Source: a bacterium (lineage in GTDB: Bacteria > SAR324 > NAC60-12). Taken from it: a DNA stretch of 64,000 bases. Under the pieces are notes generated by a model. The model saw only the letters and a program-made list of their open reading frames with translations. It had not been told where the DNA came from and did not search any database. The position numbers and the translations under genes were made by a program. How positions within the stretch are numbered: the first letter of the stretch is position 1; each line of letters begins with the position of its first letter. This document shows positions 1 to 64,000 of the stretch, one piece after another. The DNA lies in assembly GCA_965209155.1 (NCBI GenBank), contig OZ242383.1:4194201-4258200 (forward strand), in the 5' to 3' direction.

Positions 1-253
1 CCAGTGAGCAAGTGGCCCTGGCTCTGGAGGGCGTCTTGACCTGTTCCAAGCGGAGCGACATTCTTTGACAACACGAAACGTGTCTTTAGCCCGTCTCAAA
101 AAATTGACGGCAAAAAGGGGCATTCATTATCATTCATTTTTTATTTTTCGTGGCCTTTCTGCAAAAAAACTGCTGAACATAAAAGGAGATCAAGCTGAAC
201 ATAGCCGTCTGGCGGGAGACCAGTTTTTGCCCGAGCCTCCCCAACGGCTATAT

Positions 254-1378
254 TCAGATCGACATGTCTTTCAGGTTGTAGTTTTTCAAAAGGTGCTCGC
301 GTGTGAAATCGTTCCAGCGGAGAGTATCCGGTTCATCGGCCAATGGCTGATAATGGTAGCGCGGTTCATGGGGAAATCGCTGGTGACGGGCATCAATAGC
401 CAGGGCGATGATGCGGGAACGTTCATGGATCCTCGCTTCGTCGTAGGGCTCGTCCGAAGCCCAACCCAATCCACTTTCTTTTTGGGCACCCCATCCCTTC
501 ACGCCCAGGAGGGATGCCCGGCGGTGAAAGCCAAACTGGTACGTCGCCCGCATAGCCGGTGAGATGTTGGGAAAAGAGCCATGCAACACCTGGCGGTTCA
601 TGATCACCACATCGCCCGGTTGAGACAGCATCGGGACGGCTTGCGGGAGACGGTCCGAACCCCCATTGGATTGGATCAGGGCGGCGATATCGAGCTTACC
701 CTGCAAGTGTGTCCCGGGAACCACCCACAACGCATTCATCGGATTGGTAGGGTATAGCTGGGCAAAAAAGTTGAAACCGTGGGTGCCCCGATCCAACGCA
801 GGGTTGTCCCAATGGGTTGTGCCATCCTGATGCCACGCCACCGAGGCGCCTAAGCCGGCGTGCTTGACCCAGATGGTTTCATTGAACGTTGCGAAATCAG
901 GTCCGTTGATTTGCTCCACAACCGACAAGAGTTGGGGATGAGCATAGAGCCGCAGACAAGAATCCATCAGCTGCAAAACGCCAATGATTTGTAGTACGAT
1001 TTCCCCTGGAGCGTCGGCAGGCGCTTCGAATTCCGTCATCTTCCCTCCGTATCGCCACGTGCCGCCATAGGGATCGCTTAAGGGTTTGGCGAATTTAAAG
1101 CTCGGTTTCTCAAATTCAGCACCGATCGCAGGCCGCCCTGCTGCATCGGTCGAGGCCTTACTCGATGTCGGGGCGCGTGTCATCAGGTGCTCGAATTCTG
1201 CAATCAGTTCGTCGATTTCCTCACCCTGAACTACCCCTTCGAAGACATAAAAACCCGTGCGCCAGTATGCCTCCGAAATGTCCTTTCGCAACATGCCCAT
1301 GGCATCAAATTTGATGGGACCCCGGTTGCCCAGTTCGTAAGCACGCTGTTCTCCCCCTGCAAAATAATCATCTGTCAT
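254..1378 (-). CDS. Phytanoyl-CoA dioxygenase (PhyH)-like Fe(II)/2-oxoglutarate oxygenase family protein
   Basis: 374-aa ORF; His-x-Asp type iron-binding region (VAWHQDGTTHWD) and overall PhyH-like composition; antisense ORF 65..562 judged a shadow. Confidence 0.6.
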   Translation of the reverse strand: MTDDYFAGGEQRAYELGNRGPIKFDAMGMLRKDISEAYWRTGFYVFEGVVQGEEIDELIAEFEHLMTRAPTSSKASTDAAGRPAIGAEFEKPSFKFAKPLSDPYGGTWRYGGKMTEFEAPADAPGEIVLQIIGVLQLMDSCLRLYAHPQLLSVVEQINGPDFATFNETIWVKHAGLGASVAWHQDGTTHWDNPALDRGTHGFNFFAQLYPTNPMNALWVVPGTHLQGKLDIAALIQSNGGSDRLPQAVPMLSQPGDVVIMNRQVLHGSFPNISPAMRATYQFGFHRRASLLGVKGWGAQKESGLGWASDEPYDEARIHERSRIIALAIDARHQRFPHEPRYHYQPLADEPDTLRWNDFTREHLLKNYNLKDMSI

Positions 1379-1430
1379 TCGTGTTCCTTCTGTCTGATAG
1401 GTGTTCGAGATTTTAGTTTAACATCGATAA

Positions 1431-1743
1431 GTCATCACCACCGGCAGAGCCGGTGGCTTGAAGAGGCCCCCAGTATGAGGGCAAAGCGTGTTCGTCATCG
1501 TAAGACGTGCTCGTGCTCGTGAACGAAAAAGGCTGCCATGTTAGATCATGAAAAACTCGATGTATACCAATGTTCCATCGAATTTTTAGCATTATCGGTC
1601 CATGTCATCGAAACAAATGTGCCGACGATCTCAATGACCGAGCACGAGCACTGCTAACGGACACGGATACGTTTCTCATGTCTGACCGGCAAAGCCAATT
1701 AGGTTCGCACCAGCAGAGCTGGTGGTTTAATGAGATTAATTAT
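1431..1743 (+). mobile_element. Degenerate copy of IVS-like four-helix-bundle cassette (internal deletion of ~250 bp)
   Basis: Same terminal sequences as the cassettes at 47244-47810 and 63080-63645 (palindromic CCACCGGCAGAGCCGGTGG end, GTGCTCGTGCTCGTGAACG stem arms, ACCAGCAGAGCTGGTGG end) but only the first ~25 codons of the ORF are retained. Confidence 0.6.
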
Positions 1744-1815
1744 GCATATCGATGAAATTTATAAATGATTCTTATTATACATTAACGCTCGCGGTAGTTT
1801 AATATGCCGAGGAGA

Positions 1816-2754
1816 TCAAGTCGGTGCGAGCGCTTCCAGGGTGTGTTGAATGTCGGGCGGGAGCGGTCCGGCCTGGGCGGCCACGACGCTCTCCTCAATC
1901 TCATCGGGTGTGGATGCGCCTACCAGGATGGTCGCAATCTCCCGATTAGCCATCAAGAAGCGCACACTCATCGCCGCAATCGAAAGACCCGTGGCCCGGG
2001 CCAACTCGAGGAGGCGCGCATCTTGGAAGAGTGCTCCGTTGAAGACACCTTTGCCCGGAACGCAAAAAATGCCGCCAATCACGTAAGCTATTCCCTGTTC
2101 ACGAATGACCGGGAGCATCACACGCGGAGAAGTACGGTCCCTCAACGAATACTCATTGGCAGACAGACACATGTCGAGTTTGACCCGCTGCAACACATGA
2201 GCCAGGGGCTCCGAGCGGTTGGTACTGAGCCCCAGGTAGCGGCAAAACCCCTGGGCCTTTGCCTCATGCAGGGCTTGCATCACCGGCGCATTCTCGTAGT
2301 CGAACGACTCCTCGATCTCCAGCTGCTCCCCTTCTTTCGCCTCTGGCTTCCAGAATCGTCTCTGCTCCATATCGTGGCCCAGGAGCACGTCGACCCGGTC
2401 ACGACGCAGGACACGGAGGTTGTCTCGTACATGCGCGAGACAATCTTCTACCGTATGATTGGAGGCCCGCCAGGCATTGATCTTCGTGGCCAGTAGATGC
2501 GGCTTGCTCGTCCCCTTGAGCCCCTCACCCACAATTCGCTGCGACTCACCCTGGCTGATCCATTTCCCATCAGAACCCCCGATGCCGTACCCAGGAGAGG
2601 TATCAAAATAGCTGATCCCCAGATCCAGCGCATGTTTGACGGTGGCCAGCCCATGCTGATAGCTGTGCTTATGGAGCGCGGCGCCACCCAGCCCGATGAG
2701 GCTGACCGTCTCCCCTGTACGCCCGAAGGGGCGTTGTTCCAGTGTCCCTGTCAT
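1816..2754 (-). CDS. Aldo/keto reductase family oxidoreductase
   Basis: ORF 1816..3042 trimmed to the internal ATG at 2754 (AGGA SD upstream; avoids overlap with the upstream gene); AKR-like N-terminus MTGTLEQRPFGRTGETVSLIGLGG. Confidence 0.7.
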   Translation of the reverse strand: MTGTLEQRPFGRTGETVSLIGLGGAALHKHSYQHGLATVKHALDLGISYFDTSPGYGIGGSDGKWISQGESQRIVGEGLKGTSKPHLLATKINAWRASNHTVEDCLAHVRDNLRVLRRDRVDVLLGHDMEQRRFWKPEAKEGEQLEIEESFDYENAPVMQALHEAKAQGFCRYLGLSTNRSEPLAHVLQRVKLDMCLSANEYSLRDRTSPRVMLPVIREQGIAYVIGGIFCVPGKGVFNGALFQDARLLELARATGLSIAAMSVRFLMANREIATILVGASTPDEIEESVVAAQAGPLPPDIQHTLEALAPT

Positions 2755-2764
2755 AGAAAGTCCT

Positions 2765-3220
2765 CTAATGGGTTTCGTCCAGTCTCTCGTACATCTGATA
2801 GACGCTGGAGGGGAAGACGACGATCTGGTTCCCGTCCGGGTCCCTGAACCAGCGAGCTGGATTAGTCGGGTGCGCCGAATGGACTTCGATGCCTTTACTC
2901 TCGAGATAGGCAATCGCTTCGTCCATGTCGTCAACTTCAAGCGCGAGAAGCCGAAAGCCGGTCTGCTCCAGGGCAGGTTCCTTGTAATCGGGATTGGCCG
3001 GTGCATCCGGGTCGATCGAAAACAGCTCGACGATCGAGCCATCTTCCCCGGCCTTCGGGGCGTTGAGTGAAAGGTTGGCCACCTCTTTCAACCGCTCCAT
3101 GCCTTTCACCGTCCACCGCTCCCGGACTTCAAAGCCGAGGATTCCGCAGTAGAAATCGAGGAATCTTTCGGAATCGGCCGTTGCTAATCCGATGTGATCC
3201 AATCGTTTGAACTTGAACAT
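2765..3220 (-). CDS. VOC (glyoxalase/bleomycin resistance/dioxygenase) family protein
   Basis: 151-aa ORF with typical VOC N-terminus (RLDHIGLATADSERFLDFY) and matching size. Confidence 0.6.
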   Translation of the reverse strand: MFKFKRLDHIGLATADSERFLDFYCGILGFEVRERWTVKGMERLKEVANLSLNAPKAGEDGSIVELFSIDPDAPANPDYKEPALEQTGFRLLALEVDDMDEAIAYLESKGIEVHSAHPTNPARWFRDPDGNQIVVFPSSVYQMYERLDETH

Positions 3221-3355
3221 TGCTCACCTCTTAAATATGATACTTTACATGACTTTCGGCTCAATAAATATTCGCGAAATTGAAATAAAACCCTCAGCCA
3301 AAAGCGATTTCTTGAAATCTATCAAAAAAGAAAAAGAAAAACCAGCAGAAATTCT

Positions 3356-4291
3356 TTAATATTTGAAAGGATTGATCAGCCGGGCGAGGAGGCCTCGTTT
3401 GCGTTTCCTGGCGCCATAACTACCTTGACCGCCCCGCATCCGGGGATCGAGCAGATCCCTGAGGGCGTCGCCGAACATGTTGAGGGAGTAAACGACAATC
3501 GTCAGACAAAGCCCCGGCCAGAGCGCTAACCAAGGCGCCGCCTCCATGTATTTGCGCCCTTCCCGACTGAGCATCCCTCCCCAGCTGGGAAAGTCGACGG
3601 GCAGACCGAATCCGAGGAAGCTCAGCGACGCTTCAGACATAATCACCCCCCCGATGTTGATGGAGAAGATGATGATGAGGGGCGCCATAATATTGGGAAG
3701 CACATGGTGGACCAGGATTTGGGCTGTGGGGGTGCCCACGGCTTTGGCTGCCAGAAAATAGTCATTCTCTTTGATGTCAATCACGGCGCCTCTGACGACT
3801 CTTGAGCTGACGATGCCGCCGGCAATCCCCAGGACGACGATGATCTGGAAGACACCCCGTCCCACGATGGACATGATCGTCAACAACAGCAGCAGTCCCG
3901 GAAAAGCCATCCAGGCATCGACAAAGCGCTGCACCACCAGGTCCCATTTCCCTCCCAGAAATCCGGAAATGCCGCCGATCAGAACAGCGACCACAAGATT
4001 AAGCGTGGTCGCTGCCAGACCGACCGTTAACGAAAGACGAGCCCCGTGGATCAGGCGGCTCAATAAGTCTCGCCCCACGTAGTCGGTCCCCAGCAGATAC
4101 CGGGCTGATGAGCCCTGCATCCTGTCTACCAGGTGTATTTCCATATAGCGATAAGGAGCCAGAGCATCGGCGAAGATCGCCACCAGAATCAAGATCAATA
4201 TGATCATCCCGCAGGCAGTCCCCAAGGGCTTCTCCCTGACCAGCCTGATAAAGAATGCAGCCAGCCGGACCCGTCGCTTGGGTTCACTCAT
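3356..4291 (-). CDS. ABC transporter permease (DppC/OppC-like)
   Basis: 311 aa, multiple hydrophobic helices, permease-type conserved loop region; 8-nt overlap with upstream permease gene. Confidence 0.75.
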   Translation of the reverse strand: MSEPKRRVRLAAFFIRLVREKPLGTACGMIILILILVAIFADALAPYRYMEIHLVDRMQGSSARYLLGTDYVGRDLLSRLIHGARLSLTVGLAATTLNLVVAVLIGGISGFLGGKWDLVVQRFVDAWMAFPGLLLLLTIMSIVGRGVFQIIVVLGIAGGIVSSRVVRGAVIDIKENDYFLAAKAVGTPTAQILVHHVLPNIMAPLIIIFSINIGGVIMSEASLSFLGFGLPVDFPSWGGMLSREGRKYMEAAPWLALWPGLCLTIVVYSLNMFGDALRDLLDPRMRGGQGSYGARKRKRGLLARLINPFKY

Positions 4292-5240
4292 ACCGCACCC
4301 TGGGGTCCAAATAGGGATAAATCAAGTCGATCAGGAGATTGAACCCCACCACTCCGGTGGCGAAAAACAGGTTCACTCCGGAGACCACCGGGTAGTCTCT
4401 GACTTCGAGGGCATCCAGCAAGAGGCGACCGATCCCCGGCAGGTTAAAGATGTTCTCCATGATCACGGAGCCACCTACCAGGATCGGCAACTGCAGGCCG
4501 ACCAGGGTGACGACCGGGATGAGGGCATTTTTGATGGTGTGCCGGATAATCACGATCCGCTCCCGGAGTCCCTTGGACCAGGCGGTGCGGATATAGTCCT
4601 GCCTTAAGACCTCCAGCATCATGGTGCGCGTCATCCGCATGGTGGCAGCCGCCGAGGCCGTCCCCAGAATCAGGCTGGGAATGAGGAACATGCCGAGATT
4701 CCCCAGCGGGTCTTCGGTGAACGAAACCAGCTCCATCGAGGGCGACCAACCCCACCAGATGGCCGGGTAGATCATGACCATGAGGGCGAGCCAGAAGTTA
4801 GGAGTTGCCAGGCCGATGATGGCGATGGAGCGCCCCAGGTAGTCCGCGGCCGTATCCTGGCGGATTGCCGAGTAGATGCCGACGGGCAGCGCGATCACGA
4901 GCCCAATGAGGATGGCCAGGACGCCCAGCTCCAGGGTGACGGGCAAACGATCGAAGAGCCGCTCCTCGATCCGCCAACTCCCCACCAGGGATTCACCCAG
5001 GGTGCCGCGCAGGAGGATGCCGCCGATCCAGCGTCCATACTGCACGTAGACAGGCACGTCTAATCCCAGCATATGCTCCAGCACTTCACGGTCAATCTTG
5101 CCGGCTTGTCCTTCAGCCCTTAGCACCATTACGTCTAGTACATCGCCGGGGATGAAGCGGACCGAGAGAAAGACCAGGATGCTCAGGATGAACAGGGTGG
5201 GGAGGATCAGCAATAACCGCCTGATGATATAGGCATTCAT
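4284..5240 (-). CDS. ABC transporter permease (DppB/OppB-like)
   Basis: ORF 4284..5321 trimmed to ATG at 5240 (N-terminus MNAYIIRRLLLILPTLF typical of DppB; GAGG SD upstream). Confidence 0.75.
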   Translation of the reverse strand: MNAYIIRRLLLILPTLFILSILVFLSVRFIPGDVLDVMVLRAEGQAGKIDREVLEHMLGLDVPVYVQYGRWIGGILLRGTLGESLVGSWRIEERLFDRLPVTLELGVLAILIGLVIALPVGIYSAIRQDTAADYLGRSIAIIGLATPNFWLALMVMIYPAIWWGWSPSMELVSFTEDPLGNLGMFLIPSLILGTASAAATMRMTRTMMLEVLRQDYIRTAWSKGLRERIVIIRHTIKNALIPVVTLVGLQLPILVGGSVIMENIFNLPGIGRLLLDALEVRDYPVVSGVNLFFATGVVGFNLLIDLIYPYLDPRVRYE

Positions 5241-5341
5241 GGGACGGACCTCATCATTTTTGAAATTGGTGTGGAAACGCGGGGTATCCTGGAGTGGAGT
5301 GGGCAGTACTGCCCGCTCCACAAGTGCTTCCAGTCGGCCTA

Positions 5342-7177
5342 TTACTGGGTTCTGTCCTTCAGCTCCTGGTCAATCCAAAGGCGGGCGAGAACTTCACGTT
5401 CGCCGAACTCTTCCAGTCTCATTTCACCGCTAAAACCTTTGACCCACGGCTGGTTCGCTATAAAAATTGGAGACATAGGACCCCATATCTGATTGTGCTG
5501 CTTTAGAATGAGCATATCCCACTCTTTGTATGCCCTCAGCTGCTCCTCATGGGTGGTAGCGGCGTAAAAGGCGTCATAGGCGGCGGTCAGCTCGGGGGTC
5601 TCGACTCCCCCCACGTTGTCGCGCCATATCTGCAGCCTCTGGCGATAATTAGCTACCCAAACTACAGGGTCACTATACATGCCCCCGTCGCCATCGCTTA
5701 TGTCCCACTGAATTAGGTCTTCTTGAGGGACATCCTCGGTACGCTCGCCCACACCCCTGCGATCGAACGCCCAACCTTGCGTGTCATATATCTCAATCTT
5801 TACCTCAACGCCAATCGCCTCCCAGTAGCCGACAGCTATTTCTCGATAGCCCAAATCATATATGTCGCGGTGGTCGAGGTCGACCTTGAATCGAACACCG
5901 TCCGCGCCCCGCGGATATCCAGCTTCATCGAGCAGCTTTTCGGCACCTTCCGGGTCATAAGCATAGTATTGCTTGAGATCTTCGGGAAAGTCTTCAAATG
6001 TGTTGACATATGGCTTGCTGGCAATCCCCCCCATAGGTTCCCACCTTGCAAGCCCGCCGTAGTAGGTATCGTTAATCGTCTCGAGGTCCAGTGCCATCTG
6101 CATTGCGTGGCGCACCCTGATGTCGTCAAAGGGTGGCTTTTTAATGTTCAGACTAAAGGTGGAGTCGGACCGCAGGAAATTGCTGCTCACTTGGATATCG
6201 GGGTTGGTACGCTGGAGGCTCCTTACCACGTCGAGGTTCCTTATATGAGTGCCCTGGCTATTGAATATGTCAACCTTGCCCGTGCGTAGTGCCGAGATAC
6301 GTGTTGCTTCTTCTTCCATGTGCAGGGCCCTCATCTGGTCAATATAGGGGAGGCGGTTCTCCGGGTACTTTTCGTCGTAGCGCCAGTAGTCAGGATTCTT
6401 TTCCCAGGTGATAGAGACGCCCTCGACATAGTCAGTCAGTATAAGGGGCCCGGTGCCGACCACGTTCTTCCAATCCTCATAGTTGCCGTATTTCTCGATT
6501 ACTTCGGGGGGTAATATCCACTGCATAGCATCGATGAGGATAGCCCTTAGCGCAATGAGGGATGGCTCCGTCATCTTCATAACAACCCTATATTTGTCGG
6601 TGGCCTCGATCGATTCCCACGGCAGGTCGATCGTTTTGGCAGGGATCTGGGGACGTTCGGTAAAGTCGCCCAGAGCGTTATGACGCTGCCAGCTATATAC
6701 GACATCATCGGCTGTGAGTTCCCGCCCGTTTACTAAGCGGCTGGCCTCACTGTCTGGATCAAGGGCGTAGTGTACTCCCGAGCGGATGTGGAAGATGTAA
6801 GTCAGTGGGTCAGGCATTTCCCAACTTTCCGCCAGGCTCCCTGTTATGGCAAAATCAGGGACGTAGGAGTCTCTAAAGTCATATACCTCCCTATCTACTC
6901 CCCAGTCCCCCCAGGCGAGACGCTCATTAACCTGGGCGATTTGGTAGCCCGCATTGACCCAGCTTTTTAGCGGGTCAGTAGTCTCCCCTACAAATACGTA
7001 GGGATAGGTCAATGTCCCGCCGTATTCTGGTGCGGTCACGACCTTACCCGTGCTCGGGTCGGTCACATATTTCTGGGCGGCAGCCGGGCTGACCCAAAAA
7101 GCGGCCACCATCAGGGTGAGGGTTATCATGAATAATGATTTGAATGATCGGATTGTACTGGTTTTTATAGTTTTCAT
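5342..7177 (-). CDS. ABC transporter substrate-binding protein, family 5 (peptide/nickel type)
   Basis: 611 aa with N-terminal signal peptide (MKTIKTSTIRSFKSLFMITLTLMVAAFWVSPAAA) and SBP family 5 length/composition; heads the SBP-permease-permease operon. Confidence 0.75.
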   Translation of the reverse strand: MKTIKTSTIRSFKSLFMITLTLMVAAFWVSPAAAQKYVTDPSTGKVVTAPEYGGTLTYPYVFVGETTDPLKSWVNAGYQIAQVNERLAWGDWGVDREVYDFRDSYVPDFAITGSLAESWEMPDPLTYIFHIRSGVHYALDPDSEASRLVNGRELTADDVVYSWQRHNALGDFTERPQIPAKTIDLPWESIEATDKYRVVMKMTEPSLIALRAILIDAMQWILPPEVIEKYGNYEDWKNVVGTGPLILTDYVEGVSITWEKNPDYWRYDEKYPENRLPYIDQMRALHMEEEATRISALRTGKVDIFNSQGTHIRNLDVVRSLQRTNPDIQVSSNFLRSDSTFSLNIKKPPFDDIRVRHAMQMALDLETINDTYYGGLARWEPMGGIASKPYVNTFEDFPEDLKQYYAYDPEGAEKLLDEAGYPRGADGVRFKVDLDHRDIYDLGYREIAVGYWEAIGVEVKIEIYDTQGWAFDRRGVGERTEDVPQEDLIQWDISDGDGGMYSDPVVWVANYRQRLQIWRDNVGGVETPELTAAYDAFYAATTHEEQLRAYKEWDMLILKQHNQIWGPMSPIFIANQPWVKGFSGEMRLEEFGEREVLARLWIDQELKDRTQ

Positions 7178-7205
7178 ATTACCTTTTCTTTCTATTTGTT
7201 TTTGT

Positions 7206-7417
7206 GTAACTATTCAGGTCTCTGAAAAACCCGTTCAGTTAAATATCATTAAAAAGATTCCCGGAGAGGAACGATCGTTTTCAAATCCTCCCACGATATT
7301 GTTCCATTGATCGGGAACCCTCTCTTTCACTAAAACAACTCAGTGAAGGCATGAGTTTAGCACTACTACTACTTGCGCAATGTCAACCCCATATTAAAAA
7401 AAAATGCAGGATTCGTA
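7206..7417. repeat. Left copy of ~212-bp imperfect inverted repeat bounding the 7.2-14.3 kb accessory block
   Basis: Reverse complement of 14068-14282 aligns over ~212 bp at roughly 88-90% identity (begins GTAACTATTCAGGTCTCTGAAAAACCCGTTCAGTTAAATATCATTAAAAAGATTCCCGGAGAGG); outer end is ~29 nt upstream of the SBP start codon. Confidence 0.8.
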
Positions 7418-7660
7418 AAAAAAATGAAAAATCTATCAGTCAGGGAGATCCACGTTCTAAGCGCTCTTGCTTCCATGGCTCTCGTTCTTTTTCAAAGAGT
7501 GGACTGGCTTCTTGAAGAGCCTCGAGGTGGGGAATCGTGGTGAGAAAAGTTGATTTTCTCTGATGTCTGCGACTAATGACCTGGAAAAAGAGGCTGCTTC
7601 CTTGTTGATCCAGGACTTTGTATTTCCCGAGAGACGGAATCATCCGCCTGGCGAATCCTT

Positions 7661-8920
7661 CTAGACATCTTCATCCTTCTCAGTTTCCTGCTCCGATTCA
7701 GGAACTTCTTCATAGCTGACTCTGAATTCGGTTCCCTCTGTTTCGGGGTGTGAATTGGGGTACAAACGCAACAGGTCCCATTCATTTATCGACGCTCGGA
7801 CCTTGTATCTCATCCTGTTTCGATATCCCGCCCCACCTACCATGCTCTTTAATGGTGGGGCTTCCCATCCATAGGCAACGCTGTAGATTTCCCGAAGTTT
7901 TTCGACGGTCGCTTTCACGTCTTCTGCGGTCGGGGGTTCTAGTGCAATAGTCTCCTGCTCAAGGCTCCGCATACCCACTTCAGCTCTGTCCGCAGCGTCA
8001 ATATTTCCACGGGAACGCAAACGGGAACCTGCCGAGTCGAGGTCCCGCTTGCCAGTTAAAATGGCTGTAGCGAAGTCGTCAGTTACCGTGCCAGCAACAA
8101 CCAGTCCTGGACATGCTTTAGCAGAAACCTCTCCCAACCAGAAGGCCAGCTCTGCATAGGAACGAGCTCTTTGAAGTGGTCCATAAGAAGCGACTAATTC
8201 GACTTCGTCTAACAAAACAACCCAACCATTGTAGCCTGCCGCCTTGATCAACTCTGTTGCGAACCGTAGCCGTAGTGGAGGTAATTCTCTCGCTTTCGGC
8301 GCTTTGAAGGGAAAATTCTGTAACTGACCTATTGCTTTGAGGCCATCTTTTACCTTAGCCATCGCAATCCGCTCTCCCGACCAGAACGCTCTGACTTCAT
8401 TAATCAGTTCAAGATCGTTTGTCCTTTCATGGAGCATCAAGGTTGCCGGGAAAACAGGGTGCAGTTGTCCACTTCGATTGGCCCACTGAAAAAAATGCGC
8501 ATAAGCATCTGTTTCCTGTTCAAGACTGAGTCCGATTTCTTCCATAAGCTGCCCGGTTCGGTCTGGTATCCGGCCGTTGTCTATCGCGGATGTGAATACC
8601 TTAGCCTGGTCATAGAGCGGCGTCTCTTTGCTGATAGCTACTCTACTACACACAAAACCCCGCTTCAACGCCAGGTGTTCCAGATAGGAAAGCAGGTGAG
8701 ACTTGCCTGTGCCAAAATCTCCGGAAACCAATATCCCCAAGGAACGGGAAGGAGGATTATCCGGATCCGTACACTTGGCCAAGAGTTCAGTGAACTGACT
8801 TACTACTTGAGACTGACCACATCCCAATCGTTTTACCGATTCCTCATTGGGCACGCCACTCCGCAGGGCTTCCAATGCCTGCCTGCAAGAAAAAGCACTT
8901 TTATCTATATCGGTACCCAT
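7661..8920 (-). CDS. P-loop NTPase of unknown function (third gene of three-gene operon)
   Basis: 419 aa; Walker A GDFGTGKSHLL and Walker B-like VVLLDEVE; acidic C-terminal tail; 16 nt downstream of the preceding ORF. Confidence 0.7.
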   Translation of the reverse strand: MGTDIDKSAFSCRQALEALRSGVPNEESVKRLGCGQSQVVSQFTELLAKCTDPDNPPSRSLGILVSGDFGTGKSHLLSYLEHLALKRGFVCSRVAISKETPLYDQAKVFTSAIDNGRIPDRTGQLMEEIGLSLEQETDAYAHFFQWANRSGQLHPVFPATLMLHERTNDLELINEVRAFWSGERIAMAKVKDGLKAIGQLQNFPFKAPKARELPPLRLRFATELIKAAGYNGWVVLLDEVELVASYGPLQRARSYAELAFWLGEVSAKACPGLVVAGTVTDDFATAILTGKRDLDSAGSRLRSRGNIDAADRAEVGMRSLEQETIALEPPTAEDVKATVEKLREIYSVAYGWEAPPLKSMVGGAGYRNRMRYKVRASINEWDLLRLYPNSHPETEGTEFRVSYEEVPESEQETEKDEDV

Positions 8921-8936
8921 ACGGATTTGTCCCTTC

Positions 8937-9887
8937 TTAAAAGAGTTGCACCAAAGGAGCTATAGGATTCACCAGATTTTTATCCCGAACATCATCCATA
9001 ACTCTTGTCATAAGGGCAGGATAAATACCAAACCCCCGGGAACGAGCATCCTGCTCAAGAAATGCGCCATCCGTCACGATCACAAGTAAAGTACTAACCA
9101 ATTGCTCAGTTCTATCGATTAATTGCCTCAAAAGTTCGTAGTGATCCGTCGTCATGCTTTTAGTGTAGTATCTGAGCCCATCTACCGGATTACGGGCAAG
9201 CGTCACACGGGAATTGTCGAGCAGAATCACGGTTCCTGCATGTCCCGTATACTGGAAATAGTAAAGTGCCGATTCAATGAAATACCTCGCTGTTTTGCGG
9301 TTGATGCTGGTGTAGATCGAAAATGGCCTGACCGCGCCAAGTTTGGCCTCTCCTGTTAGCCAATCAATCAGCGCTTGACCTTCGTAGGATTGATTTCCAC
9401 GGTTGTTCTCGTATCGGCAAAGATGAGTCATAGCAACCCTGAAATCTTTAGTCATACGATATTTTTTGGTAACTTTATTTTCTATTTGAGGTCTCAGCTC
9501 CTGCAGTACGGATTCCAACTCGAGATCATTGACTTCTCCCATAGCCTTATAAATGTTATCGGTTTGATGCGAATCAATGGAATCAACCCGATAGCCAATT
9601 TCCTTGGCCATGCGTAAGAGCAAGCGACGGGCCAATTTCCGCCAGTCAACCTGCTTGGCCATCTCGAAAAAGATGTCTTGGGGCATATGGATTCTGATAT
9701 CTGACGCATCCAGCTTGACAACGACATAATCCTGTTCCTTGCCTCGATTCTCCACTGTTTCATATAAGGTCGGTTTCAAATTTTCCGGGGTCACTGCAAA
9801 TTTTATGGACGCGCCGCCCTGCGGGATGAAAGACGATAAGTATTCGGAATCGATACGTCGCAGCCAATCATGAAGGGATAGGTTCAT
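8937..9887 (-). CDS. Hypothetical protein (second gene of three-gene operon)
   Basis: 316-aa ORF with GGAGG SD ~10 nt upstream; start codon 2 nt from the stop of the upstream ORF; no motif assignable by eye. Confidence 0.6.
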   Translation of the reverse strand: MNLSLHDWLRRIDSEYLSSFIPQGGASIKFAVTPENLKPTLYETVENRGKEQDYVVVKLDASDIRIHMPQDIFFEMAKQVDWRKLARRLLLRMAKEIGYRVDSIDSHQTDNIYKAMGEVNDLELESVLQELRPQIENKVTKKYRMTKDFRVAMTHLCRYENNRGNQSYEGQALIDWLTGEAKLGAVRPFSIYTSINRKTARYFIESALYYFQYTGHAGTVILLDNSRVTLARNPVDGLRYYTKSMTTDHYELLRQLIDRTEQLVSTLLVIVTDGAFLEQDARSRGFGIYPALMTRVMDDVRDKNLVNPIAPLVQLF

Positions 9888-9889
9888 TA

Positions 9890-10681
9890 TTATTTGCCTC
9901 CAATGAATTGGATTCCGTAATATGACACCACTTGCCCGTCGGAACCTACGATGGGAAAACTGCCTCGCGCGCTCCTTGCCAATGTAGAAGAGGGAAAAGC
10001 TACGCGTGCGCCAGACTTTGTACTGGACGGACCATTGATCTCCAAGAAATAAAGGTCCTTTGCAAAATCCAGCTTTTTATAATCATTGCTGGCCCCGGGA
10101 AGAGAGGTGAATGCCTTATAGATTTCCTCTAGAGGTACCACAGGTTCTTTGATTGAAGAACCGACAGAGGAGGGTTTAGCGCAGAGTTTGTAATTAAAGT
10201 ACAAAGCCTCCAAGAAGCGGTCTGAACGAAATCGGGGTGGTTTTTTCTGGTTATTGGTCAGGATGTCAGCAAGGTAAGACGGTCTCAACGTCGATACTTT
10301 TTTCCGATCAATTCTCACTACCTGACTCTCAGGTAAGATTTGAACAATAGACGGGTGAGAAATCAATGCGCCATCTCTTTCATAGAGGTTCAATCCCTTT
10401 CTTTCCGCTGTGTCACATAGCTCGGCAGCATAGTGTTCCTTGAGGTATTCTATCTCTTTTCCATCCTCAAAAGGCCATGTTTCTACCGCGTTTTCCACCT
10501 CCTGCCTTAGAGAACATAGAGCGCTGTTTAACTTTGAAGCAGCCTTTTTTAGTGCGCTGATATCCCCTTTCTTTGCTGCATTCCGTAAAACTCCGGCCAA
10601 CTTTGCAAGTTCTAATGCAGATTTCATTGTTGAATTTGCAGCTTTTTCCGTATCACTGAAGGCCCGTTCAAAGCTCGTCAT
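9890..10681 (-). CDS. Hypothetical protein (first gene of three-gene operon)
   Basis: 263-aa ORF with AAGGGG SD upstream, helical-looking N-terminal half; no recognisable family. Confidence 0.6.
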   Translation of the reverse strand: MTSFERAFSDTEKAANSTMKSALELAKLAGVLRNAAKKGDISALKKAASKLNSALCSLRQEVENAVETWPFEDGKEIEYLKEHYAAELCDTAERKGLNLYERDGALISHPSIVQILPESQVVRIDRKKVSTLRPSYLADILTNNQKKPPRFRSDRFLEALYFNYKLCAKPSSVGSSIKEPVVPLEEIYKAFTSLPGASNDYKKLDFAKDLYFLEINGPSSTKSGARVAFPSSTLARSARGSFPIVGSDGQVVSYYGIQFIGGK

Positions 10682-11604
10682 TATCTACCCCTTTGCTTCC
10701 GTTCATTTTCCCACAACCCAGCCTTGTCATGGTTTGTTGAGTTATAACCTTGATGTCATCTCGACCGCATGGAGAGATCCCAAGATTCCTCACGTTCGTT
10801 CGAAATGACACATTTTTAAATGGGATATAACCTAACGAACCATTACATCTTAGGGACTAAAATAGTGTTTTTTATAACCGTTTTTTGAGAAAATAGGCAA
10901 GCAAAAAAATCAGAAAAAGTTTGACAGTGATTTTTGAATATTTTTTTAACTGTTCATTGATTCAAATTAGCAGTGTTGAATCTTACGCAATCTTTGCTCA
11001 GATTTAAGAACCTGTTTAAAAATTACGTACTGCGTTTTAACATGAGTCGAATCATAGCGATATAGACAATGACTTCAGCAGTGTGAGCATATCTTTCATA
11101 ATCGGTATTTTGTCGATGATACTATCCAAACCAAGAAATGGTTCTTTCCACAATCCATCACAATATGTCGTTTCCGTCCCTTCACCTTTTTTCCTCCTTA
11201 AAACCCCCGGAACCTCGCTGTTTTTCTGCATTTTGATTTTCTCACTCATCTGTCTCCTTTCTCCTTTTCATCAAATTTCCTTGCTCCTATGTCCCTCCAC
11301 AGCTGTTCAAAATTGTCCTGCAATCATTTTATAAGTCTCCACCCGATCTTTCGCATTGATTCTTTCTCGGGATCTGCGTACCTTTTTCATACGATCTCCC
11401 TTCGTTGGGTTAAAGTTTTGCGTGGTCCATGAAACCACAACATAACGAATGTGAGTTCATTTTTCAGTTTTCAACTAATTTTTGGACATTTCCTACCTTT
11501 AGTCCTTCCAGAATATTTTCTTTTGTCAGTTATTTTAAGTCAATAGCTGTTTGGCAATAAAATTGCATGTCTTTTTAATGTCCATTTTTTTAAAAAGGAG
11601 GTAG

Positions 11605-11883
11605 ATGTATCAAAGCAATTTAAGCGATCAGCAATGGTCTGAGATTGAACATTTTTTTAGACGTTCCGATCCCCGAGGTGCCAAAAGTATTCATAGCAAA
11701 CATACCATCGTCAATGCGATTTTATATGTGTTGGAAACGGGTTGTCAGTGGAGACTGCTTCCCCACGATTTTCCTCCCTGGCAAACCGTTTACGATCATT
11801 ATCGCCGCTGGAATCAAAGAGGGATTTGGCAAGAGGTTTTGGATTTCCTCAATGCCCGCACTCGCGTGAAAGAGGGTTCTTAG
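11605..11883 (+). mobile_element. IS5-family (IS4/5 DUF4096-type) transposase N-terminal fragment, IS remnant
   Basis: 92 aa with the characteristic N-terminal region (NAILYVLETGCQWRLLPHDFPPWQTVYDHYRRWNQRGIWQEVL) but no DDE catalytic domain follows. Confidence 0.7.
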
Positions 11884-11935
11884 AGTCCTTCCAATGTTTT
11901 CTTTTTTGTCAGTCTTTTGACCTTATAGATGCCTT

Positions 11936-12367
11936 ATGTCCTCAGAAACTTCTCTGATTGAAAAGCTCCAACGCATTGAGCGACTTTATGAAGGAGCCAT
12001 CACAGAAGGGGAACGCCTTGCCGCTGAAGAAGCTCTGCAACGGATCGGGGAAAGATTGCGCAAGATTCAACAGAAGGATCCTGTGGTTGAATACAAATTC
12101 ACCTTTCCCGACTTCTGGAGGCGGCGTTTGTTTGTTGCTCTGCTGAGACGTTACGGGTTTCGTCCTTATCGTTATCGAGGGCAACGTCACACGACAGTGA
12201 TGACTCGAATATCGAAATCATTTGTGGATCAAACTCTCTGGCCGGTCTTTTTAGACTTGTCTGAAGCGTTGGTTTCCCACCTGGATGAGATCACCACCCG
12301 CATCATCCAACAAGCGATTTATTCCGATAGTTCTGAGGCAGAAGAAAGAGACATGCTGCCCGGTTAA
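11936..12367 (+). CDS. Hypothetical protein
   Basis: 143-aa ORF between IS fragment and methyltransferase fragment; charged, helical composition; no family recognised. Confidence 0.35.
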   Translation: MSSETSLIEKLQRIERLYEGAITEGERLAAEEALQRIGERLRKIQQKDPVVEYKFTFPDFWRRRLFVALLRRYGFRPYRYRGQRHTTVMTRISKSFVDQTLWPVFLDLSEALVSHLDEITTRIIQQAIYSDSSEAEERDMLPG

Positions 12368-12390
12368 CCCCTTGAAGTTTTTATTGCCGA

Positions 12391-12924
12391 TTGTATGCTT
12401 TCATTAGGCGTAACTGCAGAGTCCCGGACTGTTGGGGACTGAAGGATCGTGACCTGATGGGATTGCCTTGGCGAGTAGCATTTGCATTACAAGACGACGG
12501 ATGGTTGCTGCGCTCAAAAATCACCTGGCTGAAGAAAGCTCCTATGCCCGAAAGCGTCAAGAACCGACCGTCAAACGCCACAGAGGAAATCTTTCTGTTC
12601 TCAAAAAGTGCAAAATACTACTACAACAATCAGGCAGTGCGAGAAGAAACCGGCGCCAATCTCCGGAATTACTGGCTGTTGGGGACGGATGCTGGTGACA
12701 AGCTGCATCCCGCCGTTTTTCCAAAAGAATTGGCACGGCGCTGCATAATCTTGGGTAGCCGTCCCGGAGATGTGATTCTTGACCCGTTTTCAGGGTCGGG
12801 AACTACTGGCATAGCAGCGATCGAGTCAAATCGTCGCGTCGTCCTTATTGAATTGAACGAAGAATATGCGACACAATCCGAAACCCGGATAAATAAGGGC
12901 GTACAGCAAACCTTAGCTGTTTAG
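12391..12924 (+). pseudogene. N-truncated DNA methyltransferase (beta-class N6A/N4C type), C-terminal portion only
   Basis: Contains the region preceding motif I (LHPAVFPKELARRCI) and motif I itself (DPFSGSGTT) plus the upstream ITWLKK segment, but the DPPY-type catalytic motif that lies N-terminal in this class is absent. Confidence 0.6.
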
Positions 12925-12941
12925 CTCCGATAAATTGCGCC

Positions 12942-13238
12942 ATGAGTACACTTTCAGAATTACGGCGAAGTTATCACTCCAAAATTGGCTCGCAAATAGT
13001 CCGATTCTCCGAGAGAAATCGCTTGCTTTATCCAAACTTTGCCGATGGCAGCAGTCAATCCAGCGTTTTCATTGCAAATGGAATAATAGATTGTGTATAT
13101 CACTTCGCTTTGGATGAGTTGCGCCAAGTCTGTGAAGCCATTCCCAAGGTGAAAGATCAATCAGAAATGCTGGCAGTCATGGTCGAAGGTAGTAGACTTC
13201 GTGACATAAGTGATTTGCCTTTCGATATTGTTGTTTAG
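12942..13238 (+). CDS. Hypothetical protein
   Basis: 98-aa ORF only; weak support. Confidence 0.25.
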   Translation: MSTLSELRRSYHSKIGSQIVRFSERNRLLYPNFADGSSQSSVFIANGIIDCVYHFALDELRQVCEAIPKVKDQSEMLAVMVEGSRLRDISDLPFDIVV

Positions 13239-14067
13239 AGGTCAATCGTTGCATTCATTGGATTGTTGAAAAATCCCGTGCAATGGAATCCGTCAAATCA
13301 CCACACCGTTGTATGGAGAGGAGTTTAAATCATGAGTAGCTCGATCCAACAATCCCTGCCCTTTGAAGAAGCAGTACACCTTGAAGGTCCTGGTCGACTC
13401 GGTCAGGCGAAGATCGAGTACGCCCCCGTCCAAAACATTCTGACGCGCGCAAAATGAAGCTTTTAGTGTCCTTCAAATGCACTTGCCGGATCTCGGTGAA
13501 GGAAAGGACGGCTTTGCTCCCCCTTTTGAAACCGAATGAAGGAAAATCCACGATGATTTTCAAAAAAAATTGCATGCTTGTGCTCTCAGGTCTCCACATC
13601 GTGGTCCACAAGCGTTCGATTGAAAGGCAAAGCAATGACTAAAAAGCCGAATCACTATCGCAGCGGATGGTTTATTTTCCGAGTCGGTAACATACGCCTC
13701 GGTATGTACCATCATGGTCTGGGCGATTGATAAAATTAAAGACAAGCGGGTGATACTCTCTCTTTTGCGGCATTGAATAACCCAGGAAATTCTCGCGGCT
13801 GTTTTGAGGTTTTATGAATAATGAGTCTTCCACAAGGTTTAAACCTCAAAAAACGCTATTGGGGCTGACACTTTTGGGCGAGAGGATATTTTTGCGCAAC
13901 GGCAGGTCAAGTTATTGATGAAATGATTAAAAGTTATTTGGAGCATCATTTTGAATCGAATCCTGATGATGATTTTCAGACCGAAGCCTAAACGGGTCTG
14001 AAATGACCCGTATCCGTACTTTCAGTACTTGAGTTTAAACCCTCCATCTTCGGACGGTGTTTGTTTA

Positions 14068-14282
14068 TTTTTTTTACGAATCCTGCATTTTTTCATTTGG
14101 AGGTTGACATTTTGCAAGATATATTGCCAAAATCATGCCTTTACTAAGTTGTTTTAGTGAAAGAAAAGGTTCCCGATCGATTGAGCAATATCGTGGAAGG
14201 ACTTGAAAACGATCGGTCCTCTCCGGAAATCTTTTTTAATGATATTTAACTGAACGGGTTTTTCAGAGACCTGAATAGTTAC
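14068..14282. repeat. Right copy of ~212-bp imperfect inverted repeat bounding the accessory block
   Basis: Reverse-complement match to 7206-7417; outer end ~73 nt upstream of the lipoprotein start codon at 14355. Confidence 0.8.
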
Positions 14283-14354
14283 GTTTTTACTTACTGAAAT
14301 ATAATTCATTTTAGCGTAACTTTTGTTAAAATACCTTTCCCTGGAGAAATTATT

Positions 14355-15341
14355 ATGACGGATACGCCACATGCAACTCCTCAAGATCATAATCAGGATA
14401 TGCTTCCTGCAAAGTTCGTTTTGAATAAATACCGGATCATTTTCGTAGCATTAACGCTTGTCGCGGTCGGCCTCGCCGCATGCGGCGGTGGAAAATCAGG
14501 ATCGGATCCCCTTAGTAGCCTTGAAAGCATCAGAGAACTGACTGGCATGACGGCACCGGTAGAGAAGCCCGCGGCGCAAAAAGCACGAGCACCAGGTATT
14601 GCCTCGCGATCCGACTCTCTGATCATCTCTACGACGTACGTGGAAACGAGCGACGATGAACTTCCCACTTTTAGCTTCGGGGCGCAGTGCGCCGGTACTC
14701 GGTGCACGATATCGGAGCCCAGGATCGGATACGTCAGGACCGTTACCCTGTCTGAACTCGAGACCATAACCCTGTCTGAACTCGAGATCGTGGACGGCTC
14801 TCCTGAAGCAGTTGGAACCAAGCACGGCATCACCCTGATGTCGGTAACCGGCCGGCGCATGGACGATGAGTTCACTACGTTTGGAGCATGGATGGCGCAT
14901 GGCGGGTTTCAGGTTGAGACCGCGCGTGTGGTAATCCCGGATGATATCAGGATGAACCTCGTCTCCGGCCTCGCTTTGGGTGATCTCACGGGCAGCCGTC
15001 CAAGAGGGAGCGCAACGTGGATCGGTCTTATGGTTGGAACGCCTGCCACAGGGGATAACCTCGGAGACAGGCTGCAGGGAGATGCGGCCTTGAACTACGA
15101 CATGAGCGCCGGCGGTGGGCTCGACGTCGGTTTCAGCAGTATCAAGAACATCGACCGTGGCACGGCGCACACGACATCCACAGTGCTATTCGCAGACGTT
15201 CCAATCAGTTCGAGTGGGACGTTTGAAGCAGGCCATGCTGGCAACCGCATCCAGGGCGGTTTCTACGGTCCTGATCACATTGAGGCTGCTGGAATTTTCG
15301 AGCAGTCAAACATCGTCGGAGCCTTCGGAGCAAAACGATGA
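14355..15341 (+). CDS. Surface lipoprotein with TbpB-like C-terminal beta-barrel (handle) domain
   Basis: Lipobox (VAVGLAACGGG) after a signal peptide; C-terminus NRIQGGFYGPDHIEAAGIFEQSNIVGAFGAKR matches the terminal motif of transferrin-binding-protein-B-like lipoproteins. Confidence 0.55.
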   Translation: MTDTPHATPQDHNQDMLPAKFVLNKYRIIFVALTLVAVGLAACGGGKSGSDPLSSLESIRELTGMTAPVEKPAAQKARAPGIASRSDSLIISTTYVETSDDELPTFSFGAQCAGTRCTISEPRIGYVRTVTLSELETITLSELEIVDGSPEAVGTKHGITLMSVTGRRMDDEFTTFGAWMAHGGFQVETARVVIPDDIRMNLVSGLALGDLTGSRPRGSATWIGLMVGTPATGDNLGDRLQGDAALNYDMSAGGGLDVGFSSIKNIDRGTAHTTSTVLFADVPISSSGTFEAGHAGNRIQGGFYGPDHIEAAGIFEQSNIVGAFGAKR

Positions 15342-15498
15342 TGAAAGAATCATTCACTAACGAAAATGCAAAGAAAGGGCTCAATTCTCAGAAGAAATCG
15401 GCTTGTTGGCTGGATCGATCAAAGGGTGACCGGTTGAAGAATTTGATGGTTTTTATATTTTGTGTTTCTTGGTCTCCTCGATTTTGTTGTGGTTCGTT

Positions 15499-15885
15499 TC
15501 AGTCTTTGTTTTGTTTTTCAAGATAGCGCTGAATCTCTTCCAGAGAAATCCGTTTGAGGATCTCAACGGGCGAAAGTCCTTTCAGGCGATCATCGGCCGA
15601 AAAGCGTTTGAGGACTTCATCAGTCGAAAAGCGTTTGAGGACCTCATCGGTCGAAAGCACACCCAAATGATCACGCACATAATCTTTTTGAAAATCTTCC
15701 ATCGTATAGGCCATCTCTAATCCCTCCAATTGATAGTTCTCAAAGAGTTGATTTAATATCGTACTGATTTCCCGGGTATGCCCTCGGTATTGACGCGAGG
15801 CAAATTCCACTTCTCCGGGAATGCCACTGAATAAATGCCAAATCGCATTATGCTCCGCATGAGCGATCTCACTCAGTACAATCAT
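15499..15885 (-). CDS. Hypothetical protein with tandem TDEVLKRFS-type repeats, possibly a gene fragment
   Basis: 128-aa ORF; ~30-bp tandem coding repeats at about 15540-15690; reading frame stays open upstream of the first Met, suggesting truncation. Confidence 0.3.
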   Translation of the reverse strand: MIVLSEIAHAEHNAIWHLFSGIPGEVEFASRQYRGHTREISTILNQLFENYQLEGLEMAYTMEDFQKDYVRDHLGVLSTDEVLKRFSTDEVLKRFSADDRLKGLSPVEILKRISLEEIQRYLEKQNKD

Positions 15886-16140
15886 CCGAATGAGATCACT
15901 CCCCCGCTGAATCTCATATGAAAGCGTTCTGGCTAGAAAGTTTGGAAAAGTAGCGTTTTTTTCTTATTCAAATCGATTTTACTTTCCTTTTCGCTTGTTT
16001 CTGAAAATGGCTCGTCAACCACGCCTTTACTATCCTGGCGCGCTTTAGCATGTGAATCTTCGTGGCCATGGAGGGCAAACCTTTTTTTCTGTCCTTCCTA
16101 CTATCGACAATTTTATCACTTGCTCCCAGATGGTTCCCAA

Positions 16141-16640
16141 TGCTTTGATCACCGGATTCACGCCTTTTGCTTAATGAGCAATCGTGTTCCTCCCTACTCT
16201 CTTCCTCTTTGAAGACAGATCATTCATCAAATGGATCGAGTTTATCAACTACCGGAGAATGAATTAACCCGAGTTCGACATAAATCTTCAATAATAGGAG
16301 TATTCTGGCGTTTATGTCTTTCCGGGCGCAGACCCGAAATCCAGATTTCAGTCTGGCTGCATACCTCTGGATTCCTGGTCAAGCCAGGAATGACACGTTT
16401 TCTCTACAGTCACGAAAGTCGAGTGAAGCCCGCGCGATGATTAGCCTGTTGGCTGTCGATTGGAAGTCCGCCACTATTCGAGTAGTCGGAAAATTTTAAA
16501 TTGAGATGATTTGACGATCAGCTTTGCTATGCACCAGTTGCGACAACGATTGAAGGAATCCGAGGGTCTCCAAATTCAATTAGAGGAACTAAAACGTCAA
16601 ATACTTGCTTGAAGTTTCAAACTTTCAGGCCTGACTCCTT
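16141..16640 (+). repeat. Dispersed ~500-bp repeat, element X copy 1
   Basis: Near-identical to 18060-18556 and, over its 3-prime ~240 bp, to 21961-22200; contains an embedded REP-like hairpin unit. Confidence 0.75.
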
Positions 16641-16833
16641 TTTTTTCACTCCTATAAAGAATTTCATAAGGTGAAGTAGATGTCTGGCCTATGTAGTTCT
16701 GAAAACCGCCGTTATAGCCCATGTAAAAATTCCCGTCCAAATCGCTTGAGTAACCGGGGCGACTGTCTTTCTCAACTCGCTTTTGGTTGTCTACAAAATC
16801 GGACTGTATTTTTATTTCTCGTTTCTTCGCCAT
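16597..16833 (-). CDS. Small hypothetical protein
   Basis: 78-aa ORF with AAGGGAAAG SD, just downstream of the lipoprotein gene; last codons run into element X. Confidence 0.3.
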   Translation of the reverse strand: MAKKREIKIQSDFVDNQKRVEKDSRPGYSSDLDGNFYMGYNGGFQNYIGQTSTSPYEILYRSEKKGVRPESLKLQASI

Positions 16834-16868
16834 AACACTTTCCCTTTCAATCAGAAAATAAATCTAAA

Positions 16869-17591
16869 TCAATTCTCTTTCATAGCTTTCCAACGCTTAA
16901 AAACAAAATCCACCATAAATTTATGAATCTCATATCCTCCATAATAATCATCTCTTAATTTTTGTACCATCGCAACATTAGGAGTCACAAAATTAGAAAG
17001 GTATAACTCATCAAAACGATCCAAATTTATACGATCCACAACAACTTTAATGATAGTATGTTGTTGATTGGACCCTGATAATAACACTAATTGATCATAA
17101 CCATAAGAATCTCTTCTAATATCAAAGCTAATAAAATCCAAAGAGATTAATTCTTCTTCACGTACTAAACTGATAAGTTCCTTCCACTCTCGATCATAAT
17201 AATATGCCCCTAATCCACAACGCTTATTCACATTATCACTCCATCGAGCCACTATTATCACTCTTGAATCATCAGGATATTTTTTCTCTTCGTAAAACCT
17301 TGAATGATAACCCATTATAGGTTGACCAGAAACATCATATTCCTCAATCTGTATCACGCAACCTTCAGGAAAAACTCGCTCAATTTTTTCAAAAAAAGTT
17401 AACTCCATATCAGGTTCAATTTCTGCCTCGACCACCTCAGGTAATACAGGAACTACCACTGAATCTTTGACAGTAGGAATTTGCTGAATACCATCATCCA
17501 CTTGAACACCAGCAACCGGAGCAGTCTCTTGAACCGGCATCGCACAACCAAACAAAAAGACCACTACAAATAACAAATAAAAAATTCTCAT
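16869..17591 (-). CDS. Hypothetical lipoprotein
   Basis: 240 aa; signal peptide with lipobox (FLFGCAM); AT-rich codon usage typical of this island. Confidence 0.55.
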   Translation of the reverse strand: MRIFYLLFVVVFLFGCAMPVQETAPVAGVQVDDGIQQIPTVKDSVVVPVLPEVVEAEIEPDMELTFFEKIERVFPEGCVIQIEEYDVSGQPIMGYHSRFYEEKKYPDDSRVIIVARWSDNVNKRCGLGAYYYDREWKELISLVREEELISLDFISFDIRRDSYGYDQLVLLSGSNQQHTIIKVVVDRINLDRFDELYLSNFVTPNVAMVQKLRDDYYGGYEIHKFMVDFVFKRWKAMKEN

Positions 17592-17642
17592 AAAACTCCT
17601 GTTATCGTACCATTAATAAAAAGGGATTTGTAGGCCATGTGA

Positions 17643-17990
17643 TCAATCATCAATAAACTCCCAACAAGTTGTGTTCGTTACTGCTTCAAATACATCACAA
17701 GCAAGTATTCTTGATGAACCGCCTTTATCATCTTCAATACTTAAATGATACTCTTCTCCATTCTTACATTTAACTGCAATATATAATGCAGCAGTATTCC
17801 AATCAATCCTTCTTATAAAATATTTCGTTACTGCACAAGAGACCCCAGACGCTGGACTAGCGAGCATAGTTAGAAATCGAATTTATTCTTTTTCGCTATC
17901 TCCATAAATTTGATAAAACCAGCGATTTGCATGAATTTGAGAAAACGATAATAAAATTGAAATCAACAGATAACAAATAATCTTTTTCAT
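17643..17990 (-). pseudogene. Secreted-protein gene interrupted by an in-frame TAA stop
   Basis: A 35-codon ORF starting at ~17990 encodes a signal peptide (MKKIICYLLISILLSFSQIHA) and is in the same frame as ORF 17643..17867, separated by a single TAA. Confidence 0.4.
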
Positions 17991-18009
17991 AACACATTCT
18001 AAAGGAACT

Positions 18010-18556
18010 GAAACGTCCAATACCTACTTGAAGTTTCAAACTTTCAGGCCTGACTCCTTTTTCATTATCACCGGATTCACGCTTTTTACTTAATGAGCAA
18101 TCATGTTCCTCCCTGCTCTCTTCCTCTTTGAGGACGGATCATTCATCAAGAGGCTCGAGTTTATCAACTACCGGAGAATGAATTAACCCGAGTTCGACAT
18201 AAATCTTCAATAATAGGAGTATCCTGGCGTTTATGTCATTCCGGGCGAAGACCCGGAATCCAGGTTTCAGTCTGGCTGCATACCTCTGGATTCCTGGTCA
18301 AGCCTGGAATGACACGTTTTCTCTGCAGTCACGAAAGTCGAGTGAAGCCCGCGCGATGATTGACCTGTTGGCATTCGATTGGAAGTCCGCAACAATTCGG
18401 GAGGTCGGAAACGTTTTCAATCGAGATGATTAAACGATTAGGTTTGGAGTGCACCGCTTGAGACCACGATTGAAGGAATCCGAAAGTCTCCAAATTCAAT
18501 TAGAGGAACTGAAACATCAAATACTTGCTTGAAGTTCCAAACTTTCAAACCAGACC
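18010..18556 (+). repeat. Dispersed repeat, element X copy 2 (with tail of an additional copy at its 5-prime end)
   Basis: Aligns with 16141-16640 along nearly the full length; the tail motif CTTGAAGTTTCAAACTTTCAGGCCTGACTCC is present at both ends. Confidence 0.75.
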
Positions 18557-18713
18557 TTGGTACTCACCAATCCCCGCGATATCTGACCGGGTGGAACGAT
18601 ATTCCTTCATCCGGCATTATTTCCAATTTATTTAAATGTTCCTATTATTGAATCAGTCTTTTTATCATAGACCTCAATTGTAGTTGCCAAAATAAACATT
18701 CTGAAATTTTCAT

Positions 18714-19040
18714 CTAATTCACTTCACCTGATAAAATAATTATACAATCATTACTACTGAATAGTCCTGAACGGCAATTTTTATTAAAATAATCCATAAA
18801 ATTTTTTCGGCCAATTCGGCTTAATATATCGGCACTTGCTCGAAGTGTATATCCATCAGATTGTACATCAAAATAATCATTTACTGATAATTTATCAGCA
18901 AAATAACTTGTTGTTCCTGCAAATTTAATCTCGTATCCTATTGACGCAAAATCAAAGGTATAGTCCTTTAATGTGGTTCTAAAAGGTTCGGCTTGAATAA
19001 TATTTACAAAAATTAAACCGATTAAAATATTTAAAGACAA
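18714..19040 (-). CDS. Small secreted hypothetical protein
   Basis: 108 aa with N-terminal signal peptide (MSLNILIGLIFVNIIQA). Confidence 0.45.
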   Translation of the reverse strand: MSLNILIGLIFVNIIQAEPFRTTLKDYTFDFASIGYEIKFAGTTSYFADKLSVNDYFDVQSDGYTLRASADILSRIGRKNFMDYFNKNCRSGLFSSNDCIIILSGEVN

Positions 19041-19104
19041 ATAAACGTTTCATATTGTATTCTCCATATTGAAGGTATTTCAAAATCGATCCAAAATTAT
19101 CAAT

Positions 19105-19455
19105 TCAAACTGAGATTGATTCTTTTTTTTTCTTAGGTTCAATTATTGCCAGGACACCACCTATAAAAGCTAAAACCATAAAAATCGCTACTATCGTACC
19201 ACCTAAAATTGCACCTACAATCGCACAAAGACATGTTATAATTCCCGGGATTCGGCTGTTTGAAGTTAAAGTAATTGCTCCCATAACTATGGTAAGAAAA
19301 GAAAAGAGAACTCCACCCCAGCCGAGACCGATTACTGTATTCGCCCCTTCCGCTTGAAAGGCACCGCCTATTCCACCTATGAATAAAGTTGCACCGGCAG
19401 CAAATACACTGAAAATACCTGCAATTATTGCAATAATTCCTCCTGCTTTTCTCAT
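19105..19455 (-). CDS. Glycine-rich small integral membrane protein
   Basis: 116 aa, three to four hydrophobic segments rich in small-xxx-small glycine motifs, lysine-rich C-terminal tail. Confidence 0.5.
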   Translation of the reverse strand: MRKAGGIIAIIAGIFSVFAAGATLFIGGIGGAFQAEGANTVIGLGWGGVLFSFLTIVMGAITLTSNSRIPGIITCLCAIVGAILGGTIVAIFMVLAFIGGVLAIIEPKKKKESISV

Positions 19456-19525
19456 ATCATCTCCTTTCTGTTATTTTTGCGTCAATAGAATCCATTCGAT
19501 TCTGCCAGAAGTTCTACTTCACGAA

Positions 19526-19822
19526 TTATTTTCTCCTTTTGAAATCTTCTTTGATGACCCGGAACACGTATCTCATCTCGTCCTCAGACTTTTTCCCGAA
19601 ACGTTTTGCCATCCTGTAACCGAGATTAGTCCACGTCAATTTTTTTAATGCCAGTTTCCCAATTTCTTTTTTATTTAAAATTAGATTATTCCAAGAAAAA
19701 ATAAAATTTTCTAAATGCTTATTAGTTGGATTTTTGTTCGTAACATCCTTTACAAACTCTTTATCCAAAGCCAAGCGTTCCAGTTCAGCCAACACTTGCA
19801 GGTGAGTCACTTCTCGATTCAA
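19526..19822 (-). CDS. Small protein, member of local paralog family (LTW-x-LGY-x-M motif)
   Basis: 98 aa; shares a conserved C-terminal core with ORFs 20760..21020 and 21020..21286; a fragment of its 5-prime end is repeated at ~20490-20600. Confidence 0.5.
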   Translation of the reverse strand: MNREVTHLQVLAELERLALDKEFVKDVTNKNPTNKHLENFIFSWNNLILNKKEIGKLALKKLTWTNLGYRMAKRFGKKSEDEMRYVFRVIKEDFKRRK

Positions 19823-19834
19823 TTTGACCTCTTT

Positions 19835-20326
19835 TCACAATTCATTTTTTACTATTTCCTGAATAATTTTTTTAAATCTCTTAAATTCAATCTTTAATTC
19901 TTGTATAGTTTTATCTAATTCAACCATGTTCTTTCTGGAATTCATTTTAAATTCTTCATACGTCATATCAGGATCATATGTAGGTGATAATCGGACACTA
20001 ATAAAAAGAAGAACAAATGAACAAATAAAAACAACAAATGCTCGCTTTCGAGTTGGCAAGTACAAACGAGAAATGGGGTACAACATACAAATAAACGATA
20101 TTATACTAATGATCATAAAGACAAATACTAAAATAATACTTATTTCTTCCATTGTAGGTGGTAATTGGACACTAATAAAAAAAAGAACAAATGAACAAAT
20201 AAAAACAACAAATGCCCGCTTTCGAGTTGGCAAGTACAAACGAGAAATGGGGTACAACATACAAATAAACGATATTATACCAATGATCATACAGACAAAT
20301 ACTAAAATAATGCTTATTTCTTCCAT
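19835..20326 (-). CDS. Membrane protein with internal tandem duplication
   Basis: 163 aa; a ~58-aa unit with a transmembrane helix (MEEISIILVFV...RKRAFVVFICSFVL) occurs twice, from a direct ~186-bp DNA tandem repeat; opposite-strand ORF 19926..20594 judged a shadow. Confidence 0.45.
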   Translation of the reverse strand: MEEISIILVFVCMIIGIISFICMLYPISRLYLPTRKRAFVVFICSFVLFFISVQLPPTMEEISIILVFVFMIISIISFICMLYPISRLYLPTRKRAFVVFICSFVLLFISVRLSPTYDPDMTYEEFKMNSRKNMVELDKTIQELKIEFKRFKKIIQEIVKNEL

Positions 20327-20759
20327 AAATTACCTGTTTTTATTACAACCTAAATTGAGCGATTCTTTTCAAGAAATGGATTTTTCAGATGATTATTGTG
20401 CCCAAGGAATCGAATCATTGAGATATAAGCATTTGATCATCAAATTCATGGAAGTTCGGGTCAGAATGGATCTCAAGTTGATGTTTTCGGCTGTGGGGAA
20501 ACTTCATTTCTCATGCTATGCACACACTCATCCTCAGCCAGGCGTTCCAGTTCAGCCAACACTTGCAGGTGAGTCACTTTTCGATGCATTTTGACCTCTT
20601 TTCACAATTCATTTATTAGTATTTCCTGAATAATCTTTGCTTCACGGCATTCTTTATCTCGTGTTACTTCTTCCAAGCGCTTTAATTCTTTTATCGTGGA
20701 GACAGCGAAAATGACTTATTTCCCGGTGAATTTGAATTCCGTTCTTTTCAGGTATATAT

Positions 20760-21020
20760 TCATGATTTATCTGAATATTCATCAGCCAGGATGCGATAGG
20801 CATAGTCAATGTCTTCCGGATCTTGAGTTTTAAAATACCTGCCCATTTCGTAACCCAGACTGATCCACGTAATATAATTTAAATCAACCGTATCCAATCT
20901 TTTCCCTTTCCAGCCATCACGGAATGCTGATTGTTTATCCTCCGTAGGTGGCTCACGATTATCGGCAAATTTTTCCTCTTGTAATTCCCGAAGACGATTT
21001 AATACATTTTGATATCTCAT
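20760..21020 (-). CDS. Small protein, paralog family member
   Basis: 86 aa; NLTWxSLGYEMG...DPEDIDY...RILADEY core shared with its tandem neighbour. Confidence 0.5.
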   Translation of the reverse strand: MRYQNVLNRLRELQEEKFADNREPPTEDKQSAFRDGWKGKRLDTVDLNYITWISLGYEMGRYFKTQDPEDIDYAYRILADEYSDKS

Positions 21021-21286
21021 TATTCCCTATTATTTTTTGAATATTCATCAGCCAGGATGCGATAGACATAGTCAATATCTTCCGGATCTTGAGTTTTAAA
21101 ATACTTGCCCATTTCGTAACCCAGACTTTTCCACGTGAGGTTATTCGGATTTAATCTTGATATTCCTTTTCCAAACCATGCTTGTCGAAATGCTGATTGT
21201 TTATGCTCCGTAGGTGGCTCACGCTTTTCGACAGGCTTTTCCTCTTTTAATTCCTGAAGACGATTTAAGATTTCTGAATATTTCAT
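21020..21286 (-). CDS. Small protein, paralog family member
   Basis: 88 aa; tandem with 20760..21020, overlapping stop/start (translational coupling). Confidence 0.5.
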   Translation of the reverse strand: MKYSEILNRLQELKEEKPVEKREPPTEHKQSAFRQAWFGKGISRLNPNNLTWKSLGYEMGKYFKTQDPEDIDYVYRILADEYSKNNRE

Positions 21287-21383
21287 AATTCTCCTTTATC
21301 TTTAAGATTTTTCCTTAGGATTTTAAGCAGATATAAAACGTTTTGATATCTGCTTGGTACTCCTTAGAATTAAGATTTGAATA

Positions 21384-21700
21384 TAAAAAAACACTTGAAA
21401 AAATTTGCAAAAGGAGATTGAGCTGGGTTAGTATTTTTGATTGCCGAAAGGAGGATATAAAAAAAGCCCGTCTTCCCTCATGGGAAAATTCTTGAAAAAC
21501 ATTGCCGTGTTTCTCAAGGATATGATGGGTGTCCTGCTCCTCCTTTGGCCTTCTTGCTTTCCTGTCATTTCCTCCCTTTCATCGATGACCGGGCGGCCAA
21601 CTCACTGGGTCTTTCCCTTTTTACCAGGTTATCGATGACGCCAGCAAACTTGGTTTCCGTGTTGGTGAACCTTTTGTTAAGGAAAAAGAAGTTAAGAAAT
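21384..21700 (+). repeat. Dispersed ~320-bp repeat, element Y copy 1 (promoter-like)
   Basis: Shares with 22915-23250 and 25317-25650 a TTGCAA-N17-TAGTAT-like motif followed by an 11-bp inverted repeat CCAAAGGAGGA ... TCCTCCTTTGG about 85 nt apart. Confidence 0.65.
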
Positions 21701-21960
21701 CTGGTTCAATTTATCTTTCAGATCCGATACCTGTTCCGATGAAATTGGAATTGAAAATTCCCCATAAGGAATATTTGACATGGGTACAGGATGAGAGAGT
21801 GGCTTCCTGGGCCGAATCAAAAGCATTTTAGAATTTTCTTCATCTTCTTTAATACTGACATCTGCTTCAAATTTAACATTCAACGTTACTTGTGAATTTT
21901 TATCCATATTTATCTTCTTTTTTTTTGAAATCGATATTGATTAATTTTTCTCTGTACTTT

Positions 21961-22200
21961 TGAAGGAGTTGAGTAAAACCCGCACGATGATTGGCTCGTT
22001 GGCTTTCGATTGGAAGTCCGCAACGATTTGGGAGATCAAAAAATTTGCAATCGAGATGATTCTATGATCAGCATTGGAATTCGTCGGTTGAGACCAAGAT
22101 TGAAGGAATCCGAGGGTCTCCAATTTCAATTAGAGAAACTGAAACGTCAAATACTTGCTTGAAGTTTCAAACTTTCTGGCCTGCCCCCTTTTCAATATGA
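21961..22200 (+). repeat. Element X copy 3 (3-prime ~240 bp only)
   Basis: Aligns with the 3-prime half of 16141-16640. Confidence 0.65.
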
Positions 22201-22213
22201 AAACTAAAGAGAT

Positions 22214-22891
22214 TTAAAGACCTGTAATGAATAGAATGAAATAACCATCATATTTAATTAATTTTTCAATTCCATAAGTAGGGATGCCTATAGTAAAATC
22301 AGAACGAACCTCCATAGAATTTGTTTGAGTAGGAACGTCATTAATATAAACACCAAAATAACCGATTGATAGAGGTCTTTCATACGGAATTATTTTGAAT
22401 CGGATTTTAAAATCTGATAATTGAATAAATGATGCAGCAGATGATTCAAAAAAACTTTCCATTTTCACACGTAGTTCGGGGGGGAAATGTAAACCTAGCG
22501 TCCTAACGCCTTCATCATTAGGGAAATAAGTAATATTAATTATTTCTTCATCAACATATTTACCATCCCTTTCTTTATCTAAAAAAGCGGGAATCGAAAA
22601 AGAGACCATATGTTTAAATAGTCCTTTTTCTTCACATCCTAAATATTCTGCCCCTTTGAAAATAAAAGGAATTTTTGCTTGTAATTCAAAAACTGTATCT
22701 TCTGGCAAATTACTTTTGCTCTTAGTACATCCCTGAACTTCAATATTCATAATTCCATTAACCTCTATCGGATCTGTCCCTTCTTTAGCAAAATTAGCGA
22801 GGTCGATTTCCATAAATAAATCTAGATCACAACCTGAAATCAAAACTACAATTAATAACAAACCCAATATGCTGAAAATTGACTTTTTCAT
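22214..22891 (-). CDS. Hypothetical lipoprotein (paralog of 23258..23911)
   Basis: ORF 22214..22903 trimmed to MKKSIFSILGLLLIVVLISGC (lipobox); GGAG SD upstream. Confidence 0.55.
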   Translation of the reverse strand: MKKSIFSILGLLLIVVLISGCDLDLFMEIDLANFAKEGTDPIEVNGIMNIEVQGCTKSKSNLPEDTVFELQAKIPFIFKGAEYLGCEEKGLFKHMVSFSIPAFLDKERDGKYVDEEIINITYFPNDEGVRTLGLHFPPELRVKMESFFESSAASFIQLSDFKIRFKIIPYERPLSIGYFGVYINDVPTQTNSMEVRSDFTIGIPTYGIEKLIKYDGYFILFITGL

Positions 22892-22914
22892 ATCAAACTC
22901 CAAATATAATTTAT

Positions 22915-23250
22915 CAAATAATACTTAAAAAGTTTGCAAAACAGGATTGACAGGGTTAGTATTTTTGGTTGCCAAAGGAGGAAATAAAAAAGCCCGTCCT
23001 CCCTCTTTGGGAATTTCTTGAAAAACATTGCCGTGTTTCTCAAGGATATGATGGGTGTCCTGCTCCTCCTTTGGCCTTCTTGCTATCCTGTCATTTCCTT
23101 CCTTTCCTTAAAGACCGGGCGGTAAACTCACCGTGTCTTTCCCTGTTTACCAGGTTATCGATGTTGCCAGCAAACTTGGCTTCCATCTTTGTAAATCTTT
23201 CGCAATCTCTTCCGCTTTCCGATGAATCATTTCAGAAATTTTCTGTCATT
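22915..23250 (+). repeat. Element Y copy 2
   Basis: See 21384-21700; lies between the two paralogous lipoprotein genes. Confidence 0.65.
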
Positions 23251-23257
23251 GAAATTG

Positions 23258-23911
23258 TTAAAAATTGTATGATTGAGTACTGAATACGACAAATTCCTTC
23301 ATTTCATTTGATAACAAAACCCTTGTCCCGTAATGGGGTATTCTTACAGAGAACTCAGAATTCAGTGTAGTATCTATAAATTGGTATGGTTTATCATTCA
23401 AATACACTCCCATTCCTTTTACATTCAATGGAGTCAAATCGGGTAAGATTTGGAATTTTATATTAATATCATCCATTTTTATTTCATCAGACGCAGATAT
23501 TAACAAATTCAATTTCCCTTTTAATCCTGGAGGAAATGAAAAAATTAATTCTCTTTCACCATTTTCAAGTTTAAAATATTCTAAATTTGATATTTCATCA
23601 TCCACTGGTTTGTCATTGTCATTATTATCAATATAAACTGGAATTTCAAATAACAAGTAATAGTCAAAACCCGAACGATCACAATCCTCATATTTTGCCC
23701 ATTTGAAGACATAAAGTAATTGTTCTTTTAATTTACTGACATCATCACTATCACACACATTAACTTCCACTGCCAATCGACCTTTTATAAGAGTTGATTT
23801 ACCATCATCAGTAAATAGATTGAGATTAACTGGTATATCAATAAAAATATCACAACTGGCTATAACTAAAGATATTACTAGTAATTTTATACAACAAACA
23901 ATCTTCCTCAT
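23258..23911 (-). CDS. Hypothetical lipoprotein (paralog of 22214..22891)
   Basis: ORF 23258..23956 trimmed to MRKIVCCIKLLVISLVIASC (lipobox); shares domain order and several motifs with the neighbouring lipoprotein. Confidence 0.5.
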   Translation of the reverse strand: MRKIVCCIKLLVISLVIASCDIFIDIPVNLNLFTDDGKSTLIKGRLAVEVNVCDSDDVSKLKEQLLYVFKWAKYEDCDRSGFDYYLLFEIPVYIDNNDNDKPVDDEISNLEYFKLENGERELIFSFPPGLKGKLNLLISASDEIKMDDINIKFQILPDLTPLNVKGMGVYLNDKPYQFIDTTLNSEFSVRIPHYGTRVLLSNEMKEFVVFSTQSYNF

Positions 23912-24106
23912 AAGACATTCTCCATGAAAATAATTGCAAATGAATATGGTCAGCATAGTAAAAATTGAAATTGTTCTTGAAGCTATTCAATTTGAAGAAA
24001 AAATTATTTTTGGCTGAGCTGCTTGAAATCGGATTCGCCCAACGTTTAGCTTCAATTGTTTTTTTTTGGAAAAATCCCCAGCTCAATCAACAAACTATCA
24101 TCTCCT

Positions 24107-25159
24107 CTAAGACGAATGCATTTGCCAAGCAAGCATCAACTGCAATGCGCGCTTCTGCAAAACCGGATCTTTAGGAGCTTTTATCCTTCCTTCAGAATCA
24201 AATACAATTCCTAATGATGGATATTGAAAAAATCTCTCCAAATCTGGATCAAAATCAGGCTTAAGATCGCCTTTATAACCATCCCACAGGACCAAAGGCG
24301 GTAGATCCGCGTTCAATTCAAGCTCCGTCCACATGGGCGAGTGATCGCTCACCCCCGACTTCCGGTATTTGTGGCAGTAACCGCAGGCTTTGAGATCGAA
24401 ATGTCTCGATACGAAAGTGTGGTCGTAACATTTCGGAGAGCCTTTTGTGACGTGGGTGACTGGGGTTCTGGCAAAACCGTGGAGAGCGCGATAGGCGTCG
24501 CGCAGACCATGCCGTGATGCGCCGGCGAGGACGGAACGCACAGGGTCGTCCCATTCCTTACCCGAACCCCTGCGACCGTAACCGTCTGCCCATTCTTTGC
24601 AAAGGTATGGGACCCCATTTTTGTCTATATTTTCGCCCCAAGTCACAACCTGTCCGGAACTGCGAAATTCTCGCGGCTCATTGAAATCACCGGTCAGGAT
24701 TCGTGGCGAGTCGTTCCCCTCGCGAAGCGCCGCCAACAAGACGTTGAAGGTGTCGATTTTCGACCAGCCATTGCCGGAACCATTGGGGATGTGGACCGTG
24801 AAGAGCTCGACGTCTCCCTCCGGTAGTTCGATCATCGCTCGCCCCAGTATCTCCGGGTAAGGCGCACCCTTGCGCCATGTATCGTCGACAGGACTTAATG
24901 GCCACTTGCTCGCGATGAGACATTGATATTTCTTCTTATACTTAATCAGCCATTTTGGATTATCAGGCGCATCTTTGCCGCTGTTCAAGGAGTGTTTGAG
25001 TCCAAGTCCGGCGAGGCACTTCGCCATCTCATCCGCGAGCTCCGACTTGACCTCCTGCAATGTGACCAGGTCCGGCTTTACGGCGCCAATGGCTTTAACA
25101 ACCAGATGTAAGTTTTTAGGCAAGGTATTAAATTTAACGTTCCAGGAAAGTAGTCTCAT
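24107..25159 (-). CDS. Endonuclease/exonuclease/phosphatase (EEP) family protein
   Basis: 350 aa; EEP-type N-terminus (LLSWNVKFNT...DLVTLQEV) and conserved C-terminal SDHSP; ~100-aa C-terminal extension of unknown function. Confidence 0.6.
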   Translation of the reverse strand: MRLLSWNVKFNTLPKNLHLVVKAIGAVKPDLVTLQEVKSELADEMAKCLAGLGLKHSLNSGKDAPDNPKWLIKYKKKYQCLIASKWPLSPVDDTWRKGAPYPEILGRAMIELPEGDVELFTVHIPNGSGNGWSKIDTFNVLLAALREGNDSPRILTGDFNEPREFRSSGQVVTWGENIDKNGVPYLCKEWADGYGRRGSGKEWDDPVRSVLAGASRHGLRDAYRALHGFARTPVTHVTKGSPKCYDHTFVSRHFDLKACGYCHKYRKSGVSDHSPMWTELELNADLPPLVLWDGYKGDLKPDFDPDLERFFQYPSLGIVFDSEGRIKAPKDPVLQKRALQLMLAWQMHSS

Positions 25160-25316
25160 GAAAGGCTCACGTGCTTATCCAGTGAAATTCCATGGCTGTT
25201 TGTATGCAAAGAATTCAGGGTTCCCATCCAATCATCGATACGATATTCTCCCGCCAATACAGGCGAGGGATTCTTTTTTCTCATCACTTAGCGACCTTTC
25301 TTGCAACTCGGAAAAC

Positions 25317-25650
25317 TATAAAAAGTTTGCAAAACAGGATTGAGAGGGTTAGTATTCTTGGTTGCCAAAGGAGGAAATAAAAAAGCCCGTCCTCCCTCAT
25401 GGGGAAATTCTTGAAAAACATTGCCGTGTTTCTCAAGGATATGATGGGTGTGCTGCTCCTCCTTTGGCCTTCCTATTATCCTGTCATGCCTTTCCTTTCA
25501 TTGAAGACTGGGTGCCAAACTCATCTGGTTTTGATCTGGTTGCCAGGTTATTGATGAGGCCAGCCAACCTGATTTCAATGTTGGCGAAGCTTTTGTTTGA
25601 GGTTTTGTCACCTGGTCCCATATTGTCAAACTTGTCACCCAATCGTCGGA
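25317..25650 (+). repeat. Element Y copy 3
   Basis: See 21384-21700; located upstream of and divergent from the EEP gene. Confidence 0.65.
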
Positions 25651-26189
25651 ATCCCTGATCCGAGTTGGCTGTCCCACCGACCGAGTGTTTCCCTTTGAAG
25701 ATGGCATACGTGGTTCATGCGCGTGTATCTTCTTCCTGGAATTTCATTTTTACGTGGCAATCTGTTTCTCGATGGCGCTGTGATAAAAAGGTTGCATTCG
25801 ACGTCCGTATGGGGACGCCGGGTTATAGCAACGCAACCTAATCTAGGAGGAAGGCCCGACTATTTGTCCAGAATGGAGTGGCCAAACTCCAATCAGATTA
25901 GGGACTATTCTATTCATCGGGTAACCCGACAAATAAATTAAGTCGCGTTGCTGTTCACACTATGAATGAATGATTTAGAGATGTCAATATACTTTTCCAA
26001 AAAAATATAATCTTTATTTTACGAAAAGACGCTCGACTCCGGTGAGCATTACTGAGTGGAAGGCAATTGCCTGGAAATATCAATGTCCCGGGGCCTATGG
26101 ACTCCGCAGACGGTCGTTTACATATTATCCATTACATTCCCTATGATTTGATCCTGGTACGCTTTGGTGTGAGTCCGTAGATCCTCTCT

Positions 26190-26650
26190 ATGTCATTCCT
26201 GTGCAAGTGGGAATCCAGGGAATCGAAATGACCCCTGGATTCCGGGTCTTCGCAAGGAATGACACATTCTTGGATTCGGGGTCTTCGCCTGGAATGACAT
26301 CCTCCTGGATTAGCGGTATTCGTTTGGAAAGACACGTTCATGGATTCCTGGTCTGTGCAAGGAATGACACATTCTTGGATTACTGGTCTGTGCCAGGAAT
26401 GACACATTCTTGGATTACTGGTCTTCGCCAGGAATGACACATTCTTGGTGTGGTGTTTTTCGCTTGGAATGACACGTTCCTGGATTACTGGTCTTCGCCA
26501 GGATTGACATCCTCCTGGATTAGTGGTATTCGCCAGGAATAACACATTCTTGGATTAGTGGTATTCGTTTGTAATGACATGTTCCTGGATTTCTGGTCTT
26601 CGCAAGGAATGACACGTTCCTGGATTCCTGATCTGTGCAAGGAATGACAA
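26190..26650 (+). repeat. Tandem array of ~12 REP-like 35-bp hairpin units
   Basis: Contiguous degenerate units of consensus TGGATTCCGGGTCTTCGCCAGGAATGACACATTCT, each with an internal inverted repeat; no unique spacers. Confidence 0.8.
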
Positions 26651-26679
26651 CGCTGCGAATAGCCGGAAGGGTTTCTGCC

Positions 26680-27906
26680 TCAGCGGACGAATTTGCGGAC
26701 GAGATTGAGGGGTTGCGCGTTGCCGGCGGTTGGAAGCACCACCAGGCTGCTCGCCTGGCAGTTGGGAATCGGTTGGTGGCGGATATTCTTCAAGTCACCC
26801 GCGGGCAAAGGGATGGTGCTTCCATCAAAGGAAAGAATTTCAAGAAAGTCCTGGTAGCAGAACGGATTTTGCGCGAGCAGGGTCATGTAACGAGATTTTA
26901 CTTCAACCAGGGTTCCCGCCATTTCATAGCGTGCATTGTTTATTCCCAGCCCTTCATTGTCGTTATAAATACTGTCCGCACCTGCAGGCTGCGTCAAGGA
27001 GCCTTGCGTATACGGGCGGTGAGGGACTTTTTCCAGTTCCGCGGACAGGGGGGGCAGGTCGACCTCCATTTCCCCTGGTCGTTCCCGGTACTTTCTCAAT
27101 GCGGCGGCATAGGTCCGGACGGTCGTGGCCACGTAGAGATTGCTTTTCATGCGTCCTTCAATTTTGAGACTGCAAACCCCCGCCTTCACGAATCGAGGGA
27201 GGAGTGCCAGACCCTGTAAATCTTTGGAACTCATGAAAGTCGTTTTCTCGAATGAAGGGTCCCGTCCGCGCTCTTGATCTTTTTTATTCTCCCGGATGGA
27301 ATAAGAAAAGCGGCAGCTTTGCGCGCAACCTCCTCGATTGCTGTCCCGGCCCAGGGTGTAATTGGAAATGGTGCAGTTGCCGGAATAGGCCATGCACATC
27401 GAGCCGTGGATGAACATTTCCACTTCGATGCCGGCTCGTTCCCGGATGACCCGCGCCTGGTCGATGGAAAGTTCACGTCCCAGAACAATACGCTTCACTC
27501 CCAGGTTTTTCCATAGCACGGCCGCCTGGGAGTTCAAACAGGAAGCCTGGGTGGAGAGGTGGATGGCGAGGTTGGAATGGCGTTGCGCCACCGAAAGCAT
27601 TCCCGCATCCGAAACGATCACGGCGTCGACACCGCAAGATTCCAGAAATTTGACGTAATCCGGGAGATCGAGCAACTCTTCATCGTGGGGGAAGGAATTC
27701 AAAGTAACGTAAACTTTCACGCCTCGTTGTTGGGCAAACGCGACTCCTTCCTCCATGTCCTCGTCCGAAAAATTATCCGTCCCGGCACGCAAGCCGAAGC
27801 AAGGCCCGGCCAGGTAGACCGCATCCGCTCCGTACAATACGGCAATTTTCAATTTTTCCAGGTTGCCGGCCGGTGCCAGCAATTCGGGGATTGCCTGGGG
27901 CTTCAT
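26680..27906 (-). CDS. Peptidase U32 family protein
   Basis: 408 aa; N-terminus ELLAPAGNLEKLKIAVLYGADAVYLAG typical of the U32 family; conserved cysteine-containing core. Confidence 0.75.
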   Translation of the reverse strand: MKPQAIPELLAPAGNLEKLKIAVLYGADAVYLAGPCFGLRAGTDNFSDEDMEEGVAFAQQRGVKVYVTLNSFPHDEELLDLPDYVKFLESCGVDAVIVSDAGMLSVAQRHSNLAIHLSTQASCLNSQAAVLWKNLGVKRIVLGRELSIDQARVIRERAGIEVEMFIHGSMCMAYSGNCTISNYTLGRDSNRGGCAQSCRFSYSIRENKKDQERGRDPSFEKTTFMSSKDLQGLALLPRFVKAGVCSLKIEGRMKSNLYVATTVRTYAAALRKYRERPGEMEVDLPPLSAELEKVPHRPYTQGSLTQPAGADSIYNDNEGLGINNARYEMAGTLVEVKSRYMTLLAQNPFCYQDFLEILSFDGSTIPLPAGDLKNIRHQPIPNCQASSLVVLPTAGNAQPLNLVRKFVR

Positions 27907-28088
27907 TCCAAGTCTCGATTGTCGGCGTAATTTAACCTGGGTTCGATGTTACTCTTCGAATCCGAGTGTCCTTTTGAGTATGTCATTCTCTCCCAATCGG
28001 GAAAGCAGATTTTGGTTGCGCTGAATCTCCCTGGATTCCTGGTCAAGCCAGGAATGACACGGAATAAGAAAACAAACCGGCCCACGGC

Positions 28089-29096
28089 CTACTCGAACGA
28101 TTCCTGCGCAGACAGCAATTGGTGGAGTCGTGTTCGCAAATCCCCTTGGAAGCGAGGTCCGAGTTGGCTGATGACCAAGGCCGCCATGGCCGCCGCAATT
28201 CTTCCGCTTTCCAGGATGTTCTTGTTTTGCGTGATTCCATATAAAAACCCGGCGGCAAAGGCGTCTCCCGCTCCCGTGCTGTCCACCACCGGCAAAGAAA
28301 AGGGGTCGACATAGGTGATCCGACCCCGGTGAGCAATCAAGGCGCCCCGGGAACCCATCGTCATGGCCACCGTTTCGACGTGTTCATTCAAGCGTTGCAA
28401 CGCATCCTGTGAAATCGCGCTCCCCGTCAAACCAAAGGCCTCTTCCTGGTTGCAAAACAACAACTCCACGCAGTCCCGGCACAGTTTATTGAATTCGACC
28501 GCATTACGTTCCACGCAAAAAGGGTCGGAGAGGCTGAGGGAAATCTTCACGCCATATTCCCTGGCTTGGTCGATGGTACGGAGGATTGCTTCTTTTTGCG
28601 CGTCCGTGTCCCAGAGATAGCCTTCGATGTACAGGATTTGAACCGCCTTCAGCAAATCCCGGGAAATATCGCGGAACTGAAAATTTTGCGAAATCCCCAA
28701 GTGCGTGTTCATGGTTCGCGAAGCATCATCCGTTACCAGGATGAGACTGCTCCCCGTCGCTCCTTCGCTTTCTCCCAAGGAGGGAACCACCTCCGCTTTG
28801 ACCAGCCTGGTCTTGTAAATCGTTCCGTATTCATCCCTGGCGATTTTCCCGCCAAAAACCGTGGCTCCTCCGAGTTGCGCCATTCCGATCATGCTGTTGG
28901 CGCAAGAACCACCGGGCGTGTACAAGACTTCCAGGTCGTTTTTCTTCAATTCTGAAAGGATCTTTTGCTGTCTTTCCAAATCGACCAGGTACATGCGGTT
29001 TTTCTCCAACCCCTGCGCATCCAGAAATTGATCGGGAACGTGAGCGAGCAAGTCGACCAGGGGATTGCCTATACCAAATACGTCGAATGTTTTCAT
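28089..29096 (-). CDS. PfkB-family carbohydrate/nucleoside kinase (adenosine kinase-like)
   Basis: ORF 28089..29168 trimmed to ATG at 29096 (MKTFDVFGIGNPLVDL); PfkB signature DSTGAGDAFAAGFLYG near C-terminus. Confidence 0.75.
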   Translation of the reverse strand: MKTFDVFGIGNPLVDLLAHVPDQFLDAQGLEKNRMYLVDLERQQKILSELKKNDLEVLYTPGGSCANSMIGMAQLGGATVFGGKIARDEYGTIYKTRLVKAEVVPSLGESEGATGSSLILVTDDASRTMNTHLGISQNFQFRDISRDLLKAVQILYIEGYLWDTDAQKEAILRTIDQAREYGVKISLSLSDPFCVERNAVEFNKLCRDCVELLFCNQEEAFGLTGSAISQDALQRLNEHVETVAMTMGSRGALIAHRGRITYVDPFSLPVVDSTGAGDAFAAGFLYGITQNKNILESGRIAAAMAALVISQLGPRFQGDLRTRLHQLLSAQESFE

Positions 29097-29204
29097 GGAT
29101 GGTTGAACCGGTATGTCTCGGGAATGGGATAGCGCATTACGGCAAGAGCCGGGAAGAACGGTACCCACCGATGCGCCGGGTTACCCTGCCGTCCCCGCGA
29201 GCGC

Positions 29205-30461
29205 TCAACCCGCCCTGGCCCGTCTGCCTGTGGATTTGTGCATGACCAGTTTGGGGGATGCTTTTTGAGAAATGGTCGATTCCGTCACCACGCATTCCTT
29301 GATATCCGGGTTCGATGGGATGTCATACATGATGTCGAGCATGATGTTTTCCAGGATGGAACGAAGTCCCCGGGCTCCTGTTTTTCGCTTGATGGCTTCC
29401 CGGGCGATCGCCTGGATCGCGTTTCGAGTGAAGGTCAACTCCGCATCCTCCAATTCAAAAAGTTTCTGGTACTGTTTCAAAATGGCATTTTTGGGCTCTT
29501 GAAGGATTTGAACCAGGTGGTGCTCTCCCAAGTCTTCCAGGGTGGTAATGACCGGCAAGCGTCCGATGAATTCGGGAATCAGTCCATATTTCAGCAAATC
29601 TTCGGGTTCCAGATGCTCGAAGGTTTCATAGTTGGATTGTCCTTTCGTGTTGGGAATCGACGCGCCGAAGCCGATGGAATGGTCTCCGATCCGTTTGTTG
29701 ATAATCGTGTCCAAACCAATAAAGGCCCCTCCACAGATGAAAAGGATATTGGTGGTGTCCACTTGCAGGTATTCTTGTTGGGGGTGTTTGCGCCCTCCCT
29801 GGGGAGGGATGTTGGACACCATGCCTTCTATGATTTTCAGCAAGGCTTGTTGCACTCCTTCGCCGGACACGTCCCGGGTGATGGAGGGGTTTTCGGTTTT
29901 ACGCGTGATTTTGTCGATTTCATCGATATAAACGATTCCTTGTTCCGCCCGTTCGATATCGTAATCGGCATTCTGCAGCAATTTGAGGATGATATTTTCG
30001 ACGTCCTCTCCCACGTAACCCGCCTCCGTCAAAGTCGTCGCATCGGCCATGGCGAAAGGCACGTTGAGAATCTTGGCCAGGGTTTGAGCTAACAACGTTT
30101 TCCCGGTACCCGTCGGACCAATGAGGAGAATGTTGCTTTTTTGCAGTTCGACGTCGTTTCTGTTGAAATTCGCCTGACAGCGTTTGTAATGGTTGTGGAC
30201 GGCAACGGCCAGCACTTTTTTCGCTTTTTCCTGTCCCACCACGTAGTTGTCCAGCACCGATTTGATCTCGACCGGAGTCATCAGGAGTTGACGACGGTCG
30301 ATGACCTGGTCCCGGTGCCATTCCTCTTCCATGATGTCGTTGCAAAGCTCGATACATTCGTCGCAAATGTAAACCGTCGGTCCGGCAATGATTTTCTTCA
30401 CTTCATCCTGGTTTTTTCCACAAAATGAACAGCGCAGGTGGTTGTCTTTTTGGTTTTTCAT
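29205..30461 (-). CDS. clpX: ATP-dependent Clp protease ATP-binding subunit ClpX
   Basis: ORF trimmed to ATG at 30461; N-terminal zinc-binding CSFCGK...CDECIELC, Walker [10 protein letters not shown], full-length similarity to ClpX; directly downstream of clpP. Confidence 0.95.
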
Positions 30462-30499
30462 AAATCGAATTTCCTTTCCACGCATTCGCGGAGATCAGT

Positions 30500-31102
30500 T
30501 CAATCCTTATTCCTCGGAATATCCCGGCTCACCATGACCGCGTCGACCAGGCCATAAGATCTGGCTTCTTCGCTGGAGAAATAATAATCACGCATGGTAT
30601 CGCTTTCAATTTCCCTCAGGGTCTTGTCGGTATGCCTGGCCAGGACTTCGTTCACCGTCGTTTTCAAGCGTATCATTTCTTTGGCTTGAATGTCGATATC
30701 TTCCGCCTGCCCCGAAAATCCCCCGGTGAGTTGGTGGATCATGATTCGCGCATGGGGCAACGCATACCGCTTGCCTCGCGTACCCGCCGCCAGGAGAATC
30801 GCTCCCATGCTCGCCGCTTGTCCCAAGCAAATGGTCTGGATGTCCGGCCTAAGATATTGCATCGTGTCATAAATGGCAAGCCCGGCGGTGACGAATCCCC
30901 CCGGACAATTGATGTAGAGAAAAACGTCACTTTCCGGATCTTCCGCTTCCAGAAAAAGCAACTGGGCGATCATCAGGTTGGCGATGTTGTCATCCACGGG
31001 CGTCCCCAGGAAGATGATACGATCTTTCAGCAAACGCGAATAAATATCATAAGCGCGTTCGCCACGATTCGTTTGTTCCACCACCATCGGCACTAAAGAC
31101 AT
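30500..31102 (-). CDS. clpP: ATP-dependent Clp protease proteolytic subunit ClpP
   Basis: 200 aa; close match throughout to canonical ClpP ([28 protein letters not shown] catalytic Ser region, HQ motif). Confidence 0.95.
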
Positions 31103-31123
31103 AGGGTTTTCTCCTTCCCGGTT

Positions 31124-32386
31124 TTACTCCGCAGACCGTCCCTGAAGACGATCGACTATGAAATCGAGCACTTGCTCTTCGGAAATCTGTTGATAGATTT
31201 GACGATAAAAATAAGGACCGACCGCACTTTCGAAGAATTCATTGGGATGGACCCCCCAAAGCTGCGCCATTGCCGTGTATCGCTTGGCAACCGCCTCTTC
31301 ATCGGGTTGCAAAGACTCCGCCATGGCGATGTTTTGAAGGATATACTCCGTGCGCAACTGCTTTTTGTAACGATCCAATTCCTCCTCTTCCGATTCCCTC
31401 GGCTTCGCTTCGTCGTCCTCCTTCTCCGACTTGCGCCGCTCCTTTTCGATATCTTTTTTCCGGTTCTCGATCAATTGTTCCGGCAATTCGAATTCATCAT
31501 AACACTCGAGCAATTGCTTTTTCAATTCCTGGTGATTCGTAAAACGCCATGCACTCGCCTTTTCTTCTTTCATATTATTGATCACGTACTGTCGGAATTC
31601 TTCTTCATTTTCCGAGTCTTCAAAGCGCCTGAAAAAGTCGGCATTCAATTCCGGAAGGATCACCTTTTCCACTTTTTTCAAGGTCACATCAAAACTGGCA
31701 GTTTCTCCGATATGTTCCGGCGTGGAGTCATCGGTGATTTCAAACGAGAAAGTCTTGCGTTCCCCGGACTTCATGCCAATCACATTGTTTTTGAATTCGT
31801 GTACGGCGGATTCATTCAGTTTGAGCGTGAGATCTTTTTCTTCCCTGATTTCATCTCCAATCTTCCGGGTCATGTCGAATGTGATCTGGTCTCCTTCTTC
31901 CGCTGTGCTGTCTTCGGGTTTGGTTTCATAAATGCTGTGGGCGTCTCGCAAATCGGCAATCGATTTCTCTATTTCTCCAGGTTCCAGGACGATCTCCTGC
32001 TTCTCCAGTTGCAGTTTTTTATAATCGACGATTTCGAGTGCGGGTTGCACTTCGAAGGTCAATTTGAAATTCATTGGTTTTTTCGCGGCAAATGACAGGT
32101 CTGAAATGATTGCCTGCGTTGCCGGGTGCAGCTTCATTTCGTCGACAACCTGGTTGAAGTATCGTGGGATCACATTTTCCCGCGCTTCCACGGCCATTTG
32201 TTCGCTGAAGCGTTTCAAAAGCCATCCCTTGGGGAATTTTCCAGGACGGAACCCACGCAGGGTGACGGTTTTCAATTGGGAAAAAACCTCGTCATAAGAG
32301 GGCTTTATCTCCTCAAAGGGAATCTCGATGACGAGTTCTCGTTTCAGTTTTCCTAAATCGTTCAGCGTTTTGGTCATACCTTTCAC
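31124..32386 (-). CDS. tig: Trigger factor
   Basis: 420 aa; ribosome-binding N-terminal region with GFRPGK motif; classic tig-clpP-clpX gene order. Confidence 0.85.
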   Translation of the reverse strand: MKGMTKTLNDLGKLKRELVIEIPFEEIKPSYDEVFSQLKTVTLRGFRPGKFPKGWLLKRFSEQMAVEARENVIPRYFNQVVDEMKLHPATQAIISDLSFAAKKPMNFKLTFEVQPALEIVDYKKLQLEKQEIVLEPGEIEKSIADLRDAHSIYETKPEDSTAEEGDQITFDMTRKIGDEIREEKDLTLKLNESAVHEFKNNVIGMKSGERKTFSFEITDDSTPEHIGETASFDVTLKKVEKVILPELNADFFRRFEDSENEEEFRQYVINNMKEEKASAWRFTNHQELKKQLLECYDEFELPEQLIENRKKDIEKERRKSEKEDDEAKPRESEEEELDRYKKQLRTEYILQNIAMAESLQPDEEAVAKRYTAMAQLWGVHPNEFFESAVGPYFYRQIYQQISEEQVLDFIVDRLQGRSAE

Positions 32387-32648
32387 TGGGAGAATAGAGT
32401 CTGGCGCGTTATCCTCTCGGACCAGGCCTCGGAATTAATTATAATGATAATTGCTCCAAAAAATGCATTAAGCTAACACGAACTCGACAAACTGCCAAAC
32501 AGAACTGCGTTTCTTCATTATTTATTGCTTTGCATCGCTGGTGAGGATCGGTTATATTTTTACCAACACCGACGTGGCAAGGATCCCGTCGGGAGCGGAG
32601 CTTTCTAATCGTGGAAAAACGCGTCACGCGTAACAAGGGGATGGTTGT

Positions 32649-33125
32649 ATGAAACTCGATACGCGAGAATTGAGAAACACGCTGGGGTGTTTTGCTACGG
32701 GCGTAACCATCGTCACCACCGCCCCGGAAGGCCTTGACCCGATCGGAATCACGGCCAATTCCTTCGCCTCCGTCTCATTGGAACCTCCCCTCGTTTTGTG
32801 GAGCCTGGCGCGGGATTCGTCCTCTTACGAGACCTTTGCGATCGCCACCCACTACACGGTCAATATCCTCCGTGAATCCCAAGTGGCGCTATCCGTCCGA
32901 TTCGCGGATCCCGACAACCACCGTCACCTCAACGGACTTTCCTGGCGATATGGAGAGAACGGATGTCCGACCATACCGGGTTCTCTGGCTACCCTCGAAT
33001 GCGAAATCCGCACGCGTATTGATGGGGGAGATCACGTGATCCTGCTGGGACGGGTGTTACGATTTGAACAGGGAGAAGGCAAGCCCTTGCTGTTCGCGCA
33101 AGGTAAATATGCCAACCTGGCGTAG
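32649..33125 (+). CDS. Flavin reductase family protein (FMN-binding split barrel)
   Basis: 158 aa; GCFATGVTIVTT...PPLVLWSL pattern typical of HpaC-like flavin reductases. Confidence 0.75.
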   Translation: MKLDTRELRNTLGCFATGVTIVTTAPEGLDPIGITANSFASVSLEPPLVLWSLARDSSSYETFAIATHYTVNILRESQVALSVRFADPDNHRHLNGLSWRYGENGCPTIPGSLATLECEIRTRIDGGDHVILLGRVLRFEQGEGKPLLFAQGKYANLA

Positions 33126-33155
33126 GGATGGACGACTCTCCAACCCTCGAAGATT

Positions 33156-33617
33156 TCAATCGCCATCATAACCGTGACGACGGGCGTTGTCCAAACAGGC
33201 TTCCCGGGTGGGAAAACCGGTATGAGAAGACCCGACAATCTGGTCATCCAGGTCGGATCGACGCCAGCGCCATTTCTGCGAAGTGTCCTGGTAAAAATTC
33301 CAATGATCCCGGAAAGAGATGCCTTCTTTTCTGAACTGGTTGATGGCTTTACCGAAATGCTGGCTCAAATCTTCCCATGCTTCTTCAAAACTGCTGGCTA
33401 TTTCCTGCCATGCGGCCTTGCTTCCGATTTTTTCCAGGCTTCCTCGAGCCGTTTCCCATTTATTCTCCAGGACGGACAAATCCTTCTTCACCCGTTCCTG
33501 GGCCTCCGTCAACATGGTCTGGGAAATCACGGTCAATTTTCCTATCCGCTCCTTCATGTTGTGCAAGACCGTTTCTTTTTCCTTTTTAATTTTATCTTTT
33601 GCTTCGTGCTCACTCAT
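33156..33617 (-). CDS. Coiled-coil protein with C-terminal YegP/DUF1508-like domain
   Basis: 153 aa; C-terminal WNFYQDTSQKWRWRRSDLDDQIVGSSHTGFPTREACLDNARRHG resembles the YegP (UPF0339) repeat. Confidence 0.5.
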   Translation of the reverse strand: MSEHEAKDKIKKEKETVLHNMKERIGKLTVISQTMLTEAQERVKKDLSVLENKWETARGSLEKIGSKAAWQEIASSFEEAWEDLSQHFGKAINQFRKEGISFRDHWNFYQDTSQKWRWRRSDLDDQIVGSSHTGFPTREACLDNARRHGYDGD

Positions 33618-33853
33618 AAATGCTCCTGGTTCTGATGATTATCCGAGAATCCCGTTTTTTCAACGAATGCTGACATTTTATCAAATCCCCTGGGAATTCC
33701 AAGCATGAACTTCATAAGAACGGAGACGCTTCATGGACCAATGCCGAATGCTCTTCCTGAAATCGGTTACCTCGCCTTGTCCTCCCATCAGCACGGTCGT
33801 TCTGTCCTCCCATCGCGAACCTCTCCTTGTGCTCCCATCGGCATCGTCGCCTT

Positions 33854-34075
33854 GTCATTCCTGGCTTGACCAGGAATCCAGTGTTGGTAAGGATTTCCTG
33901 GATTCCGGGTCTGCGCCAGGAATGACACACTCCTGGATTCCCGATTGCAGGGGCCAGGACATTTTCGTTCCCCTGGATTCCGGGTCTGGGCCAGGAATGA
34001 CTCACTCTTAGATTCCTGGTCTGCGCCAGGAATGACTCACTCTTGGATTCCGGGTCTGGGCCAGGAATGATACTC
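33854..34075. repeat. Tandem array of REP-like hairpin units (about 6 units, mixed orientation)
   Basis: Units such as GTCATTCCTGGCTTGACCAGGAATCCAG and CTGGATTCCGGGTCTGCGCCAGGAATGAC. Confidence 0.8.
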
Positions 34076-34094
34076 TCCCGAAAACGTCCTTTAC

Positions 34095-34913
34095 TCAGCT
34101 TTTTTCCCGGGTCACCCGGATAAAAGGTTGTACCAGCAATCCGGGTAATTTCAGGGAACCGGGTTCACGGAACTCTTTCAGCCCGATGCTCATTCCTTCA
34201 TGACCCGCTTCCGGTTGATCCCGGTAGGTGCCGAACAAACGGTCCCACCATGGAAAATTGAATCCATAGTTGCTGTCGGTCTCGTATGGAACGACGGAGT
34301 GATGAACCCGGTGCATGTCCGGAGTGACAATGAATTTCCGCGCGATACGATCCACGTTCAATGGAAGAAAGAAGTTGCTGTGATTGAACATGGAGGAGCC
34401 ATTGAGCAGGATTTCAAAAATCAAGACGGCCAGGACCGGGGCGCCGATGAGAATTATCGCCACTATTTTGATCAACAGGGAAAGCAATATTTCAAAGGGA
34501 TGGAAACGCACTCCCGTCGTCAAATCAAAATTCAAATCCGTATGGTGGACCCGGTGCAGTCTCCAACAAAGCGGTATTTTGTGGAAGAGCACGTGCTGCC
34601 CATAGATCAAAAAATCCAGGAAAAGAATAGCAACCACAATTTTGATGGGTTCCGCTGCCTCCACTTGTTGCAGGAGACCCCACTGCCGCTGTTCGGCAAG
34701 GTGGGCGACCACAACGGGAGTGATCCAACCCAGAAACCAGACCAACAATGCGTTCAACAGCGTCAATCCCAGGTTGCTGCGCCAACGGGATGCTTTGGAA
34801 ACCGTCGGAACCAGGCGAGGCTTCAGTAATTCACCGAGGGCCAGTATGAAAAAAAGCCCCAAAAAGCAGCCCAGGCGGATTGCGCTTTGATGGTCCGTGA
34901 TATAGATTTCCAC
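34095..34913 (-). CDS. Fatty acid hydroxylase / sterol desaturase family membrane protein
   Basis: 272 aa; histidine boxes (HRVHH and HRVHHS) in a membrane protein. Confidence 0.75.
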   Translation of the reverse strand: MEIYITDHQSAIRLGCFLGLFFILALGELLKPRLVPTVSKASRWRSNLGLTLLNALLVWFLGWITPVVVAHLAEQRQWGLLQQVEAAEPIKIVVAILFLDFLIYGQHVLFHKIPLCWRLHRVHHTDLNFDLTTGVRFHPFEILLSLLIKIVAIILIGAPVLAVLIFEILLNGSSMFNHSNFFLPLNVDRIARKFIVTPDMHRVHHSVVPYETDSNYGFNFPWWDRLFGTYRDQPEAGHEGMSIGLKEFREPGSLKLPGLLVQPFIRVTREKS

Positions 34914-35168
34914 TGCGTTCTTTTCAATTTGGCAAGAATGTCGATGAATACTAAATATCGAACCGATCCACCTTTGTCAAAATCCACCCCTGTGGAGAAT
35001 CGACTCGATTGGCTACTTCGTATTTCTTCATGATAGCATTTCCACTCAGAATTGTCGCAAGAGTGATGATCTGGAAAATTTTCTTGAATTTTTTTTAAAA
35101 ATCACCAATAGTAATTCTTCTAAATTCTAATCTCGAACTCGGGTTAAATACATAGGAATCGACGAAAA

Positions 35169-36617
35169 ATGGTAGGAATCACTTCGTTTGGCGGTTACAT
35201 CCCCCGTCTCCGTTTGACGCGCAAATCCATCGTGGACGCGCACTTGTGGTCGGACCCTTCGCTCCGTGGTAAAGCCAGGGATGAACGTTCCATGTGCAAT
35301 TGGGACGAGGATTCGGTGACGATGGGTGTGGAAGCGGCCCGTGATTGTTTGTCGACAGGAGTGGCAAATCCCGATGCGATTTATTTCGCCTCGACCAGTA
35401 TGCCTTTCCAGGACCGGCAAAATGCGGGAATCCTGGTAGAGGCTTTGACTCTTGGAGAAAATATGGCCTCCCTGGACGTGACGGCTTCCCAACGGGCAGG
35501 CACTTCGGCCTTGATGCAAGCGCTCGCTGCCGTGAAAGGGGAAACCTACCGCAACATTATGGTAGTCGCTTCGGAACACAGGAAAACCAAAGCAGCCAGT
35601 CCCCAGGAGTTGACCTTCGGAGATGGAGCGGCTGCCGTCACCGCAGGCCATGAACGGGTCCTCCTCGAATACGTGGGTGGGCATTCCACCACGGTTGATT
35701 TCGTAGACCATTTCCGTGGAGAAGGGCAATCTTACGACTATGCCTGGGAAGAGCGCTGGATCCGGGACGAAGGGTACGGAAAACTCATACCCCGCGCCAT
35801 CGACGAAGCACTGGCCAAAACCAATTTAACGTCCTCCGCTGTCTCTCGTTTCGTCCTTCCCGGCGCCATCCGCCGCGCGGTGGACTCGGTCGCCAGAAAG
35901 ACGGGCATTTCCATGGAATCCGTTTGTGACAACTTGAGCAAAACTTGTGGAGACACCGGGGTGGCGCATCCCTTTCTCATGCTTTTACATGCCCTCGAAG
36001 AGGACCTTCAAGCAGGCGAAATCATTATGGTTGTTGGGTTTGGCCAGGGCTGTGACGTGTTGATTTTCCGGGTCAGTGAACACCTCGCTTCCTTTCAAAA
36101 AGCAGGAGGCATTCAAGCTTCCCTCTTGAATCGCCAGCAAGAGAACAACTACCAACGCTTCCTGGCTTTCAACGGATTGATTGCCCTGGAAAAAGGTATG
36201 AGGGCGGAGCGGGACAATAAAACCGCCTTGAGCGTACTCTACCGCAAACGGGATATGCTCCTCGGACTGACAGGCGGCCTCTGCTCAAAATGCGGCACTC
36301 CTCAATTTCCGCGCAGCGAAGTCTGCGTGAATCCGGATTGTAACGCGCCGCATTGTCAGGAACCCTACAGTTTCGTCAATGAAACCGCCACCATCCAAAG
36401 TTGGTCTGCGGACTATTTGACCTATACCATCGATCCCCCCTCTCATTATGGTATGATAGTGTTTGACAAAGGCGGGCGATTTATGACAGATTTTACGGAT
36501 GTTCAGGTGGGTGAAGTCGAAGTCGGTATGCCAGTCAGGATGGTTTTCAGAATCAAAGGTTTTGACGAACGCCGGAATTTTGTAAGTTACTTCTGGAAAG
36601 CGGTACCAATCCGTTAA
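35169..36617 (+). CDS. HMG-CoA synthase-like (thiolase-fold) protein fused to DUF35 zinc-ribbon/OB-fold domain
   Basis: 482 aa; N-terminus MVGITSFGGYIPRLRL resembles archaeal-type HMG-CoA synthases; C-terminus has Cys4 ribbon (CSKCGTPQF...CVNPDC) followed by an OB-fold-like region. Confidence 0.7.
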   Translation: MVGITSFGGYIPRLRLTRKSIVDAHLWSDPSLRGKARDERSMCNWDEDSVTMGVEAARDCLSTGVANPDAIYFASTSMPFQDRQNAGILVEALTLGENMASLDVTASQRAGTSALMQALAAVKGETYRNIMVVASEHRKTKAASPQELTFGDGAAAVTAGHERVLLEYVGGHSTTVDFVDHFRGEGQSYDYAWEERWIRDEGYGKLIPRAIDEALAKTNLTSSAVSRFVLPGAIRRAVDSVARKTGISMESVCDNLSKTCGDTGVAHPFLMLLHALEEDLQAGEIIMVVGFGQGCDVLIFRVSEHLASFQKAGGIQASLLNRQQENNYQRFLAFNGLIALEKGMRAERDNKTALSVLYRKRDMLLGLTGGLCSKCGTPQFPRSEVCVNPDCNAPHCQEPYSFVNETATIQSWSADYLTYTIDPPSHYGMIVFDKGGRFMTDFTDVQVGEVEVGMPVRMVFRIKGFDERRNFVSYFWKAVPIR

Positions 36618-36644
36618 TTGATCATCATTGAAAAAGGAGAAAAA

Positions 36645-37841
36645 ATGGCAAGTGGAATAAAAGACAAAGTGGCCATCCTGGGGATGGGATGTTCAAAATT
36701 TGGAGAGCGCTGGGACGCAGGAGCGGATGAATTGATGGTGGAGGCATACCTGGAAGCTATCTCGGATGCGGGGATCGAAACCTCGCAACTGGATGCCGCC
36801 TGGTTTTCCACTGCCATTGAAGACGTGCATGTCGGTAAATCCGGCCTGCCGCTTTCCATGGCGCTCCGGTTGCCCAATATTGCCGTGACCCGCGTGGAAA
36901 ATTTTTGCGCCAGCGGATCGGAGGCCTTCCGGGGCGCGGTCTATGCGGTGGCTTGCGGGGCAGCGGACATCGCCCTTGCCCTCGGAGTCGAAAAACTGAA
37001 GGATACCGGTTATGGAGGATTGCCTGCCAGTGGAACCGGCACGCTCTCCCCCCAGTGGCAAGCCACGGGTTCCGCCCCGGGGAATTTTGCTCAATTGGCC
37101 AGCGCTTATCGAGCAAAACACGGAGTGAAGAAAGAAGATCTCAAGCAAGCCATCGCCCATGTCTCGGTGAAGAGTCATGCCAATGGCGCAAAAAATCCGA
37201 AAGCGCATTTACGGAAAGAGATCACGGAAGAACAAGCAATCAACGCTCCGATGATCGCCGAGCCCCTGGGGCTCTTTGATTGTTGCGGGGTCAGCGATGG
37301 CGCGGCGGCGGCAATTGTCACCACTCCCGACATCGCCCGTAGTCTGGGAAAAGAAAATATCATCACCGTGAAGGCCCTGCAACTCGCTTTGTCCAGTGGA
37401 AGTGAAACGGGTCACAATTCCTGGGATGGCAGTTATTTTCATACCACCCGGATTGCGGCGAAAAAAGCATACGAGGAAGCCGGGATTGAAAATCCTCGTG
37501 AAGAAATCGACATGTTCGAAGTACACGATTGCTTTTCCATCACCGAAATGGTGACCATGGAAGACCTTTATATTTCCCCGGAAGGCGGAGCGATCAAAGA
37601 TGTGATGGAGGGATTCTATGATGCGGACGGCCAAATCCCCTGCCAGATAGACGGTGGGTTGAAGTGTTTCGGTCATCCTATTGGAGCTTCCGGCCTGCGC
37701 ATGCTTTATGAAATGTATTTGCAACTCAATGGTCGCGCCGGGAAACGTCAATTGGCCAGTCCTGCGATGGGACTGACGCACAATTTAGGGGGTGCGCCCC
37801 ACCAGAACGTGGCAGCGATTTGCATTATCGGCGCAAGCTGA
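36645..37841 (+). CDS. Thiolase family protein (SCP-x type / DUF35-associated acetyl-CoA acetyltransferase-like)
   Basis: ORF trimmed to ATG at 36645 (GGAG SD); N-terminus KDKVAILGMGCSKFGERW and C-terminal GHPIGASGLRMLYE thiolase signatures. Confidence 0.8.
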   Translation: MASGIKDKVAILGMGCSKFGERWDAGADELMVEAYLEAISDAGIETSQLDAAWFSTAIEDVHVGKSGLPLSMALRLPNIAVTRVENFCASGSEAFRGAVYAVACGAADIALALGVEKLKDTGYGGLPASGTGTLSPQWQATGSAPGNFAQLASAYRAKHGVKKEDLKQAIAHVSVKSHANGAKNPKAHLRKEITEEQAINAPMIAEPLGLFDCCGVSDGAAAAIVTTPDIARSLGKENIITVKALQLALSSGSETGHNSWDGSYFHTTRIAAKKAYEEAGIENPREEIDMFEVHDCFSITEMVTMEDLYISPEGGAIKDVMEGFYDADGQIPCQIDGGLKCFGHPIGASGLRMLYEMYLQLNGRAGKRQLASPAMGLTHNLGGAPHQNVAAICIIGAS

Positions 37842-37884
37842 TTCCTGCAATTCAGTTCCTGGTTACCGATTAATTCGAGACATC

Positions 37885-39441
37885 GTGTATCTCACGCAAG
37901 GGCTTAAGAACGCAATTCAACTGAAAGGTAATGCGGTTGCCACCATCGACGGCAAGCGTAGACGGACCTGGAAGGAACTGGGGACTCGCGTAGCGAGATT
38001 CGCGGGAGCTTTGAAAGCGTTGGGGCTGTCTGAAGGAGGCCGCGTTGCCATTTTGTCTTTGAATAGCGATCGCTATTTCGAGTATTACTACGCCGTGCCT
38101 TGGGCCGGAGGTGTTTTTGTCCCCTTGAACTTCCGGCTCGCTCCTGCCGAACTGGTATTCCTCTTGAATGATTCCGGCACGGATATTCTTTTGGTGGACG
38201 ACGAATTCGCTTCAATGCTGCCCCTGATGGTGGAAAAATTGGAGACGGTACGCTGTATCGTTCGTATCAGCGACCAAACCACGCAAGAAGGCGCCTTCGA
38301 TTACGAAACGATCCTGGGTGCTGCCGATCCCATACCGGATGCGCTTATCGGGGGTTCGGAGCTGGCAGCAATCTATTACACGGGTGGAACCACCGGACTG
38401 CCCAAGGGGGTCATGCTCAGCCACGACAACCTGGTTTTCAATGCCCTCAACGCCCTGATCGTATCCGACTATTGTTCGGATTCGCTTTATTTGCACACCG
38501 CCCCCATGTTCCACATGGCGGACGCCACTTCCGTCTATGGTCTCACCATGGTACAGGGAGTCCACGTTTTTATACCAAAATACAGTTCTGAAACCACTTT
38601 GCAAACGATTGAGGAGGAAAAGATTACCAATGTGACGCTGGTACCCACCATGATCAATATGTTGGTGAACTTTCCACGAGTCGAAGACTATGATTTGTCA
38701 TCCCTGAAAAGAATCTGGTATGGCGCTTCTCCCATGCCCACGGAGATTTTGAAAAAGTCGATGGAAGTCATGCCGGGATGCCGCTTTGCCCAAAGTTACG
38801 GGATGACGGAGCTTTCTCCAATTGCAACGATACTCGAAGAAAAATATCACCAGTTGGAAAATCCTTCTCCCAGGATGAGATCCGTGGGAAGGGCCGTCCC
38901 TTCCGTCGAAATACGCATCGTGGACGAGCAGGGCCGGGAAGTCCCTCGAAATACGGTGGGCGAAGTGGCGGTACGCGGGGACAATGTCATGCTTGGCTAC
39001 TGGAACCGGGCTGAAGAAACGGCCAATGCCCTGCGAGGGGGTTGGATGCGCACCCAGGATTTGGGTTACATGGATGAAGATGGTTTTATTTTTCTCACCG
39101 ACCGGATGAAGGACATGATCATTTCCGGAGGAGAAAACGTTTATTCCGCGGAGGTGGAAAACGTTATCTATGAATACCCTGCGGTCGAATCATGCGCCGT
39201 CATCGGAATCCCGGATGATCAATGGGGTGAAAAAGCGCATGCCGTCATCACGCTCAAAGCAGGTCATTCCGCAACGGAAGCGGAACTCATCGCATTCTGT
39301 AAGGAACGGCTGGCAGGCTACAAATGTCCGCGCAGCGTGCGCTTTCAAAGCGAACCTCTGCCTCTCAGCGGGGCAGGTAAAATCCTCAAGAGCCAGCTGC
39401 GCGAACCCTATTGGAGAGGGAAAAAAAAGCGTGTGAATTAA
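37885..39441 (+). CDS. Acyl-CoA synthetase (AMP-forming ligase)
   Basis: AMP-binding motif YTGGTTGLPKGVMLSH; start placed at in-frame GTG 37885 (listed ORF begins at GTG 37792, which overlaps the thiolase gene); start uncertain. Confidence 0.75.
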   Translation: MYLTQGLKNAIQLKGNAVATIDGKRRRTWKELGTRVARFAGALKALGLSEGGRVAILSLNSDRYFEYYYAVPWAGGVFVPLNFRLAPAELVFLLNDSGTDILLVDDEFASMLPLMVEKLETVRCIVRISDQTTQEGAFDYETILGAADPIPDALIGGSELAAIYYTGGTTGLPKGVMLSHDNLVFNALNALIVSDYCSDSLYLHTAPMFHMADATSVYGLTMVQGVHVFIPKYSSETTLQTIEEEKITNVTLVPTMINMLVNFPRVEDYDLSSLKRIWYGASPMPTEILKKSMEVMPGCRFAQSYGMTELSPIATILEEKYHQLENPSPRMRSVGRAVPSVEIRIVDEQGREVPRNTVGEVAVRGDNVMLGYWNRAEETANALRGGWMRTQDLGYMDEDGFIFLTDRMKDMIISGGENVYSAEVENVIYEYPAVESCAVIGIPDDQWGEKAHAVITLKAGHSATEAELIAFCKERLAGYKCPRSVRFQSEPLPLSGAGKILKSQLREPYWRGKKKRVN

Positions 39442-39453
39442 TAAAAAATCGCA

Positions 39454-40149
39454 TCAATCCTGCTTCACGCTTTCCAGGTTGATGGCGCTACTGAGATCGA
39501 CTGCCTCCAACTCCACCTGGTGCAGGTCCACTTCTTCCAAATCCGTTCCTTTGAGATCCGCGCCGAGCAGTCTGGCGCCGCTGAGGTCGGCTCTTCTCAG
39601 GTAGGTACCGGTCAGGTTGGCTCCTCGCATATCCGCATGAGCCAGGTAAGCGTCGCCGAGGTAAGCCTGCCTGAGATCGGCTTGCTGCAGGTTCGCCCCT
39701 TTGAGGTCCGCATTGCTCAAATTGATTTTGTTGAGGTCGCTGCCCTCGAGGTTGGCCTCTTCGAGATTCGCATTGTTCAAATCGACTCCAACGAAATGCA
39801 CGCCGCTGAGATTGCTGCCCTTGAGGTTGGCATAGCGAAGATTCGTGTTTTTCAGGATGGCGCGCCTCAAATCCGCGTGGGCGAGATTGGCTTTGCGCAG
39901 GTTCGTGCTTTCCAGGTTGGAATCACTCAAATTGGCTTTACGCAGGTCGGCATGGTTGAGATCGGTCTGGCTCAGGTTGGCCCCTTGAAGGTCGGCCTCC
40001 TGCAGGTTCGCTTCCTGGAGGTTCACCTGCCGCAAGTCCGCTTTTTTCAAATCGAGACCACTGAAATCGGCTCGACGTCCTTCCACTTTTTTCGTCTCGA
40101 GCCATCGTTGGTGGGCATCGACCATGACTTGGAACTCTTTTTTTTCCAT
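39454..40149 (-). CDS. Pentapeptide repeat-containing protein
   Basis: 231 aa made almost entirely of A(D/N)LxxANL-type pentapeptide repeats. Confidence 0.85.
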   Translation of the reverse strand: MEKKEFQVMVDAHQRWLETKKVEGRRADFSGLDLKKADLRQVNLQEANLQEADLQGANLSQTDLNHADLRKANLSDSNLESTNLRKANLAHADLRRAILKNTNLRYANLKGSNLSGVHFVGVDLNNANLEEANLEGSDLNKINLSNADLKGANLQQADLRQAYLGDAYLAHADMRGANLTGTYLRRADLSGARLLGADLKGTDLEEVDLHQVELEAVDLSSAINLESVKQD

Positions 40150-40199
40150 AGGGCTCCTCCTCCGCTCTCTTGAGGGTTAATCGTGTGGGAACCTGCTTT

Positions 40200-41180
40200 T
40201 CAGACCGTCAGGATGATCTTGCCGATATTTTCATTCGCTTCGATCGCCGTATGGGCGGCTGCCACCTCCTCCAAGGGCAGCACTCGATCGATGACCACTT
40301 TCAGTTCCCCCGTTTCAAACTTGCTTAAATAGGATTGCGCGAATTCCCGGGTCAGTGAAATTTTGTAATCGATGGGGCGATTCCGTAAAGTGGAGCCCAT
40401 CAATTTGATACGTTTTCGCATCAGGAGACCCAACTCGAACGATTCCACTTGCGCGCCACCCAGCATGGCCAGGAAGACGAGACGACCATCCTGCGCGATA
40501 CAGCTCAGGTTTTGCCGGAAATGGGGTTCTCCAACAAAATCGATAATCACGTCCGCGCCATGACCTCGGGTCGCCTCCAAAACCGCCTCCGCGAATCCGG
40601 AGTCTCGATAATTGACGGCCAGGTCGGCCCCGAGTTCGCGGCAGACTCGTAACTTGGCTTCGGAGCCTGCCGTGGTCATCACGGTACATTGCTCCACTTT
40701 GGCGGTTTGGATCGCTGCGGTTCCCACTCCGCTGGCCCCTGCATGAATCAAGACCTTTTCCCGGGGATGCAATTCTCCCAGCCAGATTAGGGATTGGTAG
40801 GTGGTTAGGTACGTTTCAGCAATTCCGGCTCCCTCTTCAAAGCTCAGGTTTTCGGGAACCGGCATTGCCATTTCCTCGGGAACAGCCACGAATTCCGCAT
40901 AACCCCCGCCCGGTAATAAGGCGAAAACACGGTCACCCTTAGTCCATTTTTTGACCTTTGCCCCCACGCTTTCCACTTCGCCTGCCATTTCCAATCCCAA
41001 AATAGAACTGGCACCCGGGGGAGGCGGGTACATTCCCCGGCGCTGCGCCGTATCGGCGCGATTGATGGCAGTGGCCTTGACTTTGACCATGATTTCGTTT
41101 TCCTCGCATTCCGGCAACGGCGCATCACCCAAATAAAGTTGTTCGGGACCTCCGGGTTCTTTTAACAAAACGGCTTTCAT
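40200..41180 (-). CDS. NAD(P)H:quinone oxidoreductase (zinc-independent MDR family)
   Basis: 326 aa; MDR-family pattern with nucleotide-binding HAGASGVGTAAIQ. Confidence 0.8.
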   Translation of the reverse strand: MKAVLLKEPGGPEQLYLGDAPLPECEENEIMVKVKATAINRADTAQRRGMYPPPPGASSILGLEMAGEVESVGAKVKKWTKGDRVFALLPGGGYAEFVAVPEEMAMPVPENLSFEEGAGIAETYLTTYQSLIWLGELHPREKVLIHAGASGVGTAAIQTAKVEQCTVMTTAGSEAKLRVCRELGADLAVNYRDSGFAEAVLEATRGHGADVIIDFVGEPHFRQNLSCIAQDGRLVFLAMLGGAQVESFELGLLMRKRIKLMGSTLRNRPIDYKISLTREFAQSYLSKFETGELKVVIDRVLPLEEVAAAHTAIEANENIGKIILTV

Positions 41181-41280
41181 ATTAATCTTTGAATATTTAT
41201 ACAGGTATTTGAGTTTTTTAAATTATTACGAAAAATCCCAGAATCGCGTCTGGTATTTCAAGGCTTCAGGAGTCGAGTGA

Positions 41281-43008
41281 TTAAAATTGCGAGGAGACTT
41301 CCATGAACGTGAATTTTTTTGAAGTGACCACGTCCAACACGACGGGGACCTCACTCCCCTCAGTGTCTTTCAAGGTAGTTTCCAGGATTCCGGGTTCTTC
41401 GATGCGAAATCCACGACAACCCAAACTTTTTGCAATGCCGGCATAATCGATGTCTGAAAATTCGGAAGCGATCTTTCGCTCCCCTTGCCCACTGCGAACC
41501 CATCCCAAGGCGCTGTTGTTGAAGATGACAACCGTGATGGGAATATTTTCCTCACAGGCCGTGATCAGTCCGTTCATCGACATGGGAAAACCTCCATCCC
41601 CGCACACTGCCACGGCACGTCGAGTCGGATTTGCCAGTTTCGCTCCCATCGCAGCGGGGATTGCGTATCCCATGCCTCCGGTGGCCGCGGGTGATATCAG
41701 GGTTCCGGCCTGTCGTGTTTGAAACCAGTGGGTCATGAAGAGGCGATTTTCACCGGCATCGCAAGTCACGATCGCGTCATCGGCCAGTCCATTGCGGATC
41801 TCGTTGATGATGCGTTGTGGCAGCAAGGGAACTTCTTCGGAAATCGCTTCCTGGCTGTCGAAGAAACCATATTCTTTCCGGTTGCTTGCTTGTCGGGTTT
41901 TCCTTGCCTGGAGCATTTCCCCAGGGGGCGGTCCCAGTTCATGGATACGCCGGCAAAGCTGTTGCAGCGCCAGTCTGGCGTCTCCGATGACGACATGATC
42001 ACAGGGGAAAGTCCAACTGGCGTTTTTCGCTTCGATGTCCAACTGGATGAAATTTTGACGGGTCGCGTCGAGAAATCGAGGATTTTGACCCGCCGTATCA
42101 CTCGGTGATAATTTCGAACCGACTACGAAAATCGTATCGGCGGCCGCCATCGTCCGGTTGGCTACGCGTTGGCCGAAATTACCGAAGACGCCAAGCGCCC
42201 GGGGATGGTTTTCAGGGAAGACCCCTTTGCCGGAGGCGGTGGTGGCCACCGGAGCGGCAATCAACTCAGCCAGTTCCTGCAGGGGATCATAAGCGCCGCT
42301 GATGCGCACTCCATTTCCTGCGAGAATAACGGGAGATTCGGCAGACAACAAGGCCCGGGCGGCGTTCTCGATACTTTCCGCATCGGCGGGCGCCGGGGGT
42401 GGTGGTAAATAAGACCGGCCTGCATACAGTTTCGGCACGGAGTCCGGACCCACCCGGCTCTTCAGCGCCGTTCCATGATAAAGCAATGCCACCGGCCCAC
42501 GCTCCCCCGTCAGGGCATGCTTGATGGCCAGTTGCGTACTTTGCACGGTTTCAGCCGGCCCATGTGGAAGAAAGGTCGCTTTCGTCAAGCCTTTGAATAC
42601 CGATTTCGCATCCCATGTACGGTAATCGCCGGTTCCGGATTGATAAGGAGCGTGGTGGGAAAAGGGCGCCCCGTCGGACAGGTCGGTTAATATCAGCAAG
42701 GGCGAACTGCCGCAAAAAGCCTCCAGGGTTCCAAGCATGCTGTTGGAAAGCATGAACATTCCCTGCCCTACGGCGACTGCGGGCTTTCCGGTGAATCGTC
42801 CATACACTTCCGCCATGATGCTTGCCAACGTTTCCTGTCTCACGAGGACCGTGCGGATCGTGGACCGATGATCGTGCAGCGCATTGAATAAAATACCCGT
42901 GTTGCCGCCCGGGATGCCAATTACCAGGTCCACTCCCATCTCTTCGATGGCACGTATGATCGCTTCGCTGACCGGTACTTCTTCCTCCAACAATAGTTTA
43001 TTTCCCAT
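41281..43008 (-). CDS. Thiamine pyrophosphate-dependent enzyme (acetolactate synthase large subunit-like)
   Basis: 575 aa; N-terminal TPP pyrimidine-binding region and C-terminal GDGGF-type TPP-binding motif (VCGDGGFPMSMNGL). Confidence 0.8.
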   Translation of the reverse strand: MGNKLLLEEEVPVSEAIIRAIEEMGVDLVIGIPGGNTGILFNALHDHRSTIRTVLVRQETLASIMAEVYGRFTGKPAVAVGQGMFMLSNSMLGTLEAFCGSSPLLILTDLSDGAPFSHHAPYQSGTGDYRTWDAKSVFKGLTKATFLPHGPAETVQSTQLAIKHALTGERGPVALLYHGTALKSRVGPDSVPKLYAGRSYLPPPPAPADAESIENAARALLSAESPVILAGNGVRISGAYDPLQELAELIAAPVATTASGKGVFPENHPRALGVFGNFGQRVANRTMAAADTIFVVGSKLSPSDTAGQNPRFLDATRQNFIQLDIEAKNASWTFPCDHVVIGDARLALQQLCRRIHELGPPPGEMLQARKTRQASNRKEYGFFDSQEAISEEVPLLPQRIINEIRNGLADDAIVTCDAGENRLFMTHWFQTRQAGTLISPAATGGMGYAIPAAMGAKLANPTRRAVAVCGDGGFPMSMNGLITACEENIPITVVIFNNSALGWVRSGQGERKIASEFSDIDYAGIAKSLGCRGFRIEEPGILETTLKDTEGSEVPVVLDVVTSKKFTFMEVSSQF

Positions 43009-43370
43009 TTTTTTCCTTTCTGTTGTTTTTACTTACGTGCGAAGTATTGAAGTATAAATGATTGCAGGAAAAATTGTCAATATTTACGGAGTCTTATTTT
43101 CAGAAAAATGCTTGACCTCGATTATCGGGTACGATAGGCTTTGACGGCAAGTTAAAAACTGATGTCAGGTGAACAAATTTTGCATTAAGAGCGCCTATGC
43201 GCATTCCAGGAAACGGTCAATTTGCATTAGCGGGACAAGCTCCTTTGCGCCTTTGTACCTTCTTTCTGAAGAGCTTCAGGAATAAAATCGATCTTCTGCA
43301 AGTTCCATACGCCTGACATGAGTTAAAAAATGTTTTTTCAAGTCATTCAGTCAATTCACGGGAGAATATT

Positions 43371-43790
43371 ATGACACTGGATACCTATCTCAACTTCAAC
43401 GGCAATTGTCGGGAAGCCTTCAATTTTTATCGCTCCGTGTTCGGTGGTGAGTTTACCACGATACAAACTTTCAGGAACGGCCCCCCTGATATGGGAGTGG
43501 CCGAAGAGGAGCTGGATAAAATATTACACGTTTCGCTACCAATAGGAACCAGCGTCCTGATGGGCAGCGACATGCCTTCCAATTTTGGTCCGGAACGTGT
43601 TTTCGGCAACAATTTTTCAATATCCGTGAGCCCGGAAAGTAAGGAAGAGGCGGACCGGCTCTTCACTGAGCTTTCCGGAGGTGGGTCGGTCACCATGCCC
43701 ATACAGGACGTTTTTTGGGGTTCCTATTTCGGTTCGCTCACCGACCAGTTCGGCATAAACTGGCAGGTCAATTTTGACCGGCAAACATAA
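43371..43790 (+). CDS. VOC family protein (PhnB-like glyoxalase fold)
   Basis: 139 aa; YLNFNGNCREAFNFY N-terminus and GxxWG motif (DVFWGSYFGSLTDQFGINWQVN) typical of the PhnB-like subgroup. Confidence 0.7.
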   Translation: MTLDTYLNFNGNCREAFNFYRSVFGGEFTTIQTFRNGPPDMGVAEEELDKILHVSLPIGTSVLMGSDMPSNFGPERVFGNNFSISVSPESKEEADRLFTELSGGGSVTMPIQDVFWGSYFGSLTDQFGINWQVNFDRQT

Positions 43791-43835
43791 AAGCGCAAGC
43801 CGTCCTCGAATTCCCAAAGAGAGAAGCCCAACATC

Positions 43836-44042
43836 CCCTGGATTCCGGGTCTGTGCCCGGAATGACAACACTAACGCCGCCTGGATTCCGGGTCTGCGCC
43901 CGGAATGACAACACTGACATCCCCTGGATTCCGGGTCTGTGCCCGGAATGACAACACTGACATCCCCTGGATTCCGGGTCTGTGCCCGGAATGACAACAC
44001 TGACATCCCCTGGATTCCGGGTCTGTGCCCGGAATGACAACG
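43836..44042 (+). repeat. Tandem array of five 43-bp REP-like hairpin units
   Basis: Near-identical units CCTGGATTCCGGGTCTGTGCCCGGAATGACAACACTGACATCC, each with inverted repeat ATTCCGGG / CCCGGAAT; no spacers. Confidence 0.85.
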
Positions 44043-44399
44043 CAGCAAATAGCATGAACGAGAAAACCTCGTACGCCCTTCAGCCCTACGGTATTTTCAT
44101 TGAAATTCGAGGATCAAAAAATAAGCAGGCGTCTTAAAAAATAATCACTTCTTTGAAAACAAGTTCGGGACGATGGATTTTGAGAAATTATTTTAATCAA
44201 TCATTTCAGCGACTTCCTTTGTTTTTCCCATAAATAACGCGCTTGGTATGGCTTTTGTAGAAAGAACATTGACTGTTGAAATTCCCATCCCACCGGTTTC
44301 AGCCGGGGTTGCGCTTTTGAACAAGCGAGCTCCAGACAAAGAAAGGGTGGAAGGGAAATCGCTATTACCATATATCTTGCCATGAAATAAGGGGATGAA

Positions 44400-45818
44400 A
44401 TGTCTGATAAAACGAAGTTGCATTTGCATGATCACACAAATCACGAAGTGGACAGCGAACTGAAAAAAGATTTCGAACAAAACCTGGAAAATGATTTCAC
44501 GGAAATGGAATGTTATTCCAGCCATCCTGATGAAGATCATCATGAAGAACACGCCCGGTCACCCGAAGCGATCATGGGAGACGTGATTGAAGATTCTATC
44601 ATGAAAGCCGTGATACCGGATGCGATGACTCGCAGAACGTTGATCGACCGCCTGGGAAAAGGAGCGGCAGCGGCGTTGGTCGCTTCTTTTTTTCCGTTGG
44701 ACGCGGCCAGGACCCTGGCAACGGAACCGGTAAAAGATATCGAAAAGAAAGATCTCAGCATTGGATTCATCCCCATTACCTGCGCCACGCCCATCATTAT
44801 GGCGGAACCGATGGGATTTTATGAAAAGTATGGATTGAATGCCAAAGTCCGGCGCGCAGCCGGGTGGGCCATGGTGAGAGACTGGGCCATCAATAAAGAC
44901 GTGGACGCCGCACACATGCTCAGCCCGATGCCGCTGTCCATTTCCTTGGGGGCAGGGTCTAAAAAAGTGCCTTTCTTCATGCCTGCCGTGGAGAACATCA
45001 ACGGACAGGCGATTACCCTCCACAAGAAGCATTCCGGAGTGAAGGAAGCCAAAGACATGAAAGGATTTCGATTCTGCGTCCCCTTTCGTTATTCGATGCA
45101 CAACTACTTGTTGCGCTACTACCTGGCGGAAGGTGGAGTTCACCCGGACAAAGACGTACAAATCCGCGTGGTCCCCCCTCCGGAAATGGTGGCCAACCTG
45201 AAAGCGGAAAACGTGGACGGTTACCTCGCGCCGGATCCTTTCAACCAAAGGGCCGTCTATGAAAATGTGGGTTACATTTACAAACTGACGAAAGACATTT
45301 GGGATGGACATCCTTGTTGCGCCTTTGCCATTTCAAAAGAATTCACGACCACCTATCCCAATACCTTCCATGCCCTTTTTAAATCGATTGTCGATGCCAC
45401 TCATTTTTCCTCGGACAAATCCAACCGGAGGGATATCGCCAAAGCAATTGCTCCCAAAAATTATTTGAACCAGCCCGTCATTGTCCTCGAACAAGTGTTG
45501 ACCGGGCGTTTTGCCGATGGATTGGGCAAAATTCAAAACGTACCGGATCGTATCGATTTCGATCCCTTCCCCTGGCATTCGATGGCCGTCTGGATTCTGA
45601 CCCAAATGAAACGTTGGAAACACGTCGAAAGCGATTTTGACTATCACCAGGTGGCGGAACAGGTCTACCTGGCTGGCGAGTGTGATCAATTTATTGAAGA
45701 ACTCGGTTACGAAAAACGGGGAAAGACTTACCGGAAACACGTCATCATGGGCAAAGAGTTCGATCCGGGCAAACCCGAAGAGTATATGAAGAGTTTTCCG
45801 ATCAATAATTTATCTTGA
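44400..45818 (+). CDS. Nitrate/cyanate/bicarbonate-type ABC transporter substrate-binding protein (NrtA/CynA-like) with Tat signal
   Basis: 472 aa; twin-arginine motif (TRRTLIDRLGKGAAAALVA) preceded by a ~75-aa His/acid-rich extension; first gene of the cluster with permease, cynS and ATPase. Confidence 0.7.
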   Translation: MSDKTKLHLHDHTNHEVDSELKKDFEQNLENDFTEMECYSSHPDEDHHEEHARSPEAIMGDVIEDSIMKAVIPDAMTRRTLIDRLGKGAAAALVASFFPLDAARTLATEPVKDIEKKDLSIGFIPITCATPIIMAEPMGFYEKYGLNAKVRRAAGWAMVRDWAINKDVDAAHMLSPMPLSISLGAGSKKVPFFMPAVENINGQAITLHKKHSGVKEAKDMKGFRFCVPFRYSMHNYLLRYYLAEGGVHPDKDVQIRVVPPPEMVANLKAENVDGYLAPDPFNQRAVYENVGYIYKLTKDIWDGHPCCAFAISKEFTTTYPNTFHALFKSIVDATHFSSDKSNRRDIAKAIAPKNYLNQPVIVLEQVLTGRFADGLGKIQNVPDRIDFDPFPWHSMAVWILTQMKRWKHVESDFDYHQVAEQVYLAGECDQFIEELGYEKRGKTYRKHVIMGKEFDPGKPEEYMKSFPINNLS

Positions 45819-45874
45819 GAGGGATCGCACTTCTTCCTGCAATCCATCAAATCGTACCATAGAGAAGCCCTGTC

Positions 45875-46774
45875 ATGCAATATTTGATAAAAATATATAA
45901 AGAGTATCTCGGTCCATTGTTGCTTTCACTCGTCATCTTATTGGTTTTCCTGGGAACCTGGCATGTCGTGACCAAGGCACCGGCCTTCGATCCATCCGGC
46001 TACACGGAAGAAGAACTGGTGACGATGGAATTCAATGGCGACCTCGTTCGTGACGCGAACGACCAGTATATTTATAACCCAGATAAGCCTCGAGGAATCC
46101 CGGGACCGGCCAAGGTTTATGAAAAGTCGGTGGAGGAACTGCAGGAACCCTTTCACAAAAAAGGGACGAATGATCACGGGATTGGCTTTTTGATGCTATA
46201 CACCATTCAACGTTTCCTGAGCGGATTCGTGGCGGCCTCCGTGGTTGCGGTCATTTTAGGGGTGATCATTGGTTTGTCCAAGGCTCTTTTCACGGCGCTC
46301 AATCCTTTTATTCAAATCCTCAAACCCATCTCGCCCCTGGCTTGGATGCCATTGTTGCTCTACAGCGTGCAAGATCCGGTTTGGACCGCAATCCTGGTGG
46401 TTTTCATGGCAGCCTTGTGGCCCACTGTCGCCAACACCGCATTCGGCGTCAGTACGATGCGGCAAGATTATCTCCGTGTTGCCAGTCTGCTCGAGATGAA
46501 TTTTTTTCGCCGGCTTTTTTTAGTCATCCTCCCTGCGGCAGCCCCTGCCATTATCGCAGGTCTGCGAATCTCGTTTGGTAGCGCGTTGGTCGCGGTCGTC
46601 CCTGCCGAGATGCTCTTGGGAGAACTGGGCATTGGATATCTCAGCTGGATTGAATGGAATAACCTGGACATCAGCGGCGTGATCTTTGCCATCATCATGG
46701 TGGGCGCCATGGGATTTCTCTTGGATAGCGCCTTTGTCAAAATGGCAAACGCAGTGAGCTATCCTGAATCTTAA
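45875..46774 (+). CDS. ABC transporter permease (NrtB/CynB-like)
   Basis: 299 aa, multi-pass membrane protein with permease-type loop, directly downstream of the SBP. Confidence 0.75.
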   Translation: MQYLIKIYKEYLGPLLLSLVILLVFLGTWHVVTKAPAFDPSGYTEEELVTMEFNGDLVRDANDQYIYNPDKPRGIPGPAKVYEKSVEELQEPFHKKGTNDHGIGFLMLYTIQRFLSGFVAASVVAVILGVIIGLSKALFTALNPFIQILKPISPLAWMPLLLYSVQDPVWTAILVVFMAALWPTVANTAFGVSTMRQDYLRVASLLEMNFFRRLFLVILPAAAPAIIAGLRISFGSALVAVVPAEMLLGELGIGYLSWIEWNNLDISGVIFAIIMVGAMGFLLDSAFVKMANAVSYPES

Positions 46775-46799
46775 TAATGAAATAATAGAAAGAGGAACT

Positions 46800-47243
46800 A
46801 TGTCGAGACAAGAAGTAACTGAAAAATTGTTGGACGCGAAAAAGAAAAAAGGCGTCACTTTTGAAGAAATCGCAGCTGTGGTCGGAGGAGACAAAGTGTG
46901 GATCGCGTCGGTGATGTTCGGACAAAACAGCATGGAAGCGGAACAAGCGAGGAATCTCGCGGAATACCTGGAGCTGGGAAGCGACGTTGCCGAATCGATC
47001 CAGGAATGTCCGATGAAAGGGGACCTGAACCAGACGGTTCCCATCGATCCCCTCATTTATCGTTTTTACGAAATCACCCAGTGCTATGGGAGCAGTATGA
47101 AAGCCATCATACATGAAATGTTCGGGGACGGTATCATGAGCGCAATCGATTTCAGTATCGATATCAGCAAAAAAGAAGATCCCAAAGGAGACCGGGTGGT
47201 GGTCACCTTTGATGGAAAATTTTTACCCTATCGTAAATGGTAA
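46800..47243 (+). CDS. cynS: Cyanase (cyanate hydratase)
   Basis: 147 aa; C-terminal half (IDPLIYRFYE...GDGIMSAIDF...KFLPY) matches CynS closely. Confidence 0.9.
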   Translation: MSRQEVTEKLLDAKKKKGVTFEEIAAVVGGDKVWIASVMFGQNSMEAEQARNLAEYLELGSDVAESIQECPMKGDLNQTVPIDPLIYRFYEITQCYGSSMKAIIHEMFGDGIMSAIDFSIDISKKEDPKGDRVVVTFDGKFLPYRKW

Positions 47244-47810
47244 GTCATCACCACCGGCAGAGCCGGTGGCTTGAAGAGGCCCCCAGTATGAGGGCAAAAC
47301 GTGTTCGTCATCGTAAGACGTGCTCGTGCTCGTGAACGAAAAAGGCTGCCATGTTAGATCATGAAAAACTCGATGTATACCAATGTTCCATCGAATTTTT
47401 AGCGTTATCTGTCCAAGTCATCGAAACATTGCCAAAAGGATACTCAGCCTTAGTTGACCAACTGAAAAGGGCCTCATGGTCGATTCCTCTCAATATCGCA
47501 GAAGGCTGTGGAAAAAATTCCTTTGCTGACAAGCAACGATTCTATGCATTGGCCCGAGGTTCCGCAATGGAATGCGCTGCTATTCTCGATGTTTTAAACG
47601 TGTTGAAGATCATCCAGCCTCCTTTATTTGACGAAGGGAAACAGTTACTTCATCGCATTGTTTCTATGTTAACCAAAATGTGCCGTCAAATTCACTGACC
47701 GTTCACGAGCACGAGCACGGCTAACGGACACGGATACGTTTCTCATGTCTGACCGGCAAAGCCTATTAGGTTCGCACCAGCAGAGCTGGTGGTTTAATGA
47801 GATTAATTAT
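47244..47810 (+). mobile_element. IVS-like cassette carrying four-helix-bundle protein gene (copy 2, intact)
   Basis: Begins immediately after the cynS stop; palindromic ends (CCACCGGCAGAGCCGGTGG and ACCAGCAGAGCTGGTGG) and long inverted stem arms GTGCTCGTGCTCGTGAACG / CGTTCACGAGCACGAGCAC flanking the ORF. Confidence 0.7.
47351..47698 (+). CDS. Four-helix-bundle protein (23S rRNA intervening-sequence protein family)
   Basis: 115 aa; hallmark motifs LDVYQ, QLKRASWSIPLNIAEG, ARGSAMECAAILDVL. Confidence 0.8.
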   Translation: MLDHEKLDVYQCSIEFLALSVQVIETLPKGYSALVDQLKRASWSIPLNIAEGCGKNSFADKQRFYALARGSAMECAAILDVLNVLKIIQPPLFDEGKQLLHRIVSMLTKMCRQIH

Positions 47811-47868
47811 TGAAGACATACACCGAATTCAGGTTGGTTACTTCACGATAAATAAAGGAGAGAATCCG

Positions 47869-48750
47869 ATGTCATTTTTAAATATCGATCATGTCACCAA
47901 GGTCTTTCCACTCTTGGATAGTAAAATCAATCAAGGTGAGACCTTCGTGGTTTTCCAGGACGTCGACTTGAAGATCAAGGAGGGTGAATTCGTCACCATG
48001 ATCGGCCATTCCGGCTGTGGCAAAAGTACCTTGCTCAACATCATTGCAGGTTTTGACAGCGCCACGGAAGGAGGAATTGTTTTGGACGACAAGGAAATTA
48101 CCAAACCCGGTTTGGATCGCATGGTGGTCTTTCAAAACTTTGCCTTGATGCCATGGATTTCAACCTTCGAGAACGTTCGCATCGCGGTGCGTTCGGCCCA
48201 CCCGGATTGGAGTAAAACCAAAGTGAGAGACTGGACGCAAAAATATATCGACATGATGAGTCTCAAAGGCGCGGAGCGCAAGAAGCCCGCCTTTTTGTCG
48301 GGGGGAATGCGACAACGGGTCGGTTTGGCCAGGGCATTTGCAGTGGAACCCAAAGTGCTGCTCCTCGATGAACCCTTTGCGCAAATCGATGCTTTGACTC
48401 GAGGAGCCATTCAAGAGGAATTGATTCGTATGTGGACCGCAACCCGGAACACAGTCTTTATGGTCACTCATGACGTGGATGAAGCCATTTTGCTTTCCGA
48501 CCGTATCGCTTTGATGACCAATGGTCCCAATGCTGAATTGGCCGAAACCCTGGAAGTCACCATCCCCCGGCCTCGCTCCCGGGAACGCCTGATCGACTCA
48601 CAGGATTACATCGAGATCCGCAGCCATATTCTTCGTTTTCTGGTAAAGGGTTCCAAACGAGTGGATTTTGATTTAACAGCGCCACCTCCGCCTGCAGAAC
48701 CCGAAAAGGATTGCTCCGGAGAGAAAATCGCCATTCCTTCAGCAGCTTGA
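47869..48750 (+). CDS. ABC transporter ATP-binding protein (NrtD/CynD-like)
   Basis: ORF trimmed to ATG at 47869 (AAAGGAG SD); Walker A GHSGCGKST, ABC signature LSGGMRQR, Walker B LLLDEP. Confidence 0.8.
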   Translation: MSFLNIDHVTKVFPLLDSKINQGETFVVFQDVDLKIKEGEFVTMIGHSGCGKSTLLNIIAGFDSATEGGIVLDDKEITKPGLDRMVVFQNFALMPWISTFENVRIAVRSAHPDWSKTKVRDWTQKYIDMMSLKGAERKKPAFLSGGMRQRVGLARAFAVEPKVLLLDEPFAQIDALTRGAIQEELIRMWTATRNTVFMVTHDVDEAILLSDRIALMTNGPNAELAETLEVTIPRPRSRERLIDSQDYIEIRSHILRFLVKGSKRVDFDLTAPPPPAEPEKDCSGEKIAIPSAA

Positions 48751-49107
48751 TTGCACGTCGTCCGGATTCCTGTTCAATCCAGGAATGACACATAGAAAAT
48801 TGTCATACCGGACTGGATCCGGTATCCGGGTTTCGTGCCGCTTTCCTGCAATCCCCTTTGCGCCTTTGCGCCTCTCCTTTGTGCCTGGCACCTGACGTCA
48901 GTTTTCCAACTGTCAATAAAAGGAGCCCTCTCGTTCAAAAGAATTGAATTTGCAATTTCAAGTGTGCTACAAATTATTCTTCTTCTAGTCGGTTCTGAAC
49001 CAGTAAACCATTTCGTTTCCCGCAGGAAGTCCCAGAGTGTTTCTCGTATGGATAACGGTTTTTTACTGACAGGACCCCGGTAAAATATGAATAATGAGGA
49101 GTAATTT

Positions 49108-50148
49108 ATGAAAAAAACATGGATATTGGCGGGTTTGATTTTATTTTTCTCTGCGCAAATTTGGGCCGAAACCAAAGTGGCTCTTATTTTTGATGCAGGT
49201 GGAAAATTCGACAAGAGCTTCAACCAGTCTGCTTGGGAGGGGGCAGTCAAGGCAAGAGACGAATTGGGGATCACGTTGAAAGACGTAGAGCCCGGAGACA
49301 CGAGCGCGATTGAAGAAGCGTTCCGTGCTTTCGCAGGGCAAGGTTACGACATATTGTTTGGCGTTGGTTTTGCCAATGCCCCCAGTGTCGAGAAAGTGGC
49401 CATGGAATTCCCCAACGTCAATTTTGCCATCGTGGACAGCGTGGTCGATTTACCAAACGTGGCGTCCCTGGTCTTCAAGGAACACGAAGGTTCATTCCTG
49501 GTTGGGATGATTGCCGCCATGCGTTCCCGGGAAATCGAGGGCAAACGAATGGTGGGTTTTATCGGAGGGATGGACATTCCCTTGATTCACAAATTCGAGC
49601 AAGGTTATCGTCAAGGGGCGGAATTAGTGCAACCGGGTATCGAGGTGATTGCCAATTACGTGGGAAACACGCCGACTGCCTGGAATGATCCGGCCAAGGC
49701 CAAAGAGATCGCCAATTCGCAAATATCGAAAGGCGCCTCCGTCATTTATGCGGCAGCCGGCGCTTCCGGAAATGGGTTGTTCGATGCGATCAAAGAAACC
49801 AATCCCAAAGGACCCTGTCTTCCCGAATCAGAGAATATGAAACGCATGGATGCTTGCGTCTACGCCATTGGAGTCGATGCCAATCAAAATTACATCGTCC
49901 CCGGGCAGGTGCTGACCTCCATGCTCAAACGCGTGGACGTTGCCGTATTCGAAACCATCCGGCGCGTGGACGACGGGAGCTTCCAGGGTGGTATCAATGT
50001 CTTTGATTTGACGAACAACGGAGTGGGTTATGCCTTGGATGAGCACAATCGACGCCTGGTGAGCAAAAAAATGCAGGAAGTGGTGGACCAGTACCGGATG
50101 AAAATCATCAATGGTGAAATCATGGTCCATGACCCCACTGCCGAATAG
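49108..50148 (+). CDS. BMP-family (PnrA/Med-like) ABC transporter substrate-binding lipoprotein, nucleoside-type
   Basis: 346 aa with signal peptide; BMP-family pattern (KVALIFDAGGKFDKSFNQSAWEG). Confidence 0.75.
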   Translation: MKKTWILAGLILFFSAQIWAETKVALIFDAGGKFDKSFNQSAWEGAVKARDELGITLKDVEPGDTSAIEEAFRAFAGQGYDILFGVGFANAPSVEKVAMEFPNVNFAIVDSVVDLPNVASLVFKEHEGSFLVGMIAAMRSREIEGKRMVGFIGGMDIPLIHKFEQGYRQGAELVQPGIEVIANYVGNTPTAWNDPAKAKEIANSQISKGASVIYAAAGASGNGLFDAIKETNPKGPCLPESENMKRMDACVYAIGVDANQNYIVPGQVLTSMLKRVDVAVFETIRRVDDGSFQGGINVFDLTNNGVGYALDEHNRRLVSKKMQEVVDQYRMKIINGEIMVHDPTAE

Positions 50149-50255
50149 CTCAGGCGCGGTAGCCGGGCCATTGGAAGGGGCGCTCGTGCGGAGCGCTCCT
50201 TCCCTCTTATCGAGTTCCAGGCAGTTGAAGTGAGTTGTCAAGAGCAGGGGGATCC

Positions 50256-51773
50256 ATGTATGCCGTCGAAATGAAATCCATCAGCAAAAATTTTGGAGAA
50301 GTGAGGGCCAACGATGCGGTGGACTTGAACGTCAAAGCGGGGCAGATCCATGCCATCGTTGGTGAAAACGGGGCCGGGAAGACCACCATAATGGAAATCC
50401 TCTATGGTTTCTATCAAGCGGATTCCGGGGAAATCAGTATATTCGGCAAACCCGTCCGCATCGAAAATTCGCACAAAGCGATTGACCTGGGCATTGGAAT
50501 GGTCCACCAGCATTTCATGCTGATTCCACCCTTGACGGTTACCGAAAATATAATATTGGGGATGGAGCCGATCCACCATGGCGGGTTGCTGAAAATGCAG
50601 GAAGCCGTGGAAAAAATCAAGGAAATCTCGAAAGAATATGGTCTGCAAATCGACCCTTCGACCAAAGTAGAAACGCTGCCCGTGGGTCTGCAGCAACGGG
50701 TTGAAATTCTCAAAGCCCTTTACCGCGGGGCCGAGATCCTGATTTTGGACGAACCGACCTCCGTGCTCACGCCGCTGGAAGTCCGAAGTTTTTTCCACAT
50801 CCTGAGTCGCTTGGTGGAGCAGGGAAAAACGATCATCATCATTACCCATAAATTGAACGAGGTGCTGGAAATTTCCCATGAAGTGACCGTGATGCGTGGT
50901 GGCAAAAAAGTGGCGCAGCTGTCTACCCAAGACGCGAACCCGGAATTGTTGGCGACGATGATGGTCGGACGGGACGTCCTGCTGCAAGTGGACAAAAAAC
51001 CGGTTAATCCCGGAGAGGCGCTCCTCAAGGTGGAAAACGTCTCGGTGGAAGTGGAAGGTCAGGCACGGTTGAAAAATATTTCATTTGAAGTACGAGCAGG
51101 AGAAGTCCTGGGGATTGCTGGAGTGGAAGGCAACGGTCAGACTGAAATTGTTGAAATCCTCACGGGCCTGCGTGCCTCGGATTCCGGTAGAATTTTGTAC
51201 CGGGAGCGGTCGATCACCAACGTCTCCGCCCGGCAAATCAAGGAACGCAAAATCGGCCACGTGCCGGCAGATCGAAAAACGCACGGCTACGTACCCGGTT
51301 ACAGCAATGCCCAAAATCTGATTCTCGGATTTCATTACCTGCCCCCTTGTTGTCGAAAAAATGGTTTTTTTGATTTCGAGGCCATCGAAAACAATGCCCG
51401 GCAGCTGATCCAGGAATACAATATCCAGCCTCCTTTCAGCGAATTGCCCACCGACAAATTGTCGGGAGGCAACCAGCAAAAATTGATCGTCGCCCGCGAA
51501 TTCAGCCGGGACCCGGAGTTGTTGATCGTTTCCCAACTCACCCGGGGAGTGGATATTGGCGCTATTGAGTTCATTCATCAAAAAATTCTCGACTTGAGGG
51601 ACCAGGGAAAGGCGGTGCTGCTGATTTCCGCGGAACTCGAAGAAATCCGCTCTTTGTCGGACCGGGCCCTGGTATTCTTCGAAGGTAACATCACGGGCGA
51701 AATCGACCTGGAGCATTTTGACGAAAAGGAAATAGGGCTCATGATGACCGGACAAATGAAAAAGATTGCATGA
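50256..51773 (+). CDS. ABC transporter ATP-binding protein with two tandem ABC domains
   Basis: ORF trimmed to ATG at 50256; two nucleotide-binding domains (GENGAGKTT ... LSGGNQQK). Confidence 0.8.
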   Translation: MYAVEMKSISKNFGEVRANDAVDLNVKAGQIHAIVGENGAGKTTIMEILYGFYQADSGEISIFGKPVRIENSHKAIDLGIGMVHQHFMLIPPLTVTENIILGMEPIHHGGLLKMQEAVEKIKEISKEYGLQIDPSTKVETLPVGLQQRVEILKALYRGAEILILDEPTSVLTPLEVRSFFHILSRLVEQGKTIIIITHKLNEVLEISHEVTVMRGGKKVAQLSTQDANPELLATMMVGRDVLLQVDKKPVNPGEALLKVENVSVEVEGQARLKNISFEVRAGEVLGIAGVEGNGQTEIVEILTGLRASDSGRILYRERSITNVSARQIKERKIGHVPADRKTHGYVPGYSNAQNLILGFHYLPPCCRKNGFFDFEAIENNARQLIQEYNIQPPFSELPTDKLSGGNQQKLIVAREFSRDPELLIVSQLTRGVDIGAIEFIHQKILDLRDQGKAVLLISAELEEIRSLSDRALVFFEGNITGEIDLEHFDEKEIGLMMTGQMKKIA

Positions 51774-51893
51774 CTTTGAAAAACTGACTGAAAAGACAGG
51801 GGAAGAGGATGACAGGTACGCCAGGATATTCCCATCATTGCAGATTTATGTCGAATTCAGCTTGAATCAGTATTTTCCCGAACCGGAATAAGA

Positions 51894-52937
51894 ATGTTTC
51901 AAAAATATGAAGTGATCATCCTTCCGCTACTGGCGGTGTTGGTGTCCTTGGTCGTAGGGGCCGTCTTGATCCTTGCCGTGGGAGAAAATCCACTGGAAGC
52001 CTACTGGTTTTTCTTGCAGAATTCACTTTTATCCCTGAGCGGCATCGGCTACACCTTGTTTTATGCCACCCCCTTGATTTTCACGGGGCTGGCGGTCGCT
52101 TTCGGTTTCCATTGCGGCCTGTTCAACATCGGGGGCGAAGGTCAACTGTACATGGGTACCATGATGCTGGCCCTGGTAGCGATCTGGCTGAATGGAGCGT
52201 CGGCATGGATCCTGGTCCCACTTTGTTTTCTCACCGCATTCCTCGCAGGAGGGATCTGGGGAGGAATTCCAGGATATTTGAAAGCCAGGTTCGGGGGGCA
52301 TGAAGTGATCAACACGATCATGATGAATTTCATTGCCTTCGGTCTGACCAACTACCTGGTGGTCGGACCTTTCCATCGCAAGGGAACGCAGGTTCTGGAA
52401 ACCGAATTTATCCCGGAAGAAGCACGGATCCCGCGACTGCACGACTGGATTCCCAGCGTCCCGGAATCGTTACCGCTCAACCTGGGCTTCCTGGTAGCGC
52501 TGGCGATGTGCGTGGTGGTTTATTTGATGTTGTGGAAAACCAGGTGGGGCTACGAAATTCGCGCAGTGGGGACCAGCAATTCGGTTGCGGAATATGCGGG
52601 GATCCCCGTCAAGCGAAATATGATTCTCGCCATGTTTCTCTCCGGCGGTTTTGCCGGGTTGGTCGGGGTGCATGAAGTGATGGGATATCGCTTCACCTAC
52701 CATGACAATTTTTCCAATGGCGCAGGATTCATCGGCATTGCGGTAGCGCTCTTGGGGAGAAATCACCCGGTGGGAATTATTCTCGCATCGTTGCTCTTCG
52801 GCGCGCTCAGCCGGGGAGGTTTGTTCCTGGATTTGCAGTTCGAAAGCCTCTCCCGGGATTTCGTCATGGTCTTGCAAGGAGTGATCGTCCTCTTCGTGGC
52901 CACAGACCAGTTGTTTAAAAAATTATTCCGCTTGTAA
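51894..52937 (+). CDS. ABC transporter permease (BMP-associated)
   Basis: 347 aa, polytopic membrane protein in operon with the BMP SBP and ATPase. Confidence 0.75.
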   Translation: MFQKYEVIILPLLAVLVSLVVGAVLILAVGENPLEAYWFFLQNSLLSLSGIGYTLFYATPLIFTGLAVAFGFHCGLFNIGGEGQLYMGTMMLALVAIWLNGASAWILVPLCFLTAFLAGGIWGGIPGYLKARFGGHEVINTIMMNFIAFGLTNYLVVGPFHRKGTQVLETEFIPEEARIPRLHDWIPSVPESLPLNLGFLVALAMCVVVYLMLWKTRWGYEIRAVGTSNSVAEYAGIPVKRNMILAMFLSGGFAGLVGVHEVMGYRFTYHDNFSNGAGFIGIAVALLGRNHPVGIILASLLFGALSRGGLFLDLQFESLSRDFVMVLQGVIVLFVATDQLFKKLFRL

Positions 52938-52952
52938 ATACGCAATGGCTCC

Positions 52953-54185
52953 ATGAAAGAAAATGTTTCATCAAATCTCCGGGAAATCATCAAACGGCTT
53001 CCGAAAAGCGACCTCCACGTCCACCTCGATGGTTCGATCCGTTTGGAAACCCTGATCGAAATTTCCAGGAAAGAGAAGCTCGATCTTCCCAGTTTCACGG
53101 GGGAGGGGCTGAACGAAATGTTATTCAAATCCCGCCATGAAAACCTGGAAGGATACCTGGAGACCTTCGCTTATTCATGCGCGGTGATGCAGAAGCCGGA
53201 ATATTTGGAACAAATTGCCTATGAATTCGCATTGGACAATCAAAACGAAGGGGTGCGCTACGTGGAAGTGCGTTTTGCGCCTCAATTGCTGGTCAACCGT
53301 CACCAGGACCTGGAGACGGTCCTCGAGCGCGTCAACAAAGGATTGTCGAAAGCGCAGCAAGAATTCAATCACCGGCCCGAGGTGCGTTGCGGGCAGGCTC
53401 CCCCATTTTACTTTGGCCTGATAGCCTGCGCGATGAGAAACTTTGGTCCCGTTTCGGATTATTATAAGACCCTCATCGAGTTACTTGCGCATTCGGAGAT
53501 GCTGGAAATCCGCAAACTGGCGTCTATGGAACTGGCCAGGGCGGTCGTGCGGATTCGCGACGAACGGGCCATTCCCATTGTCGGGTTCGACCTGGCAGGA
53601 GCGGAAACGGGTTACCCGGCCAAGGAGCACTGGGAAGCTTATCAATATGCGCATGAATCCTTTATGCACAAGACGGTGCACGCGGGGGAGGCTTATGGGC
53701 CCGAATCCATTTTCCAGGCAATAACCGAGTTGCACGCAGACCGCATCGGCCATGGATACTATCTCTTCGATTCCTCGAAAATCAGGGATCCGCGCATTCA
53801 TGACAAGGAACGATATATTTCGGATTTGTGCCAGTATATCGCCGACCGGCGGATTTCCATCGAAGTTTGTCTCAGCAGCAACTTGCAAACCAACCCGACG
53901 ATTGGCAGGGTGGAAAATCACAATTTTCGTAAAATGCTGGATAACAAGTTGAGCACTTCCCTCTGTACGGACAATCGCACGGTCAGTAAAACAACGGTTA
54001 CGGATGAAATATGCCTGGCAATGGAAGGATTCGGTTTAGAAAAAAACTCCTTGAAAAATTGCATCACTTATGGCTTCAAACGGAGTTTTTTTCCGAAAAG
54101 CTATCTGGAGAAACGTCAATACGTCCGTCGATGCATCGACTACTATGAACAGTTAACGGAAGGAATTCCCGAATTGGAAGCTTGA
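52953..54185 (+). CDS. add: Adenosine deaminase family protein
   Basis: 410 aa; metal-binding LHVHLDGS near N-terminus and downstream HAGE motif; located between the two permease genes. Confidence 0.75.
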   Translation: MKENVSSNLREIIKRLPKSDLHVHLDGSIRLETLIEISRKEKLDLPSFTGEGLNEMLFKSRHENLEGYLETFAYSCAVMQKPEYLEQIAYEFALDNQNEGVRYVEVRFAPQLLVNRHQDLETVLERVNKGLSKAQQEFNHRPEVRCGQAPPFYFGLIACAMRNFGPVSDYYKTLIELLAHSEMLEIRKLASMELARAVVRIRDERAIPIVGFDLAGAETGYPAKEHWEAYQYAHESFMHKTVHAGEAYGPESIFQAITELHADRIGHGYYLFDSSKIRDPRIHDKERYISDLCQYIADRRISIEVCLSSNLQTNPTIGRVENHNFRKMLDNKLSTSLCTDNRTVSKTTVTDEICLAMEGFGLEKNSLKNCITYGFKRSFFPKSYLEKRQYVRRCIDYYEQLTEGIPELEA

Positions 54186-54189
54186 AGGT

Positions 54190-55116
54190 ATGTGGGAAAT
54201 ATTCGATTTGGAGTTAATCAGTTCCGGCGTACGGTTGTCGACTCCATTGATCCTGGCAGCATTGGGTGGGATGTTTTCGGAGCGCTCGGGCGTGGTCAAC
54301 ATCGCCTTGGATGGGATCATGATTTTCGGGGCATTCGCTGCGGCTTCAGTGGCCTATGAGTTGAATAACCCCTGGATGGGTTTGTTGGCGGCAGTCATCG
54401 TGGGGGGATTGATCGCCCATTTGCATGGGGTGACGAGCATCCGCTACCAGGCCGATCAAATCGTCAGTGGAACCGCCATCAACTTGCTGGCAATCGGAGT
54501 GCCGGCCATGTTGGCGAACGCATTATATGGTTCGACCAGCATCACCCCTAACCTGGAGCTGCCCTTGCCGGTTATCGAACTCCCTTTGATTTCGGAAATT
54601 CCGGTATTGAACGTATTGATCGGAAAATATTCCTTCCTGGTTTATTTCGCCTTTTTGATGGTGCCTCTTTCCTGGTTCGTTTTGTTCAAGACGAGTTTTG
54701 GGTTGCGTCTTCGTTCCGTGGGGGAAAACCCGGATGCTGCGGCAACAGCAGGAGTGAACGTCTACCTGATGCGCTTCTACGGAGTGTGGCTCAGCGGTAT
54801 CCTGGCGGGATTGGGAGGAGCCTTCCTCTCCATTGCGCACGGCAGCGCTTACGTACGTGATATTTCCGCAGGAAGAGGATTCATTGCCCTGGCCGCCTTG
54901 ATTTTCGGAAGATACAACCCCAAATTGACCCTGGTGGGTTGTCTCTTGTTCGGAATTGCCGACGCATTTCAAATCCGCGTTCAAGGGGCCGTGGACATTC
55001 CCGTACAGTTTATCCAGATATTTCCATACGTCTTGACGATGATCGTGTTGGCCGGTCTGATTGGCAGGGCCCGGGTCCCGGCAGCCGATGGAATACCCTA
55101 TACGCAGTCGAAATAG
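54190..55116 (+). CDS. ABC transporter permease (second permease of nucleoside transporter)
   Basis: 308 aa, polytopic membrane protein. Confidence 0.75.
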   Translation: MWEIFDLELISSGVRLSTPLILAALGGMFSERSGVVNIALDGIMIFGAFAAASVAYELNNPWMGLLAAVIVGGLIAHLHGVTSIRYQADQIVSGTAINLLAIGVPAMLANALYGSTSITPNLELPLPVIELPLISEIPVLNVLIGKYSFLVYFAFLMVPLSWFVLFKTSFGLRLRSVGENPDAAATAGVNVYLMRFYGVWLSGILAGLGGAFLSIAHGSAYVRDISAGRGFIALAALIFGRYNPKLTLVGCLLFGIADAFQIRVQGAVDIPVQFIQIFPYVLTMIVLAGLIGRARVPAADGIPYTQSK

Positions 55117-55123
55117 GTACGAT

Positions 55124-55723
55124 ATGCAACCCCTGAAAAGTTTTCTGGTCTTCCTCTTTTGCCTGTTCCTGTACGGAGAAAATGTGCTCCCGCAAACCAA
55201 ATCTTCGCAACCCCTTACGGAAAATCAATCCACAGGCAGCGGAGAAAAACAAGTCGATGTCGAATTGTCGGAAATGGACTGGGATGCGGAGGAGAACGAA
55301 GACAGCGGAACTACCCCTGTCAGCGACCTGCAAAACATCAACTGGGACCAGGAAGATCCCGAGGAAGCGGCTGTCGAAGACGCGACCTCCGGCACGCTGG
55401 ATGAATCCTCGACTTCCGGCTTGCAAAGTATCAATTGGGATGACGAAGGGAGTGACGATGAACCGGCTGACTTCATTCAACCCCCGCCATCCCGGGAGGC
55501 AAGCGAAGCATTGTCGGAAGGACGAATCTTGTTCATTCACTGGAGCGGCGCCCTCCTCTTCTTACTTTACGTCACCGGAAGTCTGGGGAGCGGGTATTTT
55601 CTCAGAAATTCGACGCTGTCTGCTCGTTTCCCACCCGATATCCTGATCGTATTGCACACCTTCTGGCCTTTGGAGTGGGCAATGCTACCTTTTTTCAGGC
55701 AAAAGAAAGACGTTGATGAATGA
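55124..55723 (+). CDS. Hypothetical acidic secreted/membrane-anchored protein
   Basis: ORF 55061..55723 trimmed to ATG at 55124 (signal peptide MQPLKSFLVFLFCLFLYG); acidic Ser/Asp/Glu-rich middle, hydrophobic C-terminal segment. Confidence 0.4.
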   Translation: MQPLKSFLVFLFCLFLYGENVLPQTKSSQPLTENQSTGSGEKQVDVELSEMDWDAEENEDSGTTPVSDLQNINWDQEDPEEAAVEDATSGTLDESSTSGLQSINWDDEGSDDEPADFIQPPPSREASEALSEGRILFIHWSGALLFLLYVTGSLGSGYFLRNSTLSARFPPDILIVLHTFWPLEWAMLPFFRQKKDVDE

Positions 55724-55750
55724 TCATTGCCAACAACGCGGAAAGGTTGA

Positions 55751-56341
55751 ATGAGAAGCGATCGATTGAAGGAGCAACTGGCTTTTCTCGTAGAAATCGA
55801 TAAATTGAAGAGCATCGTGAGGCAAACCCATTTACTGGATACGCCTCGTCGTGAAAATTCTGCGGAGCATAGTTGGCACGTCGCCATGATGGCCATCTTG
55901 CTCTGCGAATATGCGAGGGAAGCCATCGACCCACTCCGGGTTCTCCAAATGCTCTTGATCCACGATATCGTGGAAATCGACGCAGGAGACACTTTTTGTT
56001 ATGATCCGCAAAGCGCTTTGGATAAAGAACAACGCGAAAAAGAAGCAGCCGATCGGATTTTCGGCTTACTGCCCGACGACCAGGGAGACGAGTTGCGAGC
56101 GCTTTGGGAGGAATTCGAGGCGAAACGAACCCCGGAAGCGAAATTTGCGAGCGCCATGGATCGACTGATGCCTTTGTTGCACAACTACCATAGCCAGGGC
56201 AAGGGATGGAAAGAGCATGCGATCACTCGATCACAGGTCATGGGACATAACGGGCAAATTCAAGCCGGTTCGACAAAGCTCTGGCATTTGGCCATTGAAA
56301 TAATTGATGAATCCGTGCAAAAAGGATATTTGGCTCCCTGA
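55751..56341 (+). CDS. HD-domain phosphohydrolase (YfbR-like 5-prime-deoxynucleotidase family)
   Basis: 196 aa; HD motif (NSAEHSWHVAMMA ... LIHDIVEIDAGD). Confidence 0.75.
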   Translation: MRSDRLKEQLAFLVEIDKLKSIVRQTHLLDTPRRENSAEHSWHVAMMAILLCEYAREAIDPLRVLQMLLIHDIVEIDAGDTFCYDPQSALDKEQREKEAADRIFGLLPDDQGDELRALWEEFEAKRTPEAKFASAMDRLMPLLHNYHSQGKGWKEHAITRSQVMGHNGQIQAGSTKLWHLAIEIIDESVQKGYLAP

Positions 56342-56545
56342 AAACCATTGGAAATGCCGACGTAATTGTTGACGGGCATTCCCAGAATCCCCTTTTCGAT
56401 CCGGGCGTCCAAAATCGAACGATGATCGTTCAAGCGCATGAATGGGGATCGATGCTGGCGCTTCTCGAGCCTTACCGGAAAATTGGAAAAAAAAATTGGA
56501 ACGCATTGTCGACCGGAGTATTGAAAAAAATGAGTCCTTATCGAA

Positions 56546-57679
56546 TTGAAGCCCTGGTCCACACGGAATGGCCACTCCCGGCTTCTCCCCCTTCCACCTG
56601 GAAAATCCTCCATGCTTTTATCGACCCTTGAAGAATCTTCGGACCTGGTCGCATTGCTCCATCGAGTGCGTTGCCTGGTATTCGATCTCAACAGCTTGCC
56701 AGCCATGCAATCCGGAGGAGAGTGGGAATTCCTCACGCCATTTTTTCAGGTATTGCTCGAGCGGGATTATCATTTGACCGTCGTTTGGGAGAATCCCGAT
56801 TATCCCGCAGAGTGGCGCAATCAAAAAAAATTAACGGTGGTTCGTATTCCTCGCAGCAAGGCGACCCTGATCTTTGAAAACCAGATCCTCTTTTCCCCGG
56901 AGTATTTCTGGGTTACCGAAAATCCGGACATCCAATCGTACCTGGCCGGGAAAAAATGTTTGTTCGCGTATGACAGTCTCCGCTCCGAGCAGGCGCCGGG
57001 GATTCACTACAAGCACCTCAGGGATTTGCTCGAGCTTTTCAATCCAAGCCAGCATACGGTGATGCGGTTGAGTGAAAGGATTGTCGAGCTGAAATCTCGA
57101 GCCCCTCGACAACCCTTGATCGTTGGCATCGGGGGACCGGATGAATGCGGGCACGCCTATTTTATCGAGGCCCTGATCGATGCATTGGAAAAACGCGATG
57201 TCCTGGTCGAAGGACTGGATTTGACGGAACTGGTTTCCACGGAGTTCCATGCCCGCCATTACTGGCGTTCGGATGAGATCGAGCAATGGATGATGCAGGA
57301 GTGCCTGCTTCCTTTTTCAGAAGGACGTCGCGTATTCATGGAGAATCCGCCTGCGTTCCTGGAACCCTATGAAACCAATGTTTACCCCTTCTTCCTGGCC
57401 CCTGAAATGGTTTTGGTGGTTTGGGGGACTGCACTCTTTGTCCCACCCCTGCAGCATATCATGGATACCGGGATTTTATTGGAAATGTCGCCAAAGGCAG
57501 CCACCGCCCGGCTTTTTGGCCTCGATGAACGGGAAAATTTCGATCCTGAATTTATCCGCAAGTACGAGCGCAATGACGGGCGGTTGTATGAAGATTACCT
57601 GCAGAAATACAAAGTGCGAGACTGGGTGACGCAACGGGTGGATTTTGACAACTTCCATGCATTCCAACTGAAACCCTAG
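56546..57679 (+). CDS. Hypothetical protein, possibly nucleoside/nucleotide kinase-like with degenerate P-loop
   Basis: 377 aa; glycine-rich loop IVGIGGPDECGHAYF lacks the Walker A lysine; start codon uncertain. Confidence 0.4.
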   Translation: MKPWSTRNGHSRLLPLPPGKSSMLLSTLEESSDLVALLHRVRCLVFDLNSLPAMQSGGEWEFLTPFFQVLLERDYHLTVVWENPDYPAEWRNQKKLTVVRIPRSKATLIFENQILFSPEYFWVTENPDIQSYLAGKKCLFAYDSLRSEQAPGIHYKHLRDLLELFNPSQHTVMRLSERIVELKSRAPRQPLIVGIGGPDECGHAYFIEALIDALEKRDVLVEGLDLTELVSTEFHARHYWRSDEIEQWMMQECLLPFSEGRRVFMENPPAFLEPYETNVYPFFLAPEMVLVVWGTALFVPPLQHIMDTGILLEMSPKAATARLFGLDERENFDPEFIRKYERNDGRLYEDYLQKYKVRDWVTQRVDFDNFHAFQLKP

Positions 57680-57834
57680 CACTTCACCGGTATTAGAACC
57701 ACTGCATATCCGCGCCTCCCGGCATGTCATTCCCGCGAAAGAGGGAATCCAGAGTCCTTCGCCGCAGGTCCGCGCCATCCCTGCGAGTCCTTCCCGGCTT
57801 GCCCTGGAATCCAGATCCCTATGGTCCTGGCAGT

Positions 57835-58320
57835 TCACTGATTTTGGAACCGGTGCATATCTTTTTCCAGGATATTTTCTTCTTCAGGCGTCAGTGGGAG
57901 GTCTTGGCGCAGTTCATCTTCTTGTTGTTTTTTTGCCCATTGCCGGCTTTTATGGAACAAGAAGGCCATCCCCCCGGTCATCCCCAGTGCAGGCAGAATC
58001 CAGAGGAGCAAGTTGAAACCGCGCTTGGGAGGACTGCGCAGGATCCATTCGCCGTAACGTTCGACGAAATATGCGCGAATTTCGTCATCCGTGGCCCCGG
58101 ATTGCAGCATTTCTTCGATCTTATGGCGGATCTGTACGGAAAAACCAGCCTCGGAATCTTTCACGGACAATCCCTGACAGGTGGGACAACGGAATTGATT
58201 GAATAAATCTTTCAATCTCGATTCCATTTCGGCTTCCGTGAGGGCAGTTGCTTCAAAGACGAAGGCCACCAGGAGTCCTGCCATCCATACGAATAAACGC
58301 GTCATGAGCTGTGTCGACAA
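57835..58320 (-). CDS. ccmH: Cytochrome c-type biogenesis protein CcmH
   Basis: 161 aa; signal/anchor then CPTCQ motif, second transmembrane segment; follows ccmF-ccmG. Confidence 0.8.
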   Translation of the reverse strand: MSTQLMTRLFVWMAGLLVAFVFEATALTEAEMESRLKDLFNQFRCPTCQGLSVKDSEAGFSVQIRHKIEEMLQSGATDDEIRAYFVERYGEWILRSPPKRGFNLLLWILPALGMTGGMAFLFHKSRQWAKKQQEDELRQDLPLTPEEENILEKDMHRFQNQ

Positions 58321-58335
58321 AAAGTTAAAATCGCT

Positions 58336-58890
58336 TTAATTAGCGGGAGTCGTCGCTTCCAGGAGCGCTTGCACCTCTTGCGCCATCACGGCTTCAGTCA
58401 GTTCACCGACATGTTTGTCCTGGACGATTCCCCGGGCATCGATGAAAAAAGTTTCGGGAACCCCATAAATGCCATAATCGAGCGCGATGCTTCCTTTCTC
58501 GTCATCCAATGCGAGAAAATATTCTTTCCCAAAACGAAGGGCAAAGGCACGCGCTGTTGAGAGTTGGTCCTGTATGGCAATACCGAGCACGCGAATACGA
58601 CCCTCCTGCTTATCAAATTTCAGGTGATAGGATTTCAGGATCCTGGCCTCGGTTTGACAGGCAAGGCACCAGGAAGCCCAAAAATTGAGGACGACCGGTT
58701 TCCCTCGGAGATCACTGAGTCGCAGGGAAGCCTTGCCGTCCATTGAGACTACCGTGAATTCCGGAGCCGGCTTACCGACCAGGGGAGACGGCACGTGTTT
58801 GGGGTTGGAAGTCAGGCCAAAAGCCAGCAATCCGATAAAACCGAGAACGACGGCAATCGCGCACCAGAATTTCAGAGATTGGAACCACAT
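58336..58890 (-). CDS. ccmG: Thiol:disulfide interchange protein CcmG/DsbE
   Basis: 184 aa; membrane anchor plus thioredoxin fold with WCxxC (WASWCLAC) and GVPETF motif. Confidence 0.85.
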   Translation of the reverse strand: MWFQSLKFWCAIAVVLGFIGLLAFGLTSNPKHVPSPLVGKPAPEFTVVSMDGKASLRLSDLRGKPVVLNFWASWCLACQTEARILKSYHLKFDKQEGRIRVLGIAIQDQLSTARAFALRFGKEYFLALDDEKGSIALDYGIYGVPETFFIDARGIVQDKHVGELTEAVMAQEVQALLEATTPAN

Positions 58891-58912
58891 CCTGAATAAG
58901 CACTAAATTGAT

Positions 58913-60910
58913 TCAAACAGGCCGCTTCGTTCCTGGAAGATAGGGCAGACCCGCCGCTTCTTGCGGCACCTTCATGGTTTGGGGACGATACGTCATCGAC
59001 AAGGCCACTCCCAAGGTGAAGAAAGGCAATGCCATCCAGGCCCAACCCACCAGGGGATTGACGCGTACTTTGAGCACGGCCCTCTGCATTTCCGGGTTTT
59101 CGTCGTGCAGGACCAGGTACAAGTCTTCCCAAAAACTTCGCCGGATCGCCACTTCCGTCAGGGGGTCCGGTTGAGTCGGATAAAAACTCTTGGCGGGTTT
59201 CATTACTTCCAATTTCCGGCCGTCCCGGAACACTTCAACAACGGCAGCTCGATGGGTCGCGTTACGGACCTGGAATTCTTCCATTCCACGGAATACGAGT
59301 TGGTAACCCGCCGCCATTTCGGAGCGATTCAATTCCATGGAAATGTCTTTTTCAAAGTCGAAAAAACTGCCGGCAAACCCGATGAACATCAACACGATTC
59401 CCAAGTGGATCGTCAATCCTCCGTAACGCCGGGAATTACGCAGGATGACGTACAGGAAAGCGGTTCCGATGTTCACCGATAGCTGTCGAACCTTGAGCAA
59501 AGTCGCTTTGTACAATTCGATAACGATGGTCAGAGTCACAAAAAACGCAATCCAGAAAATCAACAACGTTTGCCATTTCCAGGTAATGAATATGGCAAGA
59601 ACCAAGGTGCCTGCTGCGGCCAGCAGCATGGGGGTTTGGAAGTTTTTTCGTAAACTGGTGAAACTGCTCCTTCTCCAGGCAATCAAAGTCCCGATTCCCA
59701 TTAAAAAAAACAAGAGATAGCCCATCGGCGCGGTCACAGTATTGAAGAAAGGCGCCTGGATGGAAAGTTTGGTGCCCCGGATGGCTTCTGCGATGAGTGG
59801 GAATGTCGTCCCCAGCAGCACGGTGAATGCGATACCAACAAAAAGGATGTTTTGGGCGAGGAAGGCGTTTTCCCGGCAAAGAACGGACTCGAGCCGGTGG
59901 TCCGATTCCAGCACGCGGATTCGCTTGAAAAGCAAGACCATGGCAAAAAGAAGCACAAAGGCGAGGAATCCCAGGAAAAAAGGACCGATTTCGGACTGGG
60001 TGAAGGAATGGACCGAATTCACGATCCCGGAACGAGTGAGAAAGGTGCCGAGGATGCTCAAGCCGAAAGTCATAATAATCAACACCACGTTCCAGATCTT
60101 GAGCATGTTCCGTTTTTCCTGCACCATCACCGAATGCAAAAATGCGGTACCCGTGAGCCATGGCATCAAGGCGGCATTTTCCACCGGATCCCATGCCCAG
60201 TAGCCACCCCATCCCAGCTCTTCATAAGCCCATTGTCCCCCCAGGATCAATCCCAAAGAGAGAAAATACCAGGAAAACAGCGTCCAACGCCGTGTGGTGA
60301 CAATCCATTCGTTGTCCAGTTTTCCCCGCATCAACCCGGCCATTGCGAAAGCGAAGGGTACGCTGAAACCAATATACCCCAGGTACAAAGACGGAGGATG
60401 AGCGATCATGGCCAGGTGTTGCAGTAAGGGATTCAATCCCCGGCCTTCCAGGGGAGCAATCGCTTGCAATGCGAAGGGGTTGGACCAGACCACCAGTAAG
60501 GCGAGCAGGAAAACCATGATGAAATTGAGCACGGCGATGACATAGGGAATGACCTGACGGTTGGTATGCTGGTACCGGCAGGCCACGATCATGGCGAATC
60601 CACTCTGCACGAATGCCCAGAGGAGCAAGGAACCATCGAGTCCCCCCCAAAACGCGGTGACCTTGTAAAACAAGGGCATGTCGGTGCTCGAATTTTCCCA
60701 GACGTAAATCAGTCTGAAATCATTGTTCACGAAAGCATGGACCAGCAGGACGCTGCTGCAAAGCAGTAAGAAAAAATTGAAGGTTGTGGCATACTGGGCA
60801 GAGCGAACCAGGTTCCAATTGTTGCGTCGCACCCCGACACAGGGAACGATGCTGCCATATAAAGCGACGGCCAATGCCATCACCATCATCATGTATCCAA
60901 TATCTGCCAT
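58913..60910 (-). CDS. ccmF: Cytochrome c-type biogenesis heme lyase CcmF
   Basis: 665 aa polytopic protein; WWD domain (WGGYWAWDPVENAALMPW). Confidence 0.9.
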   Translation of the reverse strand: MADIGYMMMVMALAVALYGSIVPCVGVRRNNWNLVRSAQYATTFNFFLLLCSSVLLVHAFVNNDFRLIYVWENSSTDMPLFYKVTAFWGGLDGSLLLWAFVQSGFAMIVACRYQHTNRQVIPYVIAVLNFIMVFLLALLVVWSNPFALQAIAPLEGRGLNPLLQHLAMIAHPPSLYLGYIGFSVPFAFAMAGLMRGKLDNEWIVTTRRWTLFSWYFLSLGLILGGQWAYEELGWGGYWAWDPVENAALMPWLTGTAFLHSVMVQEKRNMLKIWNVVLIIMTFGLSILGTFLTRSGIVNSVHSFTQSEIGPFFLGFLAFVLLFAMVLLFKRIRVLESDHRLESVLCRENAFLAQNILFVGIAFTVLLGTTFPLIAEAIRGTKLSIQAPFFNTVTAPMGYLLFFLMGIGTLIAWRRSSFTSLRKNFQTPMLLAAAGTLVLAIFITWKWQTLLIFWIAFFVTLTIVIELYKATLLKVRQLSVNIGTAFLYVILRNSRRYGGLTIHLGIVLMFIGFAGSFFDFEKDISMELNRSEMAAGYQLVFRGMEEFQVRNATHRAAVVEVFRDGRKLEVMKPAKSFYPTQPDPLTEVAIRRSFWEDLYLVLHDENPEMQRAVLKVRVNPLVGWAWMALPFFTLGVALSMTYRPQTMKVPQEAAGLPYLPGTKRPV

Positions 60911-61124
60911 ATTAATTCTTTATTCAATGAAGTAGCATTGAGTGTGAATCCCCGACTTTGAAGGAAACCCGACCCCTTCCTTATGGTATGGCGGCGATGC
61001 CGGGCTTCGAATTCCCGGGAAGTTCCCGGATATCTCAGAGCAACCTTGTCCTTTACACCAGGATACTCCTCTTATTGAAGACTCATGTCGAATATAGCTT
61101 AACTAACAAAAAGAATGCATAAAA

Positions 61125-61955
61125 TCAATACTTTTTATTGCGCCGGAGCGGCAGCCTCGCCGGCAGTAAACCCAATCCTCCTCTTTTCATCCGTTCGGGC
61201 AGGAAGGTGATGCGCAACTTCCCCGTATTCCGCAGAGGACGCACCTCGGCATGAACCCCGTAAACTTTCTCGATCAAGCGGGGCGTCAGGATTGCCTGCG
61301 GCTCCCCTCCGCAAACCATCTTTCCTTCTTTGAGTACGTAGATATGGTCACAATAAAGCGCTGCCAGGTTCAAGTCGTGCAAGGCCACCAAGGCCGTGAT
61401 GTTCAGTTGTTTGATCAAATCGAGAATTTCCAGTTGGTGGTAAATGTCCAGGTGGTTGGTCGGTTCATCCATCAGCAGCAGTCGGGGTTGTTGCGCCAGG
61501 GCCCGTGCGATGAGGACCCGTTGCTTTTCACCACCGGATAAGGAAAGAAAACGACGACTGGCGAATTGCCATAAATCCACCCGCCTCAACGCCTCTTCCG
61601 TTATCGACAAATCCTCTTCCGATTCGGTTTCAAAAGTCTTTTTGAAAGGCAAGCGTCCCATCATTACCATTTCATGGACGTTGAAATCAAACTCCGTTTC
61701 CGACTCCTGGACGACAACCGCCATCCTTTGCGCCACGTCACGCGATTTCAATCGCCATACGGCCTTGCCATCGATGTCGATCCGACCGGAATCGGGTTTC
61801 AGGACGCGATAGATTGTTTTCAACAAGCTGGTTTTGCCGCTGCCGTTGGGACCGATCAGTCCCACGAATTGCCGGGGTCGTACTTCCATGGAAAGGTCTT
61901 GAATGATGCGTTTTTCTTCCCTGGAGCAATTGACCTTTTGTAATTCCAACCTCAT
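61125..61955 (-). CDS. ABC transporter ATP-binding protein (iron-siderophore/heme/B12 type)
   Basis: Walker A GPNGSGKTS, signature LSGGEKQR, Walker B LLLMDEP; start set at second Met (61955). Confidence 0.8.
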   Translation of the reverse strand: MRLELQKVNCSREEKRIIQDLSMEVRPRQFVGLIGPNGSGKTSLLKTIYRVLKPDSGRIDIDGKAVWRLKSRDVAQRMAVVVQESETEFDFNVHEMVMMGRLPFKKTFETESEEDLSITEEALRRVDLWQFASRRFLSLSGGEKQRVLIARALAQQPRLLLMDEPTNHLDIYHQLEILDLIKQLNITALVALHDLNLAALYCDHIYVLKEGKMVCGGEPQAILTPRLIEKVYGVHAEVRPLRNTGKLRITFLPERMKRGGLGLLPARLPLRRNKKY

Positions 61956-61986
61956 CACGCCTCTCCTTGTCGCATGTAACGCCGCT

Positions 61987-63060
61987 TCAGCTCCGCTGTA
62001 GCATTTTGCCTTTGAAACGCATCAACCAGATAAAAAAAGGTGCTCCCGAAAAAGCAGTGAGGATGCCGATCGGGAGTTCCTCGGGCGATAAGATCACCCG
62101 GGCCAGCACGTCTACCCAGATAAGAAAGATCGCACCAAACAAAAAGCCGATGGGCAGCACTTTTTTGTGGTCGGAGCCGAAGCACAATTTGACGATATGG
62201 GGCACCAGCAGTCCGACGAATCCAATTGTGCCGCTAACGGCCACCAACACGCCTGTCAGTAGAGCGCTGATAACGAAGAGCAGGTTGCGCAAGCGCGGTA
62301 CGTCGACTCCCAACGTAGACGCCGTTTCCGGACCAATGAGCAAGGCATTCATCGCCCGGGAACGGGTCATCAAAAAAAAAGCGGCCAGCGCCAATGCCAG
62401 CAACGGGACTCCCAATTGTTCCCATTGCGCGTTGCCCAACCCCCCCAACATCCAAAACAGGACCTGACGCGCGGCACTGTGGTTACTCGCTTGGAAAATC
62501 AGAAAATTGGTGACCGATGAAAACACGAATGCCGTCGCAATCCCTGCCAGGATCAATCGAACGGGGGAAAGTTGTCCGGACTGTTGGGCAATCAGGAATA
62601 CCACCACCAGGGCCAGCAATGCGCCTGAAAAGGCAGCGAGAGGAAGCGCGAATGGCCCGAGCATCGAGGCGCCGAAAAGAATCACGCAAACGGCGCCCAC
62701 CGAAGCCCCGGAGGAGATTCCCAACAAGTAGGGATCGGCCAGGGGATTGCGCACCAGCGTTTGCATGGTGATTCCCACCAACGTCAAACCCGCCCCGACA
62801 ATGGCCCCTAAGAATACCCGGGGCAAGCGAATATTCCAGACAATCCCATCCTGAAAATCCGGCCAGTCTTTTGCGATCCAATCCGGAAAAAACGGGTACA
62901 GTACGATTTCCCAAACCCGGACGACCGGAATAGAGACCGAGCCGATGGCGACGGCCAGTGAAAATGACAACAACAACCCGATTACCAATACCGCAGTCAC
63001 CTTTGCGCCTTTGTGCCTTTGCGCCTTTGCGCCTTTGTGCCTGGCAAAAAAATGTTCCAT
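61987..63060 (-). CDS. FecCD-family ABC transporter permease
   Basis: 357 aa polytopic protein with FecCD-type sequence; the listed N-terminus is encoded by a simple GCGCAAAGG repeat, so the true start is probably further downstream. Confidence 0.75.
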   Translation of the reverse strand: MEHFFARHKGAKAQRHKGAKVTAVLVIGLLLSFSLAVAIGSVSIPVVRVWEIVLYPFFPDWIAKDWPDFQDGIVWNIRLPRVFLGAIVGAGLTLVGITMQTLVRNPLADPYLLGISSGASVGAVCVILFGASMLGPFALPLAAFSGALLALVVVFLIAQQSGQLSPVRLILAGIATAFVFSSVTNFLIFQASNHSAARQVLFWMLGGLGNAQWEQLGVPLLALALAAFFLMTRSRAMNALLIGPETASTLGVDVPRLRNLLFVISALLTGVLVAVSGTIGFVGLLVPHIVKLCFGSDHKKVLPIGFLFGAIFLIWVDVLARVILSPEELPIGILTAFSGAPFFIWLMRFKGKMLQRS

Positions 63061-63079
63061 GAATCCCGAATGGAGCTCT

Positions 63080-63645
63080 TAATTGATCTCATTAAACCAC
63101 CAGCTCTGCTGGTGCGAACCTAATAGGCTTTGCCGATCAGACATGAGAAAGGTATCCGTGTCCGTGAGCCGTGCTCGTGCTCGTGAACGGTCAGTGAATT
63201 CGACGGCACATTTTGGTTAACATTGAAACAATGCGATGAAGTCACTGTTTCCCTTCGTCAAATAAAGGAGGCTGGATGATCTTCAACACGTTTAAAACAT
63301 CAAGAATAGCAGCGCATTCCATTGCGGAACCTCGGGCAAATGCATAGAATCGTTGCTTGTCAGGAAAGGAATTTTTTCCACAGCCTTCTGCGATATTGAG
63401 AGGAATCGACCATGAGGCCCTTTTCAGTTGGTCAACTAAGGCTGAGTATCCTTTTGGCAATGTTTCGATGACTTGGACAGATAACGCTAAAAATTCGATG
63501 GAACATTGGTATACATCGAGTTTTTCATGATCTGACATGGCAGCCTTTTTCGTTCACGAGCACGAGCACGTCTTACGATGACGAACACGTTTTGCCCTCA
63601 TACTGGGGGCCTCTTCAAGCCACCGGCTCTGCCGGTGGTGATGAC
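63080..63645 (-). mobile_element. IVS-like four-helix-bundle cassette (copy 3, reverse orientation)
   Basis: Same terminal palindromes and stem arms as 47244-47810, in inverted orientation. Confidence 0.7.
63242..63538 (-). CDS. Four-helix-bundle protein, C-terminally truncated by nonsense codon
   Basis: 98 aa, near-identical to 47351..47698 but a TTA to TGA change ends it 17 codons early. Confidence 0.6.
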   Translation of the reverse strand: MSDHEKLDVYQCSIEFLALSVQVIETLPKGYSALVDQLKRASWSIPLNIAEGCGKNSFPDKQRFYAFARGSAMECAAILDVLNVLKIIQPPLFDEGKQ

Positions 63646-63666
63646 TGGTTCACCGGACGTCAGTGA

Positions 63667-64000
63667 TTAAAACAATTCCGGGTAAAAAGCTTTCGCGAGC
63701 TCCACAATGGCGTCGGCATTACGAATCCCGGGAGTGGCCGCCGCATAAGGGAGGACCACGAATCGTTTGTGTCGAATCGCCTCCACCCCCTGCAACGCAT
63801 AGTGCTCCAGTAAAAAATTTTTCTTTGCTCCGGCGTCCGGTCTTCCATAGTCGACAATCACAATCACTTGCGGGTTACGGCTCACGATTTGCTCCCAACT
63901 CACCGTGGTCCAATTCTGGTCCAGGTTCTTGAAAATATGGTCACCCCCCGCAAGCCGGATCAACGTGTCGGGAATGCCAAAGCCTCCGGATGTAAAAGGC
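63667..64000 (-). CDS. Periplasmic substrate-binding protein of iron/B12-type ABC transporter (partial, 5-prime end beyond window)
   Basis: C-terminal region typical of FecB/BtuF-like binding proteins; frame stays open to the window edge; upstream of the FecCD permease and ATPase. Confidence 0.55.
   Translation of the reverse strand, partial: PFTSGGFGIPDTLIRLAGGDHIFKNLDQNWTTVSWEQIVSRNPQVIVIVDYGRPDAGAKKNFLLEHYALQGVEAIRHKRFVVLPYAAATPGIRNADAIVELAKAFYPELF

Follow-up and report, generated by a model that had tools for sequence, protein, structure and literature searches.

The window analysed here, a 64,000-nt stretch of a bacterial chromosome, contains an AT-rich island (16644-24106; 35.0% GC, 0.350) whose left edge at ~16.8 kb and right edge at ~24.0 kb are both sharp (Table 1). 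The core, taken as positions 1-7000 and 26700-64000, has 51.8% GC (0.518; 1-kb windows with sd 0.028 and minimum 0.453), and the flank at 7-16.6 kb lies in between, at 0.456; the AT-rich island of the sequence-only reading is thus real, but the ~55% that it gave for the flanks is too high. Third-codon-position GC (GC3) is 0.17-0.40 in island genes versus 0.62-0.64 in the U32 peptidase, PfkB and ClpX genes. The minus strand carries every credible island gene in the ORF list. The island occupies a fixed chromosomal site, adjoining the genes for U32 peptidase, PfkB, ClpX, ClpP and trigger factor, and forms the AT-rich part of a wider variable zone with defence genes, viz., BrxC/D-like ATPases and a methylase fragment at 7.6-13 kb (Pfam scan). 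A TbpB-like lipoprotein is also encoded near the island.

Table 1. Genes and repeats of the AT-rich island and its borders
Feature	Position	Strand	Remarks
R1a, transposase-like gene remnant	15987..16643	+	Repeat families D3, D4, D5; left edge of AT-rich block
78-aa ORF	16597..16833	-	Runs into D5 repeat; no Pfam family; doubtful as gene
240-aa putative lipoprotein	16869..17591	-	Signal peptide; atypical lipobox FLFG/C
Small secreted-protein gene (MKKIICYLLISILLSFSQIHA...)	17643..17990	-	In-frame TAA; 35-aa ORF and 74-aa ORF
Solo D5 end (18000-18062), then R1b (18067-18563)	18000..18563	+	Repeat analysis
Small secreted-protein gene	18714..19053	-	ATG at 19053, GGAG 9 nt upstream; hydrophobic signal segment in 108-aa ORF
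116-aa glycine-rich membrane protein	19105..19455	-	Four hydrophobic segments, predicted as four helices
98-aa stand-alone domain copy	19526..19822	-	Divergent paralog, homologous to 86- and 88-aa proteins
163-aa membrane protein	19835..20326	-	Internal 174-nt tandem duplication, 95-96% identity
D9 repeat, 109 nt	20530..20638	-	Remnant of 98-aa gene 5' end and upstream; 92% identical to 19763-19871
86-aa stand-alone domain copy	20760-21020	-	Tandem with 88-aa gene
88-aa stand-alone domain copy	21020-21286	-	Tandem with 86-aa gene
R2c, structured inter-cassette repeat	21400..21674		Repeat and folding analysis
71-aa cytoplasmic protein	21692..21907	-	Kept in four of five related strains
R1c, 3' part of R1 only	21967..22193	+	Includes D5 end; repeat analysis
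DUF7424 lipoprotein #2, 225 aa	22214..22891	-	PF24199, E 1e-21; lipobox
R2b, structured inter-cassette repeat	22926..23200		Reference copy; folding
DUF7424 lipoprotein #1, 217 aa	23258..23911	-	In all five related strains; truncated in L001, frameshifted in L008
EEP-family (Exo_endo_phos) protein, 350 aa	24107..25159	-	PF03372, 55 bits
R2a, structured repeat upstream of EEP gene	25319..25593		Right end of repeat-linked array

Envelope and secreted proteins

Two of the lipoproteins belong to Pfam DUF7424 (PF24199), a family without an assigned function on which we found no literature. Their matches (E 4e-30 for #1) are far above the gathering threshold, their lipoboxes read VIAS/C and LISG/C, and they are paralogs (32% identity, E 3e-32). 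The family is rare: by pattern search, 185,579 species genomes gave one match and the JGI metagenomes another. A homolog in Veronia pacifica lies among small lipoprotein genes arrayed on one strand. Distant homologs (L003, L004, L009, L024) have no other island family nearby, which suggests that the island is a collection rather than one conserved operon. The 240-aa lipoprotein is unrelated to this pair and matches no family in Pfam or NCBIfam; its 34-36% identity to the products of L001 10981-11658, L006 14391-15182 and L018 18084-18758 identifies it, at the sequence level, as a divergent member of a ~225-aa lipoprotein family, which is encoded directly after DUF7424 #1 and R2 in four related strains. 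The sequence-only reading had likewise seen three lipoproteins with two clear paralogs, a glycine-zipper membrane protein (the 116-aa protein, with a weak Pfam match to DUF4064 below the cut-off) and a duplicated membrane protein (that of 163 aa), and all of these are borne out, the glycine-zipper protein as a glycine-rich one with four predicted helices.

The gene at 17643-17990, with two ATGs in one frame 123 nt apart, is likely a pseudogene. At 18714-19053 the ATG and ribosome-binding site are shifted by one base relative to the frame of the 108-aa ORF, which points to a frameshift or, alternatively, to initiation at TTG; the earlier call of a small secreted protein holds for the type of gene. 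The proposal that all products are exported or membrane-bound fails, since no signal peptide or membrane segment is present in the 71-aa protein or in any of the three ~90-aa proteins.

The ~90-aa proteins and the adjacent EEP gene

The 86-, 88- and 98-aa proteins, all predicted to be cytoplasmic, are homologous (66% identity between the 86- and 88-aa proteins, 29% for the 98-aa protein), as had been noticed earlier, but the 98-aa copy is set apart by the 163-aa gene and is not part of the tandem. There is no Pfam model for them; sequence comparison places them in an undescribed domain family that is fused elsewhere to DNA-cutting enzymes. Among 1.84 billion proteins the family has 116 cluster representatives, of which 53 are stand-alone and 43 have the domain at the N-terminus followed by a C-terminal extension. 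More than half of the longer homologs (27 of 51) carry an HNH nuclease (Pfam HNH in 17, HNH_2 in 9, HNH_5 in 1), two an EVE domain, and MrcB_N, AAA_5, PLDc_2, NOV_C and Exo_endo_phos occur in single cases. The HNH parts of the fused proteins match restriction-enzyme models, and one member (P0127) matches the NCBIfam McrB model (5.5e-52). All three window copies retain the conserved motif of the family intact, and the AlphaFold model of the domain (20760-21286 copies) has a pLDDT of 94.6. These architectures are reminiscent of the type IV modification-dependent endonucleases, which join a sensor to a nuclease domain, e.g., the EVE-HNH enzyme VcaM4I, McrA and McrBC (PMC6765204, PMC7897488): here too a small N-terminal domain precedes an HNH, PLD, NOV_C or EEP nuclease or a McrB GTPase, in some cases along with EVE. 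The ~90-aa domain may bind DNA or sense its modification, as a partner or regulator of such a nuclease. Stand-alone homologs elsewhere are not consistently found next to a nuclease gene.

The adjacent EEP gene lies outside the AT-rich block and is host-like in composition (GC 0.514, GC3 0.567). Its product, which had been suggested to be a possible nuclease, is indeed of the Exo_endo_phos family, with weak similarity to exonuclease III. A fusion protein from another genome (P0068) has the ~90-aa domain N-terminal to an EEP domain of the same subfamily (37% identity to the window protein over 285 aa, E 7e-59), thereby linking the EEP gene to the island. However, a distance of 3-5 kb and a difference in GC separate the EEP gene from the ~90-aa genes, and L001 and L008 have a broken EEP gene but still keep the small genes, which makes a strict two-part system doubtful.

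Repeats and strain variation

The element R2 is ~275 nt long, with a ~125-nt core that is 93% conserved, more so than its flanks, and folds into a long hairpin (R2b: -97.4 kcal/mol; z -7.25 on the plus strand, -4.1 on the minus strand). This strong structure and conserved core suggest that R2 does more than supply homology. R2 and the 3' part of R1 occur in 3-4 copies per strain, all inside the island, with none outside it in the 309 kb of sequence searched. R2 resembles ERIC, Correia/NEMIS and REP/BIME elements in being intergenic, a few hundred bases long and a long imperfect palindrome that would be co-transcribed with its neighbours, recombination between copies rearranging the intervening DNA; it differs in being confined to the island instead of dispersed, in having a core more conserved than its ends and in that no target-site duplication was seen. 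The R1a copy of R1 starts with MARQPRLYYPGAL, has several frameshifts and stops, and includes a 35-nt REP-like unit and the 63-nt end D5 (16581-16643). Its stitched translation shows 36% identity over 84 aa to an annotated Rhodospirillum rubrum plasmid transposase, whose HIH motif aligns to R-V-P, and has no match in Pfam or PDB.

Five related contigs (L001, L002, L006, L008, L018), with core genes ~98% identical, carry different gene sets at the same site. The relatives share U32 peptidase, R2, EEP, DUF7424 and R2, after which gene content diverges; in L001, L006, L008 and L018 the stretch U32 - 35-nt array - R2 - EEP - DUF7424 #1 - R2 is 90-95% identical to the window. The next slot, filled by DUF7424 #2 in the window, holds the ~225-aa lipoprotein in L001, L006 and L018 and the same gene split in two in L008; additional genes encode 146-aa and 109-aa proteins in L001 and a DUF4234 protein in L006 and L008. 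L001, L006 and L008 rejoin the window at R1c - 71 aa - R2, and L018, which has no 71-aa gene, at a partial R2. In L001, furthermore, the 71aa-R2-98aa unit is duplicated, and there are a GmrSD gene, inside the island, and an IS element; the 163-aa gene is missing from L018, where the junction lies at D9; in L002, DUF7424 #1 is joined to a truncated R2 and an 88-aa gene. The relatives thus differ in module combinations, orders, copy numbers and truncations, and the breakpoints coincide with R2, R1 and D9.

Synonymous divergence between strains is 0.09-0.31 in island genes versus 0.02-0.085 in the core, i.e., 2-6 times the core value, suggesting that alleles were imported from more distant lineages. 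Most island genes have dN/dS below 0.5 (0.04-0.46), i.e., are under purifying selection, with 0.04-0.08 for the glycine-rich protein, 0.08-0.15 for the 71-aa protein and 0.10-0.34 for DUF7424 #1. The decay of several genes combined with purifying selection on others fits an island in turnover. Of what had been read from the sequence, the accessory island, its horizontally acquired look (foreign GC and GC3, strain-variable content), and the presence of gene fragments and of repeats between the genes all hold, conservation and composition being the opposite of uniform and core-like; rapid diversification applies to gene content but not to most of the genes.

The nature of the island

These features recall hypervariable or defence islands at hot spots, which similarly have a fixed site by core genes, foreign composition, variable content, restriction-type genes nearby (the BrxC/D-like ATPases and methylase fragment; GmrSD in a sister strain) and mobile-element debris. 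The present island differs in that neither an integrase nor a tRNA nor flanking direct repeats could be found, that the cargo is mostly small envelope proteins rather than recognised defence systems, and that modules are bounded by two island-specific repeats. We consider it probable that this is a hypervariable, foreign, modular island that is rearranged via repeats.

Several other explanations were weighed against this. Exported lipoproteins are a frequent form of immunity protein against effectors acting in the periplasm, and acquired periplasmic lipoproteins and membrane proteins could neutralise the toxins of competitors, a reading consistent with the exported lipoproteins and strain-variable content seen here. 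The likeness extends to rAID-1 of the Bacteroidales, recombinase-associated AID clusters in which low-GC genes share one orientation and the sequences between them are repetitive (Ross et al., bioRxiv 10.1101/471110). However, none of the ORFs of at least 150 aa at 7-27 kb matches a 5' XerD-like recombinase or integrase in Pfam, the repeats are much longer (275 nt in R2, about 500 nt in R1), the surroundings of the island showed neither secretion-system nor toxin genes, and Pfam, NCBIfam and PADLOC detected no toxin or immunity family, PADLOC giving no convincing match to any island protein. The absence of a recognisable toxin domain had been anticipated from the sequence. The ties of the ~90-aa family to HNH, McrB, PLD, NOV_C and EEP fusions point to DNA-directed defence rather than toxin-immunity, and we regard an orphan-immunity locus, as suggested earlier, as improbable. 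Lipoproteins and membrane proteins do take up most of the coding capacity, and purifying selection on the glycine-rich protein and DUF7424 #1, the lipoprotein array in V. pacifica and the nearby TbpB-like lipoprotein would also suit an envelope island adapted to a niche through adhesion, nutrient capture or antigenic variation, in which nuclease-related genes hitch-hike and defence has no role. That is unlikely, given that functional annotation backs no particular role in the envelope, defence genes abound in the surroundings and two secreted-protein genes are disrupted in the window strain.

The in-frame stop, frameshift, gene remnant, internal duplication, decayed transposase-like copies and breakage of EEP and DUF7424 #1 in some strains could instead mark a stretch of decaying foreign DNA and remains of mobile elements, probably silenced and without current function. 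The low dN/dS values, the intact ~90-aa motif and the conservation of the R2 core beyond its flanks make this quite improbable. Least credible is an integron-type cassette array that lacks its integrase, or a moron-bearing prophage remnant, although short co-oriented genes, mostly without an assigned function and separated by hairpin-forming repeats, and AT-richness as in morons, would agree with it. The Pfam scan of 7-27 kb found no IntI, R2, which is 275 nt long, lacks the RYYYAAC/GTTRRRY ends of attC sites, and a crude fold-assisted attC scan that recovered the aadA7 control found nothing in 15.8-26.8 kb; DUF7424 #2 and one ~90-aa family member had no tblastn match in 50,697 phage and 72,556 plasmid records, and there was no structural match to viral proteins.

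Under the favoured reading of a repeat-rearranged island, the modules are separated by the linker repeats R2 and R1, and homologous recombination at the repeats, both inside one genome and with incoming DNA of related strains, would swap, duplicate and delete modules without a dedicated recombinase. Given that the window has no intact mobility enzyme, we infer this mechanism from the breakpoints only. Our proposal for the cargo is tentative: it would be of two sorts, a DNA-directed module, comprised of the putative EEP nuclease and the stand-alone ~90-aa helical domains that elsewhere make up the N-terminus of restriction-like enzymes (HNH, PLD, EEP and McrB-type), and envelope proteins, namely the DUF7424 and ~225/240-aa lipoproteins and the small membrane proteins, which at the cell surface may be confronted with phages or competitors. 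The island is of a fairly ordinary kind, except for its three small proteins of an undescribed nuclease-fused family.

Composition and gene content of the island

The block between window positions 16644 and 24106 has a GC content of 35.0%, against 51.8% in the core (1-7000 and 26700-64000), where 1-kb windows show a standard deviation of 0.028 and a minimum of 0.453. Sliding-window analysis gives values of 0.33-0.39 from 17 to 24 kb, 0.40-0.49 from 7 to 17 kb and 0.50-0.58 in the core, with sharp edges at ~16.8 kb and ~24.0 kb, bearing out the drop that the sequence-only reading had noticed by eye. Codon usage is likewise deviant, with a third-codon-position GC (GC3) of 0.17-0.40 in the island genes versus 0.62-0.64 in the core genes U32, PfkB, and ClpX. 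The adjacent gene for an Exo_endo_phos-family protein (EEP; GC 0.514, GC3 0.567) is host-like in composition and is therefore placed outside the AT-rich block. The zone at 7-16.6 kb is intermediate in GC (0.456) and features BrxC/D-like ATPases and a methylase fragment at 7.6-13 kb; in L001, one of the related contigs, its left edge differs and carries a gene for a 1701-aa DEAD/UvrD helicase.

Every credible gene of the island lies on the minus strand, as had been claimed. The accompanying claim that all products are exported or membrane-bound holds for the lipoproteins, secreted proteins, and membrane proteins, but not for the 71-aa protein and the three ~90-aa paralogs (88, 86, and 98 aa), which have neither a signal peptide nor a membrane segment. 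PADLOC and NCBIfam return no convincing match for the island proteins.

Features of the site (window positions); rows from R2a to R1a run in gene order, with coordinates descending. R2, ~275-nt folding repeat; R1, transposase-like gene remnant; D9, 109-nt repeat.
Feature	Position	Strand	Remarks
35/43-nt hairpin array	43831-44041		intergenic
35/43-nt hairpin array	33896-34078		intergenic
35/43-nt hairpin array	26234-26649		intergenic; ~12 copies
R2a	25593-25319		core 25358-25487
EEP protein	24107-25159	-	
DUF7424 lipoprotein #1	23911-23258	-	classic lipobox
R2b	23200-22926		core 22965-23095
DUF7424 lipoprotein #2	22891-22214	-	classic lipobox
R1c	22193-21967		
71-aa gene		-	
R2c	21674-21400		core 21437-21569
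88-aa and 86-aa genes		-	in tandem
D9 copy	20638-20530		remnant of 98-aa gene 5' end
163-aa membrane protein		-	174-nt internal tandem duplication
98-aa gene		-	
116-aa glycine-rich protein		-	four membrane helices
Small secreted-protein gene		-	ATG and ribosome-binding site one base out of frame with ORF
R1b and solo R1 end			
Second secreted-protein gene		-	in-frame stop
240-aa lipoprotein		-	FLFG|C
R1a			
Single hairpin units	16314-16400; 18233-18320		embedded in R1
128-aa ORF	15499-15885	-	adjoins left end of R1a; no family match
27-nt tandem repeat	15545-15656		inside 128-aa ORF; repeated peptide STDEVLKRF
Lipoprotein-like ORF	14355-15341	+	weak TbpB C-lobe match (E 6e-5, below cut-off); GC 0.56; differs from island genes in strand and composition
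N6_N4 DNA methylase	12391-12924		truncated
BrxC/BrxD-like ATPase ORFs	7661-9887		two adjacent, possibly one split gene

The two DUF7424 proteins score 105.5 and 77.7 bits (Pfam gathering threshold 27 bits), and an AlphaFold model (pLDDT 79, pTM 0.77) consists mainly of β-strands with few helices. The family is rare, its profile finding one match in 185,579 species genomes (Veronia pacifica), one short contig in JGI metagenomes, and none in phage and plasmid collections; we found no literature on it. None of the distant homologs (loci L003, L004, L009, and L024) is accompanied by another island family, and their neighbors include HicA/HicB and IS21 (L003) or GmrSD_C (L004). The V. pacifica CAIM 1920 locus (L009; NZ_LYBM01000011.1, 7200-11400) is an array of four small lipoprotein genes on the same strand, one being the DUF7424 homolog, with its own families of repeated elements between the genes and with GNAT and Nudix genes close by; its layout parallels that of the island in a distant phylum, and no integron integrase occurs within 10 kb of it.

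The site has the deviant composition and codon usage of a genomic island, together with presence/absence polymorphism among close relatives. The further mark of tRNA insertion with flanking direct repeats and an integrase was not found: the 64-kb window holds no tRNA genes, and among ORFs of at least 150 aa from 7 to 27 kb Pfam detects no integrase, the sole mobility traces being decayed transposase-like remnants. Rfam families are absent from the window both at gathering thresholds and at E up to 1, and a promoter and terminator scan gave matches not above chance level. The lineage is probably marine, as its ClpP is identical in one Tara Oceans contig.

Turnover of gene content among close relatives

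Protein look-ups recovered five related metagenomic contigs bearing the site (L001/L005/L019, L006/L020, L008, L018, and L002), whose core genes are ~98% identical to the window and whose gene content at the site differs. Uniform conservation with identical gene content in all relatives, which would have spoken against an acquired locus, is thus clearly contradicted by this comparison. L001, L006, L008, and L018 share the order U32, 35-nt tandem array, R2, EEP, DUF7424#1, R2, which aligns at 90-95% to the window, and on L002, a contig of 2.1 kb, nothing is present but DUF7424#1, the truncated R2 to which it is joined, and a gene of the 88-aa type. A variable slot is occupied by DUF7424#2 in the window and by the gene for a ~225-aa lipoprotein in L001, L006, and L018, which is split in two in L008; this lipoprotein shows only 34-36% identity to the 240-aa protein, which in the window is encoded at the opposite end of the island. 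Extra genes code for 146-aa and 109-aa proteins in L001 and for a DUF4234 protein in L006 and L008. These three contigs rejoin at R1c, followed by the 71-aa gene, R2, and the ~90-aa genes; in L018, from which the 71-aa gene is missing, a partial R2 is the rejoining point. L001 additionally contains a duplicated unit of the 71-aa gene, R2, and the 98-aa gene, along with a GmrSD gene and an IS element, and in L018 the 163-aa gene is missing, D9 being the exact position of the junction. L001 and L008 carry damaged copies of both EEP and DUF7424#1, with truncations or frameshifts. The breakpoints coincide with repeats, and we infer that modules would be reshuffled by recombination at R1, R2, and D9.

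Island genes differ between strains by a dS of 0.09-0.31, as against 0.02-0.085 in core genes; the island alleles hence look older than the core divergence, and this excess suggests import from more distant lineages. The corresponding dN/dS values are 0.04-0.08 for the glycine-rich membrane protein, 0.08-0.15 for the 71-aa protein, 0.10-0.34 for DUF7424#1, 0.38-0.46 for EEP, 0.5-0.6 for the 98-aa protein, and above 1, on very few changes, for the 88-aa protein. Most island genes are under purifying selection; accordingly, the description of the locus as rapidly diversifying applies to its gene content, which turns over quickly, but not to most of its individual genes.

The evidence best supports an accessory island, hypervariable and horizontally fed, that lies in a hot spot of defence genes such as the BrxC/D-like ATPases, the methylase fragment, and the GmrSD gene of L001. 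Of the original proposal, a horizontally acquired surface or toxin-immunity-type locus, the foreign-composition, strain-variable block survives, but the toxin-immunity part does not, no immunity family being found in Pfam, NCBIfam, or PADLOC, and no structural match either. A published counterpart of it, recombinase-associated acquired interbacterial defence (rAID-1), has among its criteria at least two co-oriented low-GC downstream genes and repetitive intergenic sequences (10.1101/471110). The island shares the low GC, co-orientation, and intergenic repeats; nevertheless, this explanation fails, with the recombinase absent among ORFs of at least 150 aa from 7 to 27 kb and immunity homologs wanting.

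For an integron or a prophage there is no positive evidence. Integron attC sites are RYYYAAC ... GTTRRRY hairpins of 57-141 nt placed after each cassette; a fold-assisted scan found none in 15.8-26.8 kb, its approximate controls recovering the aadA7 attC and missing the VCR, and Pfam detects no IntI among the ORFs of at least 150 aa from 7 to 27 kb. Against a prophage stand the absence of matches to DUF7424#2 and to a ~90-aa family member in phage and plasmid collections, of structural matches to viral proteins, and of a tRNA in the window. The notion of pure junk is contradicted by the purifying selection acting on several of the genes.

Repeat elements between the modules

R2 is present in 3-4 copies per strain, always between modules, and has no copy outside the island in 309 kb examined, including the other 57 kb of the window and the core flanks of the related contigs; within this genome the copy search covers the 64-kb window. 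A 24-nt pattern from its core returns nothing from the species-genome and JGI metagenome collections. Averaged over 13 copies, identity is 93% in the ~125-nt core, 81% in the tail, and 71% in the left part. The folding energy of the reference copy is -97.4 kcal/mol (z -7.25 on the plus strand and -4.1 on the minus strand), and the predicted consensus structure, a long hairpin with branches, includes only one covarying pair and, on the plus strand, nine or more G.U pairs. An imperfect palindrome of ~165 nt, including GCCAAAGGAGGA / TCCTCCTTTGGC, provides terminal inverted repeats of the MITE type, but R2 shows no dispersed copies with target-site duplications, none being evident in the 13-copy alignment. 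It matches no Rfam family. On the plus strand, TTGCAA-17-TAGTAT stands just before the conserved core in 10 of the 13 copies. A sigma-54 promoter in R2 was dismissed upon reading the sequence, its spacing being wrong.

A small plus-strand ORF, MGKFLKNIAVFLKDMMGVLLLLWPS..., runs through the core in 11/13 copies, and for a GGAGGA upstream of it, pairing with an internal TCCTCC is predicted. As a type I toxin gene it was rejected: it is lost in two of the 13 copies, encodes no full membrane helix, and has a spacing of 24 nt between its ribosome-binding site and the ATG. It probably does not encode a protein. R2 may serve solely as a recombination substrate, may act in transcript processing or as a terminator, or may be a gene for an antisense RNA.

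R1 represents the 3' two-thirds of a decayed plus-strand gene, the stitched translation of which has as its sole similarity an annotated transposase from a Rhodospirillum rubrum plasmid (36% identity over 84 aa), R-V-P in R1 aligning to the HIH of the HUH-like motif. Since neither Pfam nor PDB yields a match, its identification as a transposase-like gene is moderate at best; the intact HUH motif and Pfam Y1_Tnp match of IS200/IS605 or RAYT-type transposases are absent. Hairpin units of 35 or 43 nt, with a consensus of about CCTGGATT.CGGGTCT.CGCCAGGAATGACAC, occur in intergenic tandem arrays and look like REP-type repeats. Single units embedded in R1 would fit its origin as a decayed REP-associated transposase gene.

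A nuclease-associated domain in the ~90-aa proteins

A three-sequence profile of the ~90-aa proteins retrieved 116 cluster representatives from 1.84 billion proteins, unified by the motif D.R.PPD..RRGQFR.GW ... LTW.NLGYR.G..FG and occurring either stand-alone (n=53) or N-terminal to a C-terminal extension (n=43). Among 51 long members, Pfam identifies HNH (17), HNH_2 (9), EVE (2), HNH_5 (1), and one each of MrcB_N, AAA_5, PLDc_2/RE_NgoFVII, NOV_C, and Exo_endo_phos. Searched against PADLOC and NCBIfam, the HNH parts hit restriction-enzyme models, and one homolog (P0127) matches the NCBIfam McrB model (5.5e-52). The domain itself is covered by no Pfam model and has no PDB relative; it is very confidently predicted to be helical, and its charge is uninformative as a clue (pI 4.8 to 10). 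Modification-dependent restriction enzymes combine a small N-terminal domain with a following HNH or other nuclease (PMC6765204, PMC7897488). Given that the fusions share this architecture, with the ~90-aa domain at the N-terminus of HNH, PLD, EEP, and McrB-type enzymes, we propose it as a candidate new sensor of DNA or its modification.

The suggestion that the adjacent protein belongs to the EEP superfamily is substantiated by a whole-domain Pfam match (55.3 bits, gathering threshold 24.5; residues 4-273 on profile positions 1-225). It shares 37% identity over 285 aa (E 7e-59) with the EEP part of the fusion protein P0068, a "Rosetta stone" that links the gene at the island edge to the small genes inside. 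The ~90-aa domain and a nuclease are joined in P0068 and 27 HNH proteins elsewhere; in the window they are not in one polypeptide, EEP beginning directly with its catalytic domain and the ~90-aa domain being encoded separately. We regard as possible, if rather doubtful, a DNA-directed defence module made up of the EEP and ~90-aa genes. Three observations argue against a strict two-part system: no nuclease is a constant neighbor of the stand-alone homologs elsewhere, EEP is broken in two strains, and the genes are 3-5 kb apart. In sister strains, 63-67-aa ORFs after the 98-aa paralog (L001 15299-15490; L006 17275-17466 and 17478-17681; L008 6509-6700) resemble the EEP C-terminal tail (pairwise E 4e-8); no copy is seen in the window.

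A bolder reading, which we consider improbable, is a recombinase-free cassette-exchange locus with R2 as a functional unit and with the ~90-aa proteins and EEP as a split restriction-like defence acting in trans. R2 would then delimit, regulate, or mobilise cassettes, either as a small RNA antisense to them expressed from TTGCAA-17-TAGTAT or as a single-strand DNA site, and the sensing of DNA or of its modification would fall to the stand-alone ~90-aa proteins as a new sensor class.

Hypervariable accessory islands are a familiar type of locus, and what is of most interest in this one is the undescribed nuclease-associated domain, together with the island-specific structured repeat. R2 is a candidate structured RNA or DNA site outside every curated family, and the site offers a clean natural case of modules that would be reshuffled at defined repeats among near-identical genomes with no visible recombinase. 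The ~90-aa helical domain is a more useful product than the island itself, and its candidate sensor role is directly testable with purified protein.

What the first reader, a model, noticed from the sequence alone, without database searches (positions are those of the whole stretch)
22915..23250. About 320-bp promoter-like repeat (element Y) with an 11-bp inverted repeat built around an SD-like sequence
Three copies (21384-21700, 22915-23250, 25317-25650) share a TTGCAA-N17-TAGTAT sigma70-like motif followed by CCAAAGGAGGA and, ~85 nt downstream, its perfect complement TCCTCCTTTGG. Each copy lies next to the start of a minus-strand gene (lipoproteins, EEP protein) but the promoter-like motif points the other way. 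The ORFs predicted within the copies differ mostly by non-synonymous changes, which argues against protein coding. This could be a family of divergent promoters with a structured antisense or leader RNA, or a MITE.
Basis: partly seen in the sequence, partly recalled or inferred. Interest (0 to 1): 0.5.

Follow-up and report, generated by a model that had tools for sequence, protein, structure and literature searches.

The report
Repeated non-coding module between gene cassettes
A roughly 280-base non-coding sequence with a nearly invariant, strongly folding 105-base core is repeated three times in front of unrelated gene groups in a hypervariable island of an uncultured marine bacterium; it is real and lineage-specific, probably a small regulatory RNA or promoter module, but its function is not shown.

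Summary
Three direct copies (21396-21677, 22925-23203, 25318-25596, + strand) share a TTGCAA-N17/18-TAGTAT motif and a 12-bp inverted repeat (GCCAAAGGAGGA/TCCTCCTTTGGC) that closes a 105-nt three-way junction. No reading frame is conserved.

Four related contigs add 11 copies. The only other copy is on one contig that shares nothing else with the window. No other public collection searched holds the element.

All copies lie in one low-GC island of minus-strand cassette genes. All are antiparallel to those genes. The A-tract/-35 end lies 22-121 nt from the start of an unrelated downstream gene. Synteny between strains breaks exactly at that end.

The core is more conserved (0.96-0.99) than neighbouring genes (about 0.92), but shows no covariation.

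Best reading (confidence about 0.4): a small + strand transcription unit, a family of sibling sRNAs of about 240 nt, set head-to-head against each cassette operon. It also serves as recombination homology.

Rivals: a portable promoter or leader for the cassette genes, or a DNA-level junction site. Integron attC, MITE, inverton, type I toxin and coding readings were tested and not met.

Moderately interesting. It is a new family of a known kind.

The parts
21396..21677 (+). Y copy 1 (whole repeat unit)
   Evidence: nhmmer profile hit, E 2e-97; alignments
22925..23203 (+). Y copy 2 (whole repeat unit; the finding)
   Evidence: nhmmer E 6.7e-100
25318..25596 (+). Y copy 3 (whole repeat unit)
   Evidence: nhmmer E 4e-99
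22927..22962 (+). A-tract, -35-like TTGCAA (22934-22939), 17-nt spacer, -10-like TAGTAT (22957-22962). Equivalent sites: 21405-21434 (18-nt spacer) and 25327-25355.
   Evidence: Sequence. Conserved in 11 of 14 copies; the distant copy L008 has TAGAAT. Only 8 of 12 matches to consensus; function inferred.
22971..23075 (+). Core: 12-bp helix GCCAAAGGAGGA/TCCTCCTTTGGC closing a three-way junction (7-bp inner stem, a 5-bp hairpin and a 14-bp hairpin). Equivalent cores: 21443-21549 and 25364-25468.
   Evidence: MFE -47.5 to -50 kcal/mol, z -5.5 to -6.2 on +; -42.7 to -45, z -4.3 to -4.9 on -. Column agreement 0.96-0.99 across 14 copies. No covariation.
23076..23112 (+). C/U-rich, G-poor linker predicted unpaired (CCTTCTTGCTATCCTGTCATTTCCTTCCTTTCC)
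   Evidence: Consensus fold leaves it unpaired; agreement 0.905. An anti-SD-like or seed role is inference only.
23113..23203 (+). Less conserved 3' part with hairpins. In most copies the unit ends at CTTTTGTT after a hairpin (copy 1: hairpin 21626-21672, T-run 21672-21678).
   Evidence: agreement 0.857. Terminator-like in the Y1 and Y3 types, poor in the Y2 type.
23014..23043 (-). Promoter-like site inside the core hairpin, pointing toward the cassette genes. TTGAGA-N18-AAGAAT in copies 1 and 3 (21517->21488, 25436->25407). Copy 2 has AAGAAA.
   Evidence: 9 of 12 matches; present in 10 of the 11 copies scanned. It lies in invariant sequence, so its conservation is not independent evidence.
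22214..22903 (-). Cassette gene downstream of copy 2 (DUF7424 lipoprotein B, real start ATG 22891). This is the strain-variable slot 22197-22918.
   Evidence: Pfam PF24199, 1.3e-21. Replaced by unrelated lipoprotein cassettes in relatives, with breakpoints at 22919 and 22196.
23258..23956 (-). DUF7424 lipoprotein A. It converges on the right end of copy 2 and stays linked to it across strains.
   Evidence: Pfam 4e-30; collinear with Y2 in L002, L004 and L019.
24107..25287 (-). 42-aa ORF (25156-25287) overlapping the start of the EEP-family gene (24107-25159); the unit downstream of copy 3
21020..21286 (-). 88-aa gene, with its 86-aa tandem paralogue at 20760-21020; the unit downstream of copy 1

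Best explanation
Y is a non-coding module of about 280 bp, confined to a hypervariable low-GC cassette island of one lineage. I read it as a small transcription unit on the + strand. An A-tract plus TTGCAA-N17-TAGTAT promoter would start an RNA of about 240 nt. Its first 105 nt fold into a three-way junction closed by a 12-bp helix that looks like a Shine-Dalgarno/anti-Shine-Dalgarno duplex. A C/U-rich single-stranded linker follows, then hairpins ending in a T-run. Each copy is set head-to-head against the first gene of a minus-strand cassette group, only 22-121 nt from its start codon. The mRNA of that group must therefore start inside Y or read through it. Y RNA would then be antisense to that leader and act as a shared regulatory RNA and insulator for the cassettes, as a family of sibling sRNAs. 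As a by-product, the near-identical direct copies supply the homology at which cassettes are deleted, duplicated and exchanged between strains. Shown: the repeat, its non-coding nature, its sharp ends, its orientation, the exceptional conservation of the core, and the synteny breakpoints at its left end. Inferred: transcription, the strand, the RNA's length and any regulatory action.
For: Three window copies, plus 11 in syntenic relatives and 1 in an unrelated contig, all in one orientation. No frame is conserved. dN/dS is 0.4-2. Indels of 1-2 nt and lost start codons break every ORF. The source's own annotation does not include the ORFs. Homology starts at the same A-tract in 6 different left contexts and ends at CTTTTGTT in 4 right contexts. 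These are the edges expected of a promoter-to-terminator unit. The -35 and -10 motifs are kept in 11 of 14 copies, and the most distant copy has a better -10, TAGAAT. The + strand folds 3-5 kcal/mol better than the - strand, and its 7-bp inner stem relies on G-U pairs that become A-C mismatches on the - strand. The core is more conserved (0.96-0.99) than flanking genes (about 0.92) and than the rest of Y. A 60-nt stretch is identical in L008, which shares no other DNA similarity with the window. Only 22-34 nt separate Y from several downstream start codons.
Against: The promoter matches only 8 of 12 consensus positions, and such matches are common by chance. Its hexamers are no better conserved than the spacer (0.88-0.89 against 0.84). 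Three copies (two in L020, one in L004/L022) have decayed hexamers but a largely intact core. There is no covariation: the score of 0.075 equals the shuffled mean, and one-sided changes do not favour either strand. The terminator is weak and is missing in Y2-type copies. There is no Rfam match. There are no expression data. Some indels in relatives may be assembly errors in contigs of 3-7x coverage.
Confidence: 0.4

Rival explanations
1. Portable promoter or 5' leader for the cassette genes. Y works on the minus strand. A promoter inside the core (TTGAGA-N18-AAGAAT) or read-through from upstream gives each cassette group a common 5' leader of 110-230 nt. That leader carries the anti-SD-like arm UCCUCCUUUGG. 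The palindromes would be operator sites for a shared regulator. Y would then be a 'putative mobile promoter' reused in front of unrelated genes.
For: Y meets the operational definition of a putative mobile promoter: more than 50 nt at 80% identity or better, within 150 nt upstream of non-homologous CDSs, with non-homologous upstream CDSs (PMC3488235). The minus-strand site scores 9 of 12, better than the + strand one, and points at the genes. There is no room for another promoter in the 22-34 nt before several start codons. Each Y precedes a multi-gene group. Conservation at sequence level without covariation fits protein-binding DNA.
Against: The 18-nt spacer and a -10 lacking the first T make the site a weak promoter. 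Copy 2 has AAGAAA. The site lies in invariant sequence, so its conservation says nothing on its own. Distances from Y to the start codon vary from 22 to 121 nt. This reading does not explain the sharp right end at a hairpin plus T-run, or the 125 nt of recognisable sequence upstream of such a promoter. The minus strand folds less well.
Confidence: 0.25
2. DNA-level junction or recombination site of a cassette array. The core hairpin would be recognised, as double- or single-stranded DNA, by a recombinase encoded elsewhere. Cassettes would be inserted or exchanged at the left end of Y, as in an integron-like system without a linked integrase.
For: The array has unidirectional small genes separated by repeats X and Y in a low-GC island. 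Synteny between strains ends within a few nt of Y's left end, and the slot holds different cassettes in four strains. The same left boundary occurs in 6 contexts. The core is a long imperfect palindrome conserved as sequence.
Against: No RYYYAAC...GTTRRRY pair with a paired stem exists anywhere in the island on either strand. No integrase or other recombinase was found among the window ORFs scanned. The other breakpoint of the slot lies at a different repeat (X), and one relative shows a plain deletion between X and the inside of Y. This fits ordinary homologous or illegitimate recombination. There are no circular or empty-site forms.
Confidence: 0.12
3. Selfish or decaying repeat: a MITE-like element, or a remnant of tandem duplication kept uniform by gene conversion, with no function of its own.
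For: The 105-nt core is bounded by a perfect 12-bp inverted repeat, as in a small MITE. Decayed RAYT/IS200-like fragments and REP-like arrays lie nearby. One copy sits in an otherwise unrelated contig, which suggests transfer. Some copies are truncated or decaying.
Against: There is no target-site duplication around the core or around the whole unit, and no terminal inverted repeats at the ends of the 280-nt unit. No core occurs without its flanks, and no other copies occur in the 64-kb window. All known copies in the lineage lie in one island. The same graded conservation (core above flanks) is seen in the unrelated L008 contig, where gene conversion with the other copies cannot act.
Confidence: 0.1
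4. A small protein gene, for example a type I toxin-like hydrophobic peptide (MGKFLKNIAVFLKDMMGVLLLLWPS... on +, or MFFKNFPMREDGLFYFLLWQP... on -) with an antisense RNA.
For: Gene callers called the + strand 51-111-aa ORFs in relatives. One + frame stays open for 98-104 codons in copies 2 and 3. The peptides are partly hydrophobic.
Against: dN/dS is about 0.4-2 with almost no synonymous changes in the core. The ATG is lost in copy 2, L002_b and L008. Indels of 1-2 nt shift the frames between copies within the window itself. No start codon lies at a workable distance from the SD-like motif on either strand. A search of 1.84 billion representative proteins finds only four spurious ORF clusters, all from these same contigs.
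Confidence: 0.03

Closest known systems
Putative mobile promoters (Matus-Garcia et al. 2012, PMC3488235)
   Same: Highly similar non-coding sequence upstream of non-homologous genes within one genome, with a conserved core. Y meets the operational definition.
   Different: That class is defined only by position and similarity, not by mechanism. Y is longer (280 nt), and its best promoter-like motif points away from the genes. It has a large folded core and is confined to one island.
Multicopy 'sibling' sRNA families such as LhrC1-5 of Listeria (PMC4132741, PMC5880928)
   Same: Several near-identical small non-coding units close together. Each would have its own promoter and terminator. Each has structured domains plus C/U-rich stretches that could pair with Shine-Dalgarno regions. 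LhrC targets include lipoprotein and surface-protein mRNAs (from my knowledge of those papers).
   Different: No sequence relation. Y RNA would be about 240 nt, against about 110 nt. Transcription, targets and inducing signal are all unknown. Y copies are interleaved with, and antiparallel to, protein-coding cassettes.
Integron attC sites and clusters of attC sites without an integrase (CALINs)
   Same: Array of small, unidirectional, strain-variable cassettes separated by similar imperfect palindromes. Long attC sites of chromosomal integrons can have branched central parts (my knowledge).
   Different: No R''/R' core sites and no integrase. The repeat lies 5' of the gene groups with only 22-34 nt to the next start codon. 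It is 280 nt long, against 57-141 nt. Only every second to fourth gene is followed by it.
Structured intergenic repeats (ERIC, BOX, Correia/NEMIS, bcr1)
   Same: Repeats of 100-300 nt that form stable RNA structures. Some carry promoters or processing sites and affect neighbouring genes (my knowledge).
   Different: Those are dispersed in tens to hundreds of copies, often with TIRs and TSDs. Y has at least 3-4 copies, all in one island, without TIR or TSD.
Divergent, 5'-overlapping sRNA/mRNA pairs (type I toxin-antitoxin loci; oxyS-oxyR, gcvB-gcvA)
   Same: Back-to-back promoter-like sites whose predicted transcripts would overlap by about 40 nt at their 5' ends.
   Different: No conserved toxin ORF. 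The partner genes are unrelated to one another.

Membership tests
Putative mobile promoter (PMC3488235) | [quoted passage not shown] | tested here: met
   The left part and core of Y are 85-97% identical between copies. They lie 22-121 nt from the start codons.
Putative mobile promoter (PMC3488235) | Downstream CDSs, and upstream CDSs, not homologous to each other | tested here: met
   Downstream: 88-aa protein, DUF7424-B, 42-aa ORF plus EEP. In relatives: 224-aa lipoprotein and 98-aa protein. Upstream: 71-aa protein, DUF7424-A, non-coding region.
Putative mobile promoter (PMC3488235) | Actually drives transcription of the downstream gene | not testable with these tools
   Only a 9/12 consensus match, TTGAGA-N18-AAGAAT, points toward the genes.
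Independent sRNA gene (sibling sRNA family) | Own promoter at a conserved position | tested here: inconclusive
   TTGCAA-N17/18-TAGTAT is present in 11 of 14 copies and TAGAAT in L008. But it is only 8/12, its hexamers are no better conserved than the spacer, and three copies have decayed hexamers.
Independent sRNA gene (sibling sRNA family) | Intrinsic terminator at the 3' end | tested here: inconclusive
   A hairpin plus UUUUGUU sits at the right boundary in the Y1 and Y3 types. It is poor in the Y2 type. The terminator scan did not flag it.
Independent sRNA gene (sibling sRNA family) | Conserved secondary structure supported by compensatory changes | tested here: not met
   Stability is significant (z to -6.2). 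But only 1 pair has changes on both sides, and the covariation score equals the shuffles. The stems are nearly invariant, so the test has little power.
Independent sRNA gene (sibling sRNA family) | Detected transcript | not testable with these tools
   No expression data are available.
Any Rfam family (riboswitch, ribozyme, known sRNA) | Covariance-model match | tested here: not met
   No hit at gathering thresholds in the window. At E up to 5, only chance snoRNA/miRNA hits outside Y.
Integron attC / CALIN | R'' RYYYAAC and R' GTTRRRY core sites paired at the base of the hairpin | tested here: not met
   No such pair with a paired stem in 15000-26500 on either strand. Y's arms are GCCAAAG.../...CTTTGGC.
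Integron attC / CALIN | IntI integrase and attI nearby (complete integron) | tested here: not met
   No tyrosine-recombinase domain among the ORFs scanned in and around the island. A CALIN would not need one.
MITE | Terminal inverted repeats at the element's ends, and a target-site duplication | tested here: not met
   The ends AAAAAGTTTG... and ...CTTTTGTT share at most 5 nt. No direct repeats flank any of the 6 left and 5 right contexts, nor the IR-bounded core.
MITE | Dispersed copies, and empty sites | tested here: inconclusive
   No other copies in the 64-kb window or in 22 loci. The whole genome could not be searched. One copy lies in an unrelated contig.
Invertible promoter (inverton) | Both orientations of the IR-flanked segment occur, and an invertase is nearby | tested here: not met
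   All 15 copies from 5 contigs have the 81-nt segment in the same orientation. No recombinase was found.
Type I toxin-antitoxin | Conserved small hydrophobic ORF with a usable start and SD | tested here: not met
   Frames are broken by indels, start codons are lost, and dN/dS is about 1.
tRNA/tmRNA-derived attachment site | tRNA or tmRNA gene, or a fragment of one | tested here: not met
   ARAGORN finds none in the window.

The most novel reading that the evidence does not exclude
Y is the defining junction element of a gene-cassette system that has not been described and does not depend on an integron. It would be a portable unit (promoter plus a 105-nt folded core with an SD/anti-SD-like closing helix) that both sets the expression of each cassette group through an antisense RNA and marks the precise point (its A-tract end) where new cassettes are captured. 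This would explain why an otherwise unrelated genome carries the same element.
Probability: 0.1. Interest if true: 0.7.

Novelty: new member of a known kind. Interest (0 to 1): 0.38.

Why it matters
If Y is a transcribed regulatory RNA or promoter module, it would show how a hypervariable island of lipoprotein and small-protein cassettes is expressed under common control. It would also show how a repeated regulatory module doubles as the substrate for cassette shuffling between strains. The core is more conserved than the surrounding genes and is shared with an unrelated contig. It is therefore a good target for RNA-seq or reporter work in this uncultured marine lineage. It does not bear on a long-standing open question as far as the present evidence goes.

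Tried and rejected
1. Exact-pattern scans of GTDB representative genomes gave only a chance match inside a vWA-domain gene (L001).

2. Two JGI metagenome scans gave nothing, then a chance terminator-like hairpin (L021).

3. IMG/VR, plasmid and phage collections gave no match.

4. My first protein search with a chimeric query was swamped by my own GGGGS linkers and is uninformative. The repeat without linkers found one ORF, P0001.

5. A profile search of 1.84 billion representative proteins returned only four ORF clusters, all from the contigs already in hand.

6. Exact look-ups of the EEP and 88-aa proteins failed, so the source genome (a 4.26-Mb record) could not be censused.

7. More distant relatives (ClpP cluster, L009-L018) have cas genes in the same slot and no Y.

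8. The regex-plus-folding search for attC sites found none.

9. PADLOC and NCBIfam scans of the cassette proteins gave nothing useful.

10. An RNA-duplex scan of the C/U-rich linker against all start regions showed no special affinity for island genes and was dropped.

11. I considered retron ncRNA (no RT gene, no branching G), hammerhead or other ribozymes (no Rfam hit), a CsrA sponge (the GGA motifs are in stems), an RCR single-strand origin, and tandem integration at an sRNA gene (cassettes too small, no integrase). None had support.

12. The organism's taxonomy could not be established with the remaining caps.

Full report
**Observation.** The window has about 52% G+C, but 16-24 kb is a 33-38% G+C island. 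In that island essentially all plausible genes lie on the minus strand.

Three direct copies of a repeat lie at 21396-21677, 22925-23203 and 25318-25596 (repeat finder; alignment; profile search). A 44-mer is identical in all three, with 0 expected by chance. The 11-mer CCAAAGGAGGA and its complement give 5 matches against 0.07 expected.

TTGCAA-N17-TAGTAT is present in copies 2 and 3. Copy 1 has an 18-nt spacer. The two arms are 81 nt apart and form a 12-bp helix with the flanking G/C. Copy 1 has a one-base bulge in that helix.

**Non-coding.**
- In the three window copies no frame shows purifying selection. Open frames have dN/dS of 0.4-2, and there are almost no synonymous changes in the core.
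- Copies differ by 1-2-nt indels in the A-run after the 5' arm. This breaks the long + frame and the 50-aa minus ORF.
- The ATG of the 51-aa + ORF is missing in copy 2 and in two relatives.
- The SD-like motif has no start codon at a workable distance on either strand.
- A profile of the most often called ORF finds only four clusters among 1.84 billion representative proteins, all from the contigs studied here.
- The source genome's own annotation does not contain these ORFs, although it does contain the neighbouring 88-aa protein.

**Structure.** The segment from arm to arm (105 nt) folds into a three-way junction: a 12-bp outer helix, a 7-bp inner stem, a 5-bp hairpin and a 14-bp hairpin.
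- On the + strand the energy is -47.5 to -50 kcal/mol, with z of -5.5 to -6.2.
- On the - strand it is -42.7 to -45 kcal/mol, with z of -4.3 to -4.9.
- The inner stem depends on G-U pairs that would be A-C mismatches on the minus strand. One position in the long hairpin shows the reverse.
- There is no Rfam match at any threshold and no tRNA or tmRNA.

**Relatives.** Exact-word scans of GTDB representatives, JGI metagenomes, IMG/VR, plasmids and phages found no true copy.

An exact look-up of the window's ClpP gave syntenic contigs from marine metagenome assemblies. Later look-ups extended these. These three strains are about 90-95% identical to the window in shared genes. They carry 3 copies (one truncated), 4 copies and 3 copies of Y.

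One further copy lies in L008, between the end of a CRISPR array and an M48 peptidase gene. That contig shares no other nucleotide similarity with the window.

More distant relatives with more than 90% identical ClpP have type I-C cas genes in the same chromosomal slot and no Y. In all, 15 copies are known, from five contigs.

**Anatomy of conservation.**
- Across 14 copies the core agrees at 0.96-0.99 per column, the promoter-like region at 0.84-0.89, the C/U-rich linker at 0.905 and the 3' part at 0.857.
- Among orthologous copies the core reaches 0.99, while the neighbouring genes average about 0.92.
- In L008 a 60-nt stretch of the core is identical to the window.
- The stems barely vary. 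Covariation equals the shuffled control, and one-sided changes favour neither strand.
- The conservation is therefore at the level of sequence. The thermodynamic signal is real, but evolutionary support for an RNA structure is absent. The test has little power here.

**Boundaries and context.** Homology begins at the same A-tract (AAAAAGTTTGCAAAA) in six different left contexts. It ends at CTTTTGTT in four right contexts. There are no terminal inverted repeats and no target-site duplications.

Every copy is antiparallel to the cassette genes. Its left end lies 22-34, 32, 110 or 121 nt from the start codon of a minus-strand gene. These genes are unrelated to one another.

The right part of Y co-varies with the gene that converges on it: the 71-aa gene, DUF7424-A, or a conserved non-coding region.

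Synteny between strains breaks within a few nucleotides of the left end of copy 2 (22919), and again at the edge of another repeat, X (22196). The slot holds DUF7424-B in the window. In the relatives it holds a 224-aa lipoprotein, alone or with one or two further genes. One strain has a tandem duplication of a Y-bounded unit. Another has a deletion running from X into Y.

**Interpretation.** The edges of the unit coincide with an A-tract and -35 on one side and a hairpin plus T-run on the other. The first helix would start about 5 nt after the predicted start, and the + strand folds better. Together these fit a small + strand transcription unit.

Several downstream start codons are only 22-34 nt from Y. 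Their mRNAs must therefore begin inside Y or read through it, so a + strand RNA would be antisense to their leader. A TTGAGA-N18-AAGAAT site (9/12) inside the core points that way.

I rank the readings as follows:
- Sibling-sRNA reading: 0.4.
- Portable promoter or leader: 0.25. Y meets the operational definition of putative mobile promoters in PMC3488235.
- DNA-level junction site: 0.12.
- Selfish or decaying repeat: 0.1.
- Coding: 0.03.

**Tests of known families.**
- Integron attC: no R''/R' boxes anywhere in the island, and no integrase among the ORFs scanned.
- MITE: no TIR or TSD, and no dispersed copies seen.
- Inverton: all 15 copies are in one orientation.
- Type I toxin: no conserved ORF.
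- Rfam families: none.
- Defence-system models do not match the cassette proteins.

**Verdict.** Y is a real, lineage-restricted, non-coding repeat family with an unusually conserved folded core. It sits at the junctions of a strain-variable cassette array. The kind (repeated promoter or sRNA module upstream of unrelated genes) is known. This family is not described in any collection searched. Function and strand remain unproven.

Noticed in passing
window 25790-25960 (with 25959-25987 and about 25780-25800): A non-coding stretch of about 170 nt just right of Y copy 3 is 0.98-0.99 identical in all four strains, while its flanks are about 0.88-0.93. It folds into a closed multi-stem structure, with z -5.7 on the minus strand and -4.2 on the plus strand. 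On the minus strand it is preceded by TTGACA-N17-CATAGT (10/12). It is followed by a GACGUCC/GGACGUC hairpin and a U-run. There is no Rfam hit. It occurs only in this lineage among the loci held. Candidate new sRNA gene.
   Followed up: partly
window 16130-16645, 18003-18548, 21960-22196; also 16011-16090: A second repeat family (X) is made of decayed fragments of a REP-associated tyrosine transposase (RAYT/IS200-like) gene on the + strand (MARQPRLYYPGAL*HVNLRGHGG...) plus REP-like units. Its right edge is the other breakpoint of the strain-variable cassette slot.
   Followed up: partly
window 26234-26649, 33896-34078, 43831-44041: Tandem arrays (5-12 copies, period 35 or 43 nt) of a palindromic REP-like unit, CCTGGATTCCGGGTCTGTGCCCGGAATGACA. 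The array next to the island varies in copy number between strains.
   Followed up: no
window 7661-13238: Remnants of defence and mobile genes left of the island: two BrxC/D-like ATPase genes, a DNA methylase fragment, a NgoMIV-type restriction enzyme fragment and an IS4/5 transposase fragment. The whole 7.6-26 kb stretch looks like a variable defence region.
   Followed up: no
L009-L012 (relatives), about 14.6-18.5 kb in locus coordinates: In more distant relatives (ClpP more than 90% identical), the slot after the U32 peptidase gene carries type I-C cas genes (Cas5d, Csd1, Cas7) instead of the EEP/DUF7424/Y island.
   Followed up: no
window 19979-20326 and 20760-21286: A 174-nt tandem duplication lies inside the 163-aa membrane-protein ORF. 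A 266-nt tandem duplication gives the paralogous 86-aa and 88-aa genes (69% identical).
   Followed up: no
window 15499-15885 (-): A 128-aa ORF ends in repeated ...EVLKRF... motifs. From memory these resemble the C-terminal part of Rpn/YhgA-like PD-(D/E)XK recombination-promoting nucleases. There was no Pfam hit. PDDEXK_2 genes occur in the relatives' flanks.
   Followed up: no
L001 3869-3890: The only GTDB-representative match to a 22-mer of the Y core lies inside a vWA-domain gene of a Verrucomicrobiales MAG (...KVFLKDMMATL...). There is no similarity beyond the 22-mer, so I judged it chance.
   Followed up: yes

Follow-up and report, generated by a model that had tools for sequence, protein, structure and literature searches.

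The stretch of DNA that we analysed, called the window here, is 64 kb (64,000 nucleotides) long and carries approximately 31 copies of a short hairpin unit, located with a profile HMM built from the units. They form three head-to-tail arrays (12 × 35 nt, 5 × 35 nt and 5 × 43 nt), with approximately nine units dispersed outside the arrays. The genes that flank the arrays are those of a U32 peptidase, an Exo_endo_phos protein, PfkB, a fatty-acid hydroxylase, a glyoxalase-family protein and an NMT1-family protein. An earlier note on this DNA had reported three tandem arrays at these places, and Tandem Repeats Finder confirmed them, with periods of 35, 35 and 43. The palindrome ATTCCNGG-N6-CCNGGAAT, with two mismatches at most, occurs 21 times in the window, compared to 0.48 occurrences expected from shuffles. 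The intergenic location described in the note also holds, as no unit lies within any of the scanned window ORFs that has a Pfam match; ORFs that overlap the arrays, such as 26141-26545 on the minus strand, are without support. A search of the whole window against Rfam gave nothing at gathering thresholds and only chance-level matches in array 1 (E up to 1), and a tRNA scan was empty. The GC skew over the 64 kb was too noisy to assign a leading and a lagging strand. Each unit was assigned to the strand that reads 5'-TGTCATTCC..GGAATCCAGG-3' ('NTS-forward', the strand cut by SsnA in Neisseria), and for all 22 array units this forward strand is the minus strand of the window.

Array 1 (26233-26650, minus strand) consists of 12 head-to-tail 35-nt units and was delimited by Tandem Repeats Finder at 26234-26649 (period 35, 11.9 copies, 77% matches). 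The U32 peptidase gene (26680-27906, minus strand) has its stop codon 29 nt before the start of the array. A unit of opposite orientation (26190-26220, plus strand) closes the array and makes an inverted pair with the first array unit; this pair (26186-26268) folds at -23.9 kcal/mol, with a z-score of -6.8. The last unit adjoins a 21-nt tail, ACGCTGCGAATAGCCGGAAGG (26651-26671, plus strand), which recurs beside a unit at a non-orthologous locus of a related MAG (L005), indicating that the tail is part of the mobile element and not of the U32 flank. A similar tail is also found after array 3. We had considered the L005 locus as an ortholog of array 1, and rejected it because tblastn showed a different neighbouring gene; the locus indicates instead that the pair and its 21-nt tail together form a mobile unit.

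Array 2 (33896-34073, minus strand) has five units with a nominal 35-nt period, four of them good and one decayed (Tandem Repeats Finder: 33896-34078, period 35, 5.1 copies). The decayed third unit and its filler together measure 40 nt (33931-33970). The fatty-acid hydroxylase gene (34095-34913, minus strand) has its stop 17-22 nt upstream of the array, which is closed by a unit of opposite orientation detected with the profile HMM (33853-33881, plus strand); the region 33848-33930 folds at -26.2 kcal/mol (z -7.5). Array 3 (43831-44041, minus strand) contains five near-identical 43-nt units, each made of the unit and a 12-nt linker, and begins 41 nt past the stop of a VOC/glyoxalase-family gene (43371-43790, plus strand). 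Tandem Repeats Finder assigned it the same limits, with a period of 43, 4.9 copies and 94% matches.

All of the single sites listed in the note exist, and several of these proved to be pairs of units. A gene-less, MITE-like inverted pair with a 19-nt spacer is present at 16314-16396, and a second copy of this same pair at 18233-18315, inside a 300-nt duplication. As single strands, the pairs at 16.3 kb and 18.2 kb fold at about -25 kcal/mol with a z-score near -7 (-25.5 kcal/mol and -7.2 for 18233-18315), and the second copy is 84% identical to positions 3037-3175 of L063, a sequence from a related MAG. In the inverted pair at 27981-28060, between the U32 and PfkB genes, the left arm has decayed and the right unit (28029-28060) is good. 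A single unit (48762-48791, minus strand) lies 12 nt past the stop of an ABC-transporter ATPase gene, and two units of the same orientation are found at 57724-57815 on the plus strand, the first (57724-57754) reading TGTCATTCCCGCGAAAGAGGGAATCCAG and the second (57787-57815) being weak.

On the plus strand of the window, the array unit reads CCTGGATTCC-N-GG, a loop of 5-6 nt, and CC-N-GGAATGACA; the opposite strand has TGTCATTCC-stem-loop-stem-GGAATCCAGG. Within approximately 30 nt, the unit combines a stem of 8 bp (ATTCCNGG / CCNGGAAT) with flanks that are asymmetric, 5'-TGTCAT ... AATCCAGG-3'; the consensus derived from 24 array units is GTGTCATTCC...AATCCAGG. Conservation among array units is 90% or higher in the flanks TGTCATTCC and AATCCA, and only 30-60% in the inner stem. 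Abutting units are joined by constant linkers of 7-15 nt, and the spacing between palindromes is 13 nt in arrays 1 and 2 and 21 nt in array 3.

The internal inverted repeat described in the note is intact in array 3, where all five units have a perfect 8-bp stem, but has decayed in array 1, where none of the 12 units does and three keep at most four pairs. Array 3 is young, with every stem perfect, and array 1 is old, with its stems decayed and its flanks kept. Units of array 3 fold into a stem of 8-9 bp at -7.8 to -8.6 kcal/mol (z -2.4 to -3.1), and intact units overall at -8 to -9 kcal/mol. Since most of the array-1 units no longer form a hairpin, they may be poor substrates for a nuclease that recognises one.

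The period of 35-43 nt and the palindromic repeat give these arrays a superficial likeness to CRISPRs, and one relative, whose U32 protein is 75% identical (L120), has type I-C cas genes beside its U32 gene. However, the 35-nt period comprises a repeat of approximately 31 nt and a remainder of 4 nt that is conserved too. The period is thus the unit plus a constant linker, which leaves no spacers, as the note had held when it described units that abut each other with a conserved inter-stem segment; the whole 35- or 43-nt period is conserved. There is no leader, no cas gene was present among the window ORFs scanned, Rfam gave no CRISPR-DR matches, and the relative that has cas genes carries no units at its U32 locus. 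It is therefore extremely improbable that the arrays are degenerate or orphan CRISPRs, and the rejection of a CRISPR by the note stands.

Variation of the arrays between strains

The note had proposed a comparison of array length between strains, and this we carried out at syntenic loci obtained via homologs of the flanking proteins. At the locus of array 1, a strain whose U32 protein is 97% identical (L118) has 12 units and the inverted unit. Unit-by-unit identity between this array and that of the window is 60-89%, compared to 87% over the 100 nt of the one flank that was measured; the best unit matches are off-register. The low positional identity and the off-register matches indicate that array 1 has been reshuffled. 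In a more distant relative (L119, U32 86%) one unit is found, likewise 29 nt past the stop codon, and L120 (U32 75%) has none at this locus; array 1 is thus represented by 12, 1 or 0 units in relatives.

At the locus of array 2, the whole 5 + 1 structure is replaced in L118 by one hybrid hairpin, TGTCATTCCTGGCCCAGACCAGGAATGACA, which is either a collapsed inverted structure or the ancestral state. For array 3, we compared genomes with the same adjacent protein (the VOC/glyoxalase-family protein, 43371-43790). In L132, where this protein is 99% identical, the short-read contig ends inside the array, and the array is missing in L133 (83%) and L134 (78%). Taken together, the arrays of the window are lineage-specific and unstable, and differ between close strains.

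REPs in E. coli protect upstream mRNA from 3' exonucleases, and the arrays of the window could similarly be elements of RNA, that is, 3'-UTR hairpins that terminate transcription or shield the upstream mRNA from such exonucleases. All three arrays start 17-41 nt past a stop codon, and the folding energy of intact units (-8 to -9 kcal/mol) is compatible with such a role. A terminator scan, however, showed no T tract after the stems and terminator-like sites at chance level only. Relative to the upstream gene, arrays 1 and 2 are forward and array 3 is reverse, perfect stems are lacking in array 1 with three of its units down to four pairs or fewer, and no unit matched Rfam. Further, close relatives that keep the same genes have the arrays absent or collapsed. 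The terminator role suggested in the note is not supported, given the missing T tracts, the mixed orientation and the decayed stems. The arrays may stabilise mRNA, and on this view a role of this kind, rather than Ssn (described below), would explain their retention; as an account of the arrays, we regard it as unlikely.

Relation to the Ssn system and its nuclease gene

The Ssn/NTS system was described in 2025 (Chenal et al., Nat Commun 2025, PMC11893778). Its NTS is an oriented element of 28 nt, CGTCATTCCCGCGMAVGCGGGAATCYRG, with the Neisseria dRS3 palindrome as its core, and NTS-like 'Ssn-related motifs' (SRM) are widespread and bracket the gene of SsnA (PMC11893778). SsnA is a single-domain GIY-YIG nuclease of 94 aa that binds and cuts only single-stranded DNA, cleaving the forward strand alone, a few nt 5' of the element (PMC11893778). 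The GTC 5' of the NTS palindrome is needed for cutting and the C 3' of the palindrome for binding, and in N. meningitidis SsnA lowers transformation by DNA that carries the NTS (PMC11893778). Ssn was defined in that study by cd10448, a CDD family (GIY-YIG_unchar_3), and at least one SRM is found near 71% of ssnA homologs (PMC11893778).

The unit of the window shares GTCATTCC...GGAATCCAG, that is, both oriented flanks, with the published NTS. We implemented the published SRM search string, HGTCWYN(0-2)YYVSBRHN(0-5)WNVSBRGN(0-2)RNCYNB, and validated the implementation on NTS sequences. The strict string had no match in the window, where the mismatch falls on the W position or on CCAAG; tolerating one substitution gave 26 matches, compared to 6-13 in shuffles. 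The strict dRS3 core, ATTCCC-N8-GGGAAT, occurs in one of the approximately 31 units (57729-57748), and the others have ATTCCNGG-N5-6-CCNGGAAT.

No ssn homolog was detected in the 64-kb window by tblastn. In other genomes, tblastn and reading of the sequences revealed GIY-YIG genes of 93-95 aa (PF01541, E 5e-15 to 8e-19) that are tied to the units. A putative ssn gene is bracketed by inverted units in five sequences from relatives with the same unit subfamily (L063, L121, L122, L123 and L136), of which L121-L123 were brought in only by the 83-90% identity of their Ssn proteins to that of L063, and in a member of Cloacimonadota (L115). Putative ssn genes also adjoin units in a relative (L099) and in a member of Armatimonadota (L072). 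The cassette of the relatives has the layout unit (forward), 10 nt, ATG ... stop, 22 nt, unit (reverse), with outer 14-nt inverted repeats, AGTCATGTTACGTG...CACGTAACATGACT. The ssn-flanking unit, TGTCATTCCTGGCGAAGACCAGGAATCCAGG, is one base off the consensus of array 1, and it matches the strict SRM string, as seen for the ssn-flanking unit of L121. The gene is multicopy, with many paralogs of 83-95% identity on large contigs of related MAGs. The GIY-YIG proteins had only a sub-threshold match in NCBIfam, to a group I intron endonuclease family, and a single match in the PDB, to UPF0213 protein BH0048 (E 0.005).

The relationship of these genomes to the window is also seen outside the units, as dispersed non-coding repeats of the window recur, with 80-85% identity, in the MAG of L005, L062, L063 and L099, and such repeats are shared by L136 as well. 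Among named homologs, those nearest to the U32 peptidase come from SAR324-cluster MAGs; this taxonomic assignment is weak, since it is based on one protein at only 61-63% identity. The sequence motif had pointed to a betaproteobacterium (Nitrosomonas or Neisseria), a placement that we rejected in view of these homologs. In L136, ssn lies between tandem arrays of the unit, with 4.7 and 10.6 copies, and two more arrays (58 nt × 4.0 and 43 nt × 6.7) are found within 2.5 kb of the gene. The 43-nt-period array, 2 kb downstream of ssn, shows 76% identity with array 3 of the window. The presence of arrays on both sides of ssn in L136 suggests that this lineage habitually amplifies its cassette ends in tandem, and that the arrays of the window are gene-less products of this amplification.

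We then looked at the distribution of the unit across prokaryotes by scanning one genome per species with the pattern TGGATTCCNGG-N4-8-CCNGGAATGACA, which has 21 specified bases. At least 117 loci were found, compared to approximately 1.4 expected by chance (596e9 bases × 2 strands × 5 gap lengths / 4^21). The loci listed are from Proteobacteria, Nitrospirota, Chloroflexota, Planctomycetota, Firmicutes, Bacteroidota, candidate phyla and one Woesearchaeota MAG, a breadth that errors in MAG binning could inflate, above all for the single archaeal match. Among the matches listed, the unconstrained stem position is Watson-Crick paired in 129 of 136 instances (GC 95, TA 20, CG 13); pairing kept in three different ways implies that the stem has been preserved from one genome to another. 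Of 125 instances among these matches, 50 have an inverted partner no more than 70 nt upstream, with the same architecture as the pairs in the window. A tandem repeat touches the unit at 15 of the 117 loci listed, and in approximately 12 of these cases the repeat includes the unit, whole or in part. A BLAST search with the consensus inverted pair gave no match in 72,556 plasmids or 50,697 phages, and the pattern was found in only 8 stretches of IMG/VR, indicating that this is not a phage-borne element.

The units might instead be ordinary MITEs moved by a classical transposase, or target sites of an IS110-type or phage recombinase, with ssn as a passenger. The inverted pairs do look MITE-like: as in Correia elements, they are gene-less, long hairpins of approximately 80-140 bp that lie between genes. 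In other phyla the double hairpin occurs inside MITEs with unrelated, TA-flanked terminal repeats, GTGTAGTGCGTC...GACGCACTACAC, which leaves room for other mobilising enzymes; the outer 14-nt inverted repeats on the ssn cassettes of the relatives would fit such an enzyme too, and dRS3 is a known integration site for the Nf prophages of Neisseria (PMC11893778, PMC1797815). Unlike in Correia elements, however, each arm of the pair is itself palindromic, and in the copies of the window we identified neither terminal repeats of the transposase type nor target duplications. The window ORFs scanned included no transposase or integrase, and wherever a gene lies between inverted units it is a GIY-YIG gene (L063, L115, L121-123, L136), much as SRM accompany most ssnA homologs (71%; PMC11893778). 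We therefore regard a classical transposase or recombinase as quite an unlikely explanation.

REP palindromes carry a conserved GTAG or GGAG tetranucleotide at their 5' end. The note had called the units REP/BIME-like, which would imply maintenance by a RAYT (Y1 HUH) transposase. The description was apt in that the units are a family of short palindromic hairpins, intergenic, clustered as well as dispersed. Like the REP/BIME-RAYT systems of E. coli and Pseudomonas, they bracket the gene of an enzyme that recognises the hairpin in single-stranded DNA (here putatively, and in relatives) and accumulate as gene-less copies, an analogy noted in the Ssn paper itself (PMC11893778). Their head, however, is TGTCAT and not GTAG or GGAG, the arrays are direct, whereas BIMEs alternate in orientation, and the gene bracketed in relatives codes for a GIY-YIG protein (PF01541) and not for Y1_Tnp; no RAYT was found among the window ORFs scanned. 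Maintenance by a RAYT is, for these reasons, very unlikely.

Origin of the arrays and comparison with known systems

The reading that we prefer is that the units are Ssn-related hairpins of the NTS/dRS3 type, that the nuclease gene travels as unit-ssn-unit, and that the arrays arose when one cassette end was amplified head-to-tail; we put its probability at roughly three in four. By analogy with the characterised system, the stem and its asymmetric flanks would be the features by which Ssn, a small GIY-YIG nuclease with a single domain, recognises and cleaves its site, in single-stranded DNA only. The gene would travel in this lineage as a multicopy unit-ssn-unit cassette, leaving gene-less inverted pairs scattered between genes, and each array of the window would be one end of an ssn-type element amplified head-to-tail. 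If events follow those in Neisseria, the forward strand would fold when it is single-stranded, during DNA uptake, replication or repair. Ssn would then bind the stem and the C that follows, and nick approximately 3 nt 5' of the element (GTCAT), a position that corresponds to the linker of every array unit. The first duplications could have resulted from slippage or from nick repair at the hairpins, and unequal recombination would subsequently have expanded, shuffled and collapsed the arrays. GIY-YIG nucleases, however, are not known to join DNA, and so do not readily account for the spread of units to new sites.

The arrays are probably without a dedicated cellular function, as selfish or neutral by-products. 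Clusters of sites that are cut on one strand would nevertheless fragment incoming homologous single strands, and could in this way lower recombination at these loci. In genomes, the arrays offer natural snapshots of how such structures are built, shuffled and collapsed, with 0, 1 or 12 units at one locus, and 6 units or one hybrid hairpin at another. Their recognition is also of value for annotation, since arrays of this type break short-read assemblies, yield spurious ORFs and can pass for CRISPRs.

A more specific version of this origin is that the arrays are footprints of a copying process that depends on Ssn, rather than of ordinary slippage. Judged by analogy with the cut site in Neisseria, each period would correspond to the stretch between two successive predicted Ssn cut sites, so that the arrays resemble integrated concatemers of unit length, which might be generated by nick-primed re-replication or by template switching at the folded hairpin. 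Tandem duplications that include the unit, whole or in part, recur independently in approximately 12 unrelated genomes among the matches listed, and at least six array periods, from 31 to 74 nt, exist in the lineage, including directly beside ssn; both observations fit such copying. We propose the role of Ssn in copying only tentatively, and consider it doubtful at present. If it were true, a GIY-YIG nuclease would drive the amplification of repeats without a transposase, and the length of an array would record the activity of the nuclease, or buffer it as a decoy.

Arrays of related palindromes have a precedent in the dRS3 repeats and NIME arrays of Neisseria, for which Parkhill (2000) is reportedly the source. 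NIME arrays are mosaics in which dRS3 repeats are separated by RS elements of 19-214 bp, belonging to more than 100 families, and they were stated not to have been observed outside Neisseria (Bentley et al. 2007, PMC1797815). The arrays of the window have in common with them a palindrome core of the ATTCC...GGAAT type, a position adjacent to genes, and a copy number that varies between strains. They differ in that the linker is constant, with only 13-21 nt between palindromes, and diverse RS elements are lacking. The window and its relatives add a lineage far from Neisseria whose hairpins are arrayed regularly, head-to-tail, and in a relative also directly next to the nuclease gene.

The closest resemblance is to the NTS/SRM-Ssn system. 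Common to both are a hairpin, approximately 28-30 nt in length, whose oriented flanks are GTCAT...AATCC(A/T)G, an intergenic, hundreds-of-copies style of dispersal through many phyla, and the arrangement of unit, gene and unit around a single-domain GIY-YIG gene of 94 aa, which is here seen in relatives and not in the window itself. There are also differences. The stem is CCNGG instead of CCCGCG and the loop has 5-6 nt, the copies in the window miss the strict SRM string at one position, the window is without the nuclease gene, and the host has SAR324 MAGs as its closest named relatives and is not a host-associated proteobacterium. Homogeneous head-to-tail arrays, with periods of 31-74 nt and up to approximately 12 copies, even directly beside ssn, are a further difference, and the word 'tandem' is absent from the main text of the Ssn paper (PMC11893778), supplements aside. 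While these arrays open no new category of biology, their sequence places the units of the window with the NTS and the Ssn-related motifs, and points to the arrays as a new arrangement of a known system.

A second small cassette and other repeats in the window

A small cassette carrying a gene for a 23S rRNA intervening-sequence protein was present in three copies in the window, at 47241-47810, at 63170-63646 on the minus strand, and as a remnant at 1428-1743 in which the gene body has been lost. The gene encodes a product of 98-115 amino acids that matches PF05635 (E 2e-21 to 6e-24), and is bordered on both sides by inverted hexamer runs (CGTGCT x2.7 ... CACGAG x2.7). Two of the three copies are 98% identical, and one cassette interrupts an ABC-transporter operon between its genes. 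This looks like a second mobile mini-cassette, unrelated to the hairpin units.

Inspection of base composition revealed an AT-rich island at 16000-24000, with a GC content of 34-37% versus 49% for the whole window, which is dense in repeat families other than the hairpin units. These include a 174-nt sequence in two tandem copies (19979-20326), a 266-nt tandem repeat of 1.9 copies (20772-21268) and the dispersed families D3, D4, D5 and D8; two DUF7424 paralogs (22214-22903 and 23258-23956) also lie here. This stretch may have been acquired or may be hypervariable. A repeat of ~240 nt was found as an inverted pair at 7206-7451 and 14059-14288; the 6.6 kb enclosed between the two arms include a truncated N6/N4 DNA methylase (12391-12924). 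At 81-83% identity, this ~240-nt repeat is also seen in a related MAG (loci L062 and L099).

Loci in relatives

L120 comes from a relative with a U32 peptidase 75% identical to that of the window. Directly 3' of its U32 gene, at 7737-11928, lie cas genes of type I-C, encoding Cas5d, a 727-aa protein and Cas7. They occupy the position downstream of the U32 gene that is held by array 1 (26233-26650) in the window, and no hairpin units were found at this U32/cas locus.

The unit-ssn-unit cassettes at two loci of related MAGs (L121/L122, 2398-2878), which encode the single-domain GIY-YIG nuclease, carry outer 14-nt inverted repeats (AGTCATGTTACGTG ... CACGTAACATGACT) ~70 nt beyond the hairpin units. 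These outer repeats suggest a larger mobile unit of ~480 bp. At L063, a locus of the related MAG, codon 9 of ssn is a premature TGA (4405-4431) where other copies have TTA, so at least some cassette copies are pseudogenes.

A double hairpin in other phyla

The double hairpin of this repeat family, GTCATTCCCGCGAAAGCGGGAATCCAG - ~10 nt - TGGATTCCGGGTCAAGCCCGGAATGACA, was nested within elements of ~170 nt at five loci from several phyla (L059, L098, L114, L076 and L093). The terminal inverted repeats of these elements are flanked by TA (GTGTAGTGCGTC...GACGCACTACAC), and in Sedimentisphaerales (L046, L064) the double hairpin has a different outer repeat, GCCGTTTCAAAAAAG... Among the matches listed, the exact 28-mer TGGATTCCGGGTCAAGCCCGGAATGACA was found in several Patescibacteria (candidate-phyla MAGs) and in a 2.4-kb contig of a Woesearchaeota MAG (L056). 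These occurrences could reflect real transfer or a binning error; the word 'archaea' is absent from the main text of the Ssn paper (Chenal 2025, PMC11893778).

Short repeats and a second hairpin type

The inverted unit at the end of array 2 is directly adjoined by a 25-nt tandem repeat (TCGCCTTGTCCTCCCATCGGCAACG x3.4; 33772-33856), which is kept in the strain with a 97% identical U32 peptidase (L118) despite the apparently collapsed hairpin array there. The octamer CCTTTGCG occurs in runs of 2.4 copies at 48855-48873 and 5.4 copies at 63000-63042, both adjoining transporter genes at their ends. At 48802-48826 lies the one copy in the window of a second hairpin type, GTCATACCGGACTGGATCCGGTATC, placed tail-to-tail with the unit at 48762-48791. 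This hairpin is similar to an N. wadsworthii element, 'NTSvar' (CGTCATACTCGGG-N5-CCCGAGTATC), whose sequence is given in PMC11893778.

Follow-up and report, generated by a model that had tools for sequence, protein, structure and literature searches.

Three genes follow one another on the forward strand of the window (the whole 64,000-nucleotide stretch analysed), where an ORF check places them at the positions assigned in the preliminary description (Table 1). The first, an ORF of 482 aa (35169-36617), encodes a fusion, with an HMG-CoA-synthase (HMGS)-like domain of the thiolase fold followed by a DUF35 module of zinc ribbon and OB fold; behind it come a 398-aa thiolase, whose ATG is preceded by AAGGAG, and an AMP-forming acyl-CoA ligase. 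At its longest the ligase ORF would begin at a GTG (37792) overlapping the thiolase gene; its start was set at GTG 37885 because this codon is conserved in the closest relative (L081). The intergenic gaps are short (27 nt between fusion and thiolase, 43 nt between thiolase and ligase), and no terminator signals above chance were found. The AT-rich region upstream of the fusion gene is presumed from its position to be the promoter region of the operon; no promoter matches above chance were found in it.

Table 1. Features of the fusion-thiolase-ligase locus, in window coordinates.
Feature	Position	Strand	Basis
AT-rich stretch separating the fusion gene from the divergent FA_hydroxylase gene, presumed operon promoter region	34914..35168		sequence reading
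HMGS-like (PhlA-like) thiolase-fold domain, residues 1-335, most likely inactive as synthase	35169..36173	+	PDB phmmer, Foldseek, tetrad replaced
Linker / N-terminal helical segment of DUF35 module, residues 336-365	36174..36263	+	low pLDDT, high conservation
DUF35 module: rubredoxin-like zinc ribbon (C372, C375, C386, C391) and OB fold, residues 366-482	36264..36614	+	Pfam, conserved Cys
SCP2/archaeal-type thiolase, catalytic subunit: C88 (CASG), H294-D-C296-F, G-H343-P	36645..37841	+	NF004810, PDB matches, motifs
AMP-forming acyl-CoA ligase, 518 aa, lineage-specific third operon gene	37885..39441	+	Pfam, NF004837, PDB matches

That the first gene is a fusion, as originally described, is confirmed by Pfam domains (ACP_syn_III_C, 1.3e-11; zf-ChsH2, residues 367-391; OB_ChsH2_C, residues 404-461, 6.5e-9) and PDB matches on the single ORF, including one of the DUF35 module to archaeal DUF35 (6esq_E, 7e-6). 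It is not an assembly artefact, since more than 100 cluster representatives are collinear with it over residues 1-482. The N-terminus, described as archaeal in type, aligns from residue 2 with the M. thermolithotrophicus HMG-CoA synthase (HMGCS; 6esq_I). In PDB phmmer searches the HMGS-like domain is closer to PhlA-type subunits (9skh_A, 2e-30; 5m3k_A, 5e-24) than to archaeal HMGCS (6esq_I, 8e-20), Foldseek returns the same order, and the AF2 model of the fusion (pLDDT 76) superposes on PhlA-type subunits, archaeal HMGCS (TMt 0.85) and MucA. An identity as archaeal-type HMG-CoA synthase was considered and rejected: the fusion falls below the cut-offs of both NCBIfam equivalogs (NF003274, 160 vs 244 bits; TIGR00748, 98 vs 353 bits), and all four catalytic residues are substituted.

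The whole E-C-H-N tetrad (E82/C114/H238/N270 of 6esq_I) is gone from the fusion, which has T76/Q108/P231/D262 in its place. These replacements are conserved across 120 close homologs, and among 105 full-length representatives of 30-49% identity no catalytic Cys or Glu occurs at the corresponding positions. Intact catalytic residues in this domain had been named beforehand as the test of the preliminary description; with all four lost, a working Claisen enzyme of the HMG-CoA-synthase type is refuted by that test, and the mevalonate-like route that had been entertained is excluded. Of the proposed Claisen or retro-Claisen module there remains a plausible thiolytic activity on some CoA thioester. 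The HMGS-like domain itself is most likely a pseudoenzyme, catalytically inactive as a synthase.

In the monomer model pLDDT drops below 50 over residues 338-364; despite this, the linker (336-365) is the most conserved segment in the subfamily, with 77% mean identity, and the four zinc-ribbon cysteines are kept in 120-121 of 121 sequences. Values of dN/dS between 0.04 and 0.10 for all parts, among them 0.040 for residues 336-482 (linker counted in) and 0.038 for the thiolase, indicate purifying selection.

The two downstream genes are what they had been taken for, on the same strand and with profile matches above the cut-offs. The thiolase (Pfam Thiolase_N and Thiolase_C_1) belongs to the SCP2/archaeal-type thiolases (PRK06157, NF004810), scoring 697 bits against a cut-off of 403 and carrying at 294 the HDCF motif that is typical of SCP2-type thiolases. 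Its PDB matches run from 7yvy_A (4e-59) and archaeal ACAT (6esq_A, 1.6e-55) through SCP2-thiolase (6hsj, 2e-44) and BbsB (4.5e-43) to PhlC (1.5e-16), so that it is much nearer archaeal ACAT than PhlC, and the motifs CASG-88, HDCF-294 and GHP-343 are intact in it and in all relatives checked. The ligase matches AMP-binding (6e-86) and AMP-binding_C in Pfam, exceeds the cut-off of NF004837 (530 vs 476 bits), and has its best PDB matches in a fatty-acyl/feruloyl-CoA synthetase (8weu/8wev, 1e-104).

The fusion is not unusual: the family comprises 507 cluster representatives at E<=1e-30, one of whose members has been biochemically characterised (PMC12960953). The fusion-thiolase pair is kept in hundreds of proteobacterial and SAR324 genomes. 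A genome-contig scan gave a set of the 80 best loci that includes no P. fluorescens locus; in 66 of these the fusion gene is followed on its own strand by the thiolase gene, directly adjacent in most, with identities of 70-84% for the thiolase and 51-64% for the fusion. Among named relatives a SAR324 MAG comes nearest, its fusion protein being 75% identical. This relative and paralogs of 40-49% identity have a beta-oxidation-like set of neighbours (SDR, MaoC hydratase, ACAD, CoA-transferase); in most genomes, however, the pair sits among housekeeping genes without pathway partners, which leaves any beta-oxidation role of the subfamily tentative. Nor is the ligase a dedicated one. It is found in the source organism and an 87%-identical relative, but of 85 related loci only 3 have a ligase within 10 kb: it is a lineage-specific local add-on and no conserved partner of the fusion-thiolase pair.

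The closest described counterpart, judged by described architecture and motifs, is the P. fluorescens PfACAT/HMGS-DUF35 complex, in which an HMGS-DUF35 fusion without the tetrad is combined with an ACAT bearing Cys/HDxF/GHx motifs (Nat Commun 2026, PMC12960953). Both loci encode HMGS-DUF35 as one polypeptide lacking E-C-H-N, and in both the adjoining thiolase keeps its catalytic Cys, HDxF and GHx, the HDxF histidine being numbered 294 in each; PKS and NRPS genes are missing from both neighbourhoods. The present locus differs in coming from an uncultured lineage and in its extra downstream acyl-CoA ligase. The P. fluorescens complex cleaves acetoacetyl-CoA, makes neither HMG-CoA nor acetoacetyl-CoA from acetyl-CoA, and is nearly inactivated by H294Y in PfACAT (PMC12960953). 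The acetoacetyl-CoA cleavage measured in vitro could be no more than a side activity and is a poor guide to the natural substrate.

The product of the first two genes is probably a 3-oxoacyl-CoA thiolase complex with two subunits, similar in kind to PfACAT/HMGS-DUF35, in which a thiolytic enzyme is held by a non-catalytic scaffold. The thiolase would be the sole catalyst, with C88 as nucleophile and H294 and H343 supplied by HDCF and GHP. The fusion protein would be its non-catalytic partner, tied to it by the C-terminal zinc ribbon and OB fold, a task that falls to a free DUF35 subunit in PhlACB/MucABC and in the archaeal complex of thiolase, HMGCS and DUF35; that the predicted pair forms a complex is suggested by this homology. 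The evolutionary tie to the archaeal complex, drawn in the preliminary description, holds: the same three modules are present, with a homologous thiolase bearing the same catalytic motifs, an HMGS-like fold, and a DUF35 zinc ribbon and OB fold in both. Unlike the archaeal complex, in which DUF35 is a separate subunit, the present one has DUF35 fused to the HMGS-like domain and, with the tetrad lost, would neither synthesise HMG-CoA nor channel to mevalonate. Because the synthase step, the archaeal pull on an unfavourable condensation, is gone, the complex should run in the thiolytic (retro-Claisen) direction: 3-oxoacyl-CoA + CoA -> acyl-CoA + acetyl-CoA. In the source organism and its closest relative the downstream ligase, probably co-transcribed, would activate a free acid for a pathway ending in thiolysis, a functional coupling made uncertain by the conservation of the ligase in the nearest relative only.

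Another, unlikely possibility is that the pair is a biosynthetic Claisen module, comparable to the mevalonate complex or the KT/DUF35 fatty-acid synthase of archaea, in which the thiolase condenses acyl-CoA with acetyl-CoA and a downstream enzyme pulls the product. The nearest structures to the thiolase are archaeal biosynthetic ACATs (7yvy_A, 6esq_A), and archaeal KT/DUF35 pairs, if a reductase is coupled to them, can run synthetically (bioRxiv 10.1101/2024.07.05.601840). Here, however, the coupling enzyme is dead, the P. fluorescens homolog performs neither condensation on acetyl-CoA (PMC12960953), and neither the operon nor the neighbourhoods of three relatives, as annotated with Pfam, contain a reductase or mevalonate-pathway gene.

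Could the old synthase pocket have taken on a new role? Near-invariant T76, S107 and Q108 in the subfamily could mean that it does more than scaffolding: of 121 close homologs, 119 have Q108 where the Cys used to be; of 105 distant representatives, 85 keep T76 and 87 keep S107; and a dN/dS of 0.095 indicates purifying selection on the domain. One proposal, improbable on balance, is a KSQ/CLF-like decarboxylase, with Gln for Cys, supplying an enolate that drives condensation, or a second substrate site that sets specificity. The His and Asn required by a Cys-to-Gln decarboxylase are also gone (P231, D262), the Cys position varies across the family (L 48, Q 16, R 9, M 7 and others of 105) as is typical of a non-catalytic site, and the homolog showed no such activity on acetyl-CoA, malonyl-CoA not being reported (PMC12960953). 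The 2026 paper suggests that the free-standing pair is a function-less "evolutionary intermediate" (PMC12960953). A broader alternative, itself unlikely, is that the pair instead serves core metabolism in Proteobacteria and SAR324, as an enzyme under strong selection whose T76/S107/Q108 pocket has a new role; this could be second-substrate binding, specificity, or decarboxylation of the Cys-to-Gln type driving condensation. If so, the ligase that joined the operon in the source lineage would point to the physiological acid.

The inactive HMGS-like subunit with its lost tetrad and the tripartite architecture are shared with the Friedel-Crafts acyltransferases PhlACB (5M3K/5MG5, 9SKH) and MucABC (9VBO/9VBT), whose HMGS-like subunit is the best match of the fusion N-domain in both sequence and structure. 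A Friedel-Crafts C-acyltransferase, CoA-independent or acetyl-CoA-dependent and acting on a phenolic or tetramate acceptor, is nevertheless very improbable here. In those systems the thiolase-like subunit has gained acceptor-binding residues and lost HDxF, absent from both PhlC and MucB (PMC12960953), whereas HDCF is intact in the present thiolase, whose match to PhlC is weak and confined to the C-terminus. Moreover, their DUF35 is a separate gene and they lie in secondary-metabolite clusters; the present pair belongs to the core gene content of hundreds of genomes, and Pfam scans of its neighbours across the window found no PKS/NRPS or other secondary-metabolism machinery, and thus no phl- or muc-type cluster. 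An Ltp2/Sal-type retro-aldol lyase or a BbsAB-type benzoylsuccinyl-CoA thiolase (7PXP) is hardly credible: both are DUF35-associated enzymes of the SCP2-type thiolase fold, and in BbsAB and other such systems an HDxF thiolase and its DUF35 zinc-ribbon partner act on a CoA thioester within a pathway resembling beta-oxidation. Ltp2, however, matches the thiolase at only 1.8e-17 (6ok1_A), and the Ltp2/Sal aldolases are not known to have the nucleophilic Cys present here. The BbsB equivalog scores 154 bits against a cut-off of 750 (NF053628), BbsA consists of a free DUF35 and has no HMGS-like domain, and neither bbs nor steroid genes were seen near the locus.

The thiolytic complex on a non-catalytic scaffold remains the favoured reading, and it bears on annotation. 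Pipelines label such proteins "3-hydroxy-3-methylglutaryl CoA synthase", "OB-fold domain-containing protein" and "acetyl-CoA acetyltransferase"; taken at face value, the first of these would wrongly imply an entry point to the mevalonate pathway in bacteria that have none. The fusion-thiolase architecture was already published in 2026 (PMC12960953), and the present locus adds little beyond what its ligase offers: for a large family under strong purifying selection, a ligase-bearing locus is a practical route to the physiological substrate.

The preliminary description had put three genes side by side, a fusion of an HMG-CoA-synthase-like (HMGS-like) domain with DUF35, a thiolase and an acyl-CoA ligase. 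The trio is real: three ORFs run in one direction between 35169 and 39441, with intergenic gaps of 27 and 43 nt (Table), and the domains described are borne out by Pfam and NCBIfam matches on all three. The ligase start has been corrected: the longest ORF begins at a GTG at 37792, inside the thiolase gene, but the start kept in the closest relative (87% identical; hereafter the 87% relative) is the GTG at 37885, and in-frame stops upstream rule out a longer form there. Promoter and terminator scans gave no signal above chance. The top NCBIfam matches of the fusion are archaeal HMG-CoA synthase equivalogs, at scores far under their cut-offs (160 vs 244 and 98 vs 353 bits).

Table. Location of the trio and of other features of the window (nt).
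Feature	Position	Strand	Description
Fusion gene	35169-36617	+	482 aa; Pfam ACP_syn_III_C, ChsH2/DUF35 zinc ribbon 367-391, OB fold 404-461
Thiolase gene	36645-37841	+	398 aa; ATG preceded by AAGGAG; Thiolase_N, Thiolase_C_1; NF004810 697 bits (cut-off 403)
Acyl-CoA ligase gene	37885-39441	+	518 aa; AMP-forming; AMP-binding 6e-86; NF004837 530 bits (cut-off 476)
Block shared with 87% relative	32645-43034		~79% nucleotide identity
Aligned fusion-thiolase pair	35169-37834		73-74% nucleotide identity to L084, L085
Low-GC stretch	16000-24000		GC 0.33-0.38 vs ~0.52 elsewhere
DUF7424 ORF	22214-22903	-	paralog of the next
DUF7424 ORF	23258-23956	-	paralog of the preceding
BREX BrxC/BrxD ATPase family ORF	7661-8920	-	
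BREX BrxC/BrxD ATPase family ORF	8937-9887	-	

The catalytic E-C-H-N tetrad of HMG-CoA synthase was located by aligning the fusion with 6esq_I, the HMGCS subunit of the M. thermolithotrophicus complex; its members, E82, C114, H238 and N270, are residues whose mutation abolished HMG-CoA synthesis (PMC12960953; Nat Commun, Jan 2026). All four are replaced in the fusion, by T76, Q108, P231 and D262. On this loss, on the sub-cut-off equivalog scores and on the lack of mevalonate genes in the annotated neighborhoods, both a working HMG-CoA synthase and the suggested mevalonate-like route were rejected. When 120 homologs sharing 57% identity or more are included, the tetrad positions hold T in 119 of 121 sequences, Q in 119, P in 114 and E or D in 117. 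At the nucleophile position, Cys is absent from all 105 full-length representatives at 30–49% identity (L in 48, Q in 16, R in 9, M in 7, others in the rest), and no Glu stands at the position of E82 in any of them, so the loss is ancestral to the entire fused family. By these alignments, the HMGS-like domain is predicted to be non-catalytic, a pseudoenzyme.

The thiolase motifs are intact, CASG (C88), HDCF (H294) and GHP (H343); 62 of 66 orthologs have them at the same positions, as do all eight of the annotated thiolases examined, of which five are paralogs and three are close relatives. [quoted passage not shown] Its HMGS-DUF35 protein is fused and lacks the tetrad, while PfACAT keeps the Cys, HDxF and GHx; from acetyl-CoA the complex yields neither HMG-CoA nor acetoacetyl-CoA, and it cleaves acetoacetyl-CoA thiolytically, an activity nearly lost in H294Y (PMC12960953). 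Compared by published description, all its sequence-level features are found here, down to the number of the HDxF histidine (294). A literature search on physiological role (fitness, omics data) found nothing besides that paper.

The thiolytic chemistry proposed here rests on this published homolog: the thiolase would cleave a 3-oxoacyl-CoA with CoA, using C88 as acyl-enzyme nucleophile, HDCF as acid/base and GHP as oxyanion hole. The fusion protein would be the thiolase's partner in a hetero-oligomer clamped by DUF35, and its pseudo-synthase may, on the model of the archaeal, Phl and Muc complexes, add to a shared CoA chamber. Since the synthase step that pulls condensation in archaea is absent, thiolysis would be the direction expected in vivo; a biosynthetic condensation is possible only if it is coupled to some further downstream enzyme. 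We infer complex formation, reaction direction and a link to the ligase, which would activate the free acid entering the pathway and is probably co-transcribed, in this lineage only.

The top structural matches of an AF2 model of the fusion (pLDDT 76, pTM 0.77) are PhlA-type acyltransferase subunits (9skh, 5mg5), archaeal HMGCS (TMt 0.85) and MucA, and sequence searches rank likewise (PhlA-type 2e-30 and 5e-24, then archaeal HMGCS 8e-20). The zinc-ribbon cysteines C372, C375, C386 and C391 are kept across homologs. Could the old synthase pocket have taken on a new catalytic role? Q108 is reminiscent of Cys-to-Gln decarboxylases, but this is unlikely, because the partner His and Asn are lost and the position is variable across the family. 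Four long representatives (P0122, P0123, P0171, P0269; 722–911 aa) carry additional C-terminal sequence; a thiolase domain was sought in them and none was found, so this is not the partner thiolase.

The best matches of the thiolase are archaeal acetoacetyl-CoA thiolases (7yvy_A 4e-59; 6esq_A 1.6e-55), followed more weakly by SCP2-thiolase type 1 (2e-44), BbsB (4.5e-43), Ltp2 (1.8e-17) and PhlC (1.5e-16, C-terminus only). A Friedel-Crafts acyltransferase of the PhlACB type fails on the retained HDCF, the weak similarity to PhlC and the lack of a biosynthetic cluster. An Ltp2/Sal-type aldolase fails on the weak similarity to Ltp2, and a BbsAB-type thiolase on a BbsB equivalog score far under cut-off; each of these assignments lacks a defining feature. 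Like the trio, the ibuprofen ipfABDEF cluster pairs a CoA ligase with an SCPx-type thiolase plus a DUF35 protein; it is not known to include an HMGS-like domain.

The third gene of the trio was described as a dedicated ligase, a reading that fails at the family level: by tblastn, a ligase lies within 10 kb in three of 85 loci, two of which are records of the 87% relative, ruling it out as a conserved partner. All-against-all ORF clustering of the best 80 of at least 585 loci for a third conserved gene returned only the fusion (80/80) and the thiolase (66/80); what else recurred was either shadow ORFs or housekeeping genes specific to a lineage, which by eye, from their sequences, resemble recG, glmS, glmU, cysNC, galU and hemF. 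Other neighbors among the 85 loci are ACAD (9), CoA transferase (5) and SDR (10). The closest structural relatives of the ligase are fatty-acyl and feruloyl-CoA synthetases, a kinship that does not fix its substrate.

With the 87% relative the window shares a single syntenic block, with wholly different flanks, encoding a flavin reductase, an sll1863-like gene, a membrane FA_hydroxylase divergent from the fusion gene, the trio, a pentapeptide-repeat protein, a PIG3-type quinone oxidoreductase and an acetolactate-synthase-like TPP enzyme. With L084 and L085 (a SAR324 MAG and another genome; relatives at 75 and 71% identity, respectively) the pair of fusion and thiolase aligns and nothing else in the 64-kb window does. 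Opposite the pair in the SAR324 MAG lies a divergently oriented set of MaoC hydratase, CoA transferase and ACAD genes, and an SDR gene is close by. Paralogs at 40–49% identity are found on chromids in Sphingomonas, Variovorax, Azoarcus, Niveispirillum, Paraburkholderia and Novosphingobium. They belong to operons such as SDR-MaoC-fusion-thiolase-ACAD-CoA transferase, or have ring-hydroxylating dioxygenases and AMP-binding proteins as neighbors; these settings are catabolic and beta-oxidation-like. In Parvibaculum and relatives (L019-L080; 25–26 of 80 loci), an aminoglycoside-phosphotransferase-like protein (~338 aa) and a small protein (~127 aa) are encoded on the opposite strand ~6 kb downstream of the pair, an arrangement reminiscent of LvaA/LvaB of 4-hydroxyacid catabolism.

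Elsewhere in the window, the low-GC stretch has few long ORFs, holds two paralogous DUF7424 ORFs and is possibly a foreign island. Just upstream of it, the neighboring BREX-family ORFs may be a split or duplicated defense ATPase.

In the representative library, which is clustered at 50% identity, the fusion family accounts for 507 clusters with E≤1e-30; most of the best 150 representatives are 465–500 aa and collinear across the whole query. Of at least 585 loci in the genome scan, the best 80 belong for the most part to Gammaproteobacteria (Pseudomonadales MAGs) and Alphaproteobacteria (Parvibaculum, Rhizomicrobium, Micropepsaceae); one is from SAR324, and the fusions of these 80 loci are at most 64% identical to that of the window. 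In 66 of them the thiolase gene follows the fusion gene on the same strand, in most directly adjoining; in 11 alphaproteobacterial loci (L011, L013, L030, L037, L038, L060, L061, L069-L071, L077) ~1–7 kb of inserted genes part the two. Identity to the window's proteins is 70–84% for the thiolase vs 51–64% for the fusion, the former unusually high across Alpha- and Gammaproteobacteria; the high identity of the pair may be due to extreme constraint or to a two-gene cassette that spread by horizontal transfer.

Between the window and the 87% relative (dS ~1, near saturation), dN/dS is 0.095 for the HMGS-like domain, 0.040 for the linker plus DUF35, 0.038 for the thiolase and 0.111 for the ligase, and mean identity within the subfamily is 77% in the linker, 68% in DUF35 and 57% in the HMGS-like domain. 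This pattern fits a catalytic thiolase with a constrained, putatively non-catalytic partner whose most important surface would be DUF35 and the linker, and selection at the sequence level argues that the pair is functional rather than a decaying “intermediate.” Fusions of this architecture are common and have been described before; the synthase half is a pseudoenzyme.
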